Virus record (IMG/VR): IMGVR_UViG_3300037455_000402
Coordinates: 10,951-74,950 of that record
Source: a virus
Taxonomy: Duplodnaviria; Heunggongvirae; Uroviricota; Caudoviricetes
Strand: one strand, 5' to 3'
DNA: 64,000 bases
In this document: positions 1 through 64,000 of the stretch, one piece after another
How the letters are laid out: every line of letters starts with the position of its first letter
How positions within the stretch are numbered: position 1 is the first letter of the stretch
Position numbers and translations under genes: made by a program
Notes under the pieces: model-generated
Seen by the model: the letters and a program-made list of their open reading frames with translations, nothing else
Database searches by the model: none
What the model was told of the DNA's origin: nothing

Positions 1-194
1 AGAATGAAGCCCCTGATATAATACATCTATCCATTCCCCGTTGAATATATCGGGGTCTTCAGGATAAAGATAATCAATTAAGCCAGCTACTGTACTTGGC
101 TCTTCTCTAAGGAGAATGTAGTAAAGCATATCTTCAAGTTTGGTTAACTCTCTGTGAAAGGGAGTATTTTCGATTGTGAGTTCATAGTGTGTCA

Positions 195-521
195 TTAGCA
201 ACACTCTCCCTCGCACTGAGTCTGAAGCTCATTGAGTTCCATCTTTGCTTCAGCCAGTTCTTTAGTGAGTAGTCTTATCTTTTCCTTGAACTGCTTGTTT
301 TCACAAGTGAGCACCTTTATCTGGTCCTCATAAGTTGTACAGTCCTTTTCGTGTTCAGCAGTTTCCTTATCAAGTGCTTCCTGTGCATCGAAGAGCCGCT
401 TTTCAGTCACATTGTACATAGTAAGGAGCTGTCCTTTCTCTTCTTCGCACTTTTTCATTTCATCTTCGAGTTTGAAATAACGAGCCTGAATCTGTAACAA
501 CGCCTGTATTGGATTTGTCAT
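195..521 (-). CDS. hypothetical coiled-coil protein (108 aa)
   Basis: ORF track; heptad-like K/E/L-rich sequence; ATG preceded by GGAGTAAATATG RBS. Confidence 0.55.
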   Translation of the reverse strand: MTNPIQALLQIQARYFKLEDEMKKCEEEKGQLLTMYNVTEKRLFDAQEALDKETAEHEKDCTTYEDQIKVLTCENKQFKEKIRLLTKELAEAKMELNELQTQCEGECC

Positions 522-523
522 AT

Positions 524-880
524 TTACTCCTCACTTTCCTTGTCTGATTCATTGAAGAATACGAGCTTTGTCTCGTAAATCTCGGGATGCTCAACAAAGC
601 CCCATTCAAGAGCTCTCTCACGAATACTCTCAACCAAGTCTGCTTCGAGAATATTCTCATTCGGACGAAGCCAACAAGTCTCAACTATGATAATAGCTGC
701 GCCAGCTTCTGCCGCCATATCTATGAACTGTTCGCTCTGACTGGGGTAATCAGTGTCATCATCAAAAAGGATAAGACCTGCAAGATAACGATTCTTTGTA
801 TCACCTGTTACTTCACGATATTCCTGAATACACCAAGCGTCTTCGCCCCACTTATCACAAGGTAAAAAGTTTATCTGCAT
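524..880 (-). CDS. hypothetical protein
   Basis: ORF track; start moved to ATG (MQINF...) 9 nt downstream of GAGGAGG RBS. Confidence 0.5.
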   Translation of the reverse strand: MQINFLPCDKWGEDAWCIQEYREVTGDTKNRYLAGLILFDDDTDYPSQSEQFIDMAAEAGAAIIIVETCWLRPNENILEADLVESIRERALEWGFVEHPEIYETKLVFFNESDKESEE

Positions 881-881
881 A

Positions 882-1238
882 TTATGCAACCTCCTCAACT
901 ATCATTATCTTAATAAGAGAAAACTCAAAGTCGCCAAAAGCGGCATAGCCATTGCAGTTTTCCTTAAATTCCTTTAACGTATCAGGCAATCTTGAAAGCG
1001 GTTCGCCGCCGCCTGCCTCAAAGTAAAGAGTCTTATTAGTTTCTGAATAGAAAGAAGCAAGCTTTCTTCCGCCGCCATCACACTCTTCACTGTCCCAGAA
1101 AGCATAAAGTAGTTCCTTTCCAAGCAGTTCCATAAAGTAGGCTCTTGCTCTTTCATATGTGGTAAAGATTTTTGTTTCCTGTATATCGAGGTCACTATCA
1201 ATAACAGTGACCAATATCTTTTCGTTTATTCTGTCCAT
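882..1238 (-). CDS. hypothetical protein (118 aa)
   Basis: ORF track; AGGAGAAAATAATG RBS. Confidence 0.55.
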   Translation of the reverse strand: MDRINEKILVTVIDSDLDIQETKIFTTYERARAYFMELLGKELLYAFWDSEECDGGGRKLASFYSETNKTLYFEAGGGEPLSRLPDTLKEFKENCNGYAAFGDFEFSLIKIMIVEEVA

Positions 1239-1462
1239 TATTTTCTCCTTTCAATCTCCATATGGCGGATACTACTACCCGCGGCTTGAGCAGAAGCTTG
1301 AAGCTCCATACTCAGCCATTATCTGATAACCTACATCAACGATGTCTGCATCAGTTGGGTAGAAAGCAAACTTCTCTTCGAAGCACTTCATCTCACCATC
1401 GTTGAATAAAAGATAGTAATTAACTGTATAAGGCATAAATCATTCCTCCGTTCTTTTGGGAA

Positions 1463-1966
1463 TTAATACCATTCCCAGTAGTCAACCTCATCTTCGTCCC
1501 AGTTGATTTCGTTGTAAACTTCCTTGAATTTTTCAAGGTTCACAAAAAGGTCTCTGATGTACCAAGCGTCATAATCTGTGCCGCCGAAGAAGAAACCGCT
1601 TGAAGAAGGGAACTTCTCATTTGCAACCTCGCAGAACTGTTCATATTTTCTGCCGCCGTCCTTTACGAACTTTTCCCAGCTATCAAAGAGTTCTATCCAG
1701 CTCTTTCTACGAGTCTCTTCGTCCTCTTCGTTTTCAATCTGTTCATCGAGCTTCTTGTAGTCAATGTAAAGACCTGTAAGACCGCCGTCTCTTATAACGG
1801 ACTCCATTGTGGAGATTATACCCTCGAAGTTTTCCTGTGTGATTGGGGTAAGTCCGTTATCCTCAAAGTTTTCGAGGTTGTCTGCAAACCATTTACGAAC
1901 TGCGTTTGCCTTTCTCATATAGATTACGTCAACACCGTTAACTCTTATTTCCATATCAAGTCCCAT
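1463..1966 (-). CDS. hypothetical acidic protein (167 aa)
   Basis: ORF track; AGGAGGAAATAATATG RBS. Confidence 0.55.
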   Translation of the reverse strand: MGLDMEIRVNGVDVIYMRKANAVRKWFADNLENFEDNGLTPITQENFEGIISTMESVIRDGGLTGLYIDYKKLDEQIENEEDEETRRKSWIELFDSWEKFVKDGGRKYEQFCEVANEKFPSSSGFFFGGTDYDAWYIRDLFVNLEKFKEVYNEINWDEDEVDYWEWY

Positions 1967-1978
1967 ATTATTTCCTCC

Positions 1979-2359
1979 TTAATTTCTGTAAAAAACATTA
2001 TTGAATGAATAAACTGAATCATTGCTTAGCCCGTTGCTGAGAACAAAACTCAGGACATATACGTCCAAGCCGGGGCTATCAAATACATTATCAGACTCCC
2101 AGTCATCAATCTGATATTCATATTTGTCGCAGAGTGCCCACGCAAAATCTTCGGTGGATATTTCTACGCCCATATCTAAGTCCCAATCATGCTTTTTGAG
2201 ATAGTCTTTGAAGACTTCAACACAGACTTTCGACAAATCTGGAAACATTCTACCAAAGGCATCGTCCCAAGACTCATTGATAGCTCTATCAAGACAAAGA
2301 TAATCGCCACACTCTGAATATATTTCTTCGATGATTTCTTTTACTTCATTAATGTCCAT
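1979..2359 (-). CDS. hypothetical protein
   Basis: ORF track; start set at MDINEVK with AAGGAGAAACAATG RBS. Confidence 0.5.
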   Translation of the reverse strand: MDINEVKEIIEEIYSECGDYLCLDRAINESWDDAFGRMFPDLSKVCVEVFKDYLKKHDWDLDMGVEISTEDFAWALCDKYEYQIDDWESDNVFDSPGLDVYVLSFVLSNGLSNDSVYSFNNVFYRN

Positions 2360-2372
2360 TGTTTCTCCTTTC

Positions 2373-2639
2373 TTAGTGGTCAACACCGTAACCGCTTAAA
2401 ACTATTGTGCCGTCGTCTGTTGCGAACTCGATTAAGCACATCGGCTGCCAGCCTACATAGTGAATGTGTACGACCTTACCGAACTCTGTTACATCATAAA
2501 TGTCATAAGACTCTGAGCAGTAGTCCTGCATATCAATGTAATGAACTAACTCGTCAGGAGTCATTAATGTTGATGTTCTGTACTCGTCCTCAGTGTCGAT
2601 ATCGACAATTCTCTGAACAAGGAATAATCTCTCTTTCAT
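2373..2639 (-). CDS. hypothetical protein (88 aa)
   Basis: ORF track; consensus promoter at 2666-2704 and AGGAAG RBS immediately upstream. Confidence 0.55.
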   Translation of the reverse strand: MKERLFLVQRIVDIDTEDEYRTSTLMTPDELVHYIDMQDYCSESYDIYDVTEFGKVVHIHYVGWQPMCLIEFATDDGTIVLSGYGVDH

Positions 2640-2665
2640 TTTTTAACTTCCTTTCTTAACCTTTT

Positions 2666-2704
2666 CTATATATATTATAACAAAAATTTCTTAAAAAGTA
2701 AATA
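2666..2704 (-). promoter_or_regulatory. sigma70-type consensus promoter (TTTACT-N18-TATAAT), repeat family
   Basis: minus-strand reading TTTACTTTTTAAGAAATTTTTGTTATAATATATAGAAAAGG; member of ~30-copy family. Confidence 0.7.
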
Positions 2705-2773
2705 AGCCGCAAGAATAAAAATTTTAATCTTGCGGCTTACTTTGAAAGAAAGGAAATATTATAGTGAAACTAT

Positions 2774-2850
2774 TGGAGCTCCCGACAGGAATCGAACCTG
2801 CAACCTTCCGCTTACAAGGCGGACGCACTACCTATTGTGCTACAAGAGCA
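2774..2850 (-). tRNA. tRNA-Thr(UGU)
   Basis: cloverleaf by hand; anticodon loop CTTGTAA; T-arm GGTTCGATTCC; G1-C72,C2-G71; CCA encoded. Confidence 0.8.
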
Positions 2851-2952
2851 TCACAAGACGGGGATTTTGATACGGAATTGAACCGTTTGATTTTTTCGGA
2901 ATAGAAATTATTTACCTTAAACTATCAAGTATAGATTGCTGAACCGTCTTAT
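2851..2952 (-). ncRNA. Y-RNA-like structured RNA, short variant (family member a)
   Basis: 5' AAUAAGACGG..CAGCAAUCUAUA box, 3' CCGUCUUGU complementary 7-bp terminal stem; internal T-arm-like ACGGTTCAATTCCGT; flanked by tRNA-Phe and tRNA-Thr. Confidence 0.45.
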
Positions 2953-3028
2953 TGGTGCCGAGGGGGAGAGTCGAACTCCCTACGCCAAGCTCTTCAGGCT
3001 TGCGCTCTACCAGTTGAGCTACCTCGGC
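2953..3028 (-). tRNA. tRNA-Phe(GAA)
   Basis: anticodon loop CTGAAGA; D-arm TAGCTCAACTGGTAGAGC; CCA encoded. Confidence 0.8.
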
Positions 3029-3169
3029 ATTGGTGTCAGTTTTACTTCGCTTTCTTATTTTTTATAGAGGCGTTATCCGCTAAGCCACATATCTGACGCT
3101 CATTGATAAATCGCTGATTGTCTGTCGGTGGTAGTTGAAACTGACAAAATCCGTGTTAACCCCTCTTAA

Positions 3170-3246
3170 TGGTCGGAGATGCGGGACTCGAACCCACAGC
3201 CTCTGCGTCCCAAGCGCAGCCGTCTACCAAATTGGCGTAATCCCCG
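3170..3246 (-). tRNA. tRNA-Pro(UGG)
   Basis: anticodon loop CTTGGGA; C1-G72 typical of bacterial Pro; CCA encoded. Confidence 0.8.
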
Positions 3247-3316
3247 AGGAGTGCGGCATTACCCAGCCGCATGGGTGAATGAAAACATTCCTTTTAATGA
3301 GAACCTTTCGGTTCTT

Positions 3317-3395
3317 TGGTGGAGAAGACGAGCCTCGAACTCGCGACCTCCTGCTTGCAAGGCAGGCGCTCTCCCAGCTGAGCTACAACCCCATT
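3317..3395 (-). tRNA. tRNA-Ala(UGC)-like with imperfect acceptor stem
   Basis: anticodon loop CTTGCAA; G3:U70 present; U5-U68 and U6-U67 mismatches in acceptor (GGGGTTG / CTTCTCC); CCA encoded. Confidence 0.55.
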
Positions 3396-4013
3396 TGACT
3401 TGAAAACTTCATAAAAAATATGATTGCCAGTTTTTATCCTGTACTCATACAACGCTACGCATTATTCAGCCACAGTGACGATAAGTCTGAGCCCCATCCC
3501 CGTCGAGATGAAACTTCTTACCGCAGTTTCCGAAGAAACCCAAGCACTAAGGGGACTCTGTTTACCCCCAACTTTCACCCGTCATTCAGAATATTTGATT
3601 ACTATAAATCTTCTTTAAAGTTTTCAAACCAAACTGAGCCTTGGGCTACTCGCACCACCGTCAGGTTCTTACACGTTTCCGTGTAAGTGTAGGCTCAACT
3701 CCATTATTTTGCGTTCCCTGTATTTGCTCACGTCTTGCGGACGTGGTCTGCAGGGTTATTCCTCACTGAGGCGTCTATTGTTGGAGCAACCAGTTTAGGT
3801 GTGCCATTGCTCACGTTGCACCTGTGCCACGACTTCTCTCTTGATGGCTGGTATACCATCTTGTTCCGCCGCCTTTCGACTTCGGAAAAGAAACCTTATC
3901 AAGGTATCCCTTGACCTGACCTCTCAGCAGTTTCACCGTGCCCTTGCAGAGCTGACTAAGCCCTCATTTTAACACAAGGTTACAACATACTTTTTATGAA
4001 GTTTTCAAGTTTC
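3396..4013 (-). ncRNA. candidate large structured ncRNA (~620 nt; ROOL/GOLLD-like placement)
   Basis: no ORF >90 aa on either strand; 5' ACUUGAAAACUUCAUA and 3' UAUGAAGUUUUCAAGU form a perfect 15-bp terminal stem; sits between tRNA-Ile and tRNA-Ala. Confidence 0.45.
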
Positions 4014-4090
4014 TGGTGCCGCCGAGAAGATTCGAACTTCCGACCTCTCGGTTATCAGCCGAGTGCTCTAACCAACTGAGCTACGACGGC
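4014..4090 (-). tRNA. tRNA-Ile(GAU)
   Basis: anticodon loop CTGATAA; T-arm GGAAGTTCGAATCTTCT; CCA encoded. Confidence 0.8.
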
Positions 4091-4177
4091 ATTTGGTGAA
4101 CCATAAAGTCGGCTCATACTACACATCTATCACCTTTTTTTATAGTAGGAGTCTCATTTGTTCTTAAAACCTACTTG

Positions 4178-4253
4178 ATGGAGCGAGATAAGGGAATCGA
4201 ACCCTCACCCTCTGCATGGCAAGCAGAGATTCTAACCGTTAAACTAATCCCGC
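4178..4253 (-). tRNA. tRNA-Gly(GCC)
   Basis: anticodon loop TTGCCAT; acceptor GCGGGAT/ATCTCGC; CCA encoded. Confidence 0.75.
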
Positions 4254-4321
4254 ATTAATTCCAACTATTAACCGAAGTTGGCACGAGATTGTGAGCAATC
4301 ACCTTGAAAATGCCCGAAGGC

Positions 4322-4410
4322 TGGCGGGAGCGACAGGGTTCGAACCTGCATAGGAAATAAATTTCCGACGGTTAACAGCCGCCTGCCTGAGACCGTTAGG
4401 CTACACTCCC
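4322..4410 (-). tRNA. type-II (long variable arm) tRNA with GUU anticodon, G73 discriminator (Ser-like body, Asn anticodon)
   Basis: acceptor GGGAGTG/CGCTCCC, anticodon stem GGCGG/CCGTC loop CTGTTAA, 13-nt variable hairpin GGAAATTTATTTCC, T-arm GCAGGTTCGAACCCTGT, GCCA end. Confidence 0.5.
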
Positions 4411-4419
4411 ATTTTAAAT

Positions 4420-4495
4420 TGGCGACTCCAACGGGACTCGAACCCGTAACTCCAGCGTGACAGGCTGGTGACTTAACCAGTTAATCGACAGAGCC
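4420..4495 (-). tRNA. tRNA-Asp(GUC)
   Basis: anticodon loop CTGTCAC; T-arm ACGGGTTCGAGTCCCGT; CCA encoded. Confidence 0.75.
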
Positions 4496-4504
4496 ATTAA
4501 TAAT

Positions 4505-4589
4505 TGGTCGGTAGAGAGGGACTCGAACCCCCAACGCCATAGGCAACTGTTTTACAGACAGCTCGCTTAACCAGTTTGCATACCTACCG
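4505..4589 (-). tRNA. tRNA-Tyr(GUA)
   Basis: type II; anticodon loop CTGTAAA; variable arm TGCCTATGGCGTT; C1-G72; CCA encoded. Confidence 0.75.
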
Positions 4590-4686
4590 ATTTGGTTGAC
4601 GTTTAAGTCCGCCGCGCTGCTCATACCCGTTTTTGTTTCTACCGTGAGAACTACATTTGCTCCAAAACTCACTATAAACTTGTCAT

Positions 4687-4763
4687 TGGCGATACCGACG
4701 GGACTCGAACCCGCAACCTCTGGAGTGACAGTCCAGTGCTCTACTCTATTGAACTACGGCACC
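4687..4763 (-). tRNA. tRNA-Asp(GUC), second copy
   Basis: anticodon stem CTGGA/TCCAG loop CTGTCAC; CCA encoded. Confidence 0.75.
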
Positions 4764-5339
4764 ATTAAATAAGCAGGTCATCAAGAGCAGTTGGCTTCGA
4801 ACCAACATCACAGCTTTAACGCTGCATCTTGTCCAGTTAGAAGATACTCTCTATCTGCACAACTTATTTTAACGTGTAGTTGCCAAACACGGTTCTATCT
4901 AACGTAGGTTGTCTCCTCGTTTGTACAAATAAATTCAACTCCAGTAAGTATTCCATTGATTACGTCATTCAGACGTAGAGGGCGTCGAACCCACGACTTA
5001 TCTTTCGTTAAGGCTTTACCTTTCGACTTCTCGTTAGAATTACCCGAACAGCACCACGGGGAGGTGAGAGTCATCGCTGTTCATTGATTGGAAATCATAT
5101 CAGTACGGACGTCCAATCTGGAATACCGATATTCTTTCTACGCCATCAATCAGTGGCGGCTTGTTTTAAGAGCTAATTCAAGTTGTGCTTTCCAACCTTT
5201 TTCACTCAGGTAGTATCTTCACTTGCGAACCTCAGGTTTTCCGAACTTGAAACCTTAGTAAAGCGGGAGGATTTACCTCTTGAAACCCTTCAAAGTCAGA
5301 CATTTTATTTAAAGCTAAGCAAAAATGCCAAAACTTCTC
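4764..5339 (-). ncRNA. ~575-nt non-coding spacer with tRNA-fragment-like hairpins (candidate structured RNA or tRNA pseudogene debris)
   Basis: no credible ORF; contains T-arm-like GGTTCGAAGCCAAC and GGGTTCGACGCCC without complete cloverleaves. Confidence 0.3.
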
Positions 5340-5415
5340 TGGCTGACAAGGTGGGACTCGAACCCACAACCCCGCGGTTAACAGCCGCGTGCTCTGCCAG
5401 TTGAGCTACTCGCCA
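5340..5415 (-). tRNA. tRNA-Asn(GUU)
   Basis: anticodon stem CGCGG/CCGCG loop CTGTTAA; U1-A72 acceptor TGGCGAG/CTTGTCA; CCA encoded. Confidence 0.75.
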
Positions 5416-5455
5416 ATCTGTATTGTAATTATTATGTAGGTTTTCTCAACCTTTT

Positions 5456-5493
5456 CTATAATAATTATATCATAAATTTTCTAAAAAGTCAAT
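5456..5493 (-). promoter_or_regulatory. consensus promoter TTGACT-N17-TATAAT
   Basis: minus strand TTGACTTTTTAGAAAATTTATGATATAAT; drives tRNA-Asn cluster. Confidence 0.7.
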
Positions 5494-5531
5494 TTCTCAA
5501 CTTCTTAAAAATTTTATAATCGAAAGGAATC

Positions 5532-5557
5532 TGGCGGAGTTCAAATCGGTGCCGCCA
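5532..5557. terminator. GC-rich hairpin H1 (GGCGG-N14-CCGCC), terminator-like
   Basis: TGGCGGAGTTCAAATCGGTGCCGCCA; related hairpins at 5584-5608 and 5790-5812 all with TTCAA in loop. Confidence 0.45.
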
Positions 5558-5583
5558 GCCACCAGTTATTTTAGAACGGAGGT

Positions 5584-5608
5584 GGGCGGATTTCAAACAG
5601 CGCCGCCC
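5584..5608. terminator. GC-rich hairpin H2
   Basis: GGGCGGATTTCAAACAGCGCCGCCC followed by T-run on plus strand. Confidence 0.45.
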
Positions 5609-5641
5609 CGCCAGTTGTTTTTGTTTCTTTCTTAACCTTTT

Positions 5642-5679
5642 CTATAAATATTATATCATAGTTTTTAGAAGAAGTCAAG
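5642..5679 (-). promoter_or_regulatory. consensus promoter TTGACT-N17-TATAAT
   Basis: TTGACTTCTTCTAAAAACTATGATATAAT; transcript runs into hairpins H2/H1 with no ORF (possible ~120-nt sRNA). Confidence 0.65.
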
Positions 5680-5708
5680 ATTTTTTAAACTCAAATTTTT
5701 GAAATTAT

Positions 5709-5782
5709 TGGTTGCGGACCGTAGACTCGAACTACGAACTCAAGCTTATGAGGCTTGTATTATGCCATTTCACTAATCCGCA
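5709..5782 (-). tRNA. tRNA-Met/Ile2(CAU)
   Basis: anticodon stem CAAGC/GCTTG loop CTCATAA; U1-A72; CCA encoded. Confidence 0.7.
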
Positions 5783-5789
5783 ATATACT

Positions 5790-5812
5790 GGGGCGGCAGT
5801 TTCAACCGCCCC
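5790..5812 (-). terminator. GC hairpin H3 downstream of CDS 5827-6246
   Basis: GGGGCGGCAGTTTCAACCGCCCC. Confidence 0.45.
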
Positions 5813-5826
5813 GTTTGAGTTCAGAA

Positions 5827-6246
5827 TCAGTCCTCAGCCTCAGCCTTTTCCTTACGCTTAGCCTCGTCCTTAGCAATCTTCTCTGCCTTTGCCTTAGCCT
5901 TCTCTGCGTCCTTAGTTGCCTTTTCAGCTACATAAGTCTCATACTCAGCCTTAGCTGCTGCAAAATCGAAAGCTGTATAAGTCTTCTTATCAGTCTTTCT
6001 GTTTGCGAACTCCTTGACAGTAGGATTGATTGTTACGACGATAGGATTTGTTTCGCCCTCAACCTCGGCAGTATCAACGATAACTGCGATTTCGTTTGTC
6101 TTTGAAGTATTGCCTGTTCTTACCATTGCTACGGCATCTTCGCCATACTCGCCTGCAAGAAAAGCTGTTATCTTCTCGATAACCTCAGTCTTCTTGTCAG
6201 CCTTTACCTTTGTGATTGTGTTTTCCTTAGTAATAACTGTTGCCAT
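5827..6246 (-). CDS. hypothetical protein with Lys/Ala/Glu-rich C-terminal tail (139 aa)
   Basis: ORF track; start at MATVITK with AGAGG RBS; C-terminus KATKDAEKAKAKAEKIAKDEAKRKEKAEAED. Confidence 0.55.
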   Translation of the reverse strand: MATVITKENTITKVKADKKTEVIEKITAFLAGEYGEDAVAMVRTGNTSKTNEIAVIVDTAEVEGETNPIVVTINPTVKEFANRKTDKKTYTAFDFAAAKAEYETYVAEKATKDAEKAKAKAEKIAKDEAKRKEKAEAED

Positions 6247-6319
6247 TTTGTACCTCTTTCTCTCACTTAAGGTCGTGAGCACCATTTAGATTATTTTTGA
6301 AAGGCTTTCTCAACCTTTT

Positions 6320-6357
6320 CTATATATATTATAACAAAGATTTTTGAAAAAGTCAAG
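6320..6357 (-). promoter_or_regulatory. consensus promoter TTGACT-N17-TATAAT
   Basis: TTGACTTTTTCAAAAATCTTTGTTATAAT. Confidence 0.7.
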
Positions 6358-6382
6358 ATTTTATTTTCTTGAAATTTTCAAT

Positions 6383-6458
6383 TGGTGCCGCGGGGCGGAA
6401 TTGAACCGCCGACACGAGGATTTTCAGTCCTCTGCTCTACCTACTGAGCTACCGCGGC
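6383..6458 (-). tRNA. tRNA-Phe(GAA), second copy
   Basis: anticodon stem GAGGA/TCCTC loop CTGAAAA; acceptor GCCGCGG/CCGCGGC; CCA encoded. Confidence 0.75.
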
Positions 6459-6462
6459 ATTT

Positions 6463-6540
6463 TGGTCGGGCATCAGGGACTCGAACCCTGAACTTGCTGA
6501 TTAAGAGTCAGCTACTCTGAACCAATTGAGTTAATGCCCG
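6463..6540 (-). tRNA. tRNA-Lys(CUU)
   Basis: anticodon stem GCTGA/TCAGC loop CTCTTAA; C1-G72; CCA encoded. Confidence 0.7.
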
Positions 6541-6735
6541 ATTATTACTGTTTGACTGACTTGTGTCTTATTCCTAACAGCTTAGGAAGGATATTGTTGA
6601 CCAGTAAATATCCAGAACTGCTGGGGGCTTCTCGCACCGCAGGCACGCCAGTTTTTCATCAGTCAAATGAGGCACTGGAATCTTCCTCAGTCGTTTTCTC
6701 CAAACGGTATGGAGCAGGATAATCGACCAAATCCT

Positions 6736-6812
6736 TGGTCACGGCAACGAGGTTCGAACTCGTATTTCCACCTTGAAAGGGTGGTGTCCTCGACCATTTA
6801 GACGATGCCGCG
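6736..6812 (-). tRNA. tRNA-Glu(UUC)
   Basis: Glu-type D-arm TCGTCTAAATGGTCGAGGAC; anticodon loop CTTTCAA; CCA encoded. Confidence 0.75.
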
Positions 6813-6925
6813 TTCTTAGAAGAGGTTGACCTTGGTATTGCAACCAGCCAGTCGATTTGACAACTCACCCCAGAATCGAACTGAGGCTTCACAAGTGTTT
6901 TGAAATAATCTTTTCTCAACCTTTT

Positions 6926-6963
6926 CTATAATAATTATATCATATTTTTTAGTAAAAGTCAAG
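6926..6963 (-). promoter_or_regulatory. consensus promoter TTGACT-N17-TATAAT
   Basis: TTGACTTTTACTAAAAAATATGATATAAT. Confidence 0.7.
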
Positions 6964-6982
6964 ATTTTTTAAATCTTAATTT

Positions 6983-7330
6983 TTACCATTCTGTGATGTC
7001 GGGGATTCTTTCTACATCTACGTCCCAGTTGTAAAGGTCGTCCTCAGTTGCTTCAGTAACAGTAAAGCCACAGTCAGCAACGAAGTTCTCATACTCACCA
7101 GAATCGTAGAAGCAAGCCTCGCCGCACTCTTCACCACGCTCTTCGTACTCGTCTTCGTCCATATCCTCTGGAGACCACTGAACGAGGTGCTCCCAAGTCT
7201 GAATATAGTCAGGGAGACCTTCGTCTGCCCAAACCTCAGCCTGTTCCTTGCACTTTGCGATTACGAAGTCAGTTTCATCGGTTCCAGCATAGCCGCAACC
7301 GTAAGTTACCTTAAAGATTTTTCCTTCCAT
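6983..7330 (-). CDS. hypothetical acidic protein (115 aa)
   Basis: ORF track; AGAGGAATTAAAAATG RBS. Confidence 0.55.
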   Translation of the reverse strand: MEGKIFKVTYGCGYAGTDETDFVIAKCKEQAEVWADEGLPDYIQTWEHLVQWSPEDMDEDEYEERGEECGEACFYDSGEYENFVADCGFTVTEATEDDLYNWDVDVERIPDITEW

Positions 7331-7355
7331 TTTTAATTCCTCTCTTTCATCTTTT

Positions 7356-7393
7356 CTATAATAATTATATCATAACTTTTTAGAAAAGTCAAG
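7356..7393 (-). promoter_or_regulatory. consensus promoter TTGACT-N17-TATAAT
   Basis: TTGACTTTTCTAAAAAGTTATGATATAAT. Confidence 0.7.
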
Positions 7394-7422
7394 ATTTCTT
7401 TCTTTTTAATTTTTTATTTGAT

Positions 7423-7497
7423 TGGTACCCCCAGAAGGAATCGAACCTTCGTCCCACGCTTAGAAGGCGCGTGCACTATCCGCTGTGCTATGGGGGC
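7423..7497 (-). tRNA. tRNA-Arg(UCU)
   Basis: anticodon stem CGCGC/GCGTG loop CTTCTAA; CCA encoded. Confidence 0.75.
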
Positions 7498-7686
7498 ATT
7501 TATGTGGCAGGTTTAATGTACCTGCCAAGCATTGATGACGAGATTCTTCCAGCCATCAGCTTCATATTTTGGTATGTCTACCTCTGCCGCTTCATGAGAG
7601 CTATAAACCCCGAATTATCTTTGGAGCATTTACATTAATGAAAAGCTCACATTTTGTAATTCCCGTAAGAATGTAAACAGTTTCCA

Positions 7687-7956
7687 TTACTTTTCCTCCC
7701 TCTCAAAATAATCCGCAGGATAACACCAGAAATAGTCGTCGATGTAGAAGTGGTCAAAAGCAAGAAGACCATACTTCTGTTCTCTCTGCTCCTTGATGTT
7801 TGCTTCAAGTTCTGCAAGCAGTTCCTTAGCATCTTCTTCGTTATGATTTTCCTTGATATACTCAACGACATAATCATAAGCAAGATTAATGTCTGAGAAT
7901 ATCTTATAGTTACAGTCGTGGTCTTCAAGAATGAAGAGTTCTCTTACAGGTTTCAT
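7687..7956 (-). CDS. hypothetical protein (89 aa)
   Basis: ORF track; AAGGAAGTAAAACATATG RBS. Confidence 0.55.
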   Translation of the reverse strand: MKPVRELFILEDHDCNYKIFSDINLAYDYVVEYIKENHNEEDAKELLAELEANIKEQREQKYGLLAFDHFYIDDYFWCYPADYFEREEK

Positions 7957-7983
7957 ATGTTTTACTTCCTTTCTCTTAACTTT

Positions 7984-8021
7984 CTATATATATTATATCA
8001 AAAGTTTTCTAAAAAGTAAAG
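7984..8021 (-). promoter_or_regulatory. consensus promoter TTTACT-N17-TATAAT
   Basis: CTTTACTTTTTAGAAAACTTTTGATATAAT. Confidence 0.65.
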
Positions 8022-8044
8022 ATTTTAAAAGCTTTAAATTTTAA

Positions 8045-8118
8045 TTGGCAGGGGCTAAAGGAATCGAACCCTTATCTTGCGGGTTGGAGCCGCTTATAAT
8101 ACCATTATACGAAACCCC
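8045..8118 (-). tRNA. tRNA-Trp(CCA)
   Basis: A1-U72, discriminator G, anticodon loop CTCCAAC; CCA encoded. Confidence 0.75.
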
Positions 8119-8480
8119 TATTACTGAGGACTTATAATGCCTACTCATGTCCACCCGCCACAGCAGATGTCCTTCTTTCAGCGTTAAATCGCCCTCAACT
8201 TAAAGCTTTAAGTGAATGTTCCGCCGCCACCCGTCGACTGATGGCGTTGTCCTCTCTCTGGAAGTTTTCAGGTTACCACCCCACTACTCTTCGTTGTAAT
8301 GATACGGAAGGTCCAACCTCGCCATGGACCTACAGCTACTACCCTTTGTCTTCTACTAAGGTATAGTTAGTATTCAAGTTTTAGTACCAGAACTAACAAA
8401 GGTACACTTAAGCCCGAACTAAGTTTAACGTCTTGTCGGTAAGACCACAGGAAAGGGGATAGGGATATTCTGTGCTGTTT
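8119..8480 (-). ncRNA. ~360-nt non-coding spacer of unknown function
   Basis: no ORF; between tRNA-Trp and Ala-like pseudo-tRNA. Confidence 0.2.
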
Positions 8481-8552
8481 CTGAAGCTGAGGAGACTCGA
8501 ACTCCTAACCTACGGCTTCCCGCCGCTGCTCTCCCTATTGAGCTACAACCCC
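8481..8552 (-). pseudogene. tRNA-Ala-like pseudo-tRNA or tRNA-like element (no canonical anticodon loop, no CCA)
   Basis: 5' half GGGGTTGTAGCTCAATAGGGAGAGC nearly identical to tRNA-Ala at 3317-3395; G3:U70 kept; anticodon arm GCGGC-GGGAA-GCCGT has a 5-nt loop. Confidence 0.4.
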
Positions 8553-8580
8553 TAACAGGATGGAATCTTTCCCGAACCCT

Positions 8581-8657
8581 TGGTACCAGCGGTGGGACTC
8601 GAACCCGCAACCCCCTGCGTATGAAGCAGGTGCTCTCACCAATTGAGCTACGCTGGC
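8581..8657 (-). tRNA. tRNA-Met/Ile2(CAU), second
   Basis: anticodon stem CCTGC/GCAGG loop TTCATAC; CCA encoded. Confidence 0.65.
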
Positions 8658-8817
8658 ATATTCACAAGATACACTTAAAAAAACCACTCCGCTGTGTTTG
8701 TCTACTTCACTACTCGCCCATAATGGTGGGCGAGGATAGGATTTGCACCTACGAAGCCTTTCGGCGGCGGATTTACTTTGGGTTAAATTAACAATAGATT
8801 GCTGTATGTATCTTAAT
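8658..8817 (-). ncRNA. Y-RNA-like RNA with permuted tRNA-like domain (family member b)
   Basis: 5' AUUAAGAUACAU-ACAGCAAUCUAUU box; 3' GUGUAUCUU pairs with 5' end; internal order T-arm (GTAGGTGCAAATCCTAT) - acceptor 3' strand CTCGCCC-A-CCA - loop - acceptor 5' strand GGGCGAG - D-arm-like; U8 run. Confidence 0.5.
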
Positions 8818-8896
8818 TGGTGGACGATACGGGAATCGAACCCGTCTGATTTCCTGTTTGCAGGACAGGTGACCACCCCTTGCAGTCCCATCGCCC
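8818..8896 (-). tRNA. tRNA-Ala(UGC) variant with C33
   Basis: G3:U70; anticodon stem CCTGT/ACAGG loop CCTGCAA (C at position 33); CCA encoded. Confidence 0.55.
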
Positions 8897-9105
8897 ATTA
8901 ATTGAGGTAGTCGTACGCACTACTTTCATATTCCAGAAGCCGCTCAATCGGCTCGGTTAAGTCTGGCTTACGTGGACTTCCATTCACGCTACATAATTTC
9001 TCGAATCCAGTAGGGGAACGCCGCCGTTATGGTAGACGATTAATATACCTCGGCTCCTTACAGCCGCCGTGACCGACAGGTTTGTACGAACACCCTGCAA
9101 ACGAT

Positions 9106-9180
9106 TGGTACTCACGAGTGGGATTGAACCACCGACCTTTTCCACGTCAAGGAACTGCTCTCCCGCTGAGCTACGCGAGT
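9106..9180 (-). tRNA. tRNA-Val(GAC)
   Basis: A1-U72; anticodon loop TTGACGT; T-arm GGTGGTTCAATCCCACT; CCA encoded. Confidence 0.7.
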
Positions 9181-9327
9181 ATATAAAGAGTAAGTAGGTG
9201 CGGTGACATAAAGTTCTTCCGCAACACCCAAAAGCCAATGCTGACAGTCATACGACTTTCTTTCCAAAACCTCAATCTCATTGTCAGCGCTAACACCAAG
9301 ATATTTTGATTTTGCTACTTACTATAT

Positions 9328-9401
9328 TGGTTGCCGTTGAGAGATTCGAACTCCCGATTACTGGGTCAGAGCCAGCTGTGTTACCACTTCACTAAACGGC
9401 A
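9328..9401 (-). tRNA. tRNA-Gln(CUG)
   Basis: U1-A72; anticodon stem GCTGG/CCAGT loop CTCTGAC; CCA encoded. Confidence 0.75.
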
Positions 9402-9797
9402 ATAAATTAACAAAATTGACCAAGAAAAACTTCAACTGTTCATTTACTCTATGCCAGACACTCGGTAGTTGGTCTACATAGCCAACAGAACTCGCTAAAG
9501 CGTTCTTTCCACTTCCACTCCTCAAATCCGAGAAGAAGTTTCTCTTAGTTTCTTTCGGAGGTCTTGAGGGATGCTCTCAATTCCTCTTGGGAGGTTATAA
9601 CCAACAAGCTGACTGTTTCTCTTTACGTTGAGAGGTTATCTTACGCCGCCTAACGCTGCGGAGCGAAGCGAACAATGGCAAGGGACCTTCAGCATAGGGA
9701 GCAGTCCCCGCGGAGTGAACTTCGACGATTTTGTCGCTTGTAGATAAGCTGCATGAAAGTATACGCCGCCCTATTTCGCATCTGCCACCATTCAAAT
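9402..9797 (-). ncRNA. ~390-nt non-coding spacer (unknown structured RNA?)
   Basis: no ORF; GC-rich hairpins (GGGACTGCTCCC); between two tRNA-Gln genes. Confidence 0.2.
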
Positions 9798-9871
9798 TGG
9801 TTTCCGCTGAGAGACTCGAACTCCCATTCTTGGCTTCAGAGACCAGTGTCCTACCATTAGACGAAACGGAA
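9798..9871 (-). tRNA. tRNA-Gln(CUG), second copy
   Basis: U1-A72, D-arm TCGTCTAATGGTAGGAC, anticodon loop CTCTGAA; CCA encoded. Confidence 0.7.
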
Positions 9872-9877
9872 TTAAAT

Positions 9878-9966
9878 TGGTCGGCAGGGTAGGACTCGAA
9901 CCTACAAGACTCCTAAGAGCAACGGGGTTACAGCCCGCGACGCTACCAATTACGCTCTACCTGCCG
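9878..9966 (-). tRNA. tRNA-Tyr(GUA), second copy
   Basis: type II; anticodon stem GCGGG/CCCGT loop CTGTAAC; long variable arm; C1-G72; CCA encoded. Confidence 0.75.
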
Positions 9967-10190
9967 ATTAATAAGTGAGTAGCGGATAGTTACCTCACTT
10001 TCCAAGTTATGTACTTGGTCTAACACTCGCTTTACAGCTGATGGCGAATGTCTTGAGCAGCCGTGGCTCTCCGTAACAACTTAAAACTATTCGCAGACTC
10101 GAACTGCACCTTACTCCCTGAAGGAATTGAACCTTCTTACCTTGATAAATCAAGGTCACGACGTCACGTCTCTAATAGTTTAAGATTTAA

Positions 10191-10266
10191 TGGTGACGGC
10201 AACGGGATTCGAACCCGTATTTCTACCTTGAGAGGGTAACGACCTAAGCCATTAGTCGATGCCGCC
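10191..10266 (-). tRNA. tRNA-Glu(CUC)
   Basis: Glu-type D-arm TCGACTAATGGCTTAGGTC; anticodon loop CTCTCAA; CCA encoded. Confidence 0.7.
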
Positions 10267-10385
10267 ATTAATATCAAATATTCCTTTCGGCTACTCGACG
10301 CAAAGAGTGCCGAGGTGGACCGTTAACCCACATCCATCTCCGAAGGTGCTGACGGCGGAATATTTAATACTTTTCTCAACCTTTT

Positions 10386-10423
10386 CTATATATATTATAC
10401 TATAATTTTTAAGAAAAGTCAAG
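10386..10423 (-). promoter_or_regulatory. consensus promoter TTGACT-N17-TATAAT
   Basis: TTGACTTTTCTTAAAAATTATAGTATAAT. Confidence 0.7.
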
Positions 10424-10443
10424 ATTTTTTAATTTGAAATTTT

Positions 10444-10519
10444 TGGTCGGAGTGACAGGACTCGAACCTGCGGCATCATGGTCCCAAACCACGCATTCTA
10501 CCAACTGAATTACACCCCG
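10444..10519 (-). tRNA. tRNA-Pro(UGG), second copy
   Basis: C1-G72; anticodon stem CGTGG/CCATG loop TTTGGGA; CCA encoded. Confidence 0.7.
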
Positions 10520-10786
10520 ATTTATGGAAGCTTTCCCCGTAGGGAGGTTTACCAACCCCTTAGCTAAGTATTGCTTAACTGTCTTCACGCATACAGTCAT
10601 AGCTCTGTAAACTATCGCGGCTATGTTGCTCACATTTAATCGTTTTCTCATTGAAACGGAGTTGTCATACATAACAAAAACACTATCTGAAAGTCACCTG
10701 TTTTACCGACAGGTCGAGCAAGTTATCCAGTGCTTGCCACTGTGGAAGCTTTGCACGTATACCAGCAGGCTTACCAGCCGAAATGT

Positions 10787-11179
10787 TTATGCGAAGTAAA
10801 GTCCTTCAGACCAAGAAGGAAAATCAGGTTCAATTACCTGAGCCGCAGACTCTCCTGCCATTTTTCCGTCTTCCCACCAGTGCATCCACCAGTCCTTGCT
10901 GTCTTCACCCTCGCCCTCAAGAGCGAACTTGAACTCAGGGAATTTTGCAGCGAACGCAGTCATATCCTCATCGTGTTCATACCATTTCCAGTCAGAAGAG
11001 TATTCAACAAGACTGTTGAGAAGCTCTATATTACTATCAAGCTCATCTTCCTTGAAATAAGAGCCATTGAAGATACGAGCAAACTCAGTTGCAAGTTTCG
11101 GAAATGCAGAATGTTCTGCAGTTATAGGGTTATTCTCTTTATCGACGATTGTCATTTTGAAATTGGTTATGTATCCCAT
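10787..11179 (-). CDS. hypothetical Trp-rich acidic protein (130 aa)
   Basis: ORF track; AAGGAAGTTAAAAATATG RBS. Confidence 0.55.
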   Translation of the reverse strand: MGYITNFKMTIVDKENNPITAEHSAFPKLATEFARIFNGSYFKEDELDSNIELLNSLVEYSSDWKWYEHDEDMTAFAAKFPEFKFALEGEGEDSKDWWMHWWEDGKMAGESAAQVIEPDFPSWSEGLYFA

Positions 11180-11206
11180 ATTTTTAACTTCCTTTCTTCA
11201 CCTTTT

Positions 11207-11244
11207 CTATAATAATTATAACATAATTTTTTAGAAAAGTCAAG
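11207..11244 (-). promoter_or_regulatory. consensus promoter TTGACT-N17-TATAAT
   Basis: TTGACTTTTCTAAAAAATTATGTTATAAT. Confidence 0.7.
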
Positions 11245-11267
11245 TTTTATTTTTCATAAATTTTTAA

Positions 11268-11343
11268 TGGAGCTAACGGAGGGACTCGAACCCTCAGCCT
11301 ATTGATTACTAATCAATTGCACCACCGATTGTGCTACGTCAGC
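11268..11343 (-). tRNA. tRNA-Thr(AGU) (A34)
   Basis: G1-C72,C2-G71 Thr-like; anticodon stem ATTGA/TCAAT loop TTAGTAA gives A34-G35-U36; CCA encoded. Confidence 0.55.
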
Positions 11344-11345
11344 AT

Positions 11346-11420
11346 TGGCACCCTCGGAAAGAATCGAACTTTCATCTTGTGGTTCGTAGCCACATATCCT
11401 ATCCGTTGAACGACGAGGGT
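11346..11420 (-). tRNA. tRNA-Arg(ACG)
   Basis: anticodon stem TGTGG/CCACA loop CTACGAA; CCA encoded. Confidence 0.75.
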
Positions 11421-11635
11421 ATATAGGAATGAGAGTACGCGTCCTCTCTACGACAATCCTGTGCCGCCTTGTCTCTCCTCACGTGAAGACTTGGATACGG
11501 ACGCTCCTTACAGTTTAGGAGTAACTCAACGCAACTTATACGGCGTTTCGGCAGTAAGGCGTTTAACGAAAAAGCCTTATCCCAACGTCCCTTACTTTGA
11601 GGTCGAAGGGCTAACCTAAGGGGATTGAACCCTGT

Positions 11636-11725
11636 TGGAGGTGATGGTCGGATTCGAACCGACGAGAAGGGGATTGCCCTGTTCACGGAGTTGCAGTCCG
11701 CCGCCTTACCACTTGGCTACATCAC
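11636..11725 (-). tRNA. type-II tRNA with GCA (Cys) anticodon, irregular acceptor end
   Basis: 3-bp D-stem GCC/GGC (Ser/Leu-like), anticodon stem GCGGA/TCCGT loop CTGCAAC, ~21-nt variable arm, T-arm GTCGGTTCGAATCCGAC; 3' end CATCACU-CCA with G1-U72 and no clear discriminator. Confidence 0.45.
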
Positions 11726-11763
11726 CATTTGTGAGAGAGATTTTAAATGTCTCTCTCAACTTT

Positions 11764-11802
11764 TCTATATATATTATAGCATATTTTTTTTTAAATTGTA
11801 AA
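11764..11802 (-). promoter_or_regulatory. consensus promoter TTTACA-N18-TATAAT
   Basis: CTTTACAATTTAAAAAAAAATATGCTATAAT. Confidence 0.65.
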
Positions 11803-11813
11803 GATTTCTTTTT

Positions 11814-12347
11814 TTAGTAAGAATTATAAAATCGAAGTGTTATCTTCCAGTCTTCAAGATGAAGAAGAATATCGCAAAGCTCTTCACGGGAAAGACTACA
11901 ATCCCTATCCTCTACAATATTCTCAATAGCATCGCTGCAATTAATATATTGTATATAACAGCTTCTTGCAACAGAGTTCTTCTCATTAAGTATATCAGGA
12001 AGTCTTATGAAAAGATTATCCCAATTAGACATTCTTTGAAGCTGTCTAAGGACAATACTTCTGCCACACACTTCATTCCAGATACTATCTTCAAAGAAGA
12101 TATGATTGCGGTCCTTGCAAGCCTCAAGAAGACAGTCTATAACACGAGGAAGTACATCGGGAGTCGTTTCAATAAGAAAGTCGTCCTGTGTATCGAGAAT
12201 TTCGTCCTTATTTTTGCTTGCAACATTCATTATTTCAGAACGAAGCTCCCAAAACTTACGGAAGTAACCTATCTCAATGTCAAAGTCATCGACCTTATTA
12301 TCTTTTTCCCTGTGGAAATGAGCTTCTATGGAAAAATCAAGTCCCAT
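11814..12347 (-). CDS. hypothetical protein (177 aa)
   Basis: ORF track; start at MGLDFS with AAGGAGAG RBS; overlaps stop of upstream small ORF. Confidence 0.55.
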   Translation of the reverse strand: MGLDFSIEAHFHREKDNKVDDFDIEIGYFRKFWELRSEIMNVASKNKDEILDTQDDFLIETTPDVLPRVIDCLLEACKDRNHIFFEDSIWNEVCGRSIVLRQLQRMSNWDNLFIRLPDILNEKNSVARSCYIQYINCSDAIENIVEDRDCSLSREELCDILLHLEDWKITLRFYNSY

Positions 12348-12471
12348 CTTCGTCTCTCCTTTCCATATAATCATCGGCATCGCTCGCCGCCTTACAGAAA
12401 GTCAATGGAATTAATACGAGAATTGCATAGACTGTAAGTGCGCCCGTAAAGAGTAACATTGCTTTAATCAT
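12337..12471 (-). CDS. small hydrophobic membrane peptide (44 aa)
   Basis: MIKAMLLFTGALTVYAILVLIPLTFCK...; GGAGGCATAAGATG RBS; below ORF-track size cutoff. Confidence 0.4.
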   Translation of the reverse strand: MIKAMLLFTGALTVYAILVLIPLTFCKAASDADDYMERRDEDGT

Positions 12472-12472
12472 C

Positions 12473-12640
12473 TTATGCCTCCTTTACAACAGTTACGTTG
12501 TCAAGCTGTACGTTGTACTTAAGTGCGAAGGCTATTCTTGCTCTTTCAAGTTCGCCCTCATTCTTGACTGTTACGGTCTCAGTGTAGAAATCCTCTCCGC
12601 CAAGACCTTCTGCTGTAATTGCTTTTAAAGTAATGCTCAT
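12473..12640 (-). CDS. small hypothetical protein (55 aa)
   Basis: MSITLKAITAEGLGGEDFYTE...; GAAAGGAAGTAAAAGATATG RBS; downstream of promoter 12665-12702. Confidence 0.45.
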   Translation of the reverse strand: MSITLKAITAEGLGGEDFYTETVTVKNEGELERARIAFALKYNVQLDNVTVVKEA

Positions 12641-12664
12641 ATCTTTTACTTCCTTTCTGATTTT

Positions 12665-12702
12665 CTATATATATTATAACAAAAATTTCTTTAAAAGTAA
12701 AG
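12665..12702 (-). promoter_or_regulatory. consensus promoter TTTACT-N17-TATAAT
   Basis: CTTTACTTTTAAAGAAATTTTTGTTATAAT. Confidence 0.65.
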
Positions 12703-12770
12703 ATTTTATTTGCTATAAAATTAAGAAAAGGCGATAGCTTATGCAGCTACCGCCCTTATTTTACGTTTAA

Positions 12771-13265
12771 TTAGCCTTCTACCTTATTGACAATTTCACT
12801 ATCACAAAGCAAGTAACGGTCAGAGAGCTGTGCTATCTGGTTATACCAAACATCACCTGCATATGCCATTACCCTGTCATAAAGGTTTGTATAACAAGCT
12901 AAGTAAAAACCTACAAACTGTCTATATGCTTTACGATATGCTATCGCCTTAGCAAATTCAATATCATTAGCGTCGCCGACTCTAAGTACAGCTGTGCCGT
13001 GATATTCATAGTCAGTAGGGTCGTAAATATAAGAGTTTGAGCCGCTTATCTTCTCGGGACGGCACCAAGGTTCGTGCGCCCACTTAAACTGAGGAGTAGC
13101 TGCAATATTCATACCAATCATCTGTGCTGTACGCATAAGGATATAGTAAGGGTCTCTCGCTTCAAAGCCCTCAAAAGTAACAAAGCAGTGAACCTAACTT
13201 CCTGCATAACCATATCTAACGTCCTTAACACGAATCTTCACATTAGGACAAGAATACTGAATTTC
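12771..13265 (-). CDS. hypothetical protein, reading frame contains one in-frame TAG (codon 26)
   Basis: MNEIQYSCPNVKIRVKDVRYGYAGS-TAG-VHCFVTFEGFEARDPYYILMRTAQMIG...; strong GAGGAGG RBS only at the upstream ATG (13265). Confidence 0.5.
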
Positions 13266-13301
13266 GTTCATTTTTAAATCCTCCTCAGAATTGATTTTAT
13301 T

Positions 13302-13652
13302 TGGTGGAGATGACGGGAATCGGACCCGTGTCCAAACCTCTTAGTATCTATCGTCTACAAGTTTAGGATTCCCGAGCCTGTTCTCTTCTTGCCGCGCTCT
13401 TTCGGGACCACGAATGGCGGTAGCGTATTGGTCATTAATACGACTTACTGTCACCAAGCCAGTAAGAAGAATAAAGAATAAAATCGAAAGGGATGATAGA
13501 GTTCTTCTTTATTAGTAAACTACGATAACCCTTATGAGCTGCGATTAGGCAGCAAATGCAAAATCGTTTGCGTTTAAGTTTAAGTTGGCTATAAGGTTGC
13601 CGACCACTTGCAGATAGGGAACGCCAAAGCCTGTCGAAACCTAAACATCCCC
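13302..13652 (-). ncRNA. ssrA: tmRNA (SsrA), tag reading frame ...ANDFAFAA-stop
   Basis: 5' GGGGAUGUUUAGGUUUCGACAGG matches tmRNA 5' consensus; 3' GGACACGGGUCCGAUUCCCGUCAUCUCCACCA tRNA-like end; internal GCAAACGATTTTGCATTTGCTGCCTAA = ANDFAFAA*. Confidence 0.8.
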
Positions 13653-13748
13653 ATTTTAAATTCATAATTAATGTAGAGCAAGACAGATTAATTTACAAAA
13701 AATTCATAATGGCTTGTAATTTTTATAGATTGCTGTGTCTGTCTTTGT
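13653..13748 (-). ncRNA. minimal member (c) of the CAGCAAUCUAUA-box RNA family (terminal stem + hairpin, no tRNA-like domain)
   Basis: 5' AAAGACAGACACAGCAAUCUAUA, 3' CUGUCUUGC complementary; between suppressor tRNA and tmRNA. Confidence 0.35.
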
Positions 13749-13825
13749 TGGTTTCTCCGCTGCGATTCGAACGCAGGAATGGCAGTTTTAGAGACTGCTG
13801 TCTTGAGCCACTTGACGACGGAGAA
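13749..13825 (-). tRNA. amber suppressor tRNA(CUA), Gln-like
   Basis: U1-A72 acceptor TTCTCCG/CGGAGAA, D-arm TCGTCAAGTGGCTCAAGAC, anticodon stem GCAGT/ACTGC loop CTCTAAA (C34-U35-A36); CCA encoded. Confidence 0.75.
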
Positions 13826-13936
13826 TCAAAACACGATAGGTCTTTTGAGGACCGTCCTCGGTTTTAAGGCGGGAGTCGAACCCTACCCAGCAAAAATGGC
13901 TGCTTTAAATTGTATGGATTGCTGTAACTATCGTTA
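13826..13936 (-). ncRNA. CAGCAAUCCAUA-box RNA family member (d)
   Basis: 5' AAUAACGAUAG..CAGCAAUCCAUA, 3' CUAUCGUGU terminal stem; internal T-arm-like TAGGGTTCGACTCCCGC and hairpin GAGGACGGTCCTC. Confidence 0.35.
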
Positions 13937-14028
13937 TTGGCGCTGAAGTGAGGTGTCGAGCCCCATACCGCTCATCACGGTACCGCCCGTTTTCAAGACG
14001 GGGTTGCGAGCCGTCGCAATTACTCCAG
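13937..14028 (-). tRNA. tRNA-Ser(UGA)
   Basis: type II; anticodon stem CCCGT/ACGGG loop CTTGAAA; variable hairpin TACCGTGATGAGCGGTA; G73; atypical T-loop CTCGACA; CCA encoded. Confidence 0.65.
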
Positions 14029-14032
14029 CATT

Positions 14033-14126
14033 ATGGCGGCAGGGGAGGGATTCGAACCCTCGGACCACCTCATCGGCGGTCGGTTCCTTAGCAGGGAACT
14101 GGTTTCAGCCAACTCACCCACCCTGT
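14033..14126 (-). tRNA. tRNA-Ser(GCU)
   Basis: type II; anticodon stem GTTCC/GGAAC loop CTGCTAA; long variable arm; G73; A2-C71 mismatch; CCA encoded. Confidence 0.7.
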
Positions 14127-14269
14127 CATTACAAGACACCTTTTCGATAAAATCGTCGTTCTGCTAACTGAACTATCCCCCTATATAATTGGCAGGGGGA
14201 GACGGAATTGCACACGTCGTTTACGGCTTGGATTGCATATCATAATATAGATTGCTGATGTGTCTTAAT
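14127..14269 (-). ncRNA. Y-RNA-like RNA with permuted tRNA-like domain (family member e)
   Basis: 5' AUUAAGACACAU-CAGCAAUCUAUA; 3' GGUGUCUUGU pairs with 5'; T-arm-like GACGTGTGCAATTCCGTC - TCCCCCT-G-CCA - loop - AGGGGGA-TA-GTTC AGTTAGCA GAAC (D-arm). Confidence 0.5.
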
Positions 14270-14344
14270 TGGTTGCCGCGCAAGGAATCGAACCTTGGTA
14301 CGAAGGGTTAGAGCCTTCAGTCCTGCCACTTAGACGACGCGGCA
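14270..14344 (-). tRNA. amber suppressor tRNA(CUA), second, Gln-like
   Basis: U1-A72 TGCCGCG/CGCGGCA, D-arm TCGTCTAAGTGGCAGGAC, anticodon stem GAAGG/CCTTC loop CTCTAAC; CCA encoded. Confidence 0.75.
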
Positions 14345-14349
14345 ATATT

Positions 14350-14427
14350 TGGTGTGCCTGATGGGACTCGAACCCATGACCCCCTGCTTAAAAGGCAGGT
14401 GTTCTAAGCCGACTGAACTACAGGCAC
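14350..14427 (-). tRNA. tRNA-Lys(UUU)
   Basis: anticodon stem CCTGC/GCAGG loop CTTTTAA; acceptor GTGCCTG/CAGGCAC; CCA encoded. Confidence 0.75.
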
Positions 14428-14500
14428 ATTATTAAATATAAGGATGCCACCCTTACTGTTGGGTGTTCTACCCAGCTTTAATCACTTTCCTCTCAACTTT

Positions 14501-14538
14501 CTATAAATATTATATCATAAATTTTTATAAAAGTCAAG
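14501..14538 (-). promoter_or_regulatory. consensus promoter TTGACT-N17-TATAAT
   Basis: TTGACTTTTATAAAAATTTATGATATAAT. Confidence 0.7.
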
Positions 14539-14556
14539 TTTTTATGTGGTGGGACT

Positions 14557-14630
14557 ACCCAGATTCGAACTGAGATACGACGGTTATGAGCCGTCAGTCC
14601 TACCATTAGACGATAGTCCCATAACTACAA
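14557..14630 (-). tRNA. tRNA-Met/Ile2(CAU), third
   Basis: anticodon stem GACGG/CCGTC loop CTCATAA; acceptor GGGACTA/TAGTCCC; CCA encoded. Confidence 0.7.
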
Positions 14631-14976
14631 AAGGTAAGAGCCAAGCGCGACCGCACCGTACTACTTACACGCCCGAATCAAGTTCGACGTTGCCAACAGA
14701 ACTCTGCCCTACGCGCGAATAGCAGGCAGTTCTCTCCTACATCCACTCCTCGTAACAGCACTGGCATTTGGCTCTCGTTCCTTTTGCGGGTGACACCGTA
14801 ATCGTCACCTATCAACCGCATTACCTACTGCTTCCACGTCATCTACTATCGGACTCCACAATAAGCAGGTCAATATGCAAATAATTAGCTCCCCTTACGG
14901 CAGGTTTGCTCACTTTATCGTATGAGCTGCTAAGTTACGCCTTGTAGTTTCGTAAGCGCCTACTACACGCTACAAT
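14631..14976 (-). ncRNA. ~345-nt non-coding spacer (unknown)
   Basis: no ORF; no complete cloverleaf found by eye. Confidence 0.2.
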
Positions 14977-15052
14977 TGGTAGGGGATATGGGACTCGAAC
15001 CCATGACTTCTTGCTTGTAAGGCAAGCACTCTCGCCGCTGAGTTAATCCCCT
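14977..15052 (-). tRNA. tRNA-Val(UAC)
   Basis: A1-U72 AGGGGAT/ATCCCCT; anticodon stem CTTGC/GCAAG loop CTTACAA; CCA encoded. Confidence 0.75.
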
Positions 15053-15192
15053 ATAAAACAAGATACGTTGTTTGATTTATCGCGCGTCTGCTAATTCCGC
15101 CACTCCCCGATGATGGTCGAGGAGGTAGGATTTGCACCTACAATGTACGAGCTCCCTAAGCCTATCAGTTATAGATTGCTGCACGTATCTTA
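15053..15192 (-). ncRNA. Y-RNA-like RNA with permuted tRNA-like domain (family member f)
   Basis: 5' AUUUAAGAUACGUG-CAGCAAUCUAUA; 3' ACGUAUCU pairs with 5'; T-arm GTAGGTGCAAATCCTAC - CTCCTCG-A-CCA - UCAU - CGGGGAG - D-arm-like. Confidence 0.5.
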
Positions 15193-15318
15193 AATTGGTA
15201 CGGGTGGGTTCTATCAGCATCAAGTACTACCCGTTTAGCTTTCGCTATTTTCTTTTTCAGAAGAAAGAACTTAAAACCTGCATAGTTTCTCGTTTCTAAT
15301 TCCTAAGCTGAAACCCGT

Positions 15319-15401
15319 TGGTCGGAGATAAGGGACTCGAACCCTTACGAATTAACATATGCTCCTAAGGCATACGCGTCTACCAATTCCGCCAATCTCC
15401 G
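15319..15401 (-). tRNA. tRNA-Leu(UAG)
   Basis: Leu-type D-arm TGGCGGAATTGGTAGACGCG; anticodon stem TATGC/GCATA loop CTTAGGA; C1-G72; CCA encoded. Confidence 0.75.
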
Positions 15402-23735: not shown

Positions 23736-23977
23736 ATATCAGTTCTGCAACAGAAGAAATTGCTACCCTCTGCTACTCGCTTAAAGCTGTTATTAAGGAA
23801 AGTAATTGCAGCCTCGAGGTCTTTATGCTTCCAATCCTCGTCTTCGCCGTATTCCTTAAATATCTCTTCAAGATATTCCTGAATAGATGCCCTCGCTCCT
23901 TCGGCAGTTCTATGAACATTAGGACTATCCCATTCCGTACAGTCAATTACCCATACAAATTCTAATTCTTTATCCAT
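23693..23977 (-). CDS. hypothetical protein (94 aa)
   Basis: ORF track; AGGAGGAAATATAAAATG RBS. Confidence 0.5.
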   Translation of the reverse strand: MDKELEFVWVIDCTEWDSPNVHRTAEGARASIQEYLEEIFKEYGEDEDWKHKDLEAAITFLNNSFKRVAEGSNFFCCRTDIWGDFYVYMMMVED

Positions 23978-23991
23978 TTTATATTTCCTCC

Positions 23992-24186
23992 TTATTCAAG
24001 GTCCAGCTCTATTTTCATCTTACCAGCAAGGTCGAAAACTGCATCAACAGTGTAGTCATAGTCATCATTATCTACAGCGCCCACACGATAATCACTACGA
24101 GTTGTTGCCAGATAATGGTTTAAAGCTATTGAGATAAGCTCAACCTCTTTATCGTTAAAGACGTATGTGTGTAATTTTTCAGCCAT
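23992..24186 (-). CDS. hypothetical protein (64 aa)
   Basis: ORF track; GAGGAGGAAGTATAATG RBS. Confidence 0.5.
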   Translation of the reverse strand: MAEKLHTYVFNDKEVELISIALNHYLATTRSDYRVGAVDNDDYDYTVDAVFDLAGKMKIELDLE

Positions 24187-24425
24187 TATACTTCCTCCTC
24201 GAGGTCGACTTCCATTACATCAGCGAACTTCTGAGCAATTACATCTGTCACACAGACATACGCATCAAGACTACTTTCAAGAGCAACCTTCTTGAAGATA
24301 CTATCAGTATGATTAATCTCGTCCATAAACATTGCCTGTCTCGCCGCAATAGCCTCGGTTATAAGAAGAATCTCTTCTCCTGTAAGAGTTAAATTGTATT
24401 CCTCTTTAAACATATTCTCGTCCAT
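24186..24425 (-). CDS. hypothetical protein (79 aa)
   Basis: ORF track; AAGGGAGGATTATTATG RBS. Confidence 0.5.
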   Translation of the reverse strand: MDENMFKEEYNLTLTGEEILLITEAIAARQAMFMDEINHTDSIFKKVALESSLDAYVCVTDVIAQKFADVMEVDLEEEV

Positions 24426-24437
24426 AATAATCCTCCC

Positions 24438-24701
24438 TTATTCACCCATAATTTCTTTTGCGATATTGAAAACCCTTTCGGTTTCATAATCAATTTTTTC
24501 AAGTGCTGAACCAATAGTTTCTACCTCTCTACGTATAACTTCAGCTTCTTTTTCATTTGAGAGGGGAAGAGCTAAATACATCTTGAGTTCTTCCACTAAA
24601 TCAGCATTACGCTCACCTAACAGCATAGTAATTTCTTTCATCTCTCTGATAGAGAGGTGGATAGTGAAAAGGGGCGCATCCAGTCTTTCATTTATATCCA
24701 T
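24438..24701 (-). CDS. hypothetical protein (87 aa)
   Basis: ORF track; GGAGGAAGAATAATG RBS. Confidence 0.5.
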   Translation of the reverse strand: MDINERLDAPLFTIHLSIREMKEITMLLGERNADLVEELKMYLALPLSNEKEAEVIRREVETIGSALEKIDYETERVFNIAKEIMGE

Positions 24702-25072
24702 TATTCTTCCTCCTTAAAAAGTTCAAAACGAGTATCTGATATTGTATTTTCAATGCTTACGAACATGGAAATAGTGTTTGCATATTCCCAAACGCTGATT
24801 TTGCCGTTATCAAATTCTTCGTGTGCAGCATTTACGAAATACTGAAGAACATTGCAAAGGTTATCCATTTCATCATCAGTAAATGTCATACCCTTTTCGT
24901 CTGTATCTTTTTCAAATTTTATTGCCAGCTTATTAATTTCTCCTACGAAATCAGTCCATTCTTTTCTGGACAAATTCTTTTCGACAGTTTTCTCTTCTAA
25001 TCCCTCAGAGATTGTTTTGAGAATACTTGTAATAAAGCGTTTATCTGTCTGATTAAACTTTATTCTTCTCAT
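24701..25072 (-). CDS. hypothetical protein (123 aa)
   Basis: ORF track. Confidence 0.5.
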   Translation of the reverse strand: MRRIKFNQTDKRFITSILKTISEGLEEKTVEKNLSRKEWTDFVGEINKLAIKFEKDTDEKGMTFTDDEMDNLCNVLQYFVNAAHEEFDNGKISVWEYANTISMFVSIENTISDTRFELFKEEE

Positions 25073-25473
25073 TCGTTCTCCTCCCTAACAAACCCAACGA
25101 ACTCATTGGGACAGCCGTGACAATCACTATTGGTGCACTCGCCACACCAGTGACCAAATGGATTCCAGCCCATACCGTCTTCGTGACAGCCGTAAGATAT
25201 TGTTGCCTGTAAACAGCCGTCGTAAATCTTTGAATAAAGTTCGCCATCGGTGTCGTCAAAACGAACAGTGTTACCAACAACATTCTCGTACTTATGAGCC
25301 TCCTCGCTAAAATGACGAAGGAAGGTTATGTCCTCCCAGTCTTCAGCCCACGACTCATCATTGGGAAACTCTTTTACCTTTTCAGCGAGATACTCTTCTG
25401 CTTTCATAAAAGCATCTCTCCAAGAGGGAAAGAGCATACAAAACTTATCTCGAAGAAATGTTATTTGTATCAT
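25069..25473 (-). CDS. hypothetical Cys/His-rich protein (134 aa)
   Basis: ORF track; AAGGAGTTTGTAAATG RBS; C-terminal HWCGECTNSDCHGCP. Confidence 0.5.
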   Translation of the reverse strand: MIQITFLRDKFCMLFPSWRDAFMKAEEYLAEKVKEFPNDESWAEDWEDITFLRHFSEEAHKYENVVGNTVRFDDTDGELYSKIYDGCLQATISYGCHEDGMGWNPFGHWCGECTNSDCHGCPNEFVGFVREENE

Positions 25474-25496
25474 TTACAAACTCCTTTCTTAACTTT

Positions 25497-25534
25497 CTAT
25501 ATATATTATAGCATAATTTTTATAAAAAGTAAAG
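25497..25534 (-). promoter_or_regulatory. consensus promoter TTTACT-N17-TATAAT
   Basis: CTTTACTTTTTATAAAAATTATGCTATAAT. Confidence 0.65.
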
Positions 25535-25539
25535 AATTA

Positions 25540-25588
25540 AAATAATAAAATTCGCCGCCATACCTATAATCTATGGGCATAGCGGCAA
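25540..25588 (-). terminator. rho-independent terminator
   Basis: stem GCCGCTATGCCCATAGATTATAGGTATGGCGGCG then TTTTATTATTTT on minus strand. Confidence 0.5.
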
Positions 25589-25591
25589 CGA

Positions 25592-25969
25592 TTACATATA
25601 AGATGCTCTTTCTGCTTTCTCTGCTTCTTTGATTTTCGCCCAGTCTGTTTCAATGACAGTGTGTGTCGGACCGCCATAGCTCTTTTCTATTTGTTCGCTC
25701 TTTTTTTGCTCAAAATGATTTAATTTCTTACAATTAGGGCAATAAATATCATAGCAATGATAAAAATGTATCTTATAGTAAAAAGTGCCTCTAAGTCCTC
25801 CATAGAAAGAAGCAGAATCAACAACATCTTTTCGTACAGTACTGTAATGACATTCACTTTCAGTAAATTCAAATACACAGTCGCAACGTTCGCATTTAAT
25901 TTCAAGAACAGGCTCGCAAGTGAAATCAGCTTCCATTACGACGTGCTTGCCAGGCTTAATTATCTTCAT
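25592..25969 (-). CDS. zinc-ribbon protein (125 aa)
   Basis: CxxC...CxxC pairs (CERCDC, CPNCKK). Confidence 0.5.
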   Translation of the reverse strand: MKIIKPGKHVVMEADFTCEPVLEIKCERCDCVFEFTESECHYSTVRKDVVDSASFYGGLRGTFYYKIHFYHCYDIYCPNCKKLNHFEQKKSEQIEKSYGGPTHTVIETDWAKIKEAEKAERASYM

Positions 25970-26083
25970 TCATAAGCTCCTCTCTGTAAGGGCAGCCCTC
26001 ACACGTATCCGTATTACATTCGCCGCAAGGTGCGTTTGCAGGGATTGGGTTGGCTACTGGCATTATACCTTTAATTTCGTCCA

Positions 26084-26392
26084 TTATAATTCCTCCATTT
26101 CCTTTTCAAGAAGTCTCTTAAACTCCATTACTCTCTGAATGTATGCGGGTGACTCTATTTTCTCCTTAACGATGTCCTGATGGGTTGCAATCCAGTCCAG
26201 ACACTTCTGACGTGTATCCTGAACTGTGTAGTATGTTCCTGTATAAAGGTCAGTTGCAGCCCATCTCTTATTCTTGTAAACCTTGTGGAAGCCGATTGTG
26301 TAGTCTTCGTTTGCCCAACCAGTTACGACCTTAATGGGCTCCCCAGTTGCTTCGATTTGTCTGATTGGAAAAGTGTACTTGTGAAAACCCAT
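26084..26392 (-). CDS. hypothetical protein (102 aa)
   Basis: ORF track; AGGAGGAATTTTAATG RBS. Confidence 0.5.
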   Translation of the reverse strand: MGFHKYTFPIRQIEATGEPIKVVTGWANEDYTIGFHKVYKNKRWAATDLYTGTYYTVQDTRQKCLDWIATHQDIVKEKIESPAYIQRVMEFKRLLEKEMEEL

Positions 26393-26405
26393 TAAAATTC
26401 CTCCT

Positions 26406-26717
26406 TTAATCTGAAAGATGTAAAAGAAACTGCCGAGGAAGAAAACCTGCCGCTATTACGTAGTTAATAGAATCAAAAACTGTAATAAACTTTGCATATA
26501 TTGTCATAGGATATGGCTTTGATAATGCTTCTTCCTGACACTTCCTCCAAGCTCTTATAAAAGTCTTTATTACTGAGCGATTATAAAGTGTATATTCACC
26601 ATCTCTTACTGCTTCAAGTGCATTTTTAGCAACAAGAGGGTCAATATCGTGCTCCTTGCGAAGAAAGTTTATAAGCTCTTCAGCCTCAACAACGGGCATT
26701 GATTCATAAGGTATCAT
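26406..26717 (-). CDS. hypothetical protein (103 aa)
   Basis: ORF track; promoter 26748-26785 upstream. Confidence 0.5.
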   Translation of the reverse strand: MIPYESMPVVEAEELINFLRKEHDIDPLVAKNALEAVRDGEYTLYNRSVIKTFIRAWRKCQEEALSKPYPMTIYAKFITVFDSINYVIAAGFLPRQFLLHLSD

Positions 26718-26747
26718 TAAATCATTCCTTTCTCTTTTTCATTTTCT

Positions 26748-26785
26748 ATATATATTATAATATAAATTTTTTAAAAAGTAAAGAA
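26748..26785 (-). promoter_or_regulatory. consensus promoter TTTACT-N17-TATAAT
   Basis: CTTTACTTTTTAAAAAATTTATATTATAAT. Confidence 0.65.
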
Positions 26786-26810
26786 AAAAGGTAGAATAAA
26801 ATTCTACCTT

Positions 26811-28082
26811 TTAATAGCCGCCCAAAGGTTTATGACTAAACCTAAAGGTCTTATATTCAATTTCTTGACCGATTTCAAGGTCCGTCCATTCGGAGTATGA
26901 AACTGGAGCGCTACGAATATCCTCTCGGTCATCGACGATTACAGCAAAATAGTGCTCGGTTCTGTCGCCAAGACGCTTGTCGCCATAATCTGGGTTAGAA
27001 ACGTCTTCGGGTATTGTTGTTTCTTTCCAGTATGGTTTACGGTCTGAGCCAGAGGTATGTAGGTCGCTATGATGTTTCCAACGGTCTATGTCATAATGAT
27101 AATACGTTTTATAAACTGGTACGTCTTTATATACAGGGTCTTGATATGTTTCTGTACGATATTCTGTGCGATAAACAGGTGTATGTGTCTCATGTTTTGT
27201 TGCCTGTCCATTACCATTATCAGAGTAGTAAACGTGAGTATCATAATGGTCAAGGACCTGATATGAGACCTGACGCGTCTTAGTTTCATAATGGTCTATA
27301 ACGTGGTCAGTGTGATGCAATCGTTCCTCTTGTGACGTTATCCTGCCGCCAGCGGGTACTGACCAATCTTCTTCGTGACAAAGAGTAAATTCTTCTACTT
27401 CAATGGTACGGTCCCACTCAAAACCAGTTACCTTACCGACTCTGGTTATAGGGAAGAAAAGCCATATAAGAAAAATTAAAGCAAGGACCCCTGCTGTTAT
27501 CTTAGCCGCAAGAGGGAATACGTCTGAATGAAGAAAGTCACTTATACCGTCTTTAGCCTTAGTTAAAAAACTTTCTTTAGGCTCTGATTCTGGTTCAGTT
27601 TCGCCGCTGTCCTTATTGGGAAAGTCTACGACGGAAGGTTCCTCTATTTCCTTGATGAAATCGTCATAGGAATATCCCTTACGAGTTTCAAATTCTTCCT
27701 TGTTCTCTTCGTCAAATGTAGGCTTATTACCAAAGTAGTCCTCTTCCGCTTCCTCTTTTCCTGCTCCGCAGTTTACACAAGATGTGTTTTCATAAGCGTT
27801 CTGATAACCGCAGTAGATACAGTTCCAGTTCGGCTTATCACTTTCAAGTTCTGTAGGTACGATTTCTTCAACAATACCCGTAGAACTTATTTCTTTCTTA
27901 TAGTCTTTCTCGCCCGTGATTATTTCGCCGCGGTCCATAGCACTGATAACTTCGGGGTTATCAGGCATCATATACTTAACCCCATTGGGTATGGAGGCTC
28001 CACAGCACGGACAAGATTTATTGTCTCCTCGAATTATATTTTTACAGGATATACAACGCCAATAAGTCCATACATTACTCAT
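26811..28082 (-). CDS. membrane protein with two N-terminal zinc ribbons and one TM segment (423 aa)
   Basis: CISCKN...CPCCGA and CIYCGY...CVNCGA; hydrophobic LAAKITAGVLALIFLIWLFF. Confidence 0.55.
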   Translation of the reverse strand: MSNVWTYWRCISCKNIIRGDNKSCPCCGASIPNGVKYMMPDNPEVISAMDRGEIITGEKDYKKEISSTGIVEEIVPTELESDKPNWNCIYCGYQNAYENTSCVNCGAGKEEAEEDYFGNKPTFDEENKEEFETRKGYSYDDFIKEIEEPSVVDFPNKDSGETEPESEPKESFLTKAKDGISDFLHSDVFPLAAKITAGVLALIFLIWLFFPITRVGKVTGFEWDRTIEVEEFTLCHEEDWSVPAGGRITSQEERLHHTDHVIDHYETKTRQVSYQVLDHYDTHVYYSDNGNGQATKHETHTPVYRTEYRTETYQDPVYKDVPVYKTYYHYDIDRWKHHSDLHTSGSDRKPYWKETTIPEDVSNPDYGDKRLGDRTEHYFAVIVDDREDIRSAPVSYSEWTDLEIGQEIEYKTFRFSHKPLGGY

Positions 28083-28097
28083 TTAACATTTCCTTTC

Positions 28098-28436
28098 TTA
28101 GTCTTTAAGAGTCCAGTTACCTATTGATACAGAAACTTCTGTACCATCACTAAGTGTAAAAGTTACTGTATCCGCTTCATAAGAGCGAGTGATAAGGTCT
28201 ATCTCCTTAATTTTATCCGTCTCATAATCAACGCCATTAAGAGTTATAGTTTTATAAGAATGAACCTTATTTCTTATCTCATCTTCTTCCCTGTGTTCCC
28301 ATGCTTTACAAGCCACTACAACGCCAACTATAACTGCACCAGTAAGAAGTATTGCAACTATTGCTGTTTTAATTTCAAAGATTAAATCTTCTTTCTCTGA
28401 ATTAGTCATATAAACCTCCTTAATAAACAAGCCCAC
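28098..28436 (-). CDS. membrane-anchored hypothetical protein (112 aa)
   Basis: TM helix AIVAILLTGAVIVGVVVAC. Confidence 0.5.
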   Translation of the reverse strand: MGLFIKEVYMTNSEKEDLIFEIKTAIVAILLTGAVIVGVVVACKAWEHREEDEIRNKVHSYKTITLNGVDYETDKIKEIDLITRSYEADTVTFTLSDGTEVSVSIGNWTLKD

Positions 28437-28839
28437 TATGGAGCATTACATATACATATTCCTCTGGATTGCCAGTAAACATTCTTGTATAATGTTTCTT
28501 AGTCATTAACTCGTCAATAAATCTTGCCGCTGCACGTCCATCTTTTCCAAGAATAGTTCTCTTTAAGATAGTAGTCGGTGCACTATACGGTGGCGCGACA
28601 GTTTCTTCTACTGACTCAAAAAGTTCTCCAAGATTGAAAATTGCCATAGATACCCGAGCATCTGCGATTAAATCACAAATACCTGTTATAGTATCCCAAC
28701 AATCATTTAAATCTTCCCAGCCGAGGTCGATTGTTATTCCCTTGTTCTTTTCTGTATCGAGCGGAAGAACGAACTTCTTTTTATATTCATCAATATAACG
28801 AAGCTCAAACGCCGCAAGCTCTCGTACCACAAACTGCAC
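28420..28839 (-). CDS. hypothetical protein (139 aa)
   Basis: ORF track. Confidence 0.5.
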   Translation of the reverse strand: MQFVVRELAAFELRYIDEYKKKFVLPLDTEKNKGITIDLGWEDLNDCWDTITGICDLIADARVSMAIFNLGELFESVEETVAPPYSAPTTILKRTILGKDGRAAARFIDELMTKKHYTRMFTGNPEEYVYVMLHSGLVY

Positions 28840-28841
28840 AT

Positions 28842-29138
28842 TTATCCCTCCATATTCATTTCAAGGTCCATAAGTTTATCATTAAGAAGTTTGCACATCT
28901 TCTGACACGCCGCCTTATCCTTGAAGTATCCATAACAGTATCCCTGCTTACCCTTTAACGTTGCGCCGCGAGACTGAAGGAAACGAAGATATTCAGGATA
29001 GGTTAAACCAAGCAAACGTGAAGCGATAACTTGGAAAGAGCCGTGAAAGATTATTTCATTGTCTCTGATTACATCGATGTCGTCAAGTGCCGCCATCCAC
29101 TTATTGCCGTCGGGCATTTCAAAGCATATATATTTCAT
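28842..29138 (-). CDS. hypothetical protein (98 aa)
   Basis: ORF track. Confidence 0.5.
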   Translation of the reverse strand: MKYICFEMPDGNKWMAALDDIDVIRDNEIIFHGSFQVIASRLLGLTYPEYLRFLQSRGATLKGKQGYCYGYFKDKAACQKMCKLLNDKLMDLEMNMEG

Positions 29139-29456
29139 TTAACTTCGTCTCCTTCTTTTTACTCCAATAAATTCTTCTCCCCAAAGGTCTTGGGGCTCTA
29201 AGTCTCCCACGAAATATTTCTCGCCACATTGACAAGAAATTCCATGTCTTACTATAACATCTGCATCTACTTCTACTATATAGGTAAGAGGAACTTTCTT
29301 GTTTAAAATTAACTTCATTATTTCACAACCATATCTTTCTCCATGAAGCTCTGCCCACCGATTTAATTCAGCAAGGTCATCATCATCAAAATTTACATCT
29401 TCACGACTCCAAATCATATCATTACCTCTTTCTGTATTTCTCTCATATCTTTCCAC
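29139..29456 (-). CDS. hypothetical protein (105 aa)
   Basis: ORF track. Confidence 0.5.
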   Translation of the reverse strand: MERYERNTERGNDMIWSREDVNFDDDDLAELNRWAELHGERYGCEIMKLILNKKVPLTYIVEVDADVIVRHGISCQCGEKYFVGDLEPQDLWGEEFIGVKRRRRS

Positions 29457-29701
29457 TCTTCCTCGGTAAGAACACAGTTATCAAAAAACTCTGCCCAGTC
29501 TTTATAGTGTCTCGGACCAATAATTTTGCTCTCATCGAATGGCGGCAGCTCTGCCTTATCTTTCTGAGAAACGTAGCCCTCAATGATATATTTAGAAACA
29601 GTTGAAGGAGAGCAGCCGACTATCTCAGCTACTCTCTTCTTAACGCCGAGTTCGAGATATAATTCATTTATCTGAATTTTGATTTCGTCTGTTATTTTCA
29701 T
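29414..29701 (-). CDS. helix-turn-helix DNA-binding protein (putative transcriptional regulator)
   Basis: KKRVAEIVGCSPSTVSKYI helix-turn-helix segment. Confidence 0.55.
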   Translation of the reverse strand: MKITDEIKIQINELYLELGVKKRVAEIVGCSPSTVSKYIIEGYVSQKDKAELPPFDESKIIGPRHYKDWAEFFDNCVLTEEEWKDMREIQKEVMI

Positions 29702-29852
29702 CTTTACCTCCTAAATCTACAACCCTTCCGTGTAACCACTGACCTTTTGTTGCAACAGGAACTCGAATAATAGGATTGTCTTTATCTTCAGCTATGACTA
29801 TCTTATCGCCATAAATGGTTTTGAAGAAATCAATCAGCATATCCTCAATCAT
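29664..29852 (-). CDS. hypothetical protein (62 aa)
   Basis: ORF track. Confidence 0.4.
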   Translation of the reverse strand: MIEDMLIDFFKTIYGDKIVIAEDKDNPIIRVPVATKGQWLHGRVVDLGGKDENNRRNQNSDK

Positions 29853-30010
29853 AAAAACATTCCTCCAAACATTGTTTGTCTGTATTCACTCGCCTTATAT
29901 CGAAGCTTCTCATTTTCTTCTTGTAAATCGAAGTATTTCTGTTCAAGTTCCTGATACTTTTTAAGTAACTTAAAGTAGGCATCTATCATTTCAACTAAAT
30001 TTTCGTCCAT

Positions 30011-30385
30011 TTAATCCCTCTCCTTAAAGAAATAATCCTCGTCAAAAGGCGGAAAATATCTGTTGTAAAGAGCAAGAATATTTGCCTTACCAACAGGGTT
30101 CATAGAGTGGCACTGAACTACATAGTTCTTAGTGTTTCTCTCAGTCTCGATAAGCCACTTAACAAGCTCATAGCCATCACCGCCGTCAAAAGCGAAGTCG
30201 CCAAGGTCATGGTCAAGGTCGATTATAAAGCGGTCACAGCCCATCTTCTCCCCATTCTCGATTGCTCTTTTAGCCTGATTAACAGACTTAACGGAGTTGC
30301 AGTTATAGTCGTGAAGCATTTGGATGCAGAAATTCATAGGACGAATATCATCAACCCAAAGGCAAAATACTCTTTCATTGTACAT
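30011..30385 (-). CDS. hypothetical protein (124 aa)
   Basis: ORF track; AAGGAGGAAAGGAAATG RBS. Confidence 0.5.
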   Translation of the reverse strand: MYNERVFCLWVDDIRPMNFCIQMLHDYNCNSVKSVNQAKRAIENGEKMGCDRFIIDLDHDLGDFAFDGGDGYELVKWLIETERNTKNYVVQCHSMNPVGKANILALYNRYFPPFDEDYFFKERD

Positions 30386-30407
30386 TTCCTTTCCTCCTTT
30401 TCATTTT

Positions 30408-30445
30408 CTATATATATTATATCATAAAATTTTAAAAAAGTCAAT
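30408..30445 (-). promoter_or_regulatory. consensus promoter TTGACT-N17-TATAAT
   Basis: TTGACTTTTTTAAAATTTTATGATATAAT. Confidence 0.7.
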
Positions 30446-30746
30446 AAAAAAAGGACGTAAAATTTAATACGTCCTTATAATTCTACCTTTATTGAAATAT
30501 ATATCTTTCCCAGTCATTAAACCTCTTGTTTTTATAACTGAAATCTTTTCTCCTTCTTCTTCTGTGTAGTAACAGAAAAGAAAAGGCGGAAAAGTGTATT
30601 TATGAAAAAGCATTAAATGATTATACATAAGATTGCGGCGGAAGAAGAGAGCATCTTCTTCATCTGCAAAAAGGAAGAAGAAGTCATCTGCATCACTGGG
30701 GAATAGAATTACTCCACCATCAAAGAAAAGTGCGCCGCCGATTTGA

Positions 30747-31073
30747 TTATGTCTGAACGTCATTCTCCTGTTCCTCTTCCCAAACGGGCGCCTCATCAGG
30801 TATAGTAAGCCACTTATTAGCTAAGAAATGACCTACAGCTTCAAGCTTAGGCTTACCTTCGCCGTCCTGTCCAAGACGAATTCTTATAGGTGAGCCAACG
30901 AGCTGCTCCCATACTTCCTTATTGGCAATATCAAGAACCTGCTGAATATTGTCAGTGTTAAGTTCAAGTGCAAATACTGCCGTGCCTGACTGTTCATTTA
31001 CAACTACTCCACATACAATCTGAAATGCGGTAGCATTAAGTAAAGTCTGCTGAATTACGCCATTAGTTTCCAT
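30747..31073 (-). CDS. hypothetical protein (108 aa)
   Basis: ORF track. Confidence 0.5.
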   Translation of the reverse strand: METNGVIQQTLLNATAFQIVCGVVVNEQSGTAVFALELNTDNIQQVLDIANKEVWEQLVGSPIRIRLGQDGEGKPKLEAVGHFLANKWLTIPDEAPVWEEEQENDVQT

Positions 31074-31306
31074 TACTGATTACCCTCCTGTGTTATATTA
31101 AGTTCTGAATTATCTGAAACTGTGGTAATTTTACCCCAGTTCATTATCTTTGGTTCTTCTCCTTTTGCTTTTTCAAGGGTGAGCAATACCTGTGCCATTT
31201 CATTAATTTTTGAATAACTATAATCACTTGCGCCAAGTGTGTCTTCAATGTCGCAGATTATTGCTGATTGAATTACATCAACACTTTGTTTATTTTTCTC
31301 GGTCAT
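31073..31306 (-). CDS. hypothetical protein (77 aa)
   Basis: ORF track; GAGGAGGAAACCTATG RBS. Confidence 0.5.
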   Translation of the reverse strand: MTEKNKQSVDVIQSAIICDIEDTLGASDYSYSKINEMAQVLLTLEKAKGEEPKIMNWGKITTVSDNSELNITQEGNQ

Positions 31307-31317
31307 AGGTTTCCTCC

Positions 31318-31542
31318 TCAGCCATCACAATGGTCTGGAAAATTCTTTGTTTGTTTCTCTTCGAGTAAATCTGTGATAATACGAGACTGTCTTTCAATAA
31401 GACGGCTCTGACTTGCATTTTCATCTTCCGCCCAATGGAGTCGTTTCTGGAGGTCTTTGATATAAGCAAAGACCTCAGTTGGACGTGTCTGTATCATAAG
31501 TTTAAGTTCGTGGTCGCTTATTGATTTCATAATATACCTCAC
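31318..31542 (-). CDS. hypothetical protein (74 aa)
   Basis: ORF track. Confidence 0.45.
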   Translation of the reverse strand: MRYIMKSISDHELKLMIQTRPTEVFAYIKDLQKRLHWAEDENASQSRLIERQSRIITDLLEEKQTKNFPDHCDG

Positions 31543-32420
31543 TTTGCATCAACAATGATAGCACCTGAATCGCCACTAACGACGTTAGGCTGCTGACCAT
31601 TCCACTTTTCAATCTTATTGTAGTCGATAAGTTCCTGAGTAATAGACTCATTTACTTTCTTGTTGGCTTCTGCCTCAGCTTCAGCCTTTACCTTAATAGC
31701 CTCAGCCTCAGCTTCAGCCTTGGTAAGAGCTGCCTTAGCTTCACCTTCTGCACGAGCCTCTGCCTCAGCTGCATCTGCCTGTGCTGCCGCAACTCTCTGC
31801 TCGTTTTCTGTAGCCGCCTTTATCTTATTCTGCTCTGCAACAAGCTTCTGTTCAATGGCGTCGTCAAAAGCCTGAGAGAAACCGAAGTTGGTAATATTGA
31901 ACTCGTCAATAACCAAACCATAATCGGCAACCTTCTTTGAAATCTCGTCCATTATAGCAATAGATACTTCGCCACGACGCTGAATAAGCTCTTCCGCTCT
32001 GTACTGGGCCATAACGCTCTTTGTAGCTTCCTGTATTGCAGGCTGTAAGATTGTATCTTCGTAGCTAAGACCTATGTTCTTGTACATAGTTACAGAACTT
32101 TCCTTAGCAAGATGATAGTTTATTGCCAGAGTTGAATTGACAGACTGAAGGTCCTTAGATGTAGAAGCTGCATCTACCTCAACCTTCTGAACCTTATTGT
32201 TTACATCAACAACGGTCTCAACAAATGGAACCTTTAAATGGAAGCCCGGTTCATAAGTCCCTTCCTGTACAGAACCCATAAATACTCTTACGCCAGTACA
32301 ACCCGTATCAACTTTTGTACAAGAGCTGCAACCACTTATAAGAAGTGCAAGAGCAAGCACGCCTGTGGCAACTGATGAACCGATTTTAATTTCTCCGTCC
32401 TTATTTACAAAAAATCCCAT
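31539..32420 (-). CDS. SPFH/band-7 (prohibitin/HflC-like) domain lipoprotein
   Basis: lipobox LLISGCSSC; central ...QPAIQEATKSVMAQYRAEELI... band-7 region; Ala/Glu coiled-coil tail. Confidence 0.55.
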   Translation of the reverse strand: MGFFVNKDGEIKIGSSVATGVLALALLISGCSSCTKVDTGCTGVRVFMGSVQEGTYEPGFHLKVPFVETVVDVNNKVQKVEVDAASTSKDLQSVNSTLAINYHLAKESSVTMYKNIGLSYEDTILQPAIQEATKSVMAQYRAEELIQRRGEVSIAIMDEISKKVADYGLVIDEFNITNFGFSQAFDDAIEQKLVAEQNKIKAATENEQRVAAAQADAAEAEARAEGEAKAALTKAEAEAEAIKVKAEAEAEANKKVNESITQELIDYNKIEKWNGQQPNVVSGDSGAIIVDAK

Positions 32421-32459
32421 TAATGTTTTCCTCCTTAAAATTGTAACAGTGTAATTATA

Positions 32460-33173
32460 TTAAAATACCCCAAGGGTACTTTCTTCAAAAGCAATCATTC
32501 TAAGGTCGTCATAAAGAATACGAGTAGTTGGAGTAAGTATATCCTTATGATAATGACCGCAGAAATGTTCCTTGTATATAACATCGTCCAAAATGCGAGT
32601 TAGTCTCTTGTCAGAAATGGTTGGCTTATAACCAAGAAAGTTACAAGTATCCACGCCGCCAGTATGACTAAATACAAAATCGACAGTATTATTATATTTC
32701 TGAAGGTTAATCTTTGCTACCTCTACGTCCTCTTCGGTGATTTGCTCCTGCTCCCACCAAGAAACGTGAGGTGTACGATAACGCTTACCATCAATAAATA
32801 TGTCGTGAGAGTCTGCACCATTTACTACAAGGCAGTTCTTACCACAAAGATTATAAACCTTGCCGCTCATAGCATAGTAAATTGAATCACTGACTTTCCA
32901 ACACATTTCGCCGCCAAAAGTTGTAGTAGGGAGCTGCTCAATGGCATCATAATTTTCGTGATTTCCAAGTACACAAAATGTAGTCCAAGGCTTATCATTT
33001 AAAAACTTCTGCCAGAATCTTTCAGTTGCAGAATCGCACCATACAAAACCTGCATCTCCCATAATAACGAGAATGTCGTCTTTGGTAAGACCATCGCACT
33101 TAAAATGGCGGCTATTCAATTTTGACATATCGAGACCACCGTGAGTGTCTCCAGTAACGAAAAGTCTTCCCAT
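32460..33173 (-). CDS. calcineurin-like metallophosphoesterase
   Basis: GDTHGG, GDAGF, GNHE, GHxH motif order. Confidence 0.6.
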   Translation of the reverse strand: MGRLFVTGDTHGGLDMSKLNSRHFKCDGLTKDDILVIMGDAGFVWCDSATERFWQKFLNDKPWTTFCVLGNHENYDAIEQLPTTTFGGEMCWKVSDSIYYAMSGKVYNLCGKNCLVVNGADSHDIFIDGKRYRTPHVSWWEQEQITEEDVEVAKINLQKYNNTVDFVFSHTGGVDTCNFLGYKPTISDKRLTRILDDVIYKEHFCGHYHKDILTPTTRILYDDLRMIAFEESTLGVF

Positions 33174-33182
33174 AGTTCCTCC

Positions 33183-33665
33183 TTATAACTTATAACAAAT
33201 GAAGAGAAAATGCTCTTCTGTTTCAAGTTTTATAAAAAGCTGATACATAGTATCCCAGTCGCCGCCAGCTAAACCGCAACCAAAACCATATGGAATTGCT
33301 ACAGTTATTTGGCTGTCTTCTGTGAAGATGTTGTCTGCGATAAGCTCTTCTTTAAGCTCGACAAAGCCCCTATAAACAGCTTCATAATTTGTGTAATTAC
33401 CATTTCTACCATACCCTTCCTGTCCAAATATATTAACGATAATATGGTCGCATATGTCGTGAGTATAATGACAGAGACAATGCCCTAAAAGGGTATCGAC
33501 AATATCACTATTATCCTGTATAAATGTTACATAGTCTTCATATAAACGAGGATACTGGTCCCGCATTTGTTTCGCAAGACCAGCTCCCATAACGCCCTTG
33601 CAATTTACCTGATGTGCAAGGTATTGAACAGGAGAGGTAAGTAAATCTCCTTTAACGAAAATCAT
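33183..33665 (-). CDS. macro domain (ADP-ribose binding/processing) protein
   Basis: GDLLTSPVQYLAHQVNCKGVMGAGLAKQ N-terminal macro signature. Confidence 0.55.
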   Translation of the reverse strand: MIFVKGDLLTSPVQYLAHQVNCKGVMGAGLAKQMRDQYPRLYEDYVTFIQDNSDIVDTLLGHCLCHYTHDICDHIIVNIFGQEGYGRNGNYTNYEAVYRGFVELKEELIADNIFTEDSQITVAIPYGFGCGLAGGDWDTMYQLFIKLETEEHFLFICYKL

Positions 33666-34504
33666 ACCTTATCCTCCCAAAGTTCTGCTTCGAGTGCTCT
33701 CTTGATGATAAGAAACTTCTGCTCGTCCATTGACTTGATAGTCTCTTCGTCAAACTTAAAACCAGACTTCTTGTACTCTTCAAGCCAAGCGTCAGCTTCG
33801 TTGACGATTCTCTTACCAAGCTTCATAGCGTAATCCTTTTCGTAGTTGATTGTTCTATCCTTAACTCCGAGAATCTCCTTCCAGTACTTCTGAATCTCTT
33901 CATTGCCTGCGCCCTTGAAAGGATTAAGGACAACTCCGTAATCCTTCTTGTTGTACTGAGAAATCATAGCGAGAAGTCTCATTTCGTGAGAGAGCTGCTT
34001 TGATGCGTAACCAAACTCATTAACCTCTTCAATCTGAACAGGGTATGGGTGGTCAAGCGCATTAAACTTTTCCTTAATCATACCGACCATTGCCTTGACC
34101 GCAGACTCTTCATTAGCGTGAGCAATTGCATCACGGTTAAGTCTAAACCAAAGCATCGGGCTGTAGTCTGGGTGAACCCAAAACCAATCTGTGTAAAGAA
34201 GCTCCATAAAGTTTGTTGCACCCTTCTTCCACTGGTCAACCATAAGACGAACGTCCTTGATGTCAACCTTACCGTCGAAAGGGAGGTCCTCATCATGAGA
34301 AGTTGGCTTTGTGTTAAAAACAATATCCTTAAGACTTGGAACAACAACAGCCTTGTAGTCATAGTCGCTCTTTGCTCTCTGGAGATTGTAGTTCTGTGCG
34401 CCGTAAAGAGCACAATAAATTACTCTGTAGCCCTTATCCTGAAGGAACTTAACTGCTTCGAGACAGTGCTTACCCTCAGGCATTGAAGCAAATCTATCTT
34501 CCAT
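33662..34504 (-). CDS. nucleotidyltransferase-fold protein (Pol-beta superfamily-like)
   Basis: YCALYGAQNYNL...SDYDY (G-S and D-x-D motifs). Confidence 0.45.
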   Translation of the reverse strand: MEDRFASMPEGKHCLEAVKFLQDKGYRVIYCALYGAQNYNLQRAKSDYDYKAVVVPSLKDIVFNTKPTSHDEDLPFDGKVDIKDVRLMVDQWKKGATNFMELLYTDWFWVHPDYSPMLWFRLNRDAIAHANEESAVKAMVGMIKEKFNALDHPYPVQIEEVNEFGYASKQLSHEMRLLAMISQYNKKDYGVVLNPFKGAGNEEIQKYWKEILGVKDRTINYEKDYAMKLGKRIVNEADAWLEEYKKSGFKFDEETIKSMDEQKFLIIKRALEAELWEDKV

Positions 34505-34529
34505 TCTATCTACTCCTTTCTTAACTTTT

Positions 34530-34567
34530 CTATATATATTATATCAAAAAATTAGAAAAAAGTAAAG
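34530..34567 (-). promoter_or_regulatory. consensus promoter TTTACT-N17-TATAAT
   Basis: CTTTACTTTTTTCTAATTTTTTGATATAAT. Confidence 0.65.
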
Positions 34568-34580
34568 ATTTTGATTACCA

Positions 34581-34850
34581 AGAAATTCCTTCTATTTTAA
34601 ATGGTGGGAATATTTCTTCTTCTGACGACTCTTCAACTTTTGCATTTCGTATTACAGTAGCATTAGTAGCATAAAACTTTACTTCAATCTCAGGAAGACC
34701 CCAGCAAGTATCTCCACGTTGAGACCATACTGGAACGCCTCCCTTAACATCATATTCTACCTACGCCTTTTCGCCGCCGTCCAGAGTTACATTGAGAATT
34801 ATTTTATCAACTGATATAATCTTATCATTATTCGCTAACGGCACCTTCAT
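34581..34850 (-). CDS. small protein with one in-frame TAG (MKVPLANNDKIISVDKIILNVTLDGGEKA-TAG-VEYDVKGGVPVW...)
   Basis: TAAGGAGAATG RBS; frame continues through TAG to TAA at 34581. Confidence 0.45.
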
Positions 34851-35391
34851 TCTCCTTATCCTCCTTTAATTTTAACAAAACTTCACCAACAATGAAGTCA
34901 TAAAATTTTTCTTCACCCAAACCAAGAGTATAGTGAATATCATTATCTTCAAGGAAGAACTGTATTCTATCTCCTATTGCATCTGACTCTTCCTGTGTCT
35001 GATTTCTGCCGATAGGATTATAAGGTTTGTTTCTTAAAAGTGCATAGTTCATATTCTCATAAGTGTTAAACACATCGAGAACAAGATTCTCATAATGCTC
35101 TCCAAGAACAGGATTGGTATTATAAAAGATACCAAGAGGAAGAGGACTATCAGTTATAATTACATCGACCTTATCGCGGCAACGCTTCATTCTGAAAGAC
35201 TGTTTGCCAAAGATGTATTCCTGACAACTCAAAGCTTCCATGTTCTTTTCCCAAGTCTTGTCCTTCGCATACTCAGTAATCAGCTCACAATTTACTCCCC
35301 TCATCTTAAGCTGTGAAAAAATGAAAGCTGCGCCTGTGGATTTTCCGCTGCCTGGGGCGCCAAATAGATTAACTACGATTGGTTTCTTCAT
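34828..35391 (-). CDS. P-loop polynucleotide-kinase-like protein (T4 Pnk kinase-domain-like)
   Basis: MKKPIVVNLFGAPGSGKSTGAAFI Walker A closely resembles T4 Pnk N-terminus; 187 aa, kinase domain only. Confidence 0.5.
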   Translation of the reverse strand: MKKPIVVNLFGAPGSGKSTGAAFIFSQLKMRGVNCELITEYAKDKTWEKNMEALSCQEYIFGKQSFRMKRCRDKVDVIITDSPLPLGIFYNTNPVLGEHYENLVLDVFNTYENMNYALLRNKPYNPIGRNQTQEESDAIGDRIQFFLEDNDIHYTLGLGEEKFYDFIVGEVLLKLKEDKENEGAVSE

Positions 35392-35791
35392 TCTGCGCCT
35401 CCATAGAAATTTTATTCATTACATTGTTCTTATTGTAAATAACTTCGGCAAGAGCAACATTAACTTCACTCTGTTCTTTCTGTTTCTTTGCTCTTTCTAA
35501 TCTGTACTCATTCTCAAAGAGTTTAATGAAATCCTTATCATTAGGCAATGGATTCTTATATGGTGGCGGAAAGTCCTCATGAATCTTTTCAAACCACTTC
35601 TTTATGGTTTCACAACTTTCATCCTCTACTGGCTCAATTGAACCAATATGATAACAATGACATTTACCTGCTGACAGAGCTGGACATTCCCAACAAGGAA
35701 GAGGATTCTCTAAAAGGTATTTTAAATACCATTTATAAAGACTATATTCTTCCTTCGTTAGAACAAAACGTTTCTCTTCAATTACTTTCAT
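35369..35791 (-). CDS. hypothetical protein (140 aa)
   Basis: ORF track. Confidence 0.5.
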   Translation of the reverse strand: MKVIEEKRFVLTKEEYSLYKWYLKYLLENPLPCWECPALSAGKCHCYHIGSIEPVEDESCETIKKWFEKIHEDFPPPYKNPLPNDKDFIKLFENEYRLERAKKQKEQSEVNVALAEVIYNKNNVMNKISMEAQNEETNRS

Positions 35792-36275
35792 TTTGAACCT
35801 CCCCGATAAACTTCTTTAATTCTTTGTTTACCGTTTCCCAAAATTCTGGAACTTCTATTTCATCAAATTCCTCTTTAAAATGTGCAAGAGCATCTTCACT
35901 GGTATGACAACGAGAATAAACTGTATCCCTTTCGAGTTCAGGACAAAGTTTTGAATCCCAACCATCACTATCCCAATTTAATTTAAGCACAGGAATTTGA
36001 TATGGATTAAAGCTACGAGTGCCGCTTTGAGTATAAGTCATTCTTGGTACCGCATAAACAAAAAAGACCTTATCGTGATTATGTTTATAGGCAAAGGCAC
36101 GACCGACAAGTGGCTTCAATCTTTCTTGAATGAGCTGCGTTTCTTCTTGTTCAAGACGAAACATTTCATTCTTAATTGCAATACTCCTTTCATTCAAAAC
36201 GTGAAGAGTTTCTCTGATTGGAGTAAGTTTTTCCTCAATTGTGTATTCAATTAAACCCAATTCGTTTACTTCCAT
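35778..36275 (-). CDS. hypothetical protein (165 aa)
   Basis: ORF track. Confidence 0.5.
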   Translation of the reverse strand: MEVNELGLIEYTIEEKLTPIRETLHVLNERSIAIKNEMFRLEQEETQLIQERLKPLVGRAFAYKHNHDKVFFVYAVPRMTYTQSGTRSFNPYQIPVLKLNWDSDGWDSKLCPELERDTVYSRCHTSEDALAHFKEEFDEIEVPEFWETVNKELKKFIGEVQNESN

Positions 36276-36837
36276 CCTTCTTCTCCTTAAGTTTATTTAT
36301 TTCCTCGTATATTTCGCACCAATCATAGCAGCCGATTATCTCAGGAATATCTTTAATTCTATCGCAATTCCACGGATATACATAACAGATGCTTGTATAT
36401 TGTCTTTCTCCCCAAAGATTATCAAAACAATCATCTATGAGAACATCAAGATTAAGGAGCTGTTTACGATGAATGTTAATAGTATGTTTCCACACATAAT
36501 CCTGTGGCAAGAAATCAAGATTGCGACCGAGATGTTTAATCTTCTTCCTTAAATTCTCAGGTAAAGAGCTGGTAACGAAATAGAGTTCATGACCGTCCTC
36601 ATAAAGTTTCTTGATGTATTTCCTTGCGCCCTTAATCATTCTAACCTTTTTCCACATTTCTTTTGATTCAAAGGCTTCTTTGATTAAGAGAGAATACTCT
36701 GGCGGATAGTTCTTTTCTATCCAGTAGCTACGAATATCTTTTAAATCTCTTCTTGGTGCGCCGCGTTCTGCAAGATATTCAAGAACAGCCACGGTTGTAG
36801 TGACACATACATTATCTAAGTCTATTCCTATACGCAT
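36247..36837 (-). CDS. 5'(3')-deoxyribonucleotidase-like HAD phosphatase
   Basis: MRIGIDLDNV (DxDxV HAD motif I) and overall similarity to YorS/YqfW-type nucleotidases. Confidence 0.55.
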   Translation of the reverse strand: MRIGIDLDNVCVTTTVAVLEYLAERGAPRRDLKDIRSYWIEKNYPPEYSLLIKEAFESKEMWKKVRMIKGARKYIKKLYEDGHELYFVTSSLPENLRKKIKHLGRNLDFLPQDYVWKHTINIHRKQLLNLDVLIDDCFDNLWGERQYTSICYVYPWNCDRIKDIPEIIGCYDWCEIYEEINKLKEKKDGSKRIGFN

Positions 36838-37407
36838 TTAATCCTCCTTCAGTGTCCAGCCATTCTTCACCAGAATTTGGTAAAATTCATTTTCTTCTTC
36901 TAAGTATTTAGAAAACTCTTTTTTAGTCAGAATTTTATTAGCGCCGCCTTTCCAGCAGAGGTCTGTTTTAAGAATCTCAAATATAACAGTATCACAAATT
37001 TTCCTATTCTGTGGCGCTCCATTACGACGGAGAGTTCCCACTTCTACGCCGCCGTATTCTTTAATGATACGACGATAAAGCTTCAAGGCTTCAATGTTGT
37101 TAGCATAACAACGCCATTCTGCACTTTCGACACCGAACTTTTCAAACATATCTTTGAACATCTGAATAGCATCTCGCATAAAGATACGACTCTTTTTTCT
37201 GAAAGCTATCAAACCAAAGTTCATTGCACGTTTTGACGGCTCATAAACCCAATAGGAAAAATAGCCTAAGACTTCTCCATTTTCATCGACTGAAACAAAC
37301 TGATACTGATTATCTGGCTTGTCCGCAATATCAGGTATGCCTGGCGTTGTATCATAGTAGTACATATAATCAGGGTCATACCAAGTCTCTGCCATTTTTA
37401 ATTTCAA
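36838..37407 (-). CDS. GNAT-family N-acetyltransferase-like protein
   Basis: central ...FGLIAFRKKSRIF...NNIEALKLYRRI..GG acetyl-CoA binding-like region. Confidence 0.4.
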   Translation of the reverse strand: MKLKMAETWYDPDYMYYYDTTPGIPDIADKPDNQYQFVSVDENGEVLGYFSYWVYEPSKRAMNFGLIAFRKKSRIFMRDAIQMFKDMFEKFGVESAEWRCYANNIEALKLYRRIIKEYGGVEVGTLRRNGAPQNRKICDTVIFEILKTDLCWKGGANKILTKKEFSKYLEEENEFYQILVKNGWTLKED

Positions 37408-37432
37408 CTGCTATTCAAAAAGTATTGCAGGT

Positions 37433-37729
37433 TTAATCATTGTTCTCCTCCTTATTATCTGCGTTTCTACCGATATGGTACTTGCCGCAGTAAAGACATT
37501 TGTAATAGCTGAAATGTACGCCTTTCTTTTCACCCATTTTCTCAGCACATTTCTTAGCTGTTTCTACGGTATTATACGCTACTTTTGGCTGACCAGAGTG
37601 CTGATTAATATGAGAGTTGATACTAAATAAACCCAATGAGTTATGGGTAATAAAGAAATTCTTAAACCATTGCGGCTTGCTTAACTCAAATCTCAAGGCT
37701 TCAAAAAAATATTTAATCTTAATTTTCAT
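37433..37729 (-). CDS. hypothetical protein, C-terminal CxxC
   Basis: start at MKIKIKYFF with AGGAGAAAGTAATG RBS. Confidence 0.45.
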   Translation of the reverse strand: MKIKIKYFFEALRFELSKPQWFKNFFITHNSLGLFSINSHINQHSGQPKVAYNTVETAKKCAEKMGEKKGVHFSYYKCLYCGKYHIGRNADNKEENND

Positions 37730-37740
37730 TACTTTCTCCT

Positions 37741-37937
37741 TAAATAAAATTGATAGCCGCAAGCACATTCATATCCTTTATAGCAACACCCTGCACGTGG
37801 CGGTGCAAATATCACCATCTTCATCCAATGCTTGGGCACTTTATATCTTCCGCTGTTGCCGCCGTGCTATTTAACGTGTTGCTAAAAATCTTTTGATAGA
37901 ACTGCAAGTTCTTCTTTTGTAAAAGAATAAACATCAT
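37741..37937 (-). CDS. small Cys-rich protein with two in-frame TAG codons
   Basis: AAAGGAGGAAGGAAAATG RBS; MLDDVYSFTKEELAVLSKDF-TAG-QHVK-TAG-HGGNSGRYKVPKHWMKMVIFAPPRAGCCYKGYECACGYQFYLRRK. Confidence 0.4.
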
Positions 37938-37968
37938 CAAGCATTTTCCTTCCTCCTTTTATCTTTAT

Positions 37969-38006
37969 CTAATTATATTATATCATAAATAATAAAAAAA
38001 GTCAAG
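37969..38006 (-). promoter_or_regulatory. consensus promoter TTGACT-N17-TATAAT
   Basis: TTGACTTTTTTTATTATTTATGATATAAT. Confidence 0.7.
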
Positions 38007-38111
38007 ACTTTACAGCCTTGACTTTTACCAGACGCAATCTATATACACAATTAACAGGAGGGAAAACCATGCTTTTTCATTTTTCTATCATAGAGAAAAT
38101 GCAGTTACGCG

Positions 38112-38283
38112 TCTGTTATTCATAATCGTCGTCGTCGTCATCGTCGTAATAATTATCTCTCTTACGCTTAGAACGACGGCGGTCAGATTCTTTCTTTCTC
38201 TTATCCTTTTCTGAGTCTTTAGAAAAACTTGTGTTATCTTTCTTATCCCAATCGTTTTTACGACTATTCTGCTTGTATGCCAT
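38112..38283 (-). CDS. small highly charged protein (57 aa; K/R-rich then poly-Asp)
   Basis: AATCGGAGGATTTATG RBS; MAYKQNSRKNDWDKKDNTSF...DDDDDDDYE. Confidence 0.4.
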
Positions 38284-38295
38284 AAATCCTCCGAT

Positions 38296-38679
38296 TAATA
38301 ACCGAAAGCGGAACGAATAACGTTGCTGAGGTCGCCGTCCTCAGTTATGTTCAGCCAAGGATTCTCAGCAACTGGCTTAACTCTCTGAAGCTTTGAGGTG
38401 TAAGAGCAATCCAAGATTGCCGCCTTATCAGCATAAGCTGAATTATACTTCTGAGCCGCAGTATTGTAAGCTGTTACCTTATTCTTAAGGGTTGCATAAG
38501 CTGTATCAACTTCCTTACGAAGAGCTGCAAGCTTATCCTTATCCTCGATTCTCTGCTTCTCAAGAAGCTACTTACCATTCTCTGCCTTAGCATCTGCTGC
38601 AACGCAATCAGCAAGGTCGTTTACATTATACCAAATCTTACCACATACAGGACAAGTATACTTTGCCATAATAAAATCA
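38296..38679 (-). CDS. zinc-ribbon/coiled-coil protein with one in-frame TAG (codon 34)
   Basis: AAGGAG RBS; MAKYTCPVCGKIWYNVNDLADCVAADAKAENGK-TAG-LLEKQRIEDKDKLAALRKEV... Confidence 0.5.
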
Positions 38680-38802
38680 CTCCTTATTTATATTGCAGAC
38701 AATTTGTCTGTTATAATCCATATTAATATACCTACATAATCGGGTAACATTGGGCATACAGAGTATGCCCTTGTTAACCTTTCACCTATGTTAAACATAG
38801 CG

Positions 38803-40281
38803 TCACTTCCAGCAGAACTGTGGACGTGTAAGTATCTGTGTCATAGCCTCAACAGAGTCCATTGTAATAAGAGTTGTAAGCTCCTTAAATGTTGCTGCTG
38901 AGCTACCAGAAACATATGCGATGCCAGGGTTGCCACACTTACTAATGAAACGATTACCACGAGAGCATACGTTCCACATAATAAGCTTAGGAGCAACAAG
39001 ACCAGCCTTAGCATAAGCCTTCTGCCACTTCTCAACGATAGTATCAACGTTGCCGCGTGAAGCGAAAGCGTCAATCTCACCGTCTGAGATTATAACAAGT
39101 GCCTCAGGTGCCTCGCCTGCCTTTATAGCAGTACGATAAATAGCATCGAAAGCGCCGTCGAGGTTAGTGTTGTAACCTACGTGCTTCATTACCTCGTTTA
39201 CACGAGAAGCAACGGTATCAGTTGGGTTAAGCTCATAAAGAGAAGGTCTGTCAGTGAATGTAAGGAAGAGGTTCTTGTAAGGACCTGAGTTACGCTCAGC
39301 AAAGTAAATACCAAGAGATACAGAAGTAGCAATTGGCTTATTACCCTCGCAGTACATAGAACCAGATACGTCTGACATTACAATGACATTGTGCTCACCC
39401 TCGACATAGTCAGGAAGAGCCTTCCACTGAGCCTCAAGAACCTTATCAACCTCAAGGTTGTAACGTGAATACCAACCTGAAGTCTGGTTAATGTAAGGCA
39501 TAATAAGGTCATATGGGTAAGATACACTTGCGTTAATCTTAGCCTCGCCCTTAGTAACAGCGTTAATGAACTTGTCAAAACGCTCATAGTCGTGACGACC
39601 GAAAGCAGAACGGTATCTTGTCATAGCGACAGATGGAACTGCCTGATAGTCGATAGCACCGAACTGGTTAGAAGACATCTTCTTCTCAACGACATCAAGG
39701 TACTTACGAAGAGCTGCGAGAGTCTTACGATATGTACGCTCGGTTATGCCGAAGTAAGTGTAGACCTTACGAGCAAGTCTACGAGTCTCCTTAGAGCTGG
39801 TGTTTGGAGAAGGAAGCCACTTAGCAAGAAGAGATATGCTCTCGTTCTTGGTCATGTCCTTAATATCCTTAGTAAACTGAGCCTTCATAAACTCAAGAGC
39901 CTCTGTCTCGACAGAAGTTCCCTCAAGGACGAACAAGTCGTCCCAACGACCTGCAGATACGATAGTATCAAGATTGCGAGCAACCTTTGCAGGGTCCTTA
40001 AGTGCAAGAGTCTTCAAAAGAGTTCTTGCAATTCTACGCTCACCGATACCACCCTCACGGATGTTACGAGCATAAAGTATCATATTGTCAGCAAGCTCCT
40101 TGTCAGAGTTGCGGGCATCAAGATACATACGGTTAAGCTCAGCCTCAGTAGCCTTACGCATACCACCAATTCTTGCAAAAAGGTTTAATACAGGGTTACC
40201 AGTAGTAGAGCAAACCTTAGCACCGTTCTCGGTGTAAGCTACATTTGTCTGATTTCTGAATGAGTTTGCGAAATTACTCAT
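38803..40281 (-). CDS. Ro60 ortholog (TROVE domain + C-terminal vWA; Rsr-like)
   Basis: 492 aa; N-terminal TROVE-like region (…NPVLNLFARIGGMR…); C-terminal vWA MIDAS VIVMSDVSGSM and ...PKLIMWNV... pattern comparable to Ro60 LLAVDVSASM...LIVCGMT. Confidence 0.6.
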   Translation of the reverse strand: MSNFANSFRNQTNVAYTENGAKVCSTTGNPVLNLFARIGGMRKATEAELNRMYLDARNSDKELADNMILYARNIREGGIGERRIARTLLKTLALKDPAKVARNLDTIVSAGRWDDLFVLEGTSVETEALEFMKAQFTKDIKDMTKNESISLLAKWLPSPNTSSKETRRLARKVYTYFGITERTYRKTLAALRKYLDVVEKKMSSNQFGAIDYQAVPSVAMTRYRSAFGRHDYERFDKFINAVTKGEAKINASVSYPYDLIMPYINQTSGWYSRYNLEVDKVLEAQWKALPDYVEGEHNVIVMSDVSGSMYCEGNKPIATSVSLGIYFAERNSGPYKNLFLTFTDRPSLYELNPTDTVASRVNEVMKHVGYNTNLDGAFDAIYRTAIKAGEAPEALVIISDGEIDAFASRGNVDTIVEKWQKAYAKAGLVAPKLIMWNVCSRGNRFISKCGNPGIAYVSGSSAATFKELTTLITMDSVEAMTQILTRPQFCWK

Positions 40282-40446
40282 ACTCTTTTCCTCCTTTAGA
40301 AAAACAAGATTCGATAAATGGTTTCGGGTTATTCATACCTGAAAAAAATTTTAGCTGTGTGAATCTTCAACTCGCCGCCTTAAGTGCTTTGTTTTCAATA
40401 CAAATCTATTCATAAGTTGCTGCAAGCGGCTATAATCAATAATCAC

Positions 40447-40532
40447 TGGTCGGGGTAGCGGGACTCGAACCCGCAAGCCACAAGGGCACCTGATTTTGAG
40501 TCAGGCGTGTTTACCAATTTCACCACACCCCG
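40447..40532 (-). tRNA. tRNA-Leu(CAA)
   Basis: type II; D-arm TGGTGAAATTGGTAAACAC; anticodon stem CCTGA/TCAGG loop CTCAAAA; C1-G72; CCA encoded. Confidence 0.75.
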
Positions 40533-40761
40533 ATAATGGGCGAACCCCACAAGTTGCCCACTACTCTTTGCAAAGAAATTAAATGGTCTACCGTGGTACG
40601 CTTATCTGGCTACTCGACGTTGCTGCGCTACAATCTCTCTTTGGCTCTGACATAGGCGCGATAGGCACTGTTCCAATTCACAAGACGCATAAATTTTAAG
40701 ACAATTTTTCACCAAATCAAAAATTTTCTTTTAAATTTATAATTGCTGGGTGCGTCTTTAA

Positions 40762-40836
40762 TGGTGTGGGATAGGAGAATCGAACTCCCATCTCCTGCTT
40801 GGAAGGCAGGCATCATGACCATTAGACCAATCCCAC
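40762..40836 (-). tRNA. tRNA-Gly(UCC)
   Basis: anticodon stem CCTGC/GCAGG loop CTTCCAA; acceptor GTGGGAT/ATCCCAC; CCA encoded. Confidence 0.75.
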
Positions 40837-41243
40837 ATTAAAGGTGGTTTGATAAAGCTGTCCACCTACTACAGCTTGTCACATTATACCGTGGTCTTAG
40901 CTAATACGGAGAGGAGCTACCTCTGGTGACACCGTCGCTTTCTTCCCACATTCCGCAAAGGAACTTGGCGATTCTTGAAGTGTTAAGGCTCACGTCCTTA
41001 ATTTCATTTTTCACTCTCGCCATACACTCCCTACTTATCTTCGGGCTATTGTATTAGGGCTGACCCCTAAATTTTAAGGAAGTAGATGTTATAACACTAC
41101 ACGACAAGAAATTTTAGCCAGTTTATTCTGGTGTCTTTCCTTTAGGCTCAGACTGCCATTGTGGAGCTGAAAATATCCAGCAATATACTTTTATTAAACC
41201 CAATTGTTTTGTTCAATAAGATTGCTGACTCTTGTCGTTTATT

Positions 41244-41281
41244 ATATTTATATTATATCATAACTTTTTTAAAAAGTCAAG
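41244..41281 (-). promoter_or_regulatory. consensus promoter TTGACT-N17-TATAAT (drives tRNA-Gly/Leu segment)
   Basis: TTGACTTTTTAAAAAAGTTATGATATAAT. Confidence 0.65.
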
Positions 41282-41284
41282 ATT

Positions 41285-41470
41285 TTAACTTGCAAAAGTT
41301 GCCCAACCTGCAAGTTTAGAAATCCATAAAAGAATCATTACGGCATTTGCACCTGCAAGAAATCCCCAGCCATAAGAGGATTTACCCCTTTTCTCAAGAC
41401 TGGACTTGTTAAGAATGGATATAATTATCCAAAGGGTATCCAAGATTATATAAAATATCCCAGTTGCCAT
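41285..41470 (-). CDS. small membrane protein (61 aa)
   Basis: GAAAGGAGATTTAATG RBS; two hydrophobic segments. Confidence 0.45.
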   Translation of the reverse strand: MATGIFYIILDTLWIIISILNKSSLEKRGKSSYGWGFLAGANAVMILLWISKLAGWATFAS

Positions 41471-41483
41471 TAAATCTCCTTTC

Positions 41484-41705
41484 TTAATCGTGATATGGAA
41501 TACGAACATCATCCCAGTTTTCTTCTGGCACTTCTTCTGTTGCCGCCGTACGGTACCATGATATTTCATAGTGACCACACTTTTTGCAGCGGGTTAATTC
41601 AACTGTACAGTTAGTTAAAACTTTTTCTGTTTCATAAAGGCAGGGGTCAACAGGTATATCACCTATTTTAAGCTCCATACCTTCGCGATATTTACACTTA
41701 CACAT
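41484..41705 (-). CDS. zinc-ribbon protein (73 aa)
   Basis: CKCK...CTVELTRCKKCGHY. Confidence 0.45.
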   Translation of the reverse strand: MCKCKYREGMELKIGDIPVDPCLYETEKVLTNCTVELTRCKKCGHYEISWYRTAATEEVPEENWDDVRIPYHD

Positions 41706-41714
41706 AACTCCTCC

Positions 41715-42626
41715 TTAATGAGCTGCCATATCAGCTTCATGAAGAAGCTCATAAACTGCTCTCATTTCGCCGCCGTAAAGACGCTCAAACTCATCAATGA
41801 AATTGTCTCTGAAATAATACTCCATATGCCACTGAATAAGGACAATAAGTGCTGCATAAAAGTCGTACTGCTTAGAAGCAAACTGACCAACACAACAAGC
41901 TACCATATAGGCTCCCACTTCGTGGTGATTATAGAAATGTGAATGGTCATCTTCCTTGCCGTTATACTTCATACGGGACTTAACGACAGGCTTACCAATA
42001 TCGTGGAATAATGCGGCAGTACGTGCAAGATGCTTAAGGTTCTTATCCAAACCCTTCTCTGCCGCGTGGTCAGAAGCGTACTTACTTGCCTCTAACATAT
42101 GATGAAATATATCAAGCTGATGATGAGGATTATCGTGGTCTACACCACAAGCATCAAAAAGATACTCACCGAGCGTCTTCTTGTTCTTAGGATTTGGAAT
42201 CATACGGATAGAGTCCCAGCCCTCATCAAGACGAGGAAGAGACATTTCTCTATACATACGCCAGATAACCTCTTCAGGAACGTGACGCATACGATTAGCG
42301 TTCTGCTCTAAGATAACGTCGATTTCCGTAGCTGCTACTACAGCAATCTTCTTAACGTCCTTAGGAAGTTCCTTTAAAAAATTCTTTCTACGCTTACGAG
42401 ATAAGTTCGTTGCGTCATAAACACAAGACTGTCCATTTGCAAGGTAGTTCTTTATACGCTTATGAAGCTCGTTGAATACCTCGCCGTTATGAGACTGGTC
42501 GTCCTCAGAACCGAATAACTCTGCTCGGATAGCATCTGAGGAGACAATAGGACAGCCAAGGTCACGAGCAATGAATGACTTACCAGAGCCAGCTACGCCG
42601 ACCATCATATAAAATACAGCACTCAT
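41715..42626 (-). CDS. P-loop NTPase/kinase fused to HD-domain phosphohydrolase (candidate polynucleotide kinase-phosphatase or dNTP hydrolase)
   Basis: N-terminal MMVGVAGSGKSF Walker A; C-terminal HD motifs (LFHDIGK, HHEVGAY, H..D). Confidence 0.55.
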   Translation of the reverse strand: MSAVFYMMVGVAGSGKSFIARDLGCPIVSSDAIRAELFGSEDDQSHNGEVFNELHKRIKNYLANGQSCVYDATNLSRKRRKNFLKELPKDVKKIAVVAATEIDVILEQNANRMRHVPEEVIWRMYREMSLPRLDEGWDSIRMIPNPKNKKTLGEYLFDACGVDHDNPHHQLDIFHHMLEASKYASDHAAEKGLDKNLKHLARTAALFHDIGKPVVKSRMKYNGKEDDHSHFYNHHEVGAYMVACCVGQFASKQYDFYAALIVLIQWHMEYYFRDNFIDEFERLYGGEMRAVYELLHEADMAAH

Positions 42627-42652
42627 ATTTAATGTCTCCTTTCTCTTAACTT

Positions 42653-42689
42653 TCTATAATAATTATATCAAAAAATTAAGAAAAAGTCA
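42653..42689 (-). promoter_or_regulatory. consensus promoter TTGACT-N16-TATAAT
   Basis: TTGACTTTTTCTTAATTTTTTGATATAAT. Confidence 0.65.
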
Positions 42690-42696
42690 AGATTTT

Positions 42697-43848
42697 TTAT
42701 TTAAAAGATTTTATTGTTGACTCATTATCAGAAGTGTAAAGGTTAATCTTTCCTTCCGCCGCCGTAAGTATCTCTGTTCCTGCAAACTCATTAGTATGAG
42801 TTACCACAAGAGAAGGCTTAGCTTTAATACCCTTCATTTCAAAATACTTAGAGTCACGAATAGCTCTTGCTACTGCGGCGTTAGCTTCTCTTTGGTCAAA
42901 TTTACCATAACGAAGAGTTCCCTGATTAGGGTTAGGCACATTCGTAGCATCAAACATATCGGCATTGATTGCCGCCTTATCGCACTCAAGGTTAGAAGTC
43001 TGTCCTATCTGTCCCTTGCCGTGACGAGTAAGGTATGTACGAGTTACATAGAGGGTTTCAATATCTACTTCCCCCTTGTCAAAGTTCTGGGCGATTATCT
43101 GAGAAGGCACTTTCGCGCCGACATAGGCAGGAGTATTATGCTCGAAGTCATAATTGTGGTCATCCGCAAGAAGAAGTCCCTGACCATTCTCAAAGACGAG
43201 AAGAGGATAAGAATGGAGAAGCGCCTTCTCTTCTGTATCATTCTTAATCAAGGTAATATGGTCATAAAACCACTGGAAGTCCTCGTCAATATTTGGTTCG
43301 AGATATTCTCCGTGAAGAAAGTTAGTAACATCTTCAGGAAGTGTACCGTCCTTATCTCTAAGGACATCCTCATAATACTTGATTATAGTATCAAGATGAT
43401 AATGAGGTGTACCTGCCATTTCAGTACAAACCCTATGACGATTTAATGACTCCCAAACGCCGCATCCCGTAGATGAATGAGACTTATCGCCGCGGCGCTC
43501 TTCTACGTTTACATTTGCAAACATATCAACGGGAGATACCATAACGCCGCCTATTTTTGCATAGACCTTGGGCGTAATTCCCATAGCTTCAAGTTCTTCC
43601 CACTCACGTCTGAACATAGCGGGATTTACCATAAACTCTTCGGAAAAGTAAGTAGCGGCACCTTTGAGAGTACCGCTACCAAAGTGGCGGAAAACTCTCC
43701 TTACGCCGTTTTCTACTACCGTATGCGCCCTCTGACAAGAGTTTGAGGGCAGGATATTGAGACAGGTTGGTGTAGATACCGCATTGGCAACGAGTCCTTT
43801 CGACTCGTCACCATAGTTAAGTCCAGTTACGATTTTAATTTCCGCCAT
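42697..43848 (-). CDS. adenylosuccinate synthetase homolog (PurA/PurZ family)
   Basis: GLNYGDESKG (PurA GDEGKGK P-loop), AHTVV (GHT), STGCG (TTGRGIGP), YVTRTYLTRHGKG; 383 aa. Confidence 0.55.
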   Translation of the reverse strand: MAEIKIVTGLNYGDESKGLVANAVSTPTCLNILPSNSCQRAHTVVENGVRRVFRHFGSGTLKGAATYFSEEFMVNPAMFRREWEELEAMGITPKVYAKIGGVMVSPVDMFANVNVEERRGDKSHSSTGCGVWESLNRHRVCTEMAGTPHYHLDTIIKYYEDVLRDKDGTLPEDVTNFLHGEYLEPNIDEDFQWFYDHITLIKNDTEEKALLHSYPLLVFENGQGLLLADDHNYDFEHNTPAYVGAKVPSQIIAQNFDKGEVDIETLYVTRTYLTRHGKGQIGQTSNLECDKAAINADMFDATNVPNPNQGTLRYGKFDQREANAAVARAIRDSKYFEMKGIKAKPSLVVTHTNEFAGTEILTAAEGKINLYTSDNESTIKSFK

Positions 43849-43860
43849 TTATATTCTCCT

Positions 43861-44739
43861 TTACCAGCTAATCTTTCCGTCAGCGTCAAACTTTACTTCG
43901 CTTCTTGGAACATCGTCGAGGTTCACAAGAGTGCTCTTGATAATCTGAACGATTGTCTGAGGAACAGCCTTTACCTCACAAGTGAAGTAATTGCCGTGAC
44001 CAAGAACCTTTGTCCAAGTAGATGCGTCTACTCTGTCTCCCCATCTGTCGTGAACGACATTGATGTGGAATACGTCATACTTATTCTTAACTTCGTCGTA
44101 AAGAGCAGGAGTCTCGATAGCCTGATATGAGTAATCAGTTACAGCCTTGTATCTATCGGCATTAATATATGGGTTGAGGTTCTCGTCACCCATAGTGATA
44201 ATAATGCCCTTCTTTCCTCTCTTCCAGCAGTCGAGCTTAGTCTGAGTATTTGCAAATGCCCAAGCCGCACTGTAAGACTCGAAGTTATTTCCGCCGCCTC
44301 CGAACTCAAAGTAAACCTTATCAAGCTGTTCAGCGATACGTATATCAGACTCGAACTGAGATACCTGAAGCGGACAGTCATCGTATGCAAAGTCACCGAT
44401 ACCCATAATCATAAACTCGATGTCCTTGATAGACTCGTCCTTATAAAGCTCTTCCATAAGGTTGCCAAGCTCTGCCGCAACTTCGTTAGCCGCAGAACCC
44501 ATAGAGCCAGTTACATCAAGAGCAAGAATGACAGGTACAGTATTAGGATGCTCTTCGGAATCGCAACACTCTCTTATAACGCCCTTCGGGTTAAGAGCCG
44601 CATCAATGTCTCTTGCCTTATAAATCTGACTTGTTGCACACATTTTTATGTCAAGAGAGCCGTCCGCACAGGAACGGACTCCCTTTGAACGATATGAGTA
44701 ATCATCGAAATCTGCTCTTGTAAATCCACCGCTACCCAT
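43861..44739 (-). CDS. von Willebrand factor A domain protein
   Basis: MIDAS motif ILALDVTGSMG. Confidence 0.55.
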   Translation of the reverse strand: MGSGGFTRADFDDYSYRSKGVRSCADGSLDIKMCATSQIYKARDIDAALNPKGVIRECCDSEEHPNTVPVILALDVTGSMGSAANEVAAELGNLMEELYKDESIKDIEFMIMGIGDFAYDDCPLQVSQFESDIRIAEQLDKVYFEFGGGGNNFESYSAAWAFANTQTKLDCWKRGKKGIIITMGDENLNPYINADRYKAVTDYSYQAIETPALYDEVKNKYDVFHINVVHDRWGDRVDASTWTKVLGHGNYFTCEVKAVPQTIVQIIKSTLVNLDDVPRSEVKFDADGKISW

Positions 44740-44860
44740 TAGTCATTTACCTCCTCATCATCGTCAGTTGTGAACTCGACCTCAACGTCAATGTTCTCGT
44801 CGCCAAAAGATGGCTTAGTTGCATAATCGTTAGGATTAATATTTGCAGGTGCTCCCATTA

Positions 44861-45970
44861 TTACTTCGCCTCCTCTGTAGGTACTACAGGTGTTACTGGT
44901 GTTGCAGTTGCAGGTGTTACTGGTGTAGGTGCAACAGGTGCAGGTGCAGGTGTTGAAGGAGCTGCACCGAAGATGTTATCAAAGATGTTGCCGAAGCCGC
45001 CGCCTCCCATCATCATCATCATCATCATAGGATTCATACCGTCGTTACCCTTACCGTTAGAACCATTCATCATCTGGCTCATCATCATAACACGCATTAT
45101 CTTGTTCATGCCGTCAGGACCGCTGAGATTATCAGCATTACCGAACATAGATACAATCTTACCGTAGAAGTAAGTGTTACCCATAAACATATGACGCTCA
45201 GGAAGCATCTGCTCTACTGCGCCGTTTTCATAGTTTACGACTGTAAGGATATTAGTGTCCATCTTAAGGACGTACTTCGGCTTACCGTTAGCGAAGATTA
45301 TATCGCCAGCAGCTACTGTGTTTGTAGGAACTACGAAGAACATTTCATCGAAGCCGCTGAATACGAAATTATCGCAGTTGATAAATGTGCCCTGTACCGC
45401 ATTATAGCTCTTATAGCCATTAGAAGTCTTTACAGCTATGCCGCCATCCATAGTAATTTTGCACATACCGTTGCTTATCGGTCCGAACATTCCCTTAAGA
45501 AAATTATTATCCATCATTGTATTACCCTCCATATAATTTTTATCTGTTATTGTGAAACTGAGTATAGATACCCAGCTACCTGCTTCATCAATGACTTCCA
45601 GCTCATCGGGGAAGTCTTCATCAAGATAGGCTATGATTGTCTTTACAACTTCAACAACACTATCTCCATATGGGTCTTTCTTTATAGACGACTGAGTCAC
45701 TACCCACGGCTCGTCGCTACGTCTATATTCAATAAGGGTGCTGTCAATGTGAAACCTATCACCCTTTTTGACACTCTTATCGTTTGGAAAACGATACCAA
45801 TATTGCTTTCCGTGATTACTTGGTGTGCCGTCAGGACGGAGAAAACATACAGAAACGAATGTAGCTTTATTCTTATTTCGTGAGAATCCTAAAGCATCGA
45901 ATACAGTTTCTTCAAACTTTTTATCCCTATCACTATCCCAAGTACAATACGGTGCAAAAGCACCAAACAT
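44861..45970 (-). CDS. hypothetical protein with Met/Gly-rich and Pro/Thr/Val-rich C-terminal tail
   Basis: start set at MFGAFAPYC (GAAGGTG RBS); tail ...NPMMMMMMMGGGGFGNIF...PAPAPVAPTPVTPATATPVTP. Confidence 0.5.
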   Translation of the reverse strand: MFGAFAPYCTWDSDRDKKFEETVFDALGFSRNKNKATFVSVCFLRPDGTPSNHGKQYWYRFPNDKSVKKGDRFHIDSTLIEYRRSDEPWVVTQSSIKKDPYGDSVVEVVKTIIAYLDEDFPDELEVIDEAGSWVSILSFTITDKNYMEGNTMMDNNFLKGMFGPISNGMCKITMDGGIAVKTSNGYKSYNAVQGTFINCDNFVFSGFDEMFFVVPTNTVAAGDIIFANGKPKYVLKMDTNILTVVNYENGAVEQMLPERHMFMGNTYFYGKIVSMFGNADNLSGPDGMNKIMRVMMMSQMMNGSNGKGNDGMNPMMMMMMMGGGGFGNIFDNIFGAAPSTPAPAPVAPTPVTPATATPVTPVVPTEEAK

Positions 45971-46044
45971 ACTTACACCTTCTGGTTCCACTCTCGCTAT
46001 CCTCCTTTTCAAATTTCTCTTTATACGCCTTTTAGGAGGTCTCA

Positions 46045-46950
46045 TTACTTAATGAGACCTCTTGCAAGCTTCATTGAAAGTGAGCCACAAATCTTACCGA
46101 AGTTCTCAATCTGAGCTACAGTCTCGGGCTCCTCCTTTACACAGTCATTGTAAATTGCTCTTGGAAGATTCTTAGCGATTGTACCAAGGTCCTTCTCGTC
46201 CCAGTTCTCTGGAACAATGCCGTCCTCAACGAACTTCTGAATTGCCTTCTCAACTCTTCTTGGAGTTACGATAGTCTCTGCAAGAGCCTCTGCAGCCTGT
46301 CTTGCTGCAATCTTTGCAGGGTCAATGTCCTTCTGAGGCTTTGACTGATGAACCTCAGAGAACTCCTTTGCAACAATCTTTACATATGCAGGAGTACCGC
46401 TGAACTTATTGTCAAGTCTGTCCTGAGACTTAATAACTACACCCTCACCTGTAGGCTCACCGCCCATCTCTGTCTTACCAACAAAAGAGTAAACGTGCTC
46501 CCAAGAGATGAAAGGACCGTCGTAAAATACAGGAACCATCTTAAGACCGCAGAACTCTGCCATCTGCTTGGTCTGCTCCCATGGAATGTACTGCTCAATC
46601 TCAGTATCCCATACGTCGAAAACATAGAACTGCTTCATCTTCTCCTGTGGGTACTTAATAGTGTGCTTAACGAGCCACTCACCGAAGAAAATGTATCTTG
46701 TACCAAGTACACAAGAAATCATAGTAGGGTCAAGTGACTGAACATACTCGTAGAAACCCTGAAGGTTGCTCTCAGGAGTAAGCTCATTTCTTCTTGAAAA
46801 AGCAATAAGCTTACCGTCCTCGCCAACTGCGATTGATGCGTTTGCACCGTCTATCTTCTCTGTAATTGTAATATGCTCTCCCACCTTGAAAGCCTCAGCG
46901 AACTTGTCCTTGAGTCTCTCAATATCAACATACTTTTTCATTAACATCAT
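46045..46950 (-). CDS. RNA ligase, T4 Rnl2-like (nick-sealing family)
   Basis: motif I EKIDGANASI (T4 Rnl2 EKIHGTNFSL), FGEW, YVFDVWDTE, EGVVIK, KIVAKEF align with Rnl2 motifs. Confidence 0.65.
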   Translation of the reverse strand: MMLMKKYVDIERLKDKFAEAFKVGEHITITEKIDGANASIAVGEDGKLIAFSRRNELTPESNLQGFYEYVQSLDPTMISCVLGTRYIFFGEWLVKHTIKYPQEKMKQFYVFDVWDTEIEQYIPWEQTKQMAEFCGLKMVPVFYDGPFISWEHVYSFVGKTEMGGEPTGEGVVIKSQDRLDNKFSGTPAYVKIVAKEFSEVHQSKPQKDIDPAKIAARQAAEALAETIVTPRRVEKAIQKFVEDGIVPENWDEKDLGTIAKNLPRAIYNDCVKEEPETVAQIENFGKICGSLSMKLARGLIK

Positions 46951-46965
46951 TCCTCTCTTTTAACT

Positions 46966-47003
46966 TTCTATAAATATTATAGCATAATTTTTATTTAAAG
47001 TCA
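46966..47003 (-). promoter_or_regulatory. consensus promoter TTGACT-N17-TATAAT
   Basis: TTGACTTTAAATAAAAATTATGCTATAAT. Confidence 0.7.
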
Positions 47004-47219
47004 AGATTTCTTATTTTTAAAATTAACCGAAAAGCTTATCCCAAGGTATCATACCCCAAGTCATGCCAGCTACGAAGCAACCCCCGCCGAACCAGTCAAT
47101 TTTTCGTCCTTTCTCTGCGTCAATCTTATAGGCTATATGGCTCATAAGAGTAAAGATTATAACGCAGACAACAATTTCAATTATTGTACTTGCCATAAAA
47201 TCTTTCCTTTCGTTTTATT

Positions 47220-47257
47220 ATGTATATATTATATCAAAAATTTTAGAAAAAGTCAAG
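47220..47257 (-). promoter_or_regulatory. consensus promoter TTGACT-N17-TATAAT
   Basis: TTGACTTTTTCTAAAATTTTTGATATAAT; drives a ~50-aa membrane peptide ORF at ~47040-47197. Confidence 0.6.
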
Positions 47258-47768
47258 AATTTTCATCGGTCATAAATTCATAACAATCTATAACCTTCTG
47301 AGTTACCTTTAATTCATAAAACTCATTGACGTAATAATCATTCTCGCCCCAAGAGCCTCGCTGTATCGGAATACCATAAAGCTTGCCTGTAACAGGGTGC
47401 TTGAAAACTCTTGTGATATATTCCCAGCCTTTATAAATATCGAAATCGTCTGTTACTTCATCATCAGAGTTACAGATAAAATCTCCGCCGTCAATCATAT
47501 CACGGATAAAATCAGTATCATAAGGACACTCTTCCTTATCTTTATCCTTCTTCTTGTTATTTTCTGCTGTCCAAACGATGAAGTCCCAGATATAAGCGTC
47601 CCAAGCATCTACGAAATCCTGCTCGTCATCTCCTACGCCGAATGGATAATTACCACTCTTCTGAAATGCCTTAATCTCTTCTATACTGGTCATAGAAACA
47701 AGTGACCCGTCTTTTCCTGTAAAAGTAAAAGGGATATAAACTGTATTTTCCATATTAACTCCTTTCAA
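47253..47768 (-). CDS. hypothetical protein (171 aa)
   Basis: ORF track. Confidence 0.5.
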   Translation of the reverse strand: MKGVNMENTVYIPFTFTGKDGSLVSMTSIEEIKAFQKSGNYPFGVGDDEQDFVDAWDAYIWDFIVWTAENNKKKDKDKEECPYDTDFIRDMIDGGDFICNSDDEVTDDFDIYKGWEYITRVFKHPVTGKLYGIPIQRGSWGENDYYVNEFYELKVTQKVIDCYEFMTDENS

Positions 47769-48100
47769 ACTTCGTCGTACATAGGTGCATATTTACGAAT
47801 GTGATTGTGAATGACAACGCCAAGCAACTTTTCTTCGCCGCCTTGCGTTATAACATAAATGTAGCCTCTATCGGTGGTAACTGAACCTCTACCCCTTGGG
47901 TAAGTGAACTTCTTTGCCGCAGTCTCTACAGCCGCGAGGTCAATAGTATTCAGTTCCATTCTGCCGCTATTTGTAATAATAACAAATGTTGACATACCAT
48001 TTTTAAGAACGGGATTGGTATCAATAAGACGACCGCACCATTTAACATCATACTCTTCCCACTGTCCAGTGACAATAAGGTGAGTTTTAATCATAGGCAT
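47765..48100 (-). CDS. hypothetical protein (111 aa)
   Basis: ORF track. Confidence 0.5.
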   Translation of the reverse strand: MPMIKTHLIVTGQWEEYDVKWCGRLIDTNPVLKNGMSTFVIITNSGRMELNTIDLAAVETAAKKFTYPRGRGSVTTDRGYIYVITQGGEEKLLGVVIHNHIRKYAPMYDEV

Positions 48101-48438
48101 TTCAATCCCTCTCTTTCTGCGTCAATAATTGGGAGTGAGCAATAACGCTCGTCATGAATGATTTCTTCATCACTCATTACTTCATACCAGCCGCGTTCGT
48201 TTTTCTTTGTAAGCATATACTTTTTAATAGCAACCTTACCGCAAACAGTACAACGCTTACCGAGCATAAGATGCTTCCAAGTCTCTCCATTTGAAAGAAT
48301 ATAATTAGTAATAAGAATATCTTCGTAAAGATGTTTATGATTTGACCTCTTAGGAGCAACTCTTTTTGAAATAGACTTACCAGTACAAGCACCATCATTC
48401 TGTGGCTTATTTGTCTTTTTGAAATCTGCTTTACCCAT
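48091..48438 (-). CDS. hypothetical protein (115 aa)
   Basis: ORF track; AAGGAAGTGAGCGTATG RBS. Confidence 0.5.
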   Translation of the reverse strand: MGKADFKKTNKPQNDGACTGKSISKRVAPKRSNHKHLYEDILITNYILSNGETWKHLMLGKRCTVCGKVAIKKYMLTKKNERGWYEVMSDEEIIHDERYCSLPIIDAEREGLKCL

Positions 48439-48460
48439 ACGCTCACTTCCTTTTCTTAAT

Positions 48461-48498
48461 TTCTATATATATTATACTAAAAAATTAAATAAAAGTAA
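48461..48498 (-). promoter_or_regulatory. consensus promoter TTTACT-N17-TATAAT
   Basis: CTTTACTTTTATTTAATTTTTTAGTATAAT. Confidence 0.65.
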
Positions 48499-48507
48499 AG
48501 ATTTCAA

Positions 48508-48536
48508 CAAATAAAAATGCCGCCAAAGTAAGGCGG
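48508..48536 (-). terminator. rho-independent terminator
   Basis: TCGCCGCC-TTACTTT-GGCGGCA then TTTTT on minus strand. Confidence 0.55.
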
Positions 48537-48570
48537 CGAAATATACTATTTAAATATACGCGCACGGGCG

Positions 48571-48606
48571 CACGTGATTTTAACATAAATTTTTATAAAA
48601 GTAAAG
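48571..48606 (-). promoter_or_regulatory. promoter-like element TTTACT-N17-TAAAAT immediately upstream of a GC-rich palindrome
   Basis: CTTTACTTTTATAAAAATTTATGTTAAAAT; followed by CACGTGCGCCCGTGCGCG inverted repeat then terminator. Confidence 0.35.
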
Positions 48607-48608
48607 AT

Positions 48609-49016
48609 TTAATCAAACGCTAAAGGTTTAACTTCATTAACTTTATTTTTTAAATGTTCTCTGAGTTCGTCCTCGCTCATCATGTCCTCATAATACTGAT
48701 TGACAGTCTGAGGCATTTCATCTTCACTTGGAAAATCCCAGCTTATGACAAAAGCATCCTTCTTAAGTGGAGAGCCTTTTATATTAAAGCCCTTCTCTTT
48801 AAGAAATTTCAAAACCTGAAATTCACATTTAAGTTTTCTAACCGTAAAACAATGATTTCCAAGTCTTACAGCATCAAGCATAAGGTAATAGCAAAGAGCA
48901 ACCTCATACTCGAAGATAGCCGCCTCTAAATTTTCTGAATTAATTTTATCAGCTTCAGGAAATTTATTTATATCAAACTCGTTCATCTTACTGCTCCTTA
49001 TAAATCCATACGACAT
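48609..49016 (-). CDS. hypothetical protein (135 aa)
   Basis: ORF track. Confidence 0.5.
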   Translation of the reverse strand: MSYGFIRSSKMNEFDINKFPEADKINSENLEAAIFEYEVALCYYLMLDAVRLGNHCFTVRKLKCEFQVLKFLKEKGFNIKGSPLKKDAFVISWDFPSEDEMPQTVNQYYEDMMSEDELREHLKNKVNEVKPLAFD

Positions 49017-49296
49017 CTCTGGTTCTTAGCATATAAATCTGATTAATCTTAAACTTCTTGGGCTCCTCATTAACAATTTCAATTGTTCTGGTCTTGCCCT
49101 CAGCAATTTCAGCTCTAACGCTCTCTCTCAACTGCTTAGCGTTACCCTTAACCCACTCAGAATTAAGCACCTTATATGCAGGACCGTCCTCAGTTTCCTG
49201 CTTTTCAAGTGTAGTAACCTTCATTCTGAACTTTGCCTTTGGATAGATGTTCTCGTCCTTAAGCTCATTGAGTGTACTTGTGTTTGGTAATTTCAT
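48988..49296 (-). CDS. hypothetical protein (102 aa)
   Basis: ORF track; AAGGAGGAATAGAGTATG RBS. Confidence 0.5.
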   Translation of the reverse strand: MKLPNTSTLNELKDENIYPKAKFRMKVTTLEKQETEDGPAYKVLNSEWVKGNAKQLRESVRAEIAEGKTRTIEIVNEEPKKFKINQIYMLRTRDVVWIYKEQ

Positions 49297-49311
49297 ACTC
49301 TATTCCTCCTT

Positions 49312-49701
49312 TTAATCCCAAAGGAAACCATGCCATTCGGCAAACAGTTTAAACCCTTTGTCAATAATCTTTTGCTGTTTTTCGTCGGGCATAAATTCTG
49401 TACAATACAAATAAAATGCCCTAATCATTTTATCAACGATATTATCCCAAGCCCTTTTAGCTTTGGCATCATTTTTATCATAACGCCAATAAATAACCCC
49501 AGGGATGCCGCCTGCTGCTTCACGATAATGAACAAGTCTTACTAAAGTAAAGTAAGCAATTTCAAAATCTAAATTCCAAATGTCCTCATAGTGGAAGCCC
49601 CACTTCTCGAAGAACTCCTAAGAATGATAGCCAGCGCTGGTCTACCAACAAGGCTTGGCACAGTTAATTGCTCTTCTTAAAGTAATTTTATTCTTCTTCA
49701 T
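49312..49701 (-). CDS. hypothetical protein with two in-frame TAG codons (129 codons)
   Basis: GGAGTGAGGGAATG RBS; MKKNKITLRRAINCAKPCW-TAG-TSAGYHS-TAG-EFFEKWGFHYEDIWNLDFEIAYFTLVRLVHYREAAGG...; ends TAA. Confidence 0.45.
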
Positions 49702-49788
49702 TCCCTCACTCCTTTACAAGATAACGCAAATCTCTTAGGAGCATTCCTAAAAGAAATAAAATTATAGCAAAATATTTAAGCATATTTA

Positions 49789-50043
49789 TCACTTGTGAAT
49801 AAAGTTTCCGTCGTCTGCTGCAGTCTCAATCCAAGTCTCAAGCTGTGAGTAGCAATCCTTCTCAGTCTCAACCCAAATCTCCTGCCACTCTGTCATAGCG
49901 AGCATACAGCCCATTATAGATTTTCCATTAACACACTGACGTCTGGACCCATCAGTGAGATATACGTCTCCTACACATTTTGATGCCGCCAAACAGAAGG
50001 CGAGTGCGTCCTGCTCTCCAATTAATAAAAGTCTATTTCTCAT
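49789..50043 (-). CDS. hypothetical protein (84 aa)
   Basis: ORF track. Confidence 0.45.
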   Translation of the reverse strand: MRNRLLLIGEQDALAFCLAASKCVGDVYLTDGSRRQCVNGKSIMGCMLAMTEWQEIWVETEKDCYSQLETWIETAADDGNFIHK

Positions 50044-50160
50044 AAAAATAACACTCCTTTTTTATAATTTTCTTTTTTTTCATACGATTTTTTTCATTTT
50101 TTTCAAATGAGCTGCAAAATGAGCTACGAAATGAGCTGCGTTTTGCCGCAGGAGCTGCGT

Positions 50161-50427
50161 TTAGAAGTCTTGAACTTTGAGCCACACAGACCTGCCATCT
50201 CTCTTAACATAGTAAGTGTTAAGTTCCATTTCTCTTGGAGGATAGTCGTCAACCAATTTTACTCGGAAGCCGTCAATTGTTGTCTCCTTGAAAAACTTCT
50301 TCTTTGATTTCTTGAATATAGTCTCTTTCTCTTCGCCATATTCGTTGACAACGCATAGCATTAGATGAAAGGATGACTTTACAGTATTTTCAAATATAAC
50401 TCTTGCAGGACTAATCATTCTATTCAT
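50161..50427 (-). CDS. hypothetical protein (88 aa)
   Basis: ORF track; promoter 50437-50474 upstream. Confidence 0.5.
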   Translation of the reverse strand: MNRMISPARVIFENTVKSSFHLMLCVVNEYGEEKETIFKKSKKKFFKETTIDGFRVKLVDDYPPREMELNTYYVKRDGRSVWLKVQDF

Positions 50428-50436
50428 CTCCTTTAC

Positions 50437-50474
50437 TATAATATAATTATATCAAAACTTAAAAGAAAAGTCAA
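50437..50474 (-). promoter_or_regulatory. consensus promoter TTGACT-N17-TATAAT
   Basis: TTGACTTTTCTTTTAAGTTTTGATATAAT. Confidence 0.7.
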
Positions 50475-50524
50475 GATATAAACAAAAAGAGGGACTAAAG
50501 CGCCCCTCTTTAAATTATTACAAA

Positions 50525-51250
50525 TTAGTGTTCGTCTGTACCAGGAATAGCAGCGTTAGGTGTAGGTGTATCACCAGAAACCTCGTCATAGAGAGCGGCT
50601 GTTACAAGCTCAATCTCCTTACGTACTCTTGCAAGCTCAGACTGTAAGAAGTCTACAGGGTTCTTAAGAGCAACACGAGTATTAGTATCATCTACAGTGT
50701 AATCTGCAGGGTCAAGTGCCTCAATTGGGTCTCCACAAATAAGATTTGCATACATTCCCTTAGCTGGGTCACCTGCGAAGTCAGTAATCATTTCAGTACC
50801 AAACTGATAACTGTTATTACCAACTGTAAGGATAGCTGGCTTATTCTTCTGCTCGAAGTCCTTAATCATCTGTACAAGTACCTTAGTCTTCTGAGTGAGT
50901 TTAGCGAGTCTCTTAGAGCACTCATCAACCTTCTCAGGCTTTGGTGGTACTGGATAAGGAGGACATGGAGGAGGACATGGAGGGATTGGATGCGGATGTG
51001 GAGGAGGAGGACATGGAGGAATTGGTCCAGGTCCAGGTCTACCAGGAATTGGAGGAGTTGGTACGGGTTCTACATCCCACTCTGGATAAGGTGGGTAGAA
51101 TGGGTAGCCACCCCAATCAATTGGTGGAGGAGGAGGACATGGAGGTACAGGTGGTACTGGCTTTGGTGGTGGTGGAAGAATAGGCTTGCTTGGTACAGCG
51201 TAGTCTACTCCGTCGAAACCAGTTCTCTTGTAAGTACTCATATAATTCAC
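50525..51250 (-). CDS. proline-rich protein (241 aa; PPxP/CPPPP repeats) with globular C-terminal domain
   Basis: ...PPPPKPVPPVPPCPPPPPIDWGGYPFYPPYPEW...PPCPPPPHPHPIPPCPPPCPPYPVPP... Confidence 0.55.
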   Translation of the reverse strand: MNYMSTYKRTGFDGVDYAVPSKPILPPPPKPVPPVPPCPPPPPIDWGGYPFYPPYPEWDVEPVPTPPIPGRPGPGPIPPCPPPPHPHPIPPCPPPCPPYPVPPKPEKVDECSKRLAKLTQKTKVLVQMIKDFEQKNKPAILTVGNNSYQFGTEMITDFAGDPAKGMYANLICGDPIEALDPADYTVDDTNTRVALKNPVDFLQSELARVRKEIELVTAALYDEVSGDTPTPNAAIPGTDEH

Positions 51251-51428
51251 CTCATTTTTGCAAAAATAAATTGGGTCTTAAGCCGCCCAATCGGAGAATT
51301 ATCTTCTCTTAATAGAGGTAGAATTAGAGATAGAAAGGTCTAAATTTTCAGGTATGGGAAAATCTTTTGCTAAAGTTTCGCCGCCATGCGGTAGAAAAAT
51401 CTTTATATAAAAAAAGAAACTTACCCCA

Positions 51429-51770
51429 TTAAAGGGCAGGTCTTAATTCAAGGAAAGGTACCCCGTCAAAATCTGTGACGACATAATAAATCTTTTTACC
51501 ATATTCTTCTGCAATAAGATGTTCTACTTGACATCCACGAGACTTAGCCCAGTCCGTATCAAATACAACTACATCTGCTTTTGACATAATGGTAATAGCA
51601 TGACCGAGACATACCAACGGGTCAACATCCTTTGCTCCTTCTATAAAGGAGTCAAGAATAATCGGTCCATTAAAGGTATCTCCAATTAAGTCGGTAATAA
51701 ATTCACGACGTGCAAGAATCTCTCCCTGAGTTTTGCCATTCATTGGCTGAGAAATAAAATATTTAGTCAT
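51429..51770 (-). CDS. hypothetical protein (113 aa)
   Basis: ORF track; weak resemblance to nucleoside 2-deoxyribosyltransferase-like fold (unverified). Confidence 0.45.
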   Translation of the reverse strand: MTKYFISQPMNGKTQGEILARREFITDLIGDTFNGPIILDSFIEGAKDVDPLVCLGHAITIMSKADVVVFDTDWAKSRGCQVEHLIAEEYGKKIYYVVTDFDGVPFLELRPAL

Positions 51771-52075
51771 TATTCCACCTTCATTTCATATTCTTTACCA
51801 GTTTCTTTGTCTTTAAAAATTACTTTTGTAGTTTTATCGCCTTCTTTTTCTTCAATAATTGTATACTGGTCCCAATCAATTTTATCTGCTTTTGTTGCTT
51901 TAATAAGGTCATGGTCTGTAGTACAACAAATAATAATTATGATTGCTACACCTATTACCATACAACTTAAAATGGTAGTCGCAACTCCATCTTCTTCATC
52001 AAGAGTTAGCATTGCAAATACCGTACAAACTATCATTATAAATAATAAAAATGCTAACAAAGCTATTCCCATCAT
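51770..52075 (-). CDS. membrane protein (101 aa)
   Basis: two hydrophobic segments. Confidence 0.5.
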   Translation of the reverse strand: MMGIALLAFLLFIMIVCTVFAMLTLDEEDGVATTILSCMVIGVAIIIIICCTTDHDLIKATKADKIDWDQYTIIEEKEGDKTTKVIFKDKETGKEYEMKVE

Positions 52076-52626
52076 TCTCCCTCCTCATAATAAAACTCAG
52101 TCTTACAGTATTCACACTTCAAAGTTTCCAAATTAATCTTGCCGCCGCACTGTGGACAAGTTGGAACAGGACGAAGCTTACCGAGAGGTGGCTTAGGCTT
52201 TGGCTCTTCCTTCGGCTTATGTAGCTCCTCTAATTCTTCATATATCCAGACAAGAGCTTCATAATTTAATCCTCTATGACGCATTGAGAGCATATCTACA
52301 AAACAGATATGAATAGGAGTTCCTTCATTCCACTCAAATATACCAATTTTTGTTCTAAGATAATAAAAATCCTCATAAAGAGAAAAAGTTATTACCCTAT
52401 TGTATTTCTGTTCTATAAAAGATTCAGCTTTTATTATTTCATCAATTGGAGAAAAATCTTCATTATACTGGTAATACCAATGCTCACTAAAAGAAAACAT
52501 AGGATAGCCGTGAAATGTTGATATTTGTGGACTATAGTCAGGTTTTGGCTGATGACACTGCGGCATAGGAACATCTACTCTTACATCGGGAATAAAATCA
52601 CTAATCATTTCTTCTTCTCCTTCCAT
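52072..52626 (-). CDS. hypothetical protein with C-terminal zinc ribbon (184 aa)
   Basis: CPQCGGKINLETLKCEYCKTEF. Confidence 0.5.
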   Translation of the reverse strand: MEGEEEMISDFIPDVRVDVPMPQCHQPKPDYSPQISTFHGYPMFSFSEHWYYQYNEDFSPIDEIIKAESFIEQKYNRVITFSLYEDFYYLRTKIGIFEWNEGTPIHICFVDMLSMRHRGLNYEALVWIYEELEELHKPKEEPKPKPPLGKLRPVPTCPQCGGKINLETLKCEYCKTEFYYEEGE

Positions 52627-52835
52627 TTAATAAATCCGCCTACATTTATAATAAAGTAAGCTATATACATAAGCACCATTGGAACATTCATAGGCCCCAA
52701 TAAATTGACACCAATCCATGCGACGTTGCCGCCTATCCAAGCAACCCAGCCGCTACGCTTTTTAAGCATTATTAAAATATTGCCACCTAAGCTAAGGATT
52801 GCTCCAACTATTGAGAGAATTAAAATCCAATTCAT
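52605..52835 (-). CDS. small polytopic membrane protein (76 aa)
   Basis: three hydrophobic segments; promoter 52847-52886 upstream. Confidence 0.5.
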   Translation of the reverse strand: MNWILILSIVGAILSLGGNILIMLKKRSGWVAWIGGNVAWIGVNLLGPMNVPMVLMYIAYFIINVGGFIKWKEKKK

Positions 52836-52846
52836 CTTATCACCTT

Positions 52847-52886
52847 CTATATATTTATTATATCATAAATAATGTAAAAAGTAAAG
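52847..52886 (-). promoter_or_regulatory. consensus promoter TTTACT-N17/19-TATAAT
   Basis: CTTTACTTTTTACATTATTTATGATATAAT. Confidence 0.6.
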
Positions 52887-52897
52887 AGGTTTACTCT

Positions 52898-53257
52898 TTA
52901 AATTCTAAAAGAGTAAACCTCATCTGACTTTGCTGCAATTAGTTGTGTATCTATTGGTGAAATAAATTCATCGACTACCGCCATATCCCAGCGGTCTCCA
53001 CGAGGCATATGGTCTGAGACAATTAAAACTTTAATTATATTACGTTTCTCTTTATCAATCAATTTAACTGTTGTAGAAGAAATAGTACAATCATAGCTTT
53101 TATTCATAGACAAAACTCTGTGGTCTTTTACCATAAAGGCAAGTATCCTATCCCTTGCCCATGTAAAATGTTTCTCATTAGCAACAGCAATACAAGCGGT
53201 AAAATTGTCTTCTGTTAAAAATCTATGAAGTAAAAAATTAATTTCTATATCGTTCAT
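52898..53257 (-). CDS. hypothetical protein (119 aa)
   Basis: ORF track; ATG overlaps TAA of upstream GIY-YIG gene. Confidence 0.5.
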   Translation of the reverse strand: MNDIEINFLLHRFLTEDNFTACIAVANEKHFTWARDRILAFMVKDHRVLSMNKSYDCTISSTTVKLIDKEKRNIIKVLIVSDHMPRGDRWDMAVVDEFISPIDTQLIAAKSDEVYSFRI

Positions 53258-54270
53258 TATGAATTACCTGCCGTACTATTGTATCCCCATGTATTTGCAT
53301 GGTAGAATGAAATGTACTCCTTTTCCTTTCCATTTAATTCGTCAGTATCACATTCAGCAAGAACTTCAAAAGTGAAATTCTCTGCACCCTCTTCCCACAT
53401 TGCATTATAAAGCTTATTAGAAGTACCTGGCTCTGCTTTTACACCACGCTTTAAGTGAGTACGCCAACGTTCCTTAAAAGCCTATTTTGTTTGTCCGATA
53501 TAAACTTTGCCGTTTTCGAGATTGGTGATTTTATAGATACCAGTATTGCCACGTCCAGTAACAACTCGTCCTACCATTTCATTGAATGGACGCTCATAAT
53601 AGTTCTTATAAATTAATTTGTAAAGAACAGAAGGGTCGTGAAGTTCGTCGGCAATTTTGCGAAGCTTCTTAACATCTTCAATATCATTTTCAGAAAGAAC
53701 AATACGATAGAAATTTTTATCTTCTTTAATCTTTTCTGCTCTTTTATATTCCTCAATGATTTCTTGCTATTTAGCTTCAGCAGCCTTGACTTCTTTTTCA
53801 AGTTGAGCCTTTTTAGCTTTCATTTCAACAGAGAAATTCTAAAATTCTTCTGATATGTTAATCTTCTACTGGTCATAATAATCCATTACAGATTGAAGTT
53901 GTAGAGCCCCTTCTTTTGATTTGTTCTGTACCTCAGTAGCAAGTTCTGCCGCCAAAGCTTGGAGCTAATCGTCTCTTCGCTTACGAGCTGCCGCAAGGTC
54001 CATATCTAAATTCTTTATAGATTCTTCAATGGAACGACGCTTTCTCGCTGCTTCTTCTATAGCATTACCGAGTTCAAGTTTAATAGCTAATTCTTCTTCA
54101 CTAATTCTTTTCTTACGCTTAGCTTCGAGAGCCTTAAGAGCTTCCTATTTGGCTGTTTCAAAATCTTTAACTGCCTTTTCAGAAACAGATATCTGCTGGT
54201 GAACGGCTAAACAATAGCCGCCCCAGCCCGCAAAAAGACAACAGATTATAGCAATAAAAATATATCCCAC
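53257..54270 (-). CDS. GIY-YIG nuclease-domain protein (N-terminal TM helix + coiled coil), six in-frame TAG codons
   Basis: single frame from GTG (GAGGTGG RBS) to TAA; C-terminal GIYKITNLENGKVYIGQTK-TAG-AFKERWRTHL...KLYNAMWEEG...NFTFEVL GIY-YIG signature lies downstream of the TAGs. Confidence 0.6.
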
Positions 54271-54281
54271 TATAATCCACC

Positions 54282-54860
54282 TCAGTTTATAAGAAGTTCC
54301 TTTGCCATTGGAAGTGTTTCAATCCAAGCGCAGAACTCTCTCCATTCAGGAAGCCTATGGTTTTTACGCTGTTTATAGATATTTCTAAGACAACGATAGT
54401 TAGTTGTCATTCGAGCAGTAATTCTAAAGCCGCATGGATTGCTGTAGAGAACTCTTAAATAGTTCTCAGGCGTAGGATTTTCAAGATACTCTGCTACAAG
54501 TTCTTTCATTATTACAATCATACGAGGGTCTACATATTCGATATATGCGTCATCAAGTTCAAACTTGGTAATACGATGCATTGTAGACTATGATGATACA
54601 AATTCGAGAAAACGATAACGTTCTGCTTCAACCCAAGCCTTATTGGTAAAAGTTAAGTCAAAGTTGACACGAATACCAGTTAAGAACTATCCGTGTGCCT
54701 AATTATCATTATCAACCGCCTTGATTAAATTCTCTATACGCTTTAAATCTTTGTCGCTTAATATCCTATTATAATCCTACAGTTCAGTTCTCATAGGATA
54801 ACCAGATGCAATTATAGAATTGGTAAGGTCATATACTTCTGCATTATTTACTATACTCAT
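54282..54860 (-). CDS. hypothetical protein with four in-frame TAG codons
   Basis: ATG 54860 overlaps TGA of upstream gene; frame MSIVNNAEVYDLTNSIIASGYPMRTEL-TAG-DYNRILSDKDLKRIENLIKAVDNDN-TAG-AHG-TAG-FLTGIRVNF...FVSS-TAG-STMHRITKFELDD... runs uninterrupted to TGA at 54282. Confidence 0.5.
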
Positions 54861-55180
54861 TTTTCCAAGTGTCCCTCCCTTTTATAATAACCATACTTTT
54901 TGTTTAAAGTAATAATATAACACTTTTGAGTTGAACCCATGCCGCCTTTGCGTCCAGAGTCAGAATAGATATGGTATCCAGCCAACTCAATTTTATCTAA
55001 AAATTCATCTATGCCGTCAAACCAATCTTCTTCCCATAATGTTATACTATCAATTAACCATAGTCTATTTATTTGACTTATAATTTTTTCTTTATATTCT
55101 GCAATGCGTTTAAGCTCCATATCTTTTCTAAGGGCTGGAGCTTTCGCACGTTGCTCTGCGGCAGGCATAATTATACCCAT
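54857..55180 (-). CDS. hypothetical protein (107 aa)
   Basis: ORF track. Confidence 0.5.
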   Translation of the reverse strand: MGIIMPAAEQRAKAPALRKDMELKRIAEYKEKIISQINRLWLIDSITLWEEDWFDGIDEFLDKIELAGYHIYSDSGRKGGMGSTQKCYIITLNKKYGYYKREGHLEK

Positions 55181-55190
55181 TTTACCCTCC

Positions 55191-55433
55191 TTAGGAGTCA
55201 GCTTGCAACCCCTTATAAAAATCTTTTAATTCTTCAAACTCATCGTCGGTTAAACCGAAAACTTCAAAGTAAGAATAGTAATCACAGACGTCAATAGTAA
55301 GCCCGTCTTCGTCATAAATGGTTTCCATTGGGTCTCCTACAAGATTACGGCTATTGAATAGCCCGCAATCATAAGAATTAAAATTTTCCTTAATAATCTC
55401 TTTAGCCTTAGCTAATCTTTCACTTTCGCCCAT
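55191..55433 (-). CDS. hypothetical protein (80 aa)
   Basis: ORF track. Confidence 0.5.
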   Translation of the reverse strand: MGESERLAKAKEIIKENFNSYDCGLFNSRNLVGDPMETIYDEDGLTIDVCDYYSYFEVFGLTDDEFEELKDFYKGLQADS

Positions 55434-55714
55434 TATTCTTCTCCTTTCATTGAAGTAAATACTTCATCCATATTAGTTGCGATTGCATATGTTGATGACT
55501 CACTCCTTGCCATAGGAAGATAAATCATTGCAACGACTGATGCCGGCCACTTCTCAGCTAATGAAAAATCATTAAATGAAATAGCGTCCATATAAAAGTC
55601 CTGTTCAAGTTTATTCGGATAATTTTCAAGAAATTTAACAAATTCCTCTTTAGTACAGGGCTCCCTTTTAGGCTTAATAGTATACTTCTCACCACAATCC
55701 CAATCTTGCATCAT
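55433..55714 (-). CDS. hypothetical protein (93 aa)
   Basis: ORF track. Confidence 0.5.
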   Translation of the reverse strand: MMQDWDCGEKYTIKPKREPCTKEEFVKFLENYPNKLEQDFYMDAISFNDFSLAEKWPASVVAMIYLPMARSESSTYAIATNMDEVFTSMKGEE

Positions 55715-56289
55715 TCTTCTCCTTCTTCCTTAATCTCAGAACGGGTTTCTTTGCCGTCTTCCATAGCATCCCACTCTTTTAATCTGTCAAGTGTGTCAAT
55801 AAGTTCATCTGTATTAAGAGGATTATAACTCCATTTCGCCGCGTCAGCAGAGAGCATAATACCATTATATAATCCGTCAAAAGGATTTTCACTATCTGTT
55901 ACAAGTAAAGTATATGTCTTTGCATAATCAGACTGAGCCTCTACCTTCTTAATTACATAGAGAACCTCTCTACCATCAGGATATGTATGGAACATAGATA
56001 CGCCCCAGAAATGTTTAAAGCCTATCTCTCTCCATTCCTTCTTGGTAAATTTATCATTTAAATGTCTTGAAGTTGCTATCTTTTCTCCGTTTAATTGAGA
56101 AATAACTTCCTTCATTTCTTCTAATTTGCCGCTGCCTATATTTCCCATTATAATAACAGAGTCTTCAGGCTTGACAACTTTGTTCCAAGAACGAACAATC
56201 CAGTTATTCATTGCGGCAAAAGAGGGAAAGCCAAGCTTATCCCTCTACTCATTATCAAATAGCCTTAAATCTGCTATGATATATGTTGC
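55711..56289 (-). CDS. hypothetical protein; probable TTG start with one in-frame TAG upstream of the first ATG
   Basis: GAGGT RBS + TTG at ~56289; LATYIIADLRLFDNE-TAG-RDKLGFPSFAAMNNWIVRSWNK...; ATG at 56211 has no RBS. Confidence 0.35.
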
Positions 56290-56306
56290 CAATTACCTCA
56301 CCTCAA

Positions 56307-56600
56307 TTAATCCTTTGACTTAGTAGTAGTAACTGAGTTCTTGAAAAGCATACCGCAAAGAATATCAAGTCCAGCAAACTGCCAGAAAGTTAAATGGAGT
56401 GCGGTAAATCCCCATACGGTGCAAAGGATATAATTCCAAAGAAGCATACCAATCCACCAACCGAGACAAGCCAAGCCGAAACAGATACCAAGAACAAGAA
56501 GAATTATCAGGAATATACCAAATGCTCCTATAGACTCGTCCTTTGCCTTACTAAGTTCCTTTTCTAAACTACCTAATGCGCTCTGAATTAACATATTCAA
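56307..56600 (-). CDS. membrane protein with 3 TM segments (holin-like)
   Basis: GIFLIILLVLGICFGLACLGWWIGMLLWNYILCTVWGFTALHL; consensus promoter 56632-56669. Confidence 0.45.
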   Translation of the reverse strand: MNMLIQSALGSLEKELSKAKDESIGAFGIFLIILLVLGICFGLACLGWWIGMLLWNYILCTVWGFTALHLTFWQFAGLDILCGMLFKNSVTTTKSKD

Positions 56601-56631
56601 AGTCCTCCTTTTATTTATTTTCTATAATTAT

Positions 56632-56669
56632 TATATCATAATTGTAATCAAATGTCAAGTTTTTAATAA
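56632..56669 (-). promoter_or_regulatory. consensus promoter TTGACA-N17-TATAAT
   Basis: TTGACATTTGATTACAATTATGATATAAT. Confidence 0.7.
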
Positions 56670-56803
56670 TAAAAAAGAGTAGTCAATGACTACTCCTTTC
56701 GTTTGCGTGTTCCCATTTCGATATTTTCTGTTTTTGCCTTTTTACTTTTCTCGCTTACGCAATTGAGTTGCCAAGTCAATCACATATCTTTTCTAATGGG
56801 GTA

Positions 56804-57667
56804 TTAGATAGTACGGAAATAGTTTCTTTGACCATCACCGGACCATTGATTGCAAGTCCAGCCTGCAAATGCTTGTGGGTTATTAAAGTAATAATCCACC
56901 GCGTCAGACATTGCCGAATAATGAACTGAGCCGCCGCAGTAGTATTCTGCATATTTATTGAATCCCCAAGGTGCGCAAGTCTGGTCCAGTACGCCCTCGA
57001 CTGTGCCAGGCCAACGTGAGTCATTCACCATATTCATTACAGATGCTACTATCTTAGCTCTCTCATATGTATCTGCCATGCCGCCATACTCACTTGCGAC
57101 AATCTTGCAAAGCAATGTATAATCGTACTCGCTAACTGAAGGAGTAACATTGCTTATTGGTTCTACATATTCATTAATAACTTTTAAATCGGGTTTACAT
57201 TCGCTACAAATTCTACACTCAATATTCTCTGTATTCTCAATCTCAATAACTTCGCCCTGCTTTGCCCAGTGACAAGTAGAGCGGTGTATATAGTGTGTGT
57301 TTGGTTTAAACACAACAAATTCTCTTTCAGGTTCTGCCGTCTCTGGAGCCGCAACAGTAGTCTCGGCATCTGCTACTGTAGTCGAAACCTCTTCTGTTAC
57401 CACTGTTGTAGTAGTAGAAGAAAGTGTAGTTGATGTGCTTGTGGTTGTAGAAGTTGTGGATGTGCTTGTGGATGTTGAAGTAGTACCTGTTGTTACTGTG
57501 GTAGAAGTTTCTAATGTAGTAACTACTGCCGCCTTAACAGGAAAATCTACTCCGTGTGCTGTCCCACCGTCCGTATGTACAGTATGCGGTGTGGCAAAAC
57601 AAATTACGACAGCAGATGCGAATACTGCTGCCGCAATCTTAATTGATGTTTTAAGCTTCTTATTCAT
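56804..57667 (-). CDS. secreted cell-wall hydrolase, SleB/hydrolase_2-like C-terminal domain, Ser/Thr-rich linker
   Basis: signal peptide MNKKLKTSIKIAAAVFASAVVICFA; linker TTSTSTSTSTTSTTT; C-terminal ...LLCKIVASEYGGMADTYERAKIVASVMNMVNDSRWPGTVEGVLDQ...APWGF. Confidence 0.55.
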   Translation of the reverse strand: MNKKLKTSIKIAAAVFASAVVICFATPHTVHTDGGTAHGVDFPVKAAVVTTLETSTTVTTGTTSTSTSTSTTSTTTSTSTTLSSTTTTVVTEEVSTTVADAETTVAAPETAEPEREFVVFKPNTHYIHRSTCHWAKQGEVIEIENTENIECRICSECKPDLKVINEYVEPISNVTPSVSEYDYTLLCKIVASEYGGMADTYERAKIVASVMNMVNDSRWPGTVEGVLDQTCAPWGFNKYAEYYCGGSVHYSAMSDAVDYYFNNPQAFAGWTCNQWSGDGQRNYFRTI

Positions 57668-57764
57668 TAAAATTCCTCCTTTTCGTCCTTATGGACTATG
57701 AGGGGAACACGCATTTGTGTAGCGAAAACGCTACAATTATATGTAGAAATTACTAAGGAAAAGT

Positions 57765-58274
57765 CTAAAATTTATCATCTTCATTAAGATAGATATAATG
57801 AATAATAATTAAATCGTTCTTAATGATAGCCATAAATCCAGACACTCCCAAATAATTCTCATCAAATAAATGAACAATACAAGTTGTATTGTAAGATAAA
57901 GAATAATGATAACGTATAAGACCTTCAATTTGAAATTTCCAGTCTAAAGTCAATTTGCCTTTGGTTTTGTCAAAATATTCGCTTAATAGAAGCACAGCGT
58001 CTTCAAAAAGAATACCATAATTACTTAATTCAAAAATCTTGCCGCGACTTAATATGGGAACATCAGAGCTTGTAATTGCATTTTTGCCCCTTAAATTCTC
58101 TCTATGCCGAGGACTTATTGAACTAATGTAATCAAAACATCTATCAAGGACTTTCTCCATATCTGATTTAGATAAAGAGAAATAGTCATTTATCATTTTA
58201 TTAAATACTTTGACAAGTTTTTCAGGCATTGCTACTTTCTTATTATCATCTTCATAAATAGTAACGAGGCCCAT
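57765..58274 (-). CDS. hypothetical protein (169 aa)
   Basis: ORF track; AGGGGTGATAAGATG RBS. Confidence 0.5.
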   Translation of the reverse strand: MGLVTIYEDDNKKVAMPEKLVKVFNKMINDYFSLSKSDMEKVLDRCFDYISSISPRHRENLRGKNAITSSDVPILSRGKIFELSNYGILFEDAVLLLSEYFDKTKGKLTLDWKFQIEGLIRYHYSLSYNTTCIVHLFDENYLGVSGFMAIIKNDLIIIHYIYLNEDDKF

Positions 58275-58285
58275 CTTATCACCCC

Positions 58286-59383
58286 TTAGAAGGTAATTAC
58301 TTTCTTACTTGACTTACTGAAAACATTACCAGCCTTGGTATTATTGCTATTTGATTTGCCGCGATGAGTCTTAATAGTTGGACACCAGTATAAAGAATCC
58401 TTTGAACGGGTGGCGGCAACATAACAAATTCGTCTCTCTTCCTGACTAAATGTCTTTGCGCCAACGACAACTACATAAGGAAATTCAAGTCCCTTAGCAG
58501 AATGAATTGTCATTATTTTAACCTTATTTTCTTCGAGCAAATGCCCCATCTGTTCAAGGTCAAGGTCTCCACGTTTAACAATTACATTCGGAACTCCGAT
58601 TTTATTTAAATACCTTTCAGCTTCTTCAATTTCAGAATTGGCTCTACAAAGTACGGCCCAACCTGTCCAATCTTTTGTCCAAGTCATCTCTTCTGCCGCA
58701 TCAGCAAAAGAACAATTCTTATCTAAGAATCCCTGCTTTGTAAGTGTTGGTATTGCACAAGGTGAAATCTTAGGCATTGAATTTAAATAGTCATCGGCAT
58801 AACGAATAATGTTTGGTGGGTTACGATAGTTTTCTACAAGAAAATACTTTTTAAATGTAGGGTCTTCTGCAACTTCTCTGATAAATTTATCAGAAGCGCC
58901 GCGGAAGGAGTAGATAAACTGTCTTTCATCACCAACATAGAAACGATTTTCCGCTGGTATGCGAAGTATAAAATTGTATTGTAAAGGGTCTGTATCTTGG
59001 AACTCATCTACAAATAAGTAAGCAACCTTTGGATAAATTGAAGGCGGAACTGTTACAGCCTTTGATATAATTTTATCAAACTGCTCTTCCGCAATATCTC
59101 CATAAGTAGGAATGTTTGCAAGATTACAAATTTTATTTGCATAAGAGTGAATTGTTCCGATGAACATTCCTTCACATTTTTCACCAAGTCTCTTTCTCAT
59201 TTCCTCCGCCGCCTGATTGGTGAAAGTAAAAGCGACAATAGAAGAGGGCTCAACGCCCTCATCTAATAGTCTATTAACTCTTGCAATTAAGGTAGCAGTT
59301 TTACCACCAGCCGCACACGCAAGACAGAGGATATTTTTTTCTTTTGAATTTATAATGTTCTACTGTCGAATGTTGTATTCCAT
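58286..59383 (-). CDS. UvrD/Rep-family helicase-like protein (compact, ~365 aa) with in-frame TAG at codon 8
   Basis: GGAGGACTGCGTATG RBS; MEYNIRQ-TAG-NIINSKEKNILCLACAAGGKTATL (Walker A) ... VDEFQDTDPLQ (motif II) ... TIHSAKGLEF (V) ... VAATRSK (VI). Confidence 0.6.
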
Positions 59384-59407
59384 ACGCAGTCCTCCTTTTC
59401 TTTCGAA

Positions 59408-59445
59408 CTACATATATTATATCATAAAATTTTGAAAAAGTCAAT
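59408..59445 (-). promoter_or_regulatory. consensus promoter TTGACT-N17-TATAAT
   Basis: TTGACTTTTTCAAAATTTTATGATATAAT. Confidence 0.7.
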
Positions 59446-59447
59446 AA

Positions 59448-62400
59448 TTAAACGATATATTTACAAGTATCACTCGTAGGCCAATATAATGGTGTTGAAC
59501 CATGGAAATGTGCAGCGTGCTAATTTTCACAGTTAGCTATTTTGCTCATAATATTATCTGGTGATTCAGAATAAGTGTGTGTCTAATCATTATATACAAC
59601 TGGCTATTGGAAACCAGTACAGCTATGAAGATAGGCAATATTTGCCCTGTTATTAAATGTATCTACCGCAGCTGTACTATCTGTTTGTACAATTTTACCA
59701 TGCACGCTGGTATCTTGTCTATAGCCATTTGTCATATCAATACTAATACGAGCATCAGAAACCTAAGAAGATGTTGAGTTAAATATTTCACCAGTACAAT
59801 TATCATGATTAAATCTATTTACATCAAAATACTTAATATTGCCTATGAATTTAGCAATAAAGGTTGCAGTATAACGAGACATACCATCCGGTTGAGAAGC
59901 GCCTCCATTAATATCAATACGGTAACAAGAGTTTCCACTCTTATCATTTATAACGTAAAACTGTCTCCAACGACCACCATCAGTGACATAGTATAAAGTT
60001 GGGCTATCTCCATAATTGTAGAAATAACCTTCATATCTTCCTATCGGTGCGCACATTACAATTTTACCGAGTACAGTATCTCCAACTTTAACTTCGGGGT
60101 CTCCATCTGCTGTTTCGCCAGGGGATAACTATCCTGCCTATGGAGATATAGAACTCATGTTAATATTGTTATAAGCATTTATATATCCAGACAAATCATT
60201 CTTATCATCAGAGGCATCTAATCCAGTTAAACTTTTAACTGACGGAATATAGAAATACATTGCATGAACTAATGAGCTATCCCAATAAACGTCGCCCCAA
60301 CCTGTAGAACCTTCATTTGTTCTTCCGCCGCCTTGCCAAGGAGTCAAACCAACTGTTGTAACAAAAAAGGCTGGGTTCTTGGAAATATCCTTATTTGTGC
60401 CATAATAAGCTTTAATGAAATTCTTTACTGCTACAAGTCCATCATAGTTCAATGTTGCAGTAGTAGGATATTTACAAGATTTTTCTACTGGAGGCTAACT
60501 GTAACAAATATTATTGCCTAATCCACTTGGGCAATTATCTTTTTCACTACCATCGTAAGCTTTATTATAGGTATCCCATCTGAAACGATAATATCTGGTG
60601 TTTGTATTTGCAGAGTTATATACTCTTGTTTTAGTAACATTGCCTCTCATTGAAGTAAATTTATAAGTTGAACCAGCTTTTACAGAAGACATTGTAAAAG
60701 CAGTATCGCCGCCGTTATCTGTTGGTAAATAGTTTCCTATCTTTAATACATAAGCGTTATCAGTAAATAGGTTTTCAGAAGATGTTTCTTCTGCAGTTTT
60801 CTTCTTCCATGAAACTGTTTCACCCATATAGTATCCCTATCTATTTATGCCATAGTCACAAACATGAATTCCCTAATCATAAACAAGAGGTACATCTAAA
60901 TCAGTGGTAAAGCCAAAAGTGCTTGTTCTCTATGTCTAATTATTGTAAGTATAATAACCGAGAGGAGTAGTTGGCTGTCCAGCCATACCACTATCATCAA
61001 CAAGTTTTCTTGCGGCATCTTCAATAATAAAATAATTACCTTGAGAACTTCCAGTTGAAATTGTTATTTTTCCTTCATCGTCACGACTAAATGAATTAAA
61101 GAAAGGAGTAATTCTTAAATTACCATAACAAGTTTTCTTTTTTCCATCGGGACTTACTACAACCTAAGCTTTATCAAAAGGTCTTAGCCACATTATTCTT
61201 CCATTATAGTCCTGATTTGTACCATAAATAAAAGGAGAAAATCTCTTCTGTCCATTTTTTATGTGTTCATTACGTAATGAAATAACAAAAGCATATTCGT
61301 CTTCGCCATTTCTCTCGCAGACTTCTTTAAATTCCCAAGTCTGAGTTTTCTGATAATAAATAAAGAAGCCGGGGTAATAAACGCTACCATAATAATTATG
61401 TTTGTAATTATCAAAACGTAAATAAGGCATTACAACTAAATCCTATTCAGAATACTAATCACAAAGATAACTTAAACGCTTTTCAACGGTTTCTATAAAA
61501 TCATTTTTACTACCAACAAAAGTAACGGTATAGAAACCAGAAGCATCTACAGACCAATGAATTAATTCATCCCATTTATCAAACTTGTCATAATGACGAC
61601 AGTTCTCACTTTCACGTGGCGGCAAAGGAATATGAACAAAACGAATGTCACTCTTTGCTGTTTGATTTATTACGGCAATTTCAGTCCAAAGATAAAGAAC
61701 ATTCTCCCATAACTCTGAGACTTCTCTTGTTAATCCCTAAAGAGTCTTAGGAATTGGACCGTCAGTTCCAAATAGATAATTGCTAATAGCAGAAATAACT
61801 TGTGCGATTACCCAAAAGTTACGGTCTAAATCTTCTATCTCTACTCTGCGGCCGTACTGCGGCATTAAAAGCCTTAACCATTTTTCAATTAAGTCTTCTC
61901 CCTCTGCCTAATCATAAGCTTCACGGGTATATTGCATTGCAGTATCATTCTTTAATATCTCTAAAACTTCGTCTTTCTTTCTTACTTCATCATAGTTTTT
62001 ATCATCAATATTCCACCAAGGGTGAACCCATTCTTCTTCATTAGCTCTTTCTCCAATAGGGAAATTATATCCAGCATCAGAATTTTTAAGGTCAGCTATT
62101 GTAATACTATGTTCCTTAGTATCAAGAGGTAAAAGAATATTATCATTATTATTATCAAAATTATCAATTATATATTGAATAAGTTTCTAAACTGATTCAT
62201 TCCAATATTCATCTTCGCCGCCTTCTATTAAATCAACAATTCCGTCATATAATTTACTAACGAAAATTGGGTCGGTAGAACTACCATGGTCACGATGTAC
62301 GCAATCACAATTCTTTTCAATATAGTCCATTAAAGAATCCTAAGTCATTCCAGTTAAGGGAGAAGGCTCGCCATGGAGTGTGGCGAGCATATTCTTCCAA

Positions 62401-64000
62401 AAATCCTTCTATGTCTCAGGTGTTAAACCAATGGTCTATATTAACACACTTATATCAATAATTGTTTTTAAAGGTGTTAACCAGTTTTCCATTTAATCAC
62501 CTCATCTTGTATATCCATTATAAGGATATGCGTCATAATCAGGATATGTTGCTATTATCATATTATTATTAGGTCCTGCAGGATTGGTATTTGGAGTATA
62601 ATAGTTAATTCCAAGAATCTAATTCTTTTCTCCCTACTGCTAAACACTATAGCCTTTTTGAACCTAACAATAAGGAAAGTCTGTAAGATTAATGTCTAAT
62701 GTTCCCTCTGGAGTTGAACGAACTAAATCGCCACTTGTAGTAGGGTCATCTTTTTCTATCTTATAGCTATATAAACGTGGAATAGTATTGCTTCCACTCT
62801 TCTATAAATAAGCATAGTCAAAAAATGTTCTCATTATTAATTGTTTAGGATTTCTTCCACTATGCCAAATTGTTGACCCAGGGAATCTTTTATCTTTATC
62901 TCTCCAAGAGTGATAAAAGGCATCGGGATGACTTATTAAATCTGAATGGTCTCCTTCGATATTAGCCATAGTGATAATTTTTAAATACCAATCATCAACT
63001 TCCTAAACTAAACCTAAACCATGTTTAGTATAAAGTTCAAATCTATATGCTGAGGCGCCATTAGCTTCTGAATTTTCTGCCCATGCGCCAGGAACATTAT
63101 ATTCACTATATGTCCACATTGCTCCATTATTTGCGCCAGTACCAAATACATAAGGAGTATTACTTCCAGGCATATAAATAACCAATCCTAAATCAATACC
63201 TTGAGAACCTCTAATACCCTAATGAGGAACTAAAGTTGAATTTTCAACAGTATAATAAGTATATGTTCCGTGTGTTGGGTTATCTGTTCCTGCGTAGTAA
63301 TAATGACTTATCATTACGTAGAATTTAGATATATCTCGTTTTCCTTTTGCAACTATTTCTTCCTCAAAATATTTCTAAAGGACTTCATTTGCAGTTGCAA
63401 TTCTCGCTGCCTGATTAGTCTCTGCGGTCGCGCGGTCGCCATCTTGATATGGGAACATTTCAACACATTCAACTTCAATATGATGATTAAGTACAGCATC
63501 ATCATAAGTGCTAAGTAATTCTCCCTGATAATATCCTTTACTAATATTAATACTTCTTATACCCGGGTCTGCAGGAAACGGTACTGAATTTATTTCAGTT
63601 ACATAATCTACATAATCTTGACCTGAATAATTAATGTACTAAAAAGTAGAATAAATAAGAGTAGGTGTTCGTCCAATTAATCCCGCGCCTATATCGTGAA
63701 ATTCTATTTTTACTGTAATATAATGAGTATCATCAACTTCTCCAGCTATTTGAATATTATCTCTAAGAAGTCCATAGAATCTTGTTTCATCAGTAGTCTA
63801 TTCACTATCAGCATTAGATAAGAATGTTACGTATTTATATACATCTTCCTACTCCTATATTCCTACAATATAGTCTTTATAATCATTAACAGAGATTATT
63901 AATGGCTAAGTCATTTCCTCATCTTTATATAAAGGATGTATATCCCATGCTGCATTTTCTTTATTTCTGTCGTAAATCCAAACGCCTGGAAGCCATACAG
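59448..64000 (-). CDS. very large structural (tail-fibre/receptor-binding-like) protein, many in-frame TAG codons, continues beyond window
   Basis: ORF-track pieces 59763-60056, 60138-60452, 60495-60827, 61164-61430, 63003-63185 are all in one frame; checked junctions contain only TAG; Gly/Asn/Tyr/Thr-rich beta-type composition; TAA at 59448. Confidence 0.5.

Follow-up and report, generated by a model that had tools for sequence, protein, structure and literature searches.

A conserved phage tmRNA gene beside amber suppressor tRNAs in a family of TAG-recoded phages

Bacterial one-piece SsrA (RF00023; E. coli, B. subtilis) has a tRNA-like domain with a G3.U pair, a T arm and a CCA end, a first pseudoknot (PK1) placed before a GCA resume codon, a short tag ending in a hydrophobic residue and two alanines, a stop codon in the loop of helix 5, and more helices between the tag and the 3' domain. 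Phage-borne ssrA is also already known, having been catalogued since the Bxz1-like mycobacteriophages and reported for huge phages. In the Bxz1-like (cluster C) mycobacteriophages, Bacillus phage G and huge phages, the gene is complete, sits in a large, tRNA-rich phage of lytic type and is interpreted as translation support (PMC4131195; PMC12484599; PMC7162821); these three papers make no mention of stop-codon recoding alongside their tmRNAs. Some huge phages carry a tmRNA together with SmpB. Mycobacteriophage DS6A also has an ssrA-derived sequence, with little beyond the tRNA-like domain, which may titrate SmpB (PMC4131195). The recoded gut phages surveyed by Borges et al. (bioRxiv 10.1101/2021.08.26.457843) keep the standard code for their early and tRNA regions, apply an alternative TAG code in late and structural ones, and bring their own suppressor tRNAs. 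The code-change sets described there combine a suppressor tRNA with a release factor and/or an aminoacyl-tRNA synthetase, and the preprint mentions tmRNA zero times.

The tmRNA described here lies in the window, by which we mean the whole 64-kb stretch of DNA that was analysed. It shares the features of bacterial SsrA listed above and differs in being phage-encoded within a tRNA array, in having no smpB nearby (64 kb), and in a tag of only eight residues with Phe at position -3. Like the Bxz1-like phages, phage G and the huge phages, the element is a large, tRNA-rich, lytic-type phage with a complete ssrA; unlike them, it has a conserved block in which two amber suppressors precede the tmRNA and a TAG-containing ORF follows it. 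The lack of SmpB in 64 kb sets it apart from the huge phages that carry both, and its complete and conserved mRNA-like domain sets it apart from DS6A. Its division of codes and its own suppressor tRNAs are like those of the phages of Borges et al., but what stands beside the suppressors is a ribosome-rescue RNA and not a release factor or a synthetase.

The recoded element

The window element is a large TAG-recoded phage, similar in kind to those in the survey of Borges et al. (bioRxiv 10.1101/2021.08.26.457843), as its in-frame TAGs, stop usage, tRNA(CUA) genes and gut relative indicate. Every gene in the window is encoded on the minus strand, including the 43 tRNAs called by ARAGORN, of which 41 lie between 2.7 and 19.3 kb. 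Its translation contains an SF1 helicase, a GIY-YIG homing endonuclease, Thg1, two RNA ligases, a kinase/HD protein, a DUF2828/TROVE-type RNA-binding protein, an RNase H-like DUF458 protein and a PurZ-like adenylosuccinate synthetase, and one structured RNA lies near its start:

3408 to 4003, minus strand: ROOL RNA (Rfam, 264 bits)

The first-pass annotation had supposed that the element recodes, and it does. Minus-strand ORFs become longer once TAG is counted as sense; a 1014-aa ORF (59448-62492) then has 20 in-frame TAGs and the adjoining ORF (62502-63998) has 13, and in-frame TAGs are nearly absent from the tRNA and early region. Of the 82 ATG-started ORFs on the minus strand that reach 80 aa, 57 stop at TAA, 20 at TGA and five at TAG. 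The five TAG stops were considered as genuine terminations and rejected, all being fragments of recoded ORFs or overlaps with tRNAs, and TAG is thus never a genuine stop in the window. Codon 26 of ORF166, the gene next to the tmRNA, is TAG in seven of eight lineages and CAG in the remaining one (L304), which supports the reading of TAG as Gln (code 15), an assignment that comes from this one site.

When the tmRNA ('distant' mode) and 25 kb of the window ('near' mode) were compared by BLAST with GenBank phages (50,697 records), there was no match, so the element has no cultured relative at the DNA level in that collection. The closest relative (L020) is a 94-kb viral contig of IMG/VR (data set 3300045988); a preprint says of another contig in that set that it was co-assembled from human faecal samples. 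We take the canonical TTGACT-17-TGnTATAAT promoters and GGAGGA ribosome-binding sites as a hint of a Firmicute-like host.

The tmRNA gene, its relatives and its tag

The gene and its parts are as follows:

13302 to 13652, minus strand: one-piece tmRNA (ssrA), 351 nt, with the 3' CCA encoded (ARAGORN; Rfam RF00023; covariation in eight lineages)
13302 to 13329, minus strand: 3' half of the tRNA-like domain, with the T arm at 13313-13329, the 3' strand of the acceptor at 13306-13312 and ACCA at 13302-13305 (Rfam alignment)
13545 to 13571, minus strand: tag reading frame, ANDFAFAA plus stop (direct reading and alignments)
13587 to 13605, minus strand: pseudoknot 1, tmRNA positions 48-66, with stem 1 at 48-50/56-58 and stem 2 at 52-54/64-66 (covariation)

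This is confirmed as a tmRNA far beyond chance. The complete tmRNA that had been proposed from the letters is called by ARAGORN at 13302..13652 (-) with the tag ANDFAFAA*, and RF00023 agrees on the coordinates over its full length (model positions 1-374; 107.8 bits, gathering score 47, E = 3.6e-41). Read directly, the 5' end is GGGGAUGUUUAGGUUUCGAC and the 3' end is GGACACGGGUCCGAUUCCCGUCAUCUCCACCA, as described in the first-pass annotation, and both points on which it could have been refuted, the covariance model and the pairing of GGGGAUG with CAUCUCC, came out in favour of the gene: the two strands (13646-13652 and 13306-13312) pair over 7 bp as an acceptor stem, with the G3.U wobble in it and ACCA after it. 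The T stem has 5 bp, and in the Rfam alignment the whole tRNA-like domain is canonical. The tag frame, GCAAACGATTTTGCATTTGCTGCC-TAA, reads GCA AAC GAT TTT GCA TTT GCT GCC TAA on the minus strand, from the resume codon GCA at 13569-13571 through the Phe codon TTT at 13554-13556, and so encodes ANDFAFAA as had been read, with the strand now added; its stop codon sits in the loop of the next hairpin. Pseudoknot 1 consists of two interleaved 3-bp stems (helices 5 and 6), each with compensatory changes. In the PK2-PK4 region the Rfam alignment has low posterior probability, and the nested helices 9-12 are conserved and covary there, for example AAUAAAGAA/UUCUUUAUU against AACAAAGAA/UUCUUUGUU.

Exact-protein look-ups and one homology search with the neighbouring ORF recovered this locus from other assemblies, and the tmRNA is present in eight related lineages. 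The L176 tmRNA (JGI 3300042986) is 100% identical to that of the window, those of L175 and L305 98.3%, that of L303 93.7% and that of L304 89%; the IMG/VR contig L020 has 86% and the L297-L302 group ~80%. All are members of the Rfam family, scoring above threshold at 78-107 bits. Searching IMG/VR with exact and degenerate tag patterns returned one relative contig among the matches listed, and a family-specific motif scan returned the same contig. The more distant Thg1-linked phage relatives (L002-L019) have no match to the tmRNA family or to ORF166 within 10 kb; one of them, L002, carries a tRNA(CUA), yet lacks a tmRNA within 10 kb of Thg1.

The structure is maintained across these lineages. 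In the eight-lineage alignment 97.1% of structure cells are paired, and compensatory double changes occur at 10 pairs. Column shuffles give 3.8 +/- 1.5 such pairs, with none of 500 reaching 10, and controls with partners slid by 1-3 columns give 0-2. Helix 2 and the T stem have such double changes, as do both pseudoknot 1 stems, the 3' helices and the long AAUAAAGAA/UUCUUUAUU stem. In pseudoknot 1, G48-C58 of stem 1 becomes A-U in L298 and G52-C66 of stem 2 becomes A-U in L303 and L298; in the T stem a C-G pair becomes G-C in L304. Conversely, the acceptor stem is invariant, with G.U at its third pair (alignment columns 50-416) in 8/8 lineages, and so are the AAAC-GCAAA around the resume codon, the tag frame and the TAA stop. 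Because of this covariation and these invariant parts, the gene is well supported as a functional tmRNA, predicted to act via host SmpB, AlaRS and EF-Tu, and not as a decaying copy. The family also has its deviations: L297 and L298 have a non-canonical T-loop, GGCGGCU, and their tmRNA gets no ARAGORN call, and the PK2-PK3 centre of L020 is highly diverged, with a 17-nt length difference. For L020, ARAGORN gives the tag AAYKKNGLSLLTKKRP, which we rejected as a mis-call because the alignment has the conserved ANDFALAA frame at the same position.

A close cellular tmRNA was not seen among ~200 sampled, outside the universally conserved ends and the tag, with the family HMM and BLAST (among the matches listed). 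This argues, if weakly, that a very recent capture from one of the sampled bacteria is unlikely.

Five lineages (L020, L305, L304, L297 and L298) have the tag ANDFALAA; ANDFAFAA is found in the window and L176, ANDFVLAA in L175 and ANTFAIAA in L303. At the site of the window's Phe, six lineages have a Leu codon (CTT or CTC) and one an Ile codon (ATC). Position -3 is hydrophobic throughout (L, F or I), and the frame also has synonymous changes (CTT/CTC, AAC/AAT). By parsimony the ancestral tag was presumably ANDFALAA, and on that alignment the window's Phe is derived from it by a single C-to-T transition, CTT to TTT. It is a conservative variant of Leu and probably of little functional consequence. 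The C-terminal LAA is reportedly, from work by Flynn et al. in 2001, the ClpX determinant in E. coli.

The tag had been called unusual, with FAA in place of LAA at its end. The FAA is there; its rarity was overstated. One transition separates it from the tag of five of the eight lineages, and FAA endings are found in 7/94 and 4/113 tags of two unrelated tmRNA samples (3-7%), as ten distinct tags such as DNRQFAFAA and DKNQFAFAA. Given these sampled tags and the polymorphism within the phage family, the ending is an uncommon natural variant with no distinctive design. Positive selection on the tag was considered and rejected: two of the six differences between the window tmRNA and that of L175 fall in the 24-nt tag frame, both altering residues (-4 and -3), against two in ~190 nt of flanking conserved domains, and these are too few events. 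Among the matches listed, ANDFALAA is also the tag of metagenome-assembled genomes from Aminicenantes, Planctomycetota and three uncultured Clostridia; none of their tmRNAs is close to the phage family among those matches, and identification of the host through the tmRNA was abandoned.

The suppressor-tmRNA-ORF166 block

Around the tmRNA, in order of transcription, the window has:

14509 to 14537, minus strand: promoter-like site, TTGACT-17-TATAAT with an extended -10 TG (consensus scan, 11/12 matches)
14350 to 14427, minus strand: tRNA-Lys(UUU), first gene of the inferred transcription unit (ARAGORN, Rfam)
14270 to 14344, minus strand: tRNA with anticodon CUA, amber suppressor B (ARAGORN; Rfam tRNA, 52.2 bits; conserved in relatives)
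14034 to 14127, minus strand: tRNA-Ser(GCU), between the two suppressors (ARAGORN, Rfam)
13749 to 13825, minus strand: tRNA with anticodon CUA, amber suppressor A (ARAGORN label 'Pyl')
12771 to 13271, minus strand: ORF166, 166 aa, with a GGAGGA ribosome-binding site, immediately downstream of the tmRNA
12727 to 12757, minus strand: intrinsic-terminator-like hairpin, 13 bp followed by a T run (terminator scan)

The tmRNA thus adjoins suppressor tRNAs, as the first-pass annotation had it, with suppressor A 97 nt and suppressor B ~620 nt upstream. It is also element-encoded, the other part of that proposal: it is a phage gene and not a host gene at a prophage border, being interior to the phage with phage tRNAs, promoter repeats and phage ORFs on both sides, and the same holds in the 94-kb IMG/VR contig and in several assemblies. 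The promoter belongs to a repeat family, D2, with 18 dispersed copies in the first 25 kb (AAAATCTTGACTTTT...TGnTATAAT... on the coding strand). The copy at 14537-14509 is the nearest upstream of the tmRNA and the next lies at 12707-12649; from the former to the latter the hairpin at 12757-12727 is the single terminator-like one on the same strand. These consensus matches to promoter and terminator suggest that, in the window, the block is co-transcribed as one unit: promoter, tRNA-Lys, Sup(CUA)-B, tRNA-Ser, Sup(CUA)-A, tmRNA, ORF166, terminator.

Both tRNA(CUA) genes are directly upstream of the tmRNA in every lineage, and ORF166 is directly downstream in six, following an inserted 138-aa ORF in L297 and L298. 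This order persists though ORF166 falls to 55% identity, and the flanking tRNAs (Lys, Ser-UGA) and homing-endonuclease inserts vary among the lineages. Since the eight lineages form one family, their conserved synteny amounts to roughly one evolutionary observation. A tRNA(UUA) that ARAGORN calls in L176, which would be an ochre suppressor, was treated as an assembly artefact; it arises from a 2-nt deletion in a T run in the anticodon loop of tRNA-Lys, 3 nt from the contig end.

ORF166 starts with the ATG at 13271 and has its in-frame TAG, codon 26, at 13194-13196. It has no Pfam or PHROG match, and its AlphaFold model (mean pLDDT 68.8; a small sheet and a 60-residue helix) has no Foldseek match in the PDB at E <= 0.001. 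The idea that it might be a hidden SmpB-like partner was dropped, Pfam, PHROG and Foldseek all being without a match. A tblastn search of the 64-kb window with approximate E. coli and B. subtilis SmpB queries gave a best E of 0.69. With no SmpB in the 64 kb, the tmRNA would depend on the host's.

Possible roles and the proposed link to recoding

We lean slightly towards suppression-coupled rescue, in which the phage tmRNA absorbs the extra load of non-stop ribosomes that arises in infection by a recoded phage. The RNA would be processed out of a tRNA-type transcript and charged with alanine by host AlaRS through the G3.U pair. Stalled ribosomes with an empty A site would then accept it together with host SmpB and EF-Tu, resume at GCA, add ANDFAFAA and terminate at TAA, so that the ribosome is freed and the peptide marked for host proteases. 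Absorbing these extra non-stop ribosomes in the infected cell is its most likely role, and their most specific source would be UAG-terminated messages read through by the phage's own suppressors. Because the block appears to be one transcription unit, tmRNA supply should rise with amber suppression. Damage to messenger and tRNA may be a second source, as the RNA-repair genes nearby suggest. Nonsense suppressors are described, in a passage of PMC3985003 that cites Ueda 2002, as creating substrates for trans-translation. The conserved Sup(CUA)-tmRNA block, the putative co-transcription and the nonsense-suppressor report in that passage of PMC3985003 favour a link between the tmRNA and recoding, which we consider plausible; tmRNAs in phages with no signs of recoding, such as the Bxz1-like mycobacteriophages (PMC4131195) and Bacillus phage G (PMC12484599), speak against it.

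Those phages, and the huge phages (PMC4131195; PMC7162821; PMC12484599), belong to an alternative that is possible but doubtful in our estimate, namely that the tmRNA is a general supply for ribosome rescue, unrelated to recoding, that counters cuts made in mRNAs and tRNAs by host or defence nucleases. The tmRNA would then adjoin suppressors merely through its membership of a 43-gene tRNA array. The RNA-repair set in the window (kinase/HD protein, two RNA ligases, Thg1, DUF2828/TROVE-like protein, ROOL RNA) fits this account, which is equally simple and in which ribosomes stall on nuclease-damaged RNA. Wider sampling agrees with it in part: at least 120 tmRNA loci were found in IMG/VR, and nine of these, among the matches listed, are in tRNA arrays, of which two (L199, L266) have a tRNA(CUA) within the locus and seven have none nearby, a suggestive sample without a matched control. 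Within the family, however, the CUA suppressor is the immediate upstream tRNA in 8/8 lineages though other tRNAs of the block come and go, and the downstream neighbour is a TAG-containing ORF, immediate in six. We estimate chance adjacency at roughly 1 in 10, given two suppressors among ~43 tRNAs.

Two further accounts put the tmRNA itself in question. Its function could be modified, by the Phe, Val and Ile changes at the ClpX-recognition end or by the altered T-loop of L297 and L298, so that tagged products are degraded poorly or by another protease, or the RNA acts as a decoy that titrates SmpB. A phage molecule with only the tRNA-like domain has been proposed to do the last (PMC4131195), and both residue-changing differences from L175 in the tag and the non-canonical T-loop would be in keeping with such a change. 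We nonetheless consider it improbable: the substitutions at -3 all exchange one hydrophobic residue for another, frame, stop and PK1 are all kept, FAA is natural in 3-7% of sampled tags, the changes are too few to indicate positive selection, and the tRNA-like domain of the window is fully canonical. More improbable still is a non-functional passenger, a captured host ssrA or attachment-site remnant that is drifting. Many phages integrate into ssrA, and IMG/VR tmRNAs are mostly at contig ends (among the matches listed), which is consistent with host genes at prophage borders; the divergent PK2-PK3 centre of L020 could likewise be taken for drift. Against this, the gene is full length and embedded among phage promoters, tRNAs and genes, no cellular homologue among the ~200 sampled tmRNAs is close (among the matches listed), and compensatory changes are kept down to ~80% identity of the tmRNA and 55% of the neighbouring protein, which largely refutes it.

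Suppression-coupled rescue also has a stronger form, which we think unlikely as matters stand: the two Sup(CUA) genes, the tmRNA and the TAG-gated ORF166 would be a dedicated 'code-switch' operon of this recoded gut phage family. One transcript would turn on suppression and at the same time supply the RNA that clears run-off ribosomes from UAG-terminated host and early messages. ORF166, finished only with suppression active, would act as a suppression-dependent effector or sensor. If this form is true, trans-translation would be an integral and previously unrecognised part of viral genetic-code switching.

Our literature search found no mention of a tmRNA tied to stop-codon recoding in phages, and the new part is therefore the conserved Sup-tmRNA-TAG-ORF block, a modest observation that makes a specific hypothesis testable. 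If the recoding link is false, the gene is one further phage-borne tmRNA, of a documented kind. The natural tag variants of the family (L/F/I at -3, A/V at -4) form a small ready series for degron tolerance. Phages that recode must impose their own code on a host with the standard code, whose UAG-ended messages then face read-through. A tmRNA in one block with the suppressors is a concrete candidate for buffering that read-through, and it would extend the list of code-change genes, which so far holds suppressor tRNAs, release factors and synthetases.

ORF166, its amber codon and the variant tmRNA

On the 3' side of the phage tmRNA, behind a strong ribosome-binding site, lies an orphan open reading frame:

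12771-13271, minus strand: ORF166, 166 aa

Codon 26 of this frame is an in-frame TAG (13194-13196, minus strand), which is kept in seven of the eight lineages sharing the locus and is CAG in the related contig L304. Judged from the sequence, the complete ORF166 protein would need the two suppressor tRNA(CUA) genes, apparently expressed from the same transcript. ORF166 gave no family match in Pfam or PHROG and no fold match in the PDB.

In two related contigs the tmRNA is a variant, ~80% identical to that of the window:

L297:3150-3560: variant tmRNA
L298:3197-3548: variant tmRNA

The variant retains an ANDFALAA frame and scores 78 bits with Rfam, and ARAGORN does not call it. The T-loop reads GGCGGCU in place of UCCGAUU, and the D-loop lacks one G; these differences may mean that the two loops co-varied, or that the tRNA-like domain is weakened. 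Between this tmRNA and the ORF166 homologue sits an inserted reading frame of 138 aa.

Suppressor tRNAs and tmRNA in relatives and in a second group

In the related contig L176, ARAGORN calls a tRNA with anticodon UUA, an ochre suppressor, at positions 3-78 (window 14350-14427). We rejected this candidate: a tRNA-Lys(UUU) has lost 2 nt from the run of T in its anticodon loop, which produces the call; the deletion lies at the extreme end of a short contig, and the ochre suppressor is probably an assembly artefact. Homing endonuclease genes have inserted at varying sites in and near the tRNA block, and account in part for gene-order differences among the relatives:

53257-54318, minus strand: GIY-YIG homing endonuclease (window)
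L175:458-1861: NUMOD1-type homing endonuclease (related contig)

A phage group unrelated to the window family, represented among the IMG/VR matches listed by three loci, carries a tmRNA immediately after three to four tRNA-Thr genes, with the tags ANDNAFAPLALAA and ANDFAFAEAA:

L199: 3300050821_010764
L252: 3300015360_001243
L266: 3300050138_000311

A tRNA(CUA) lies 3-6 kb downstream in two of these loci; here a tmRNA and an amber suppressor may have come together independently.

Promoter-like repeats and ROOL RNA in the tRNA region

An intergenic repeat of ~60-90 nt occurs in at least 18 copies across window positions 2639-23376, examples being:

12649-12707, 14485-14543, 18768-18826, 23299-23357: repeat copies

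On the coding (minus) strand it has the form AAAATCTTGACTTTT-N-TGnTATAAT-ATATAGAAAAGG and resembles a strong promoter of the sigma-70 type whose -10 element is extended. The copies would divide the tRNA region into many short predicted transcription units. The phage tRNA array also holds, between tRNA-Ala and tRNA-Ile, a further full-length RNA:

3408-4003, minus strand: ROOL RNA (RF03087, 264 bits vs 99)

Candidate nucleotide and RNA-repair genes

One gene matches phrog_1211 (E = 2e-33), a PurZ-like adenylosuccinate synthetase, and adjoins a gene for a kinase plus HD-domain protein:

42697-43848, minus strand: PurZ-like adenylosuccinate synthetase
41715-42626, minus strand: kinase (AAA_33)/HD-domain protein

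The pair could point to DNA that contains 2-aminoadenine (Z-base), or else to the repair of nucleotides or of RNA ends. By their predicted families, five further genes form an RNA-repair and RNA-quality-control set:

17996-18820, minus strand: Thg1-like tRNA-His guanylyltransferase
21388-22512, minus strand: RNA ligase
46045-46950, minus strand: RNA ligase
38803-40281, minus strand: DUF2828/TROVE (Ro-like) RNA-binding protein
15875-16399, minus strand: RNase H-like DUF458 protein

This set is consistent with a phage that protects its own translation apparatus from RNA-targeting host defences.

Follow-up and report, generated by a model that had tools for sequence, protein, structure and literature searches.

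An uncultured phage that uses genetic code 15 (TAG = Gln) in a subset of its genes is very probably represented by the DNA analysed here (64,000 nt, hereafter the window), in which two tRNAs with anticodon CUA, named Sup1 and Sup2, would act as functional amber suppressors. Related contigs, the longest of which reach 180-190 kb, point to a phage genome of roughly 165-190 kb, and several weak indicators suggest that the host is probably a Firmicute. The case is a further instance of a recoding that gut phages are known to use (code 15: Phass-1 and crAss-like phages).

To begin with, a total of 43 tRNAs and one tmRNA were found by ARAGORN in the window, all on the minus strand, as are all the features whose coordinates are given below. 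Two of these tRNAs had the anticodon cta: Sup1 (13749..13825, loop CUCUAAA) and Sup2 (14270..14344, loop CUCUAAC), both carrying U1-A72, A73 and an encoded CCA and both also found with the Rfam tRNA model; the label 'Pyl' that they received is merely ARAGORN's name for cta under the bacterial code. In a local scan with RF00005, whose gathering score is 29 bits, Sup1 reached 54.3 bits (13752-13825) and Sup2 52.2 bits (14273-14344), with model positions 1-71 out of 71 covered in each case. Thus, the canonical cloverleaves with U1-A72 claimed in the preliminary description were borne out, as the covariance model accepted both tRNAs end to end, and so was the anticodon CUA, since the Rfam alignment placed C34 U35 A36 at the very position read there from the loops CTCTAAA and CTCTAAC. 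Both anticodon loops were 7 nt long, with U33 and A37, and the remaining parts comprised an acceptor stem of 7 bp, a 2-base spacer between acceptor and D stem, a D-loop with GG, an anticodon stem of 5 bp, a variable loop of 4-5 nt and the T-loops TTCGAAT or TTCGATT. A tRNA-Pyl is recognized by a short D-loop lacking G18-G19, one base between the acceptor and D stems, a 6-bp anticodon stem, a 3-nt variable loop, the lack of the T-Psi-C consensus and the presence of pylS and pylBCD genes nearby. This identity was ruled out for Sup1 and Sup2 by the 2-base spacer, the GG of the D-loop, the 5-bp anticodon stem and the TTCGA of the T-loop, and no pyl genes appeared among the Pfam hits of the window.

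Both suppressors were present in seven out of seven contigs, namely the window and six related ones. The Sup1 orthologues (L008, L050, L061, L091, L094 and L098) had fully compensated T-stems, while those of Sup2 showed compensatory changes in the acceptor stem, the anticodon stem and the T-stem. Among the nine distinct suppressor sequences, 99.4% of the stem cells were paired and 11 of the 20 pairs had changed on both sides, compared to a pairing of 31-49% in the control with slid partners. Moreover, the anticodon loop was invariant among the orthologues of each paralogue and CUA was kept throughout. Sup1 and Sup2 are two old paralogues that were always retained together. An origin as fortuitous cloverleaves or as degenerate pseudogenes of tRNAs, unconnected with the in-frame TAGs, has a practically negligible probability, even if degenerate tRNA-like sequences do occur in the array and the Rfam gathering run over the whole window listed Sup2 but not Sup1. 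The absence of Sup1 from that run is a filter effect and no rejection, and the scores above 50 bits over the full model, together with the retention of both paralogues in the seven contigs with invariant anticodon loops and compensated stems, refute such an origin at the sequence level.

The resemblance of the suppressors to tRNA-Gln was then found in particular positions rather than in the whole molecule. The array had three tRNA-Gln genes: two with anticodon CUG (9328..9401 and 9798..9871) and one, called by ARAGORN, with anticodon UUG (18831..18904). The loop of the first (CUCUGAC) is that of Sup2 and the loop of the second (CUCUGAA) that of Sup1, except for G36 in place of A36. The combination of U1-A72 and A73 was restricted, among the 43 tRNAs, to the three tRNA-Gln, the two suppressors and one CAT tRNA, and U1-A72 was found in none of the three tRNA-Glu genes. 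In contrast, the D-arm TCGTC...GAC, said previously to be like that of the three tRNA-Gln, was shared with only one of them (9798..9871), the other two having TAGTG...CAC, and it also appeared in a tRNA-Glu (6736-6812) and a tRNA-Met (14547-14620). Hence, the signature that the suppressors have in common with tRNA-Gln is U1-A72 plus A73, not the D-arm.

The pair U1-A72 is a determinant for both GlnRS and the amidotransferase GatCAB, and the identity set of the Escherichia coli GlnRS comprises U1-A72, G2-C71, G3-C70, G10, U35, G36, A37, U38 and G73. Besides U1-A72, both suppressors had G10, U35 and A37 of this set, while A36 necessarily replaces G36; pair 2-71 was U-A in Sup1 and G-C in Sup2, pair 3-70 was C-G in both, and position 38 was A in Sup1 and C in Sup2. 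Position 73 was A in the suppressors and in the phage's own tRNA-Gln genes, as opposed to G73 in the E. coli set. Home-made isotype profiles were built from 204 tRNAs with the anticodon masked, being correct in 65% of cases in cross-validation (16 out of 17 for Gln); with them, Sup2 was assigned to Gln (42.4 bits, followed by Met with 34.8), while Sup1 was tied between Glu (21.8) and Gln (20.5). Plain identity to the tRNAs of the window and to all those fetched was 60-68% throughout and discriminated no isotype. A classical parallel is supE (glnV44) of E. coli, an amber suppressor derived from tRNA-Gln by the change of anticodon CUG to CUA. As in supE, the loops of Sup1 and Sup2 are those of tRNA-Gln(CUG) with G36 changed to A36, and U1-A72 and U35 are kept. 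However, supE has G73 instead of A73 and is a weak suppressor whose cell retains TAG as a stop codon, whereas in this phage some genes use TAG routinely as a sense codon and the lineage has fixed two diverged copies.

In-frame TAGs were distributed very unevenly. A total of 62 out of 73 ORFs of the window (10,612 codons) had none, although off-frame TAG was common (1.24% of triplets), while 42 TAGs were found in four genes. The first of these was an ORF of 1014 aa (59448..62492) with 20 in-frame TAGs and neither TAA nor TGA, and with full-length homologues at 97-30% identity, whose product is probably virion-associated. The C-terminal part of another ORF, of ~976 aa (62502..64000), had 13 in the window and 22 in its complete orthologue in contig L151. 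These two large TAG-rich proteins had no match in Pfam or PHROG searches, so that calling them structural or late is an inference. Furthermore, five or six TAGs appeared in a protein with a GIY-YIG nuclease domain (53257..54318), in whose motif GQTK-TAG-AFKERW the relatives show CAA or CAG at the TAG, and four in an ORF of 192 aa (54282..54860) having a single CAR codon. In addition, a UvrD-like helicase (58286..59383) had one TAG at codon 8, where L151 has CAG. On the other hand, the nearly TAG-free block of ORFs (195..53257) holds the tRNA array and the RNA-repair genes and uses CAG far more than CAA for Gln. Codon usage also differed between the TAG-free and the TAG-containing gene sets, with GC3 of 0.377 vs. 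0.236 and CAG:CAA of 221:42 vs. 13:22. Gln encoded by CAR was low in the TAG-rich genes (1.9%), and TAG (2.2%) makes good the difference. Since enzymes (GIY-YIG nuclease, glycosyltransferase, GH113) occur among the TAG-rich genes besides the large proteins of unknown function, and the GH25 lysin orthologues have only 0-1 TAG, a restriction of TAG to late or lysis genes is not demonstrated; the layout gives no timing either, as the whole gene set lies on one strand.

Neither the +4 nor the -1 positions of the TAGs gave a clear suppression signal, and the stop-to-stop ORF coverage compared under alternative codes was not discriminating by itself. As for the terminators, 56 were TAA and 18 TGA, while five out of 95 standard-code ORFs ended in TAG, all five being fragments of TAG-containing genes, spurious ORFs or cases where a sense codon was aligned there in relatives; TAG thus terminates no genuine gene of the window. 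It would be conceivable that TAG mainly remains a stop, with the tRNAs giving a low-level regulated readthrough or the interrupted genes being decaying pseudogenes, as competition from RF1 is to be expected in a standard-code host and the window showed no gene related to a release factor. This is highly improbable, because partial readthrough at 20-22 TAGs in ~1000 aa would leave essentially no full-length product, the TAG-rich ORFs extend over 3 kb with neither TAA nor TGA and are kept at full length down to 30% identity, and TAG positions are maintained between strains with changes that are synonymous if TAG is Gln.

The amino acid assigned to TAG was deduced from the relatives, in which the full-length homologues likewise contain in-frame TAGs. 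In the comparison with a contig of 95% DNA identity, 42 in-frame TAGs were common to both and 12 differed from a non-TAG codon, all 12 of the replacements being Gln codons (8 CAG and 4 CAA) and none GAA, GAG, AAA or AAG. More broadly, 133 alignment columns with TAG were obtained in five genomes, where the commonest codons opposite TAG were CAA (55) and CAG (36). By residue, Q accounted for 19.5% against a background of 2.4%, followed by K (11.3%) and E (10.7%), and reading TAG as Q exceeded E or K by 24.5 nats of log-likelihood. Moreover, the columns with a unanimous non-TAG residue had Q in 10 cases, and E and K in 3 cases each. Altogether, this supports TAG as a sense codon with Gln as by far its best reading, and the amber-to-Gln reassignment proposed from the window alone was likewise supported, mainly through evidence beyond the reach of that first inspection. 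The functional CUA tRNAs might still insert another residue (Lys, Tyr, or Glu if a non-discriminating GluRS charges them and no transamidation follows), or the two paralogues might differ in this, as suggested by the rank of E and K opposite TAG, by the nearly equal scores of Sup1 with the Glu and Gln profiles, and by the D-arm type that the suppressors share with one tRNA-Glu. Such an insertion is very unlikely, given that the recent replacements, the likelihood and the unanimous columns all favour Gln over E and K, and that U1-A72 is present in both suppressors while being foreign to the tRNA-Glu genes.

With TAG read as Gln, the following course of infection can be proposed. A conserved promoter of the sigma-70 type, usable by the host RNA polymerase, would probably drive the joint transcription of the suppressors, tRNA-Lys, tRNA-Ser and the tmRNA. 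Both suppressors would be matured like the remaining tRNAs of the array, their CCA being encoded. Then, they would be charged by the glutamine pathway of the host, either by GlnRS or by a non-discriminating GluRS plus GatCAB, the suppressors having retained U1-A72, A73 and U35 of the phage's own tRNA-Gln genes. Once charged, they would compete with the host RF1 at UAG, which would allow genes with up to 20-22 TAGs to be completed. Genes free of TAG, including the tRNA and RNA-repair region, could already be translated with the host's standard code when infection begins, while TAG-rich genes would depend on the suppressors, as proposed for the code switch by Borges et al. The window encodes no release factor (RF2 included), no aminoacyl-tRNA synthetase such as GlnRS and no GatCAB. 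Consequently, charging and the competition with RF1 are inferred, and to suppress 20 sites in one protein efficiently, the tRNAs would need some bypass of RF1. Of the reassignment 'supplied by the element itself', as it had been described, the part that stands is the encoding of the tRNAs, but neither a synthetase nor a release factor comes from the window.

The host itself might instead read TAG as Gln, so that the phage tRNAs would merely top up the host code and no switch would be imposed; supplementing the tRNA pool of the host is what such phage arrays generally do. However, the complete avoidance of TAG in 62 of the 73 ORFs, in spite of its off-frame frequency, is expected only if those genes must function under the standard code, and the sharp split in codon usage also argues against a recoded host, which is considered extremely improbable. 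In addition, TAG-to-Gln phages have been reported with standard-code hosts (10.1101/2021.08.26.457843).

The neighbourhood of the suppressors was densely occupied. A candidate promoter (14509..14537, TTGACT-17-(TG)TATAAT) lies upstream of tRNA-Lys, Sup2, tRNA-Ser, Sup1 and the tmRNA, and may drive the unit holding both suppressors. It matches the consensus at 11 out of 12 positions, has an extended -10 and is invariant in sequence in L008 and L050 despite diverged flanks; promoter-like sites in this region were no more numerous than in shuffles. Sup2 is preceded, at a distance of 5 nt, by the tRNA-Lys(UUU) (14350..14427, 73.2 bits), which would belong to this transcription unit, and the tmRNA (13302..13652, tag ANDFAFAA; ARAGORN, and 107.8 bits with Rfam) lies directly downstream of Sup1.

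The spacers between the two suppressors are genes too. Next to Sup2, folding and alignment revealed a YrlA-like tRNA mimic (14128..14269) with a terminal helix, a T-arm, a closed 7-bp acceptor stem having G-CCA in its loop, UA and a D-arm, in this order, in which 99.1% of the cells pair and six pairs are compensatory in five sequences. It matches the architecture described for YrlA (PMC4201824; bioRxiv 10.1101/312249). It is followed by a class II tRNA-Ser(GCU) called by ARAGORN (14034..14127, 46.9 bits) and by a tRNA-Sec-like tRNA that ARAGORN missed (13938..14029), with anticodon UGA for the Ser codon UCA. The latter has an 8-bp acceptor stem, a 6-bp D-stem, a long variable arm, a 4-bp T-stem and G73-CCA, scored 42.8 bits with the Rfam tRNA-Sec model, lower than its gathering score of 47, and recurs in L050 and in L008/L061, where its changes are compensatory. 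It is probably an (8/4) tRNA-Ser; (8/4)-type tRNAs have been described in phages and rumen Clostridia (PMC5389517). Finally, a reduced member of the YrlA-like family (13826..13937) lies directly upstream of Sup1, with the terminal helix ACGAUAG/CUAUCGU, a T-arm-like hairpin and further hairpins. It is kept in L091 and L098 with compensated hairpins and missing in L094, where the gap between Sup2 and Sup1 is 3 nt. Tandem degenerate tRNAs were rejected as an explanation of these spacer units, as their acceptor strands covary and pair with each other and not with flanking partners. True permuted tRNA genes are unlikely because the unit ends rebuild no anticodon arm, while the YrlA architecture fits. 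The array also holds a ROOL RNA. Elsewhere, the window encodes a DUF2828 protein (38803-40281) with a predicted Ro60 fold, found by fold comparison only, a PDB sequence search with this protein returning no Ro60.

Tentatively, these elements might be parts of one conserved unit for translation take-over, although this is rather unlikely. Its order would be promoter, tRNA-Lys, Sup2, YrlA-like mimic, tRNA-Ser, 8/4 tRNA-Ser, second YrlA-like unit, Sup1 and tmRNA, each suppressor being flanked by Y-RNA-like permuted tRNA mimics. Several of the mimics have an encoded N73-CCA within the acceptor loop, so cleavage by RNase P could turn them into tRNA-like RNAs in two pieces that lack an anticodon and may be chargeable. 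The mimics, the Ro60-fold protein, two RNA ligases and the PNK-like and Thg1-like enzymes would jointly protect or repair the tRNA pool against host defences directed at tRNAs. This pool would include the suppressors needed by the TAG-rich genes, the code switch being thereby coupled to repair.

Recoded phages with their own suppressor tRNAs are known from several groups. Borges et al. (bioRxiv 10.1101/2021.08.26.457843) described TAG-to-Gln phages from gut and rumen (Lak, crAss-like, Agate, Garnet and Amethyst). The present phage resembles them in having in-frame TAGs confined mostly to part of the genome, the code-change machinery in a block compatible with the standard code, at least one tRNA(CUA) gene and no dedicated synthetase, and its estimated genome would fall in the size class of their large clades. 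It differs from them in the lack of RF2 in this window, in the enzymes among the TAG-rich genes with a nearly TAG-free GH25 lysin in its relatives, and in the placement of the suppressors within an array of 43 tRNAs together with the tmRNA, ROOL RNA, YrlA-like RNAs and RNA-repair genes. In crAss-like code 15 phages, TAG = Gln was proven by metaproteomics (PMC9523058; PMC7886860). The reading of TAG and the phage-encoded suppressors are shared with them, but their hosts are Bacteroidota, they belong to another phage order and their proof is at the protein level, whereas the evidence here comes from sequence comparison.

Phass-1 (OQ749652; proposed genus Phassvirus, 'Caudoviricetes code 15 clade' at NCBI) has 36 tRNAs, several of them tRNA-Sup-CTA, and TAG in 28% of its ORFs; Gln was inferred via alignments and tRNAscan-SE, a Clostridia-type host was suggested and no synthetase is encoded (PMC10607447). 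It is thus similar in its large tRNA array with several Sup-CTA genes, its TAG-containing ORFs and the lack of a synthetase, but the one Sup-CTA compared has the D-arm TAGCTCAATAGG... and G73, unlike the suppressors of the window. Its sole match at the DNA level was one tRNA-Asn and the 1014-aa protein had none; the genomes and protein sets of the two phages are unrelated. Among GenBank phages, only isolated tRNA matches were found by megablast of 1-25 kb and 40-64 kb, and nothing by tblastn with the 1014-aa protein; a peptide-pattern search of viral contigs with this protein also gave nothing, and there is no terminase in the window. The best match of the UvrD-like helicase was in Clostridium phage Amboise (39.6% identity). 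Hence, no described relative of this phage exists among the GenBank phages searched.

For this lineage, gene calls need translation table 15, as its largest proteins otherwise break into fragments. The case is a well-documented addition to the TAG-to-Gln phages, with two fixed and diverged suppressor paralogues, an interchange of TAG and CAR at the strain level and two sharply distinct codon regimes. It probably falls outside the crAss and Lak groups, and its probable Firmicute host matters for the charging of a tRNA with a CUA anticodon, because Gln-tRNA may be made there via the indirect GluRS/GatCAB route. Furthermore, the surrounding array, with its 8/4 tRNA, Y-RNA-like mimics, Ro60-fold protein, RNA ligases and Thg1-like enzyme, may outweigh the suppressors themselves in interest.

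A total of 43 tRNA genes and one tmRNA, all on the minus strand, were predicted by ARAGORN in the window, of which 41 tRNAs and the tmRNA formed a dense array (2774-19238) and the other two tRNAs lay at 40447-40836. Two genes of the array, Sup1 (13749-13825, minus strand) and Sup2 (14270-14344, minus strand), had the anticodon CTA. When scanned locally, both matched the complete Rfam tRNA model, with 54.3 and 52.2 bits, respectively (gathering score of 29), and the alignment placed C34, U35 and A36 of the loops CUCUAAA (Sup1) and CUCUAAC (Sup2) at the canonical position, with U33 and A37. Thus, the canonical cloverleaves and CUA anticodons described from the sequence were confirmed. The whole-window Rfam run at the gathering score listed Sup2 and omitted Sup1, which was read as a speed-filter loss, since the same model scored Sup1 higher on shorter input. 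Moreover, in both genes the acceptor stem had 7 bp and the T stem 5 bp, the D-loop contained GG and the T-loop TTCGA, CCA was encoded, and U1-A72 and A73 were present; MFE folding of single sequences is uninformative for tRNAs. The 'Pyl' label given by ARAGORN was ruled out, as neither gene showed any tRNA-Pyl peculiarity, and the lack of pyl genes also counted against it.

Related contigs were retrieved from viral and metagenome collections by a pattern search (D-arm plus CUCUAA), and orthologues of both Sup1 and Sup2 were found in six of them (L008, L050, L061, L091, L094 and L098). Three arrangements were observed: that of the window (tRNA-Lys and Sup2 followed by tRNA-Ser, Sup1 and the tmRNA), Sup2 and Sup1 separated by a spacer, and both genes only 3 nt apart. 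Among nine distinct Sup sequences, 99.4% of the stem cells paired and 11 of the 20 stem pairs showed double-sided changes, against a pairing of only 31-49% in a control with slid 3′ partners. In particular, the Sup1 T-stem was replaced entirely in L091 and L094, and the Sup2 orthologues had changes in the acceptor, anticodon and T stems, while both anticodon loops were invariant. From this covariation, Sup1 and Sup2 are taken to be functional tRNA genes under selection. Furthermore, many unrelated metagenome contigs (L011, L018, L027, L032, L035, L036, L047, L049, L058, L064, L067, L069, L078, L087, L099, L105, L116 and others) carried longer CUA tRNAs (~90 nt), in which the same D-arm of Glu/Gln type was combined with a long extra arm (...CCCUCUGAAGGAGG...), in some contigs beside a second CUA tRNA of 75 nt; these longer tRNAs would be a different, widespread suppressor class.

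When only TAA and TGA were counted as stops on the minus strand, 62 ORFs (10,612 codons) had no in-frame TAG, off-frame TAG being common (1.24% of triplets), and 42 TAG codons appeared in four genes (1,924 codons). These minus-strand genes were located at 53257-54003 (the ATG-start form of ORF 53257-54318), 54282-54860, 59448-62492 and 62502-63914, the last running on to the window edge. The third, a 1014-aa ORF of unassigned function, contained 20 TAG and no TAA or TGA, and its protein had full-length homologues with identities from 97% to ~30%. Four related contigs had the same gene order, and in-frame TAG fell in the same genes there. Of 95 ORFs called with the standard code, only five ended in TAG: three were pieces of the 1014-aa ORF, one overlapped tRNAs and the fifth (57765-58274) had aligned sense codons at that position in relatives, so that TAG is not used as a terminator here.

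The amino acid read at TAG was approached by comparison with L151, a related contig with 95% DNA identity to positions 49134-64000, and both shared 42 in-frame TAGs. At the 12 positions with TAG in only one of the two, the other had CAG (8) or CAA (4) and nothing else, and in four of these cases the two codons are two substitutions apart, an argument for Gln being under selection. In a second comparison, 24 orthologue families from five genomes provided 133 columns with TAG, where CAA (55) and CAG (36) were the most frequent opposite codons and Q accounted for 19.5% of the aligned residues vs. a background of 2.4%. A BLOSUM-based likelihood ranked Q first, with E and K 24.5 nats behind, and columns with unanimous non-TAG residues gave Q 10 vs. 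3; examples from conserved motifs are GQTK-TAG-AFKERW vs. GQTKQAFKERW and EAA-TAG-EY vs. EAAQEY. Finally, CAR-encoded Gln was low in the TAG-rich genes (1.9%), a gap filled by TAG (2.2%). These three independent lines point to TAG as Gln, upholding the amber-to-Gln reassignment that the preliminary description had put forward.

The Gln-like character of the suppressors themselves was partly shown. Among the 43 tRNAs, U1-A72 with A73 appeared in all three tRNA-Gln, both suppressors and only one other tRNA, while the D-arm TCGTC...GAC, said to be common to the three tRNA-Gln, was found in one of them only, plus one tRNA-Glu and one tRNA-Met. A tRNA with U1-A72 and A73 but with the anticodon CAT (5709-5782, minus strand) also had a Gln-like D-arm (TAGTGAAATGG); it may be an elongator tRNA-Met, an Ile2 tRNA (via lysidine) or a tRNA of another identity. 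The loops of Sup1 and Sup2 were those of tRNA-Gln(CUG) 9798-9871 and 9328-9401, respectively, except for G36 to A36, which fits an origin by a single transition, as in E. coli supE. Plain sequence identity did not discriminate the isotype of either suppressor. With home-made isotype profiles (anticodon masked; 16 of 17 Gln recovered in cross-validation), Sup2 was closest to Gln (42.4 bits vs. 34.8 for the next), and Glu and Gln were tied for Sup1 (21.8 and 20.5).

The interval 13749-14344 also held a tRNA-Ser(GCU) and three more structured RNAs. A gene at 13938-14029 (minus strand), missed by ARAGORN, matched the Rfam tRNA-Sec model with 42.8 bits, below its gathering score of 47. Its anticodon was UGA, for the Ser codon UCA; the acceptor, D and T stems had 8, 6 and 4 bp, respectively, and a long variable arm and G73-CCA were also present. 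The gene was kept in L008 and L061, where its changes were compensatory, and was the sole Ser(UGA) candidate in the array, being probably an (8/4) tRNA-Ser, a form known from phages and rumen Clostridia (PMC5389517). Directly downstream of Sup1, the tmRNA (13302-13652, minus strand) had the tag ANDFAFAA, differing from that predicted in L008 (AAYKKNGLSLLTKKRP). Odd or degenerate tRNA-like elements of the minus strand were a 'tRNA-Ala(tgc)' (8818-8896) that Rfam does not recognise, a 71-nt 'tRNA-Ser(gga)' of class-I length without CCA (8482-8552), and an uncalled tRNA-like sequence (15201-15318) ending in ...CCCACCCGTACCA near 15201, a place occupied by a tRNA-Phe(aaa) in the relatives L008 and L061.

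Moreover, the tRNA 'spacers' of the array were filled by a repeated family of structured RNAs of 100-160 nt on the minus strand, with full (14128-14269, 16517-16655, 15053-15200 and 8658-8817) and reduced units (13826-13937, 2850-2952 and 13653-13748). Units start with UAAGAYA, 1-3 nt past the CCA of the preceding tRNA, and end with UCUUGU directly before the next one, both ends pairing in a terminal helix (UAAGAYAC/GURUCUUG); their motif CAGCAATCTATA had seven copies in the array vs. 0.8 expected in the whole window. Four units showed the internal order T-arm, closed 7-bp acceptor stem, UA and D-arm, which is that of bacterial YrlA Y RNAs (bioRxiv 10.1101/312249; PMC4201824). D-loop AGCA co-occurred with T-loop UGCAAAU, and GGUA with UUCGAGU. 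Six compensatory pairs were found for unit 14128-14269 (five sequences), and Rfam YrlA matched one unit only (16542-16609; 34.5 bits, E = 2.7e−5, below the gathering score of 69). N73-CCA was encoded inside the acceptor loop of three or four units, recalling the YrlA of M. smegmatis, an RNase P substrate to which CCA is added; YrlA has been reported in 22 phages (PMC4201824). These features support the units as YrlA-type tRNA mimics. Furthermore, an ORF at 38803-40281 (minus strand; DUF2828 and DUF7788), from a very widespread family (>7,500 database matches), gave an AF2 model (pLDDT 91) whose best 13 PDB fold matches were all Ro60/TROVE, including the Ro60 of Thermus phage phiLo (E 3e−9 to 5e−5, TM 0.4-0.58). 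The predicted protein thus has a Ro60 fold (TROVE plus vWA) and is the likely partner of the YrlA-like RNAs.

A dense set of TAG-free minus-strand genes for RNA repair and metabolism (21388-22512, 46045-46950, 41715-42626, 30011-30385, 31539-32420, 32460-33173, 33183-33665 and 15875-16336) comprised a T4 Rnl1-like ligase, a second RNA ligase (PF09414), a kinase (AAA_33) with HD phosphatase, a cyclic-phosphate-processing receiver domain (cREC_REC), a Band-7 protein, a metallophosphatase, a weakly matching Macro domain and an RNaseH-like PF04308 protein. A gene for a Thg1-like protein (tRNA-His guanylyltransferase/3′-5′ polymerase; 17996-18760, minus strand) adjoined tRNA-Gln(UUG) (18831-18904) and the phage tRNA-His (19164-19238), a neighbourhood suggesting that the protein adds G-1 or repairs the 5′ ends of tRNAs. 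A less likely reading, supported only by co-location, would couple the suppressors to a Ro60/Y-RNA/RNA-ligase system of tRNA protection.

Just upstream of tRNA-Lys and Sup2, a candidate sigma-70-type site (14537-14509, minus strand) had an 11/12 match with an extended -10 and was invariant in L008 and L050 between diverged flanks, which suggests transcription by the unmodified host polymerase. Two codon regimes were observed by position (1-53000 vs. 53000-64000): GC3 was 0.377 in TAG-free vs. 0.236 in TAG-rich genes and CAG:CAA 221:42 vs. 13:22 (Fisher P = 1e−8), the former favouring G-ending codons (AAG > AAA) and the latter A-ending ones (GAA >> GAG). No release factor, GlnRS or amidotransferase was encoded within the window. 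The TAG-rich set included enzymes (a GIY-YIG nuclease, a glycosyltransferase and GH113), and the GH25 lysin of the relatives had 0-1 TAG; therefore, a simple 'late and lysis genes' rule was not demonstrated. The two large TAG-rich proteins had no match in Pfam or PHROG. The code-switch model put forward for gut phages with recoding (bioRxiv 10.1101/2021.08.26.457843) is the best supported for the window: TAG-free genes would be read with the host's code, and TAG-containing genes would become translatable once the suppressor tRNAs of the phage have built up. It does not explain the near-complete suppression that 20 TAGs per protein demand.

Among GenBank phages, megablast and tblastn found nothing beyond single tRNAs, and the phage would thus have no described relative. 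A Firmicute host is hinted at, none of the hints being decisive, by a UvrD gene nearest to those of Clostridium and Bacillus phages, a GH25 lysin and a CW_7 domain in relatives, and the ROOL RNA. The latter (RF03087; 3408-4003, minus strand) matched over its full length with 264 bits, inside the array between tRNA-Ile and tRNA-Ala. Suppressor tRNAs are present in ~40% of TAG-recoded genomes (Borges et al., bioRxiv 10.1101/2021.08.26.457843), and in crAss-like phages the reading of TAG as Gln (code 15) was confirmed by proteomics (PMC9523058). Phass-1 carries 36 tRNAs, including three tRNA-Sup-CTA (PMC10607447); in the one compared here, the D-arm and discriminator were unlike those of Sup1 and Sup2. 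The phage is, overall, a further case of the established TAG-to-Gln recoding with phage-encoded tRNA(CUA), well supported but in line with what has been published.

What the first reader, a model, noticed from the sequence alone, without database searches (positions are those of the whole stretch)
38803..40281. Phage-borne Ro60 ortholog (TROVE plus vWA, Rsr-like)
The 492-aa protein has an N-terminal TROVE-like region and a C-terminal vWA domain with a DxSGS MIDAS motif, in the same order as Ro60/Rsr. Bacterial Rsr works with Y RNAs and RNA-repair ligases. Here it sits in an element that also carries candidate Y-like RNAs, two RNA ligases, kinase and phosphatase candidates, a Thg1-like enzyme and a tmRNA.
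Basis: partly seen in the sequence, partly recalled or inferred. Interest (0 to 1): 0.85.

Follow-up and report, generated by a model that had tools for sequence, protein, structure and literature searches.

The report
Ro60-shaped phage protein with partner RNAs
A large gut phage encodes a protein with the ring-plus-vWA shape of the Ro60 autoantigen but from a different sequence family, and it sits among a previously undescribed family of small Y-RNA-like genes that accompany this protein family in phages of very different hosts.

Summary
The 492-aa ORF (38803-40281, minus strand) is real. It has an invariant MIDAS motif (D304-x-S306-x-S308, T372, D400).

The family is widespread (708 deposited phage records) and already labelled "Ro-like" or "RNA-binding protein". 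One member, Bas63 gp130 (33% identical), is a reported counter of the ppl defence system.

What is new is a cognate RNA family: a closing stem, 1-4 nt, CAGCWA, a variable module, then the 3' strand followed by G. Long copies carry a permuted T-arm, hairpin and D-arm. Eleven intergenic copies lie on the gene strand in tRNA spacers, four of them in the gene's own transcription unit.

The same signature flanks DUF2828 genes in Listeria, Mycobacterium and Felixounavirus phages, but was not seen next to the TROVE-type Bxz1 gene.

Most likely this is a Ro/Y-type RNP acting on RNA during infection. Binding and function are inferred, not shown.

The parts
38803..40281 (-). Gene for the 492-aa Ro60-shaped protein (DUF2828 N-terminal helical solenoid, about aa 1-290; DUF7788 vWA domain, about aa 298-467)
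   Evidence: ORF. Pfam DUF2828 1.8e-37 and DUF7788 2.2e-23. PHROG 850 at 3.6e-123. AlphaFold2 pLDDT 91.6, pTM 0.89. Ro60 fold matches.
39358..39372 (-). Codons for the MIDAS motif DVSGS (residues 304-308)
   Evidence: D304, S306, S308, T372 and D400 are invariant in alignments A1 and A5. The motif aligns with DVSGSM of TROVE proteins.
41252..41280 (-). Sigma-70-type promoter of the transcription unit (TTGACT, 17 nt, TG-TATAAT)
   Evidence: 11 of 12 consensus matches with an extended -10. Conserved in relatives L001-L003. The same promoter type recurs through the tRNA array.
41100..41238 (-). Y-like RNA element, 139 nt, the first RNA after the promoter (10-bp closing stem ACGACAAGAG/UUCUUGUCGU, then U-CAGCAAUC)
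   Evidence: Generalised descriptor.
40762..40836 (-). tRNA-Gly(UCC) in the same transcription unit
   Evidence: ARAGORN and Rfam.
40681..40758 (-). Short Y-like RNA element starting 4 nt after tRNA-Gly (AAGACGCA/UGCGUCUU)
   Evidence: The MFE recovers the stem, z = -3.0. The ortholog in L001 keeps the stem through a compensatory change.
40447..40532 (-). tRNA-Leu(CAA), always 134-172 nt upstream of the gene in the close clade
40373..40430 (-). Leader hairpin with the same signature (GCCGCUU-G-CAGCAACU...AGGCGGC-G)
   Evidence: Compensatory changes at two pairs across 7 relatives (GCCGC/GCGGC, GUCGC/GCGAC, GUCAC/GUGAC, GCCAC/GUGGC). Descriptor hit.
40305..40367 (-). Leader element next to the RBS (AAGAUUC-ACA-CAGCUA...GAAUCUU-G). 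The sequence is invariant in relatives but the fold is weak.
   Evidence: Not recovered in the MFE (z +0.9), so the structure is uncertain.
37997..38026 (-). Intrinsic terminator closing the unit (13-bp stem plus U run)
16521..16653 (-). Long Y-like RNA between tRNA-Glu and tRNA-Leu: closing stem, then T-arm, acceptor-like hairpin and D-arm
   Evidence: Rfam YrlA 34.5 bits, E 3e-4. MFE. Model R1 140 bits.
15059..15191 (-). Long Y-like RNA, ends 6 nt before tRNA-Val
14132..14266 (-). Long Y-like RNA, starts 4 nt after the suppressor tRNA(CUA) and ends 4 nt before tRNA-Ser
13832..13934 (-). Y-like RNA element (ACGAUAG-UUA-CAGCAAUC...CUAUCGU-G)
13679..13745 (-). Short Y-like RNA, starts 4 nt after the other suppressor tRNA(CUA)
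8665..8814 (-). Long Y-like RNA between a tRNA-Ala-like gene and tRNA-Met
2852..2952 (-). Y-like RNA between tRNA-Phe and tRNA-Thr (has a T-arm only)
41715..42626 (-). Context: Pnkp-type polynucleotide kinase fused to an HDIG/CCA-enzyme-type HD phosphohydrolase (candidate RNA end-healing enzyme). Syntenic with the Ro-like gene in relatives.
   Evidence: Pfam AAA_33 + HD. NCBIfam bacter_Pnkp kinase part 8.9e-16 and HDIG. Synteny in L001-L004.
46045..46950 (-). Context: Rnl2-family RNA ligase
   Evidence: Pfam RNA_ligase 8e-27. NCBIfam RNA_lig_RNL2.

Best explanation
The gene encodes a Ro60-shaped RNA-binding protein of the DUF2828/DUF7788 family. This is a sister family to TROVE/Ro60 that is recognisable by fold but not by sequence model.

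It most likely forms ribonucleoprotein particles with a phage-encoded family of Y-RNA-like RNAs (Yrl). These RNAs are transcribed from strong early promoters inside tRNA arrays. Many are flanked within a few nucleotides by tRNAs, so they are probably released by the tRNA-processing enzymes RNase P and the 3' processing nucleases.

Each Yrl has a closing stem formed by its 5' and 3' ends. A conserved CAGCAAU follows the 5' strand directly, and a conserved G follows the 3' strand. This is the probable protein-binding site, by analogy with the Ro60-binding stem of Y RNAs. Long copies add a permuted tRNA-like module (T-arm, hairpin, D-arm), as in bacterial YrlA. That module could tether or decoy tRNA-recognising enzymes.

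By analogy with Rsr/Y RNA/PNPase and with phiLo Ro60, the particle would redirect or restrain host RNA-decay or RNA-cleaving activities. It may cooperate with the phage's RNA-repair set to keep the phage's own tRNA pool working, which makes it a counter-defence function. That pool includes the two suppressor tRNAs needed for TAG-recoded genes.

Shown here: the ORF, the fold, the MIDAS motif, the RNA family and its covariation, the genetic linkage across phage groups, and the transcription-unit layout.
Inferred: protein-RNA binding, processing, partners and biological role.
For: Fold:
- AlphaFold2 model with pLDDT 91.6.
- The 13 best Foldseek PDB hits are all Ro60.
- MIDAS residues are invariant.

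RNA family in this window:
- 8 copies by the strict descriptor, all on the minus strand in tRNA spacers, and 11 by the general one.
- The strict motif carries two features that the descriptor did not require: a 3' G in 99% of copies and a pyrimidine at stem position 5 in 100%.

Controls:
- Strict descriptor: 114 hits on the gene strand, 4 on the opposite strand and 1 in shuffled sequence, over 672 kb.
- The 5' motif has a closing 3' strand in 80% of cases in Ro-like loci against 7% in unrelated viral contigs.
- General descriptor: 256 against 37 against 27.

Structure:
- Covariance model R1 gives 51 hits, all on the gene strand.
- 91.4% of cells are paired against 35-45% for slid controls, and 21 of 26 pairs show compensatory changes.
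- The Rfam YrlA model hits the long forms at 34.5-39.8 bits. The accepted Bxz1 Y RNA scores 32.5 bits.

Linkage without tRNAs:
- LeBron has three tandem elements directly after gp53, in a locus with no tRNA.
- Several metagenomic loci with no tRNA also have flanking elements.

Breadth:
- The same signature is directly upstream of the gene in Listeria phage WIL-1.
- It is also in the tRNA spacers after the gene in Felixounavirus Alf5 and Bas63.

Context and function:
- RNA-repair genes are nearby and syntenic. RtcB, an RNA ligase and an HD protein lie next to the Listeria homolog.
- Bas63 gp130 (33% identical, E 5e-80) counters the ppl defence system (bioRxiv 10.1101/2024.10.10.617714).
- phiLo Ro60 binds Yrl RNAs and attenuates PNPase (PMC12135203).
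Against: - No binding data exist for any DUF2828 protein and any of these RNAs.
- The N-terminal domain shows no sequence-level relation to TROVE, so Ro60's RNA-binding surfaces cannot be mapped onto it.
- Bas63 gp130 alone protects T7, which has no such RNAs, against ppl. At least that activity may not need a phage Yrl.
- 12 of 77 unique loci have no element within 3 kb.
- The general descriptor has a real background of about 12-15% of hits.
- The covariation alignment was fitted to the model.
- The RBS-proximal leader copy is not thermodynamically stable on its own.
- The GNCGAA motif of YrlA is not conserved here.
Confidence: 0.6

Rival explanations
1. The protein works mainly as a protein-binding anti-defence factor through its vWA/MIDAS face, for instance by sequestering or blocking a host defence ATPase/nuclease such as ppl. 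RNA plays no essential part, and the Ro60 shape is inherited scaffolding.
For: Bas63 gp130 expressed alone from a plasmid, or inserted into T7, restores plaquing on ppl hosts. T7 has no tRNA array and no Yrl. The MIDAS residues, typical protein-ligand sites in vWA domains, are the most strictly invariant part of the family. No sequence similarity to the RNA-binding TROVE domain was found.
Against: A specific RNA family is tightly linked to the gene on the same strand in phages of Actinobacteria, Firmicutes, Proteobacteria and gut metagenomes, often within 150 nt of it. The N-terminal domain carries many invariant Arg/Lys residues: R42, R75, R82, R112, K154. Ro60 itself has a conserved MIDAS of unknown role (PMC12135203). 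A host RNA could substitute in the T7 experiment.
Confidence: 0.2
2. The Yrl elements are cis-acting features of phage tRNA arrays, such as processing punctuation, spacer stabilisers or degenerate tRNA-derived repeats. They have no physical relation to the protein, and the co-occurrence reflects both being placed in tRNA regions.
For: Most window copies abut tRNAs: 6 of 8 start 3-4 nt after a tRNA 3' end and 5 of 8 end 4-7 nt before the next tRNA. The long forms clearly derive from tRNA parts. tRNAs are near the gene in many loci.
Against: LeBron and several metagenomic loci have the elements flanking the gene with no tRNA in the locus. The three Listeria-phage copies sit between the last tRNA and the gene, directly upstream of it. 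The CAGCWA signature is conserved across phages whose only evident shared feature is the DUF2828 gene. TROVE-type Bxz1 has tRNAs and a Y RNA but not this signature near gp220.
Confidence: 0.12
3. It is a true, merely fast-evolving Ro60/Rsr ortholog. It does exactly what bacterial Rsr does: it binds misfolded RNA 3' ends in its central hole and, through Y RNA, feeds them to PNPase (a RYPER complex).
For: Full-length fold match to Ro60. The vWA MIDAS sequence DVSGSM is shared with TROVE proteins. The long forms are YrlA-like. RNA-repair neighbours recall the Salmonella rsr-yrlBA-rtcBA operon (PMC4201824, PMC7790460).
Against: TROVE and vWA_Ro60 models are not matched, although they match phage Ro proteins such as Bxz1 gp220 at 1e-50. 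TROVE-type phage proteins are much more distant fold neighbours than DUF2828 proteins of giant viruses, so the two families coexist in viruses as separate lineages. The partner RNAs use a different conserved motif (CAGCWA instead of GNCGAA). The central cavity and the PNPase link could not be tested.
Confidence: 0.08

Closest known systems
Ro60/Rsr with Y RNAs (TROVE PF05731 + vWA_Ro60 PF25045; RYPER complex of D. radiodurans; Salmonella rsr-yrlBA-rtcBA)
   Different: No TROVE or vWA_Ro60 HMM match, and only the vWA halves align in profile-profile comparison. Shorter (492 against about 530 aa). The partner RNAs carry a CAGCWA signature instead of the GNCGAA motif. They occur in many copies (11 here) and are embedded in tRNA arrays.
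Thermus phage phiLo Ro60 with Yrl1/Yrl2 (PMC12135203; PDB 9L5Y, 9KOP)
   Different: The phiLo protein is deposited as a TROVE domain-containing protein, and its Yrls were recognised by a CGAA motif. This protein is DUF2828-type with CAGCWA-type RNAs. Binding and the PNPase effect were shown for phiLo, and nothing comparable was shown here.
Bas63 (Escherichia phage JohannRWettstein) gp130, the ppl counter-defence protein (bioRxiv 10.1101/2024.10.10.617714)
   Same: Same protein family over the full length (33% identity, E 5e-80). The gene abuts the tRNA array. The same RNA signature occurs four times in the Bas63 tRNA spacers (found here).
   Different: Different host and phage lineage (87-kb Felixounavirus). 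In Bas63 the RNAs lie downstream of the gene. The authors suggested that some annotated tRNAs might be Y RNAs, whereas the elements found here lie between the tRNAs. The ppl phenotype has not been tested for this phage.
Mycobacteriophage 'Ro-like RNA binding proteins'
   Same: Cluster L phages (LeBron gp53 and relatives) carry the same DUF2828/DUF7788 family and have three tandem elements with the same signature directly downstream. The middle one matches Rfam YrlA at 39.8 bits.
   Different: Cluster C phages (Bxz1 gp220, the classical 'phage Ro' of Pedulla 2003 and Chen 2014) carry the true TROVE family with a YrlA-type RNA upstream and without the CAGCWA signature. The shared annotation label hides two different families.

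Membership tests
Ro60/TROVE protein family (Pfam PF05731 + PF25045) | Match to the TROVE domain model | tested here: not met
   No TROVE hit even at E <= 1. The positive control Bxz1 gp220 scores 9.4e-50. HMM profiles A1 and A5 find no Ro60 chain among PDB sequences at E <= 10.
Ro60/TROVE protein family (Pfam PF05731 + PF25045) | Match to the Ro60-specific vWA model (vWA_Ro60) or profile-level homology of the vWA domain | tested here: inconclusive
   Pfam assigns DUF7788, not PF25045. hhalign of DUF2828 (A5) against TROVE (A6) aligns 167 vWA columns, E 4.7e-5, probability 68%, with DVSGSM shared.
Ro60/TROVE protein family (Pfam PF05731 + PF25045) | Three-dimensional architecture: helical-repeat solenoid capped by a vWA domain | tested here: met
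Ro60/TROVE protein family (Pfam PF05731 + PF25045) | Complete MIDAS motif (DxSxS...T...D) | tested here: met
   D304, S306, S308, T372 and D400 are invariant in 35 and in 40 sequences.
Ro60/TROVE protein family (Pfam PF05731 + PF25045) | Physical binding of Y RNA and of misfolded RNA 3' ends; association with PNPase or other exoribonucleases | not testable with these tools
   Needs RIP-seq, EMSA or co-purification.
DUF2828/DUF7788 family (PHROG 850 'RNA-binding protein') | Matches to PF11443 and PF25043 above the gathering scores, full-length match to phrog_850 | tested here: met
   129.6 bits (cut-off 29) and 83.1 bits (cut-off 27.1). phrog_850 at 3.6e-123 over residues 1-486. 708 phage records hold homologs. 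The same domain pair is found in the LeBron, Alf5 and WIL-1 homologs.
YrlA RNA family (Rfam RF02553) | Score at or above the Rfam gathering threshold (69 bits) | tested here: not met
   The best window copy scores 34.5 bits, LeBron 39.8 and L207 34.8. The accepted Bxz1 phage Y RNA also scores only 32.5 bits, so the threshold is strict for phage members.
YrlA RNA family (Rfam RF02553) | Architecture: closing stem from the 5' and 3' ends enclosing a permuted tRNA-like module (T-arm, acceptor-like hairpin, D-arm), encoded next to the Ro-type gene | tested here: met
   Met for the long copies (16653, 15191, 14266, 8814): Rfam alignment, MFE folds, and five helices with covariation in 46 distinct sequences. 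The short copies lack the module, resembling YrlB or phiLo Yrl2 only loosely.
YrlA RNA family (Rfam RF02553) | Conserved GNCGAAN0-1G motif near the Ro-binding stem (Chen et al. 2014) | tested here: not met
   Read from the sequences: only the 8814 copy contains GCCGAAAG. The family-wide conserved motif is CAGCWA next to the closing stem.

The most novel reading that the evidence does not exclude
DUF2828/DUF7788 proteins and the CAGCWA-type Y-like RNAs form a widespread, so far unrecognised viral ribonucleoprotein system, parallel to Ro60/Y RNA. It is present in phages of at least four bacterial phyla, and the protein fold also occurs in giant viruses. The RNAs would be punched out of tRNA-array transcripts by the tRNA-processing machinery. 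Their tRNA-like modules would act as decoys or tethers against host tRNA-directed or RNA-decay defences. That would explain the anti-defence phenotype of Bas63 gp130 and why large tRNA arrays so often carry this gene.
Probability: 0.35. Interest if true: 0.8.

Novelty: new variant of a known kind. Interest (0 to 1): 0.62.

Why it matters
What Ro60/Y-RNA particles do in bacteria and phages is still poorly understood. This analysis shows that the common phage "RNA-binding protein" family DUF2828/DUF7788 is a second Ro60-shaped lineage with its own multi-copy partner-RNA candidates, recognisable by a simple signature.

It also locates those RNAs in Bas63, a genetically tractable E. coli phage. 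There the protein already has a knockout phenotype against the ppl defence system, so the RNP hypothesis can be tested directly.

The work corrects annotation as well. Two different families share the label "Ro-like". In Bas63, two tiny opposite-strand ORFs are annotated over the Yrl elements found here. In Listeria phage WIL-1, many tiny ORFs fill the RNA-rich region upstream of the gene.

It adds a candidate class of structured RNA that is absent from Rfam.

Tried and rejected
1. Direct sequence and profile searches against PDB sequences found only vWA domains. Ro60 was found only by fold.
2. Profile against single sequence and profile against profile with TROVE aligned only the vWA half.
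3. The Rfam YrlA hit at 8495-8636 was rejected as a tRNA-dimer artefact. It spans the T-arm of tRNA-Met and the D-arm of tRNA-Ser, which is the false positive described by Chen et al. 2014.
4. The collection scan with AAGAN{6,8}CAGCAATCTAT was too loose. It gave single chance matches in unrelated contigs, which were reused only as a negative control.
5. The apparently gene-poor 1 kb downstream of the gene (37769-38802) was considered as an ncRNA region and rejected. It is coding once in-frame TAG is read through.
6. The first, strict descriptor required AAGA...UCUU and missed the Listeria, LeBron and Felixounavirus copies. It was generalised after weak unfiltered model hits pointed to them.
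7. Megablast of 25 kb of the window against deposited phages found no match.
8. The AFDB50 fold library was unavailable.
9. NCBIfam and PADLOC gave no hit for the protein.
10. The MAFFT alignment of the four long copies misaligned the inner hairpins, so the structure for the model was set by hand.
Full report
**Observation**

The window carries an ORF at 38803..40281 on the minus strand that encodes 492 aa. A strong Shine-Dalgarno sequence precedes its ATG.

DVSGS lies at residues 304-308. D304, S306, S308, T372 and D400 form a complete MIDAS motif. They are invariant in 35 close homologs and in 40 diverse ones.

The window is phage-like and almost all of its genes are on the minus strand. It has 43 tRNAs, a tmRNA and a ROOL RNA.

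- an Rnl2-like ligase (46045-46950)
- an Rnl1-like ligase (21388-22512)
- a Pnkp-type kinase fused to an HD domain (41715-42626)
- a metallophosphoesterase (32460-33173)
- a Thg1-like enzyme (17996-18820)

**What the protein is**

Pfam assigns DUF2828 (1.8e-37) and DUF7788 (2.2e-23). There is no TROVE hit even at E <= 1. PHROGs assigns phrog_850, "RNA-binding protein". NCBIfam and PADLOC give nothing.

Sequence and profile searches of PDB sequences find only vWA domains.

An AlphaFold2 model built on 35 homologs is confident (pLDDT 91.6, pTM 0.89). Its fold neighbours are unambiguous:
- The 13 best Foldseek PDB hits are all Ro60/TROVE structures, aligned over the full length at 11-16% identity.

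As a control, the classical phage Ro, Bxz1 gp220, hits TROVE at 9.4e-50 and vWA_Ro60 at 4.3e-54. The homologs of our protein in LeBron, Felixounavirus Alf5 and Listeria phage WIL-1 are all DUF2828 + DUF7788.

A profile-profile comparison of a diverse DUF2828 alignment with a TROVE alignment aligns only the vWA halves (E 4.7e-5, probability 68%).

In the viral structure library, DUF2828 proteins of other phages and of giant viruses are the close neighbours (Pithovirus, TM 0.88). TROVE-type phage proteins rank far below.

So the protein has the Ro60 shape but belongs to a separate family. "Ro60-like" is justified. "Ortholog" is not.

**How common and how known**

Homologs occur in 708 deposited phage records, all below 40% identity. 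They infect Escherichia, Mycobacterium, Salmonella, Vibrio, Listeria, Staphylococcus, Campylobacter and others. They are annotated as "DUF2828", "RNA-binding protein", "vWFA protein" or "Ro-like RNA binding protein". More than 7,500 proteins match in the large protein collection.

The jumbo-phage survey PMC7824862 notes TROVE proteins in a subset of phages, alongside RNA-repair genes.

The PhageMaP preprint reports that Bas63 gp130 resembles Ro60 structurally, lies upstream of the tRNA array and counters the ppl defence system. It does so even when expressed alone or moved into T7.

I located the Bas63 record (MZ501086). gp130 is a full-length homolog of the window protein, with 33% identity and E 5e-80.

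**The partner RNA family**

The spacer between tRNA-Glu and tRNA-Leu (16517-16655, minus strand) gave a sub-threshold Rfam YrlA hit of 34.5 bits at E 3e-4. The alignment shows a T-arm, an acceptor-like hairpin and a D-arm in the permuted YrlA order. A 9-bp stem between the two ends closes the module.

The 5' strand of that stem plus the following CAGCAAUCUAU recurs immediately 3' of several tRNAs. Matching 3' strands lie just 5' of the next tRNA.

A simple descriptor found eight copies, all on the minus strand and all in intergenic spacers. It requires AAGA plus at least 3 further pairs, CAGCWA within 3-9 nt, and a complementary strand ending in UCUU.

The variable stem positions covary between copies. 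Four copies are long, with tRNA-like modules, and four are short.

**Controls**

- Over 87 loci anchored on homologs of the gene (672 kb), the descriptor gives 114 hits on the gene strand, 4 on the opposite strand and 1 in shuffled sequence.
- Two features the descriptor did not require are nearly invariant: G after UCUU in 99% of copies, and a pyrimidine at stem position 5 in 100%.
- In 120 unrelated viral contigs that contain the 5' motif by selection, only 15 of 210 motifs (7%) have a closing strand. In Ro-like loci the figure is 114 of 142 (80%). One of those "unrelated" contigs itself encodes a homolog.
- A covariance model built from the four long window copies finds 51 matches at E <= 0.01, all on the gene strand.
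- On the resulting alignment, 91.4% of cells pair against 35-45% for slid controls. 21 of 26 pairs show compensatory changes, and all five helices are supported.
- The caveat is that this alignment was fitted to the model.

**Breadth and specificity**

Weak unfiltered model hits in Listeria phage WIL-1 led to three tandem elements directly upstream of its DUF2828 gene. Their stems are different but covarying, each followed by NNN-CAGCAAU, and each 3' strand is followed by GU.

I therefore generalised the descriptor to a stem of at least 7 bp, then 1-4 nt, then CAGCWA, then the 3' strand plus G. It gives 256 hits on the gene strand, 37 on the opposite strand and 27 in shuffled sequence. 65 of 77 unique loci have at least one hit.

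It finds:
- three tandem elements directly after LeBron gp53, in a locus with no tRNA; the middle one is the Rfam YrlA hit of 39.8 bits
- four elements in the tRNA spacers after the gene in Alf5
- four in Bas63, one of them with a full tRNA-like module, at a place annotated with two tiny opposite-strand ORFs

TROVE-type Bxz1 has a YrlA-type RNA upstream of gp220. That RNA scores only 32.5 bits, which calibrates the sub-threshold scores above. Bxz1 has no CAGCWA element near gp220.

No Rfam family other than YrlA touches these elements at E <= 1. The literature searches found no description of them.

**Layout around the gene**

A near-consensus promoter (41280-41252) and a strong terminator (38026-37997) bound the transcription unit. 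In order, the unit holds:
- Yrl (41238-41100)
- about 260 nt of conserved sequence of unknown nature
- tRNA-Gly
- Yrl (40758-40681)
- about 148 nt
- tRNA-Leu
- a leader hairpin with the signature (40430-40373), with compensatory changes in relatives
- a sequence-invariant element abutting the RBS (40367-40305)
- the ORF
- two small ORFs

The RBS-proximal element is not stable when folded alone, so its structure is uncertain. Its position suggests feedback control, which is inference only.

Among 74 unique loci scanned with the strict descriptor, 15 have an element ending within 150 nt of the start codon and 8 have one starting within 300 nt of the stop.

**Mechanism**

I commit, at about 0.6, to a Ro/Y-type RNP. 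The protein binds the closing stem plus CAGCAAU of Yrl RNAs that are released from tRNA-array transcripts. The tRNA-like modules tether or decoy tRNA-recognising or RNA-decay enzymes. The particle helps protect the phage's RNA economy against host attack, alongside the ligases, the kinase-HD enzyme, Thg1 and the tmRNA.

This rests on analogy with Rsr/Y RNA/PNPase (PMC4201824) and phiLo Ro60 (PMC12135203), and on the Bas63 phenotype.

The main rival, at 0.2, is an RNA-independent, MIDAS-mediated protein-inhibitor role. It is favoured by the finding that gp130 alone works in T7.

**Verdict**

The protein is a new member of a known but barely studied family. The associated RNA class, and its conservation across distant phages, make this a new variant of the Ro/Y theme. 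It also gives a concrete, testable handle in Bas63.

Noticed in passing
window 53257-63998 (minus strand), 36838-38687; tRNAs at 13749-13825 and 14270-14344: The phage appears to be TAG-recoded. If only TAA and TGA are read as stops, long frames open that hold many in-frame TAGs: 62492-59448 has 1014 codons with 20 TAGs, 63998-62502 has 498 codons with 13, and 54318-53257 has 353 with 6. Two tRNAs carry the CUA anticodon, and each is followed 4 nt later by a Y-like RNA. The Ro-like gene has no in-frame TAG.
   Followed up: partly
window 3408-4003 (minus strand); L209 4471-5022: A full-length ROOL RNA (264 bits) lies inside the tRNA array. A ROOL-like RNA (87 bits, just under the gathering score) lies about 1 kb upstream of the DUF2828 gene of Listeria phage WIL-1. 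ROOL, tRNA arrays and this gene family therefore co-occur in two unrelated phages.
   Followed up: no
window 42697-43848 (minus strand): A divergent adenylosuccinate-synthetase-like protein (Pfam 6e-13, far below the equivalog cut-offs) lies next to the kinase-HD gene and is syntenic in relatives. Bxz1 also carries an annotated '2-aminooxy adenylosuccinate synthetase'. It could be a PurZ-like nucleotide-modification enzyme.
   Followed up: no
window 13302-13652 (minus strand): Phage-encoded tmRNA (108 bits) with tag peptide ANDFAFAA. It sits in the tRNA array, 26 nt downstream of a short Y-like RNA.
   Followed up: no
window 5014-5082 and 13942-14029 (minus strand): Sub-threshold Rfam hits: an HDV-like ribozyme of the F. 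prausnitzii type (30 bits against a gathering score of 44, E 0.04), and a tRNA-Sec-like RNA (42.8 bits against 47) that ARAGORN did not call.
   Followed up: no
L205 11070-11280; L206 12358-12597: In relatives, the ortholog of the 15191 Y-like RNA carries an insert of about 80-110 nt, with its own T-loop, inside the acceptor-like hairpin. This looks like a tRNA-like unit nested in a Y-like RNA.
   Followed up: no
L216 16749-17023 (Bas63); L209 1-6000 (Listeria phage WIL-1): In Bas63, bas63_0137 and bas63_0138 are tiny opposite-strand 'hypothetical protein' ORFs that overlap the Y-like RNA elements found here. In Listeria phage WIL-1, many ORFs of 22-40 aa are annotated across a region that holds tRNAs, a ROOL-like RNA and the three Y-like elements. 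These ORFs are probably spurious calls.
   Followed up: partly
window 40837-41099 and 40533-40680 (minus strand): Two non-coding stretches in the gene's transcription unit are conserved in close relatives but match no model. The second contains another CAGCAA and a T-loop-like GGGGUUCGCCC just before tRNA-Leu.
   Followed up: no
window 5650-5710, 6320-6380, 7360-7420, 7990-8045, 10385-10440, 11210-11265, 14490-14545, 18775-18830, 41252-41280 (minus strand): A nearly identical strong promoter (AAAATCTTGACTTTT...TATGATATAAT) recurs at least nine times. It splits the tRNA array into many short transcription units.
   Followed up: no

Follow-up and report, generated by a model that had tools for sequence, protein, structure and literature searches.

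Gut phages that read TAG as an amino acid under genetic code 15 are the described systems closest to the locus analyzed here. A translational delay brought about by recoding has been proposed in general terms for recoded phages, and in the Agate phages in-frame stops were suggested to postpone an intron endonuclease (Borges et al., bioRxiv 10.1101/2021.08.26.457843). The results given in PMC9523058 include the demonstration, by proteomics, of glutamine decoding at TAG in crAss-like phages. A further case is phAss-1 (proposed Phassvirus), a 136-kb human-gut phage with TAG-interrupted ORFs and three suppressor tRNAs (PMC10607447), and theta/HDV-like ribozymes have been described next to suppressor tRNAs (PMC10879173).

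The window, that is, the whole stretch of 64,000 nucleotides of phage DNA that was analyzed, carries on its minus strand a GIY-YIG gene with six in-frame TAG codons. Our reading of it, to which we assign a probability of about 0.9, is that the DNA belongs to a code-15 phage in which two tRNA(CUA) insert glutamine at UAG, that the gene is an intact core gene for a membrane-anchored GIY-YIG protein, and that its TAGs may act as a lock on the synthesis of this protein. The recoding itself is the established code 15 of gut phages, here in a very clean example, and no new phenomenon; the protein is more interesting than the code.

The reading frame and its TAG codons

A single frame of 337 sense codons runs from a GTG start (54268-54270) to a TAA stop (53257-53259) on the minus strand and contains exactly six in-frame TAG codons. 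All of these elements, together with a GAGGTGG ribosome-binding site, were found as an earlier note on this DNA had described them. They are listed below with the codons present at the TAG positions in related contigs (L numbers), among which L089-L093 are strain-level assemblies.

53257..54270, minus strand: GIY-YIG gene, 337 codons including 6 TAG read as Gln, encoding a predicted membrane-anchored coiled-coil GIY-YIG protein
54277..54283, minus strand: ribosome-binding site GAGGTGG, 6 nt 5' of the GTG, overlapping the TGA (54282-54284) of the upstream gene
54145..54147, minus strand: TAG codon 42; TAG in 5/5 strain-level assemblies, GAA in L084
53965..53967, minus strand: TAG codon 102; CAA/CAG/CAG in L084/L085/L086, TAG in L089-L093
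53866..53868, minus strand: TAG codon 135; CAA/CAA/CAG/CAA in L084, L085, L086 and L088, TAG in L089-L093
53839..53841, minus strand: TAG codon 144; CAG in L084 and L089, TAG in L090-L093
53767..53769, minus strand: TAG codon 168; CAG/CAA/CAA/CAG in four orthologs, TAG in L002 and L089, CAG in L090-L093
53482..53484, minus strand: TAG codon 263, within the GIY-YIG motif (YIGQTK-Q-AFKERWRTH); CAA/CAG in 5/5 strain-level assemblies and four orthologs, TAG in L085 and L087

The GTG start is kept in L089-L093 and is an ATG at the equivalent codon in L084. Five of the TAGs lie upstream of the motif (GIYKITNLENGKVYIGQTK[TAG]AFKERWRTH...NFTFEVL) and one inside it. The motif is in frame, and a profile search of the read-through protein matched PF01541 at aa 243-331 with 32.7 bits, above the gathering cut-off of 22.6 (E=9e-8). 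With the standard code, translation would end at codon 42 and yield a 41-aa TM peptide. The frame contains no TAA or TGA, against ~25 expected from their share of 7.5% among off-frame codons of the minus strand (P(0) ~4e-12).

The same GTG...TAA gene is present in five independent assemblies of 94.6-95.6% nucleotide identity, which derive from different, unrelated samples (ERR11504494, SRR14597531, ERZ1029110, DRR595531 and ERZ28612964 for L089-L093). TAG stands at codons 42, 102 and 135 in 5/5 of them, and the same TAG pattern occurs in the relatives' contigs from NCBI, ENA, Logan and IMG/VR, which leaves sequencing or assembly errors as the source of the TAGs with a negligible probability. 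The six standard-code stops could also be the nonsense mutations of a decaying pseudogene, for example of a dead homing endonuclease, and GIY-YIG homing endonucleases do often decay. Against this, all six stops are TAG, the dN/dS of the gene is 0.054, the catalytic residues are invariant across 63 family members, and TAGs swap with Gln codons. Frame, start and stop are kept in the five strains and in six diverged orthologs, so that the homologs are not frameshifted remnants. We consider decay extremely improbable, in line with the earlier note, which had found a pseudogene very hard to reconcile with the frame.

Read-through is also required by the surrounding genes. Counting minus-strand ORFs of 100 aa or more, code 11 leaves the block 53257-64000 covered to 0.47 and code 4 to 0.49, and code 15 brings the covered fraction to 0.96. 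Code 15 thus restores the coverage and code 4 does not; in the TAG-free block the choice of code makes no difference. All 37 genes without in-frame TAG terminate in TAA or TGA, and TAG ends none. In the gene at 57750-58274 the terminal TAGs are read through, and its end coincides with the end of its orthologs. In-frame TAGs with homolog support were found in four genes of the window (6, 4, 20 and 13 TAGs), and the large proteins of the relatives contain 5-21 TAGs and no in-frame TAA or TGA. Neighbours of the GIY-YIG gene with in-frame TAGs include:

54282..54860, minus strand: upstream gene of the same unit, 192 aa, 4 in-frame TAGs; full-length phrog_6721 match only with read-through (E=1.9e-44)
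59448..62492, minus strand: 1014-aa ORF of the TAG-bearing gene class, 20 in-frame TAGs, likely a structural or receptor-binding protein
62502..63914, minus strand: 470-aa ORF, 13 in-frame TAGs

The earlier note was right that UAG is a sense codon here, but calling the GIY-YIG gene the clearest evidence for it was slightly overstated, as the suppressor tRNAs and the ORFs with their 20 and 13 TAGs make a case that is no weaker. Standard-code gene callers split the GIY-YIG gene and neighbouring genes, and code-aware database entries start it 26 codons too late (311 instead of 337 aa); both should be borne in mind when these genomes are annotated.

Glutamine at UAG and the suppressor tRNAs

The variation at the TAG positions points to glutamine. 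All strain-level TAG differences among L089-L093 (11/11) are exchanges of TAG with CAG or CAA, so that public strain-level variants display these swaps directly. In the 90%-identical relative L084, 9 of 10 TAG differences in the GIY-YIG gene pair with Gln codons, and over the whole block Gln stands at 15 of the 20 TAG sites in conserved context. Orthologs at 50-90% identity contain 0-9 TAGs, whose positions shift and swap with Gln codons. Across seven orthologs Gln makes up 26% of the TAG partners against a background of 4.2% (6-fold), and K and E stay close to the background level of this protein, which is rich in Lys and Glu. Codon 168 falls in a Gln column that is nearly invariant across the family, and the invariant Q of YIGQT is written TAG in L085. 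The in-motif TAG had been placed at a position normally occupied by N, D, S or Q; in the close clade the column indeed holds Q, distant relatives give D 28 / N 26 / Q 3 / S 3, and the column aligns with D23 of I-TevI. A column-wise test of TAG partners with 63 distant IMG/VR orthologs gave a 2x Gln enrichment only, as the alignment of the coiled-coil region is poor at 30-45% identity, and the assignment was based instead on the closer orthologs and strain variants. The minority partners are Glu, Lys or Tyr, as would be expected from ordinary substitution, although mixed decoding could also produce them. Taken together, these genomic comparisons show that UAG is a sense codon in this phage and encodes glutamine. 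Read in this way, the tryptic peptides across TAG sites are DDQLQALAAELATEVQNK (codon 102), EGALQLQSVMDYYDQQK (codon 135), INISEEFQNFSVEMK (codon 144) and QQEIIEEYK (codon 168).

The window encodes two tRNAs that could read UAG:

14270..14344, minus strand: tRNA with anticodon CUA, 52.2 bits; acceptor stem UGCCG.../...CGGCA-A-CCA matches tRNA-Gln(CUG) at 9328-9401
13749..13825, minus strand: second tRNA with anticodon CUA, 54.3 bits; acceptor stem UUC.../...GAA-A-CCA matches tRNA-Gln(CUG) at 9798-9871
14509..14537, minus strand: promoter TTGACT-17-TATAAT (pattern match), upstream of a tRNA-Lys, both suppressor tRNAs, two tRNA-Ser and a tmRNA

Both resemble the phage's own tRNA-Gln(CUG) with a mutated anticodon and are probably charged with glutamine, either by GlnRS or by GluRS together with an amidotransferase. 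Their discriminator is A73; that of E. coli tRNA-Gln is G73. It could be argued that UAG is sense but stands for pyrrolysine, Glu, Lys or Tyr, since ARAGORN labels tRNAs with the CTA anticodon "Pyl" and E, K or Y occurs opposite some TAG columns in diverged orthologs. However, both CUA tRNAs form an ordinary cloverleaf, fit the general tRNA model at 52-54 bits and share their acceptor stems with the phage tRNA-Gln, and a non-exhaustive search found no Pyl biosynthesis genes among the scanned window proteins. With Gln as the partner of TAG and K and E near background, any amino acid other than glutamine is very improbable.

The earlier note did not name the amino acid inserted at UAG, which here is glutamine. 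A sub-threshold tRNA-Sec at 13942-14029 is actually an ordinary tRNA-Ser with a UGA anticodon and not a TGA suppressor. Rfam 15, which may lack a model of that family, detected no HDV-like or theta ribozymes beside the suppressor tRNAs (13200-15100, E<=1), and a scan of ~30 window proteins revealed neither a release factor nor an aminoacyl-tRNA synthetase.

Architecture and relatives of the GIY-YIG protein

The read-through protein consists of four parts:

54190..54264, minus strand: N-terminal transmembrane helix (model), aa 3-27, followed by basic residues
53722..54180, minus strand: helical/coiled-coil stalk of two helices, aa 31-183, the most variable part (pN/pS 0.14)
53551..53715, minus strand: family-specific two-helix middle module, aa 186-240 (FYRIVLSE...LHDPSVLYKLIYKNYYERPFNEMVGRVV)
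53278..53544, minus strand: GIY-YIG nuclease domain, aa 243-331

Of the six TAGs, five fall in the stalk (~150 aa). Among 72 family members, 71 have a hydrophobic segment at the N-terminus. The middle module was found in 503 representative clusters, and all 42 members sampled also contain GIY-YIG and match PF01541. Within the nuclease domain G244, I245, Y246, G259, R268, H272 and E316 are conserved in 63/63 family members and Y257 in 62/63, and N331 is N or S in 62/63. R268 and H272 align to R27 and H31 of I-TevI, and the domain has the alpha/beta catalytic fold of the GIY-YIG superfamily. The C-terminal domain is therefore recognizable as an I-TevI-like GIY-YIG nuclease with intact catalytic residues. 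The pN/pS of 0.019 in this domain and the low dN/dS show purifying selection on an intact gene, which behaves as a conserved core gene of the phage clade. The C-terminus is predicted to be cytoplasmic, which would place the enzyme at the cytoplasmic side of the membrane; host DNA or incoming competitor DNA could be its target, or its role could be linked to lysis.

The domain was correctly named in the earlier note as that of a GIY-YIG nuclease, but the protein as a whole departs from the typical homing endonuclease. An ordinary free-standing, mobile enzyme of that kind, with in-frame stops merely delaying its production, would agree with the best family matches, which are homing or intron endonucleases (PHROG 314 at 2.8e-20; TIGR01453 with 63.3 bits against a cut-off of 56.05), with the PADLOC "HEase" match, with the I-TevI catalytic domain as the nearest structure and with the intron endonuclease of the Agate phages as a precedent (Borges et al.). 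These matches, however, span only the ~90-aa catalytic domain (positions 3-87 of 215 in TIGR01453), which is C-terminal with nothing after it, and Pfam found no NUMOD, IENR1 or HTH module. The I-TevI/Seg-type order, with an N-terminal catalytic and a C-terminal DNA-binding part, was thus not found. In its place stand the conserved TM anchor, the coiled coil and the private middle module, of which the last was always found coupled to GIY-YIG. Nor were signs of mobility seen: in seven lineages compared, at 50-90% identity, the gene keeps one syntenic slot, it is not inserted in another gene and is under strong purifying selection, and the same architecture recurs in the 503 clusters. A mobile homing endonuclease is consequently unlikely. 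PADLOC returned homing-endonuclease domain matches only and no defence-system model, and a literature search for phage proteins combining TM, coiled coil and GIY-YIG yielded nothing relevant. The TM-anchored coiled-coil GIY-YIG architecture occurs in hundreds of large phages and has no Pfam family and no characterised member.

Relatives of the phage are found on contigs of up to ~194 kb, and the gene has a fixed syntenic position in the clade. Sister lineages write the same family in the standard code or with TGA=Trp; in L069 and L071 the invariant Trp of the motif is written TGA. The TGA=Trp claim is based exclusively on explicit in-frame TGA=Trp cases. A crude ORF-coverage classifier, which called L004 "TGA-recoded" and L086 "unclear", proved unreliable, and gene-level counts identify L086 as TAG-recoded. 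One family in three genetic codes is a good natural test of whether reassigned stops time dangerous proteins. Megablast of positions 53000-63990 against 50,697 GenBank phage records (INPHARED) gave no match and no near-identical genome. Among annotated proteins, the closest to the part made up of middle module and GIY-YIG is a "hypothetical protein" of phAss-1 (OQ749652.1; aa 188-336, 32.5% identity).

Gene classes, proposed timing and comparison with known systems

The GIY-YIG gene belongs to a unit of eight genes, bounded as follows:

56630..56658, minus strand: perfect promoter TTGACA-17-TATAAT (pattern match), heading the 8-gene unit that includes the GIY-YIG gene
52898..53257, minus strand: downstream gene, 119 aa, TAG-free; its ATG overlaps the TAA of the GIY-YIG gene (TAATG)
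52886..52921, minus strand: terminator-like hairpin, 14-bp stem plus T run, ending the unit after the 119-aa gene

The promoter is kept at the equivalent intergenic site in L084, L085, L086, L002 and L088. L084 has the same hairpin as the window, and a hairpin with T run of unrelated sequence follows the downstream gene or genes in L085, L086, L087 and L002. Promoters and terminators are pattern matches, though conserved and strand-biased (22 promoter matches lie on the coding strand and 1 on the opposite strand). The TAATG overlap makes translational coupling of the 119-aa gene to the GIY-YIG gene possible. BLASTP found no similarity between the 192-aa upstream gene and the relatives' ThyX, and a diverged ThyX was rejected; the relatives' gene of 192/193 aa has its true ortholog in a 193-aa phosphoesterase.

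By their codon usage, the TAG-bearing genes stand apart as a class of their own (GC3 0.24, GAA/GAG 113/24, against GC3 0.39 and GAA/GAG 208/227 in TAG-free genes), and the GIY-YIG gene, with a GC3 of 0.28, groups with it. The TAG-free genes have RNA-repair and nucleotide-metabolism functions. With the recoded gene, the two suppressor tRNAs and the TAG-free class in a single window, the locus is an unusually clean, self-contained demonstration of recoding.

In the mechanism that we propose, the two phage tRNA(CUA) would decode UAG as glutamine in a large code-15 phage, and the suppressor tRNA cluster and the unit with the GIY-YIG gene would be driven by promoters of one consensus class, TTGAC[A/T]-17-TATAAT. 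Under the standard code of the host, ribosomes would stop at codon 42 and release only a 41-aa membrane peptide. Because six UAGs stand in series, synthesis of the full nuclease would depend on the accumulation of phage suppressor tRNAs, and the TAGs would delay or lock the translation of a nuclease that may be toxic. This role in timing is what we infer from the arrangement of codons, tRNAs and promoters.

The TAG load could also lack regulatory meaning and be a neutral by-product of AT-biased codon usage, with TAG as one more synonymous Gln codon. The TAG share of Gln codons in the GIY-YIG gene (6/16) is similar to or below that of its TAG-bearing neighbours (0.54-0.8), TAG placement along the gene is unbiased (0.29 vs 0.24 of Gln codons), their positions turn over fast between strains, the L086 ortholog has no TAG at all, and TAG use goes with low GC3. 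The number and placement of TAGs may therefore reflect the codon usage of the gene class and not selection for a lock on this gene. On the other hand, TAG is wholly absent from ~37 genes with 142 CAA/CAG Gln codons, from which it follows that TAG use is strongly class-specific and not genome-wide drift, and the GIY-YIG gene contrasts sharply with the TAG-free gene that overlaps its stop codon. We regard a purely neutral origin as rather doubtful. The translational lock may extend beyond this phage, and we put forward with some hesitation, as a possibility that falls well short of an even chance, that an undescribed family of membrane-anchored coiled-coil GIY-YIG nucleases, fixed as a core gene in many large gut or rumen phages, was deliberately locked behind reassigned stops in independent lineages. 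Convergence would then have produced a translational safety catch for a toxic enzyme that acts at the inner face of the membrane, for example against host DNA or incoming competitor DNA.

Compared with known systems, the catalytic domain resembles that of I-TevI (PF01541, TIGR01453; PDB 1LN0/1MK0). I-TevI is mobile and has this domain at the N-terminus, followed by a linker and a C-terminal DNA-binding domain, whereas here it lies at the C-terminus, joined to a TM anchor, a coiled coil and a private module, in fixed synteny, and no DNA-binding domain was detected. T4 endonuclease II (DenA; PDB 2WSH) belongs to the GIY-YIG enzymes that do not home, and it initiates the breakdown of host DNA. 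A functional analogy to it would be speculative, as the identity is 13% and endonuclease II is small, soluble and early and lacks a TM segment or coiled coil. The suppressor tRNAs resemble supE, a tRNA-Gln with an amber-reading CUA anticodon, in their tRNA-Gln body with CUG changed to CUA, in the retained U35 and in the U1:A72 pair of bacterial tRNA-Gln; they differ in that the phage itself encodes them, as two copies that have diverged, and in their A73 discriminator. The similarity to phAss-1 is distant, with no DNA-level match, and indicates a different clade. The code-15 gut phages (crAss-like, Lak, Sapphire, Agate, Garnet, Amethyst and Topaz; bioRxiv 10.1101/2021.08.26.457843) differ by their "code-change module" of release factor and aminoacyl-tRNA synthetase, which was not seen in the window. 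They share with it in-frame TAGs in a subset of genes, a phage tRNA(CUA), TAG-free early and auxiliary genes, the concentration of TAG in structural and late modules, and low-GC codon usage where TAG occurs. Among these clades, a genome of ~190 kb with a low fraction of recoded genes is compatible with Sapphire (201 +/- 22 kb, 26% of genes).

Reading frame and meaning of UAG

The gene was re-read on the minus strand as a single frame:

53257-54270, minus strand: GIY-YIG gene, GTG start (54268-54270), TAA stop (53257-53259), 337 sense codons

The frame contains exactly six TAG codons (aa 42, 102, 135, 144, 168 and 263); TAA and TGA are absent from it. The latter two make up 7.5% of off-frame codons on the same strand, a rate that predicts ∼25 in a frame of 337 codons and gives a probability of ∼4e-12 for none. 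A GAGGTGG motif 6 nt 5' of the GTG shares bases with the TGA stop of the gene before it, as does the TAA with the ATG of the gene that follows (TAATG). The frame described in the earlier note, with its ribosome binding site and six TAG codons, was thereby fully confirmed. The GIY-YIG signature stays in frame, as claimed there: Pfam PF01541 matched aa 243-331 with a score over the gathering cut-off, and PHROG 314 (2.8e-20) and TIGR01453 agreed. The TAG said to lie within the motif, at a position normally held by N/D/S/Q, is codon 263 (YIGQTK-[TAG]-AFKERWRTH); close homologs all have Q at this column, distant ones have D/N/Q/S, and it aligns with D23 of I-TevI.

Coding density was compared between codes by the coverage of minus-strand ORFs ≥100 aa long. 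In block 53257-64000 coverage was 47% under code 11 and 96% with TAG as sense, versus 49% with TGA and 62% with TAA as sense, so that only TAG as sense rescued the block; block 41000-53256 was indifferent to the code (81% vs 85%). In-frame TAG was confined to a subset of genes, with counts of 6 for the GIY-YIG gene, 4 for the 192-aa gene upstream of it, and 20 and 13 for a pair of large ORFs. Unless its four TAGs are read through, the 192-aa gene does not match phrog_6721 along its whole length. The 37 window genes without in-frame TAG all terminate with TAA or TGA. One further gene (57750-58274, minus strand) carries two TAGs in its last four codons (...KF-q-TFP-q-TAA); these are read through, since its orthologs end at the same place, and the first aligns with Tyr in orthologous loci L085 and L086.

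ARAGORN detected 44 RNA genes in the window (43 tRNAs and one tmRNA), and covariance models added others:

13749-13825, minus strand: tRNA with CTA anticodon
14270-14344, minus strand: tRNA with CTA anticodon
13302-13652, minus strand: tmRNA, tag ANDFAFAA, Rfam 107.8 bits, directly 3' of both suppressor tRNAs
13942-14029, minus strand: class II tRNA missed by ARAGORN, tRNA-Ser(UGA)
3408-4003, minus strand: full-length ROOL RNA (RF03087, 264 bits, model 1-574/574) inside the phage tRNA array

Both CTA tRNAs scored 52-54 bits with the Rfam tRNA model. Their nearest kin among the window tRNAs are the two tRNA-Gln(CTG) genes, which they match in acceptor stem, U1:A72, A73 and encoded CCA. The tRNA at 13942-14029 was also considered as tRNA-Sec or as a suppressor and rejected, as that match was sub-threshold (42.8 bits) and its CU-UGA-AA anticodon loop is that of tRNA-Ser(UGA).

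A search with the Q-substituted protein retrieved 912 database proteins, most of them full-length (∼336 aa), on contigs of up to 194 kb. Ortholog DNA at 90, 68, 67, 55, 51 and 50% identity contained 4, 5, 0, 9, 6 and 4 in-frame TAGs, respectively, mostly at different positions. Against the 90% relative, 9 of 10 TAG differences within the gene lay opposite CAA/CAG, and over the whole block Gln was the partner at 15 of the 20 TAG sites with conserved flanks. Over seven orthologs, Gln constituted 26% of TAG partners (background 4.2%), and in L085 TAG encodes the invariant Q of YIGQT. The relatives examined were all TAG-recoded, with 5-21 TAGs in their large proteins and no called gene ending in TAG.

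Two alternative explanations were considered. As to sequencing or assembly errors, five assemblies ∼95% identical to the window in nucleotide sequence (L089-L093, from different samples) have the same GTG start and TAA stop and also carry TAG at codons 42, 102 and 135, and every TAG polymorphism (codons 26, 144, 168 and 263) is an exchange with CAG or CAA. Error is thus ruled out, and the same exchanges fix the meaning of UAG as glutamine. A pseudogene, which the earlier note had judged implausible, is incompatible with the purifying selection between the window and L084, the locus of the 90% ortholog (dN/dS 0.054; pN/pS 0.019 in the nuclease domain). As judged from sequence, the gene is functional and conserved. 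Coverage, tRNAs and the ortholog and strain exchanges together support the claim that UAG is a sense codon in this phage and refine it to UAG = Gln.

A GIY-YIG family with a predicted membrane anchor

The protein was modeled with AlphaFold2, with the 90%-identical homolog P0001 as first sequence of a 38-sequence alignment (pLDDT 78.7). The model contained:

aa 3-27: transmembrane helix
aa 31-120 and 125-183: two long helices
aa 194-236: two-helix module
aa 244-323: alpha/beta domain

A hydrophobic N-terminal segment followed by basic residues was present in 71/72 full-length IMG/VR members, which predicts an N-out/C-in anchor with the nuclease domain in the cytoplasm. Public gene calls of the near-identical orthologs (P0002-P0012, from L089-L093) begin at codon 27 (311 aa) and therefore miss the anchor; the GTG start and its ribosome binding site are kept in all of them. 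When the middle module alone (aa 169-243) was used as query, 503 representative clusters were found, nearly all of 300-370 aa with the module at the same place; GIY-YIG was present in 42/42 sampled proteins, with nothing else of note.

Pfam detected no homing-endonuclease-type DNA-binding domain in the protein, and seven lineages have the gene at a common position, with the shared order large proteins, UvrD helicase, ∼172 aa, lysin-like, ..., 193-aa phosphoesterase, ThyX or substitute, GIY-YIG gene. The protein thus belongs to the GIY-YIG superfamily but lacks two hallmarks of classical homing endonucleases. In most relatives ThyX overlaps the start of the gene by 4 nt (e.g., L002 9310-9996, L085 9204-10004); in the window lineage and L084 it is replaced by the unrelated 192-aa phrog_6721 protein (54282-54860) and small ORFs. 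No characterized protein combining the transmembrane segment, long helices, module and GIY-YIG domain was found in BFVD, which gave two full-length-like matches without names, or in the literature, where a search for such membrane-anchored phage proteins returned nothing. Among annotated proteins, the nearest relative comes from phage phAss-1 (PMC10607447) and is labeled 'hypothetical protein'; the family is uncharacterized.

By a crude test, ∼30/79 loci write the family in the standard code. It is also written with TAG = Gln and, in a sister branch (L065, L074, L081, L073, L071 and L069), with conserved Trp residues encoded by in-frame TGA; the motif Trp is itself among these in L069 and L071 (ERwREH / KRwKDH, aligned with ERWRTH of the window). 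One family is thus written in three codes.

Gene classes and transcription units

The TAG-free genes serve nucleotide metabolism and RNA repair; among their products are Thg1, two RNA ligases, kinase/HD, adenylosuccinate synthetase, NT5C, macro domain and RNase H-like proteins, including an RNA-repair/tRNA-maintenance set:

15875-16399: RNase H-like
17996-18820: Thg1 (tRNA-His guanylyltransferase)
21388-22512: T4 Rnl1-like ligase
41715-42626: AAA_33+HD kinase/phosphatase
46045-46950: PF09414 RNA ligase

TAG-bearing and TAG-free genes differed in GC3 (0.24 vs 0.39), GAA/GAG (113/24 vs 208/227) and Gln as TAG/CAA/CAG (43/22/15 vs 0/18/124). The GIY-YIG gene clusters with the TAG-bearing class, unlike its TAG-free neighbors. 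Two codon-usage regimes are visible along the genome (21388-53257 vs 53257-63914). The TAG-rich large proteins (59448-62492 and 62502-63914) share 30-42% identity with those of L084 (2314-5100 and 1-2153), and adjoining genes are 86-94% identical; from sequence, the pair look like hypervariable structural, probably receptor-binding, proteins.

Pattern matching for TTGAC[A/T]-17-TATAAT gave 22 copies on the coding strand vs 1 on the other, a bias that indicates a real promoter class:

Minus strand: 59444, 56658, 50474, 47256, 47004, 42690, 41280, 38005, 30444, 20571, 19329, 18820, 17990, 17637, 14537, 11243, 10422, 7392, 6962, 6356, 5678 and 5492

The class is phage-wide and serves TAG-bearing operons as well as TAG-free genes and tRNA arrays. 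Downstream of copy 14537 lie tRNA-Lys, both suppressor tRNAs, two tRNA-Ser and the tmRNA, and the tmRNA is apparently transcribed together with the suppressor tRNAs from this promoter. Elements around the GIY-YIG gene, with one more distant gene (38803-40281), were:

56658-56630, minus strand: perfect promoter copy just 3' of a terminator-like hairpin, heading eight tightly packed genes
52921-52886, minus strand: terminator with 14-bp stem, closing the unit
56307-56600, minus strand: holin-like 97-aa multi-TM protein, TAG-free
56804-57667, minus strand: lysin-like 287-aa protein with TM/signal anchor, long Thr/Ser-rich linker and weak SleB-like C-terminus, TAG-free
38803-40281, minus strand: DUF2828 + DUF7788 protein, 492 aa, TAG-free, also near the orthologous region in L086

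The unit begins with the holin-like gene and a phosphoesterase gene with 1 TAG, continues with three small genes that lack TAG, the 192-aa gene and the GIY-YIG gene, and ends with a coupled 119-aa gene. Its promoter is kept at the corresponding site of five relatives; terminators of unrelated sequence occupy the equivalent position in four, and the hairpin of the window is shared with L084. Relatives carry CW_7 or Peptidase_M15_3 in place of the SleB-like protein. The lysin-like and holin-like genes are probable lysis genes; this points to a Gram-positive host.

Expression, target and comparison with recoded phages

In the host code, translation of the GIY-YIG gene would halt at codon 42 and leave a 41-aa membrane peptide; the full-length nuclease would require six successive suppression events, and its synthesis would thus be tied to the level of suppressor tRNA. 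Against a dedicated lock, however, stand the L086 ortholog without TAG, the lack of positional bias and the quick turnover of TAG positions, and the TAG load may instead reflect the gene class as a whole. That a core membrane-tethered nuclease was convergently locked behind reassigned stops is considered rather unlikely. One candidate target is host DNA, for which T4 EndoII offers an analogy and the ThyX adjacency in most relatives a weak hint; another is incoming competitor DNA at the membrane. A lysis-linked role is a further candidate, because the SleB-like lysin and holin-like genes lie 2-3 kb upstream.

The distribution of TAG-free and TAG-bearing genes matches the published model of recoded phages, in which early genes are readable in the host code and late, structural and lysis genes await the phage suppressor tRNA (bioRxiv 10.1101/2021.08.26.457843). 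TAG-to-Gln recoding by means of phage suppressor tRNAs is already established for crAss-like, Lak and gemstone clades (same source) and phAss-1 (PMC10607447), and PMC9523058 describes its proteomic validation. No close genome was found in INPHARED; in genome size (contigs to ∼194 kb) and in the small share of its genes that are recoded, the phage is compatible with the description of Sapphire. It shows every testable hallmark of code 15. Recoding at the GIY-YIG gene is therefore known biology; the less ordinary elements are the uncharacterized membrane-anchored protein family and its occurrence in three codes.
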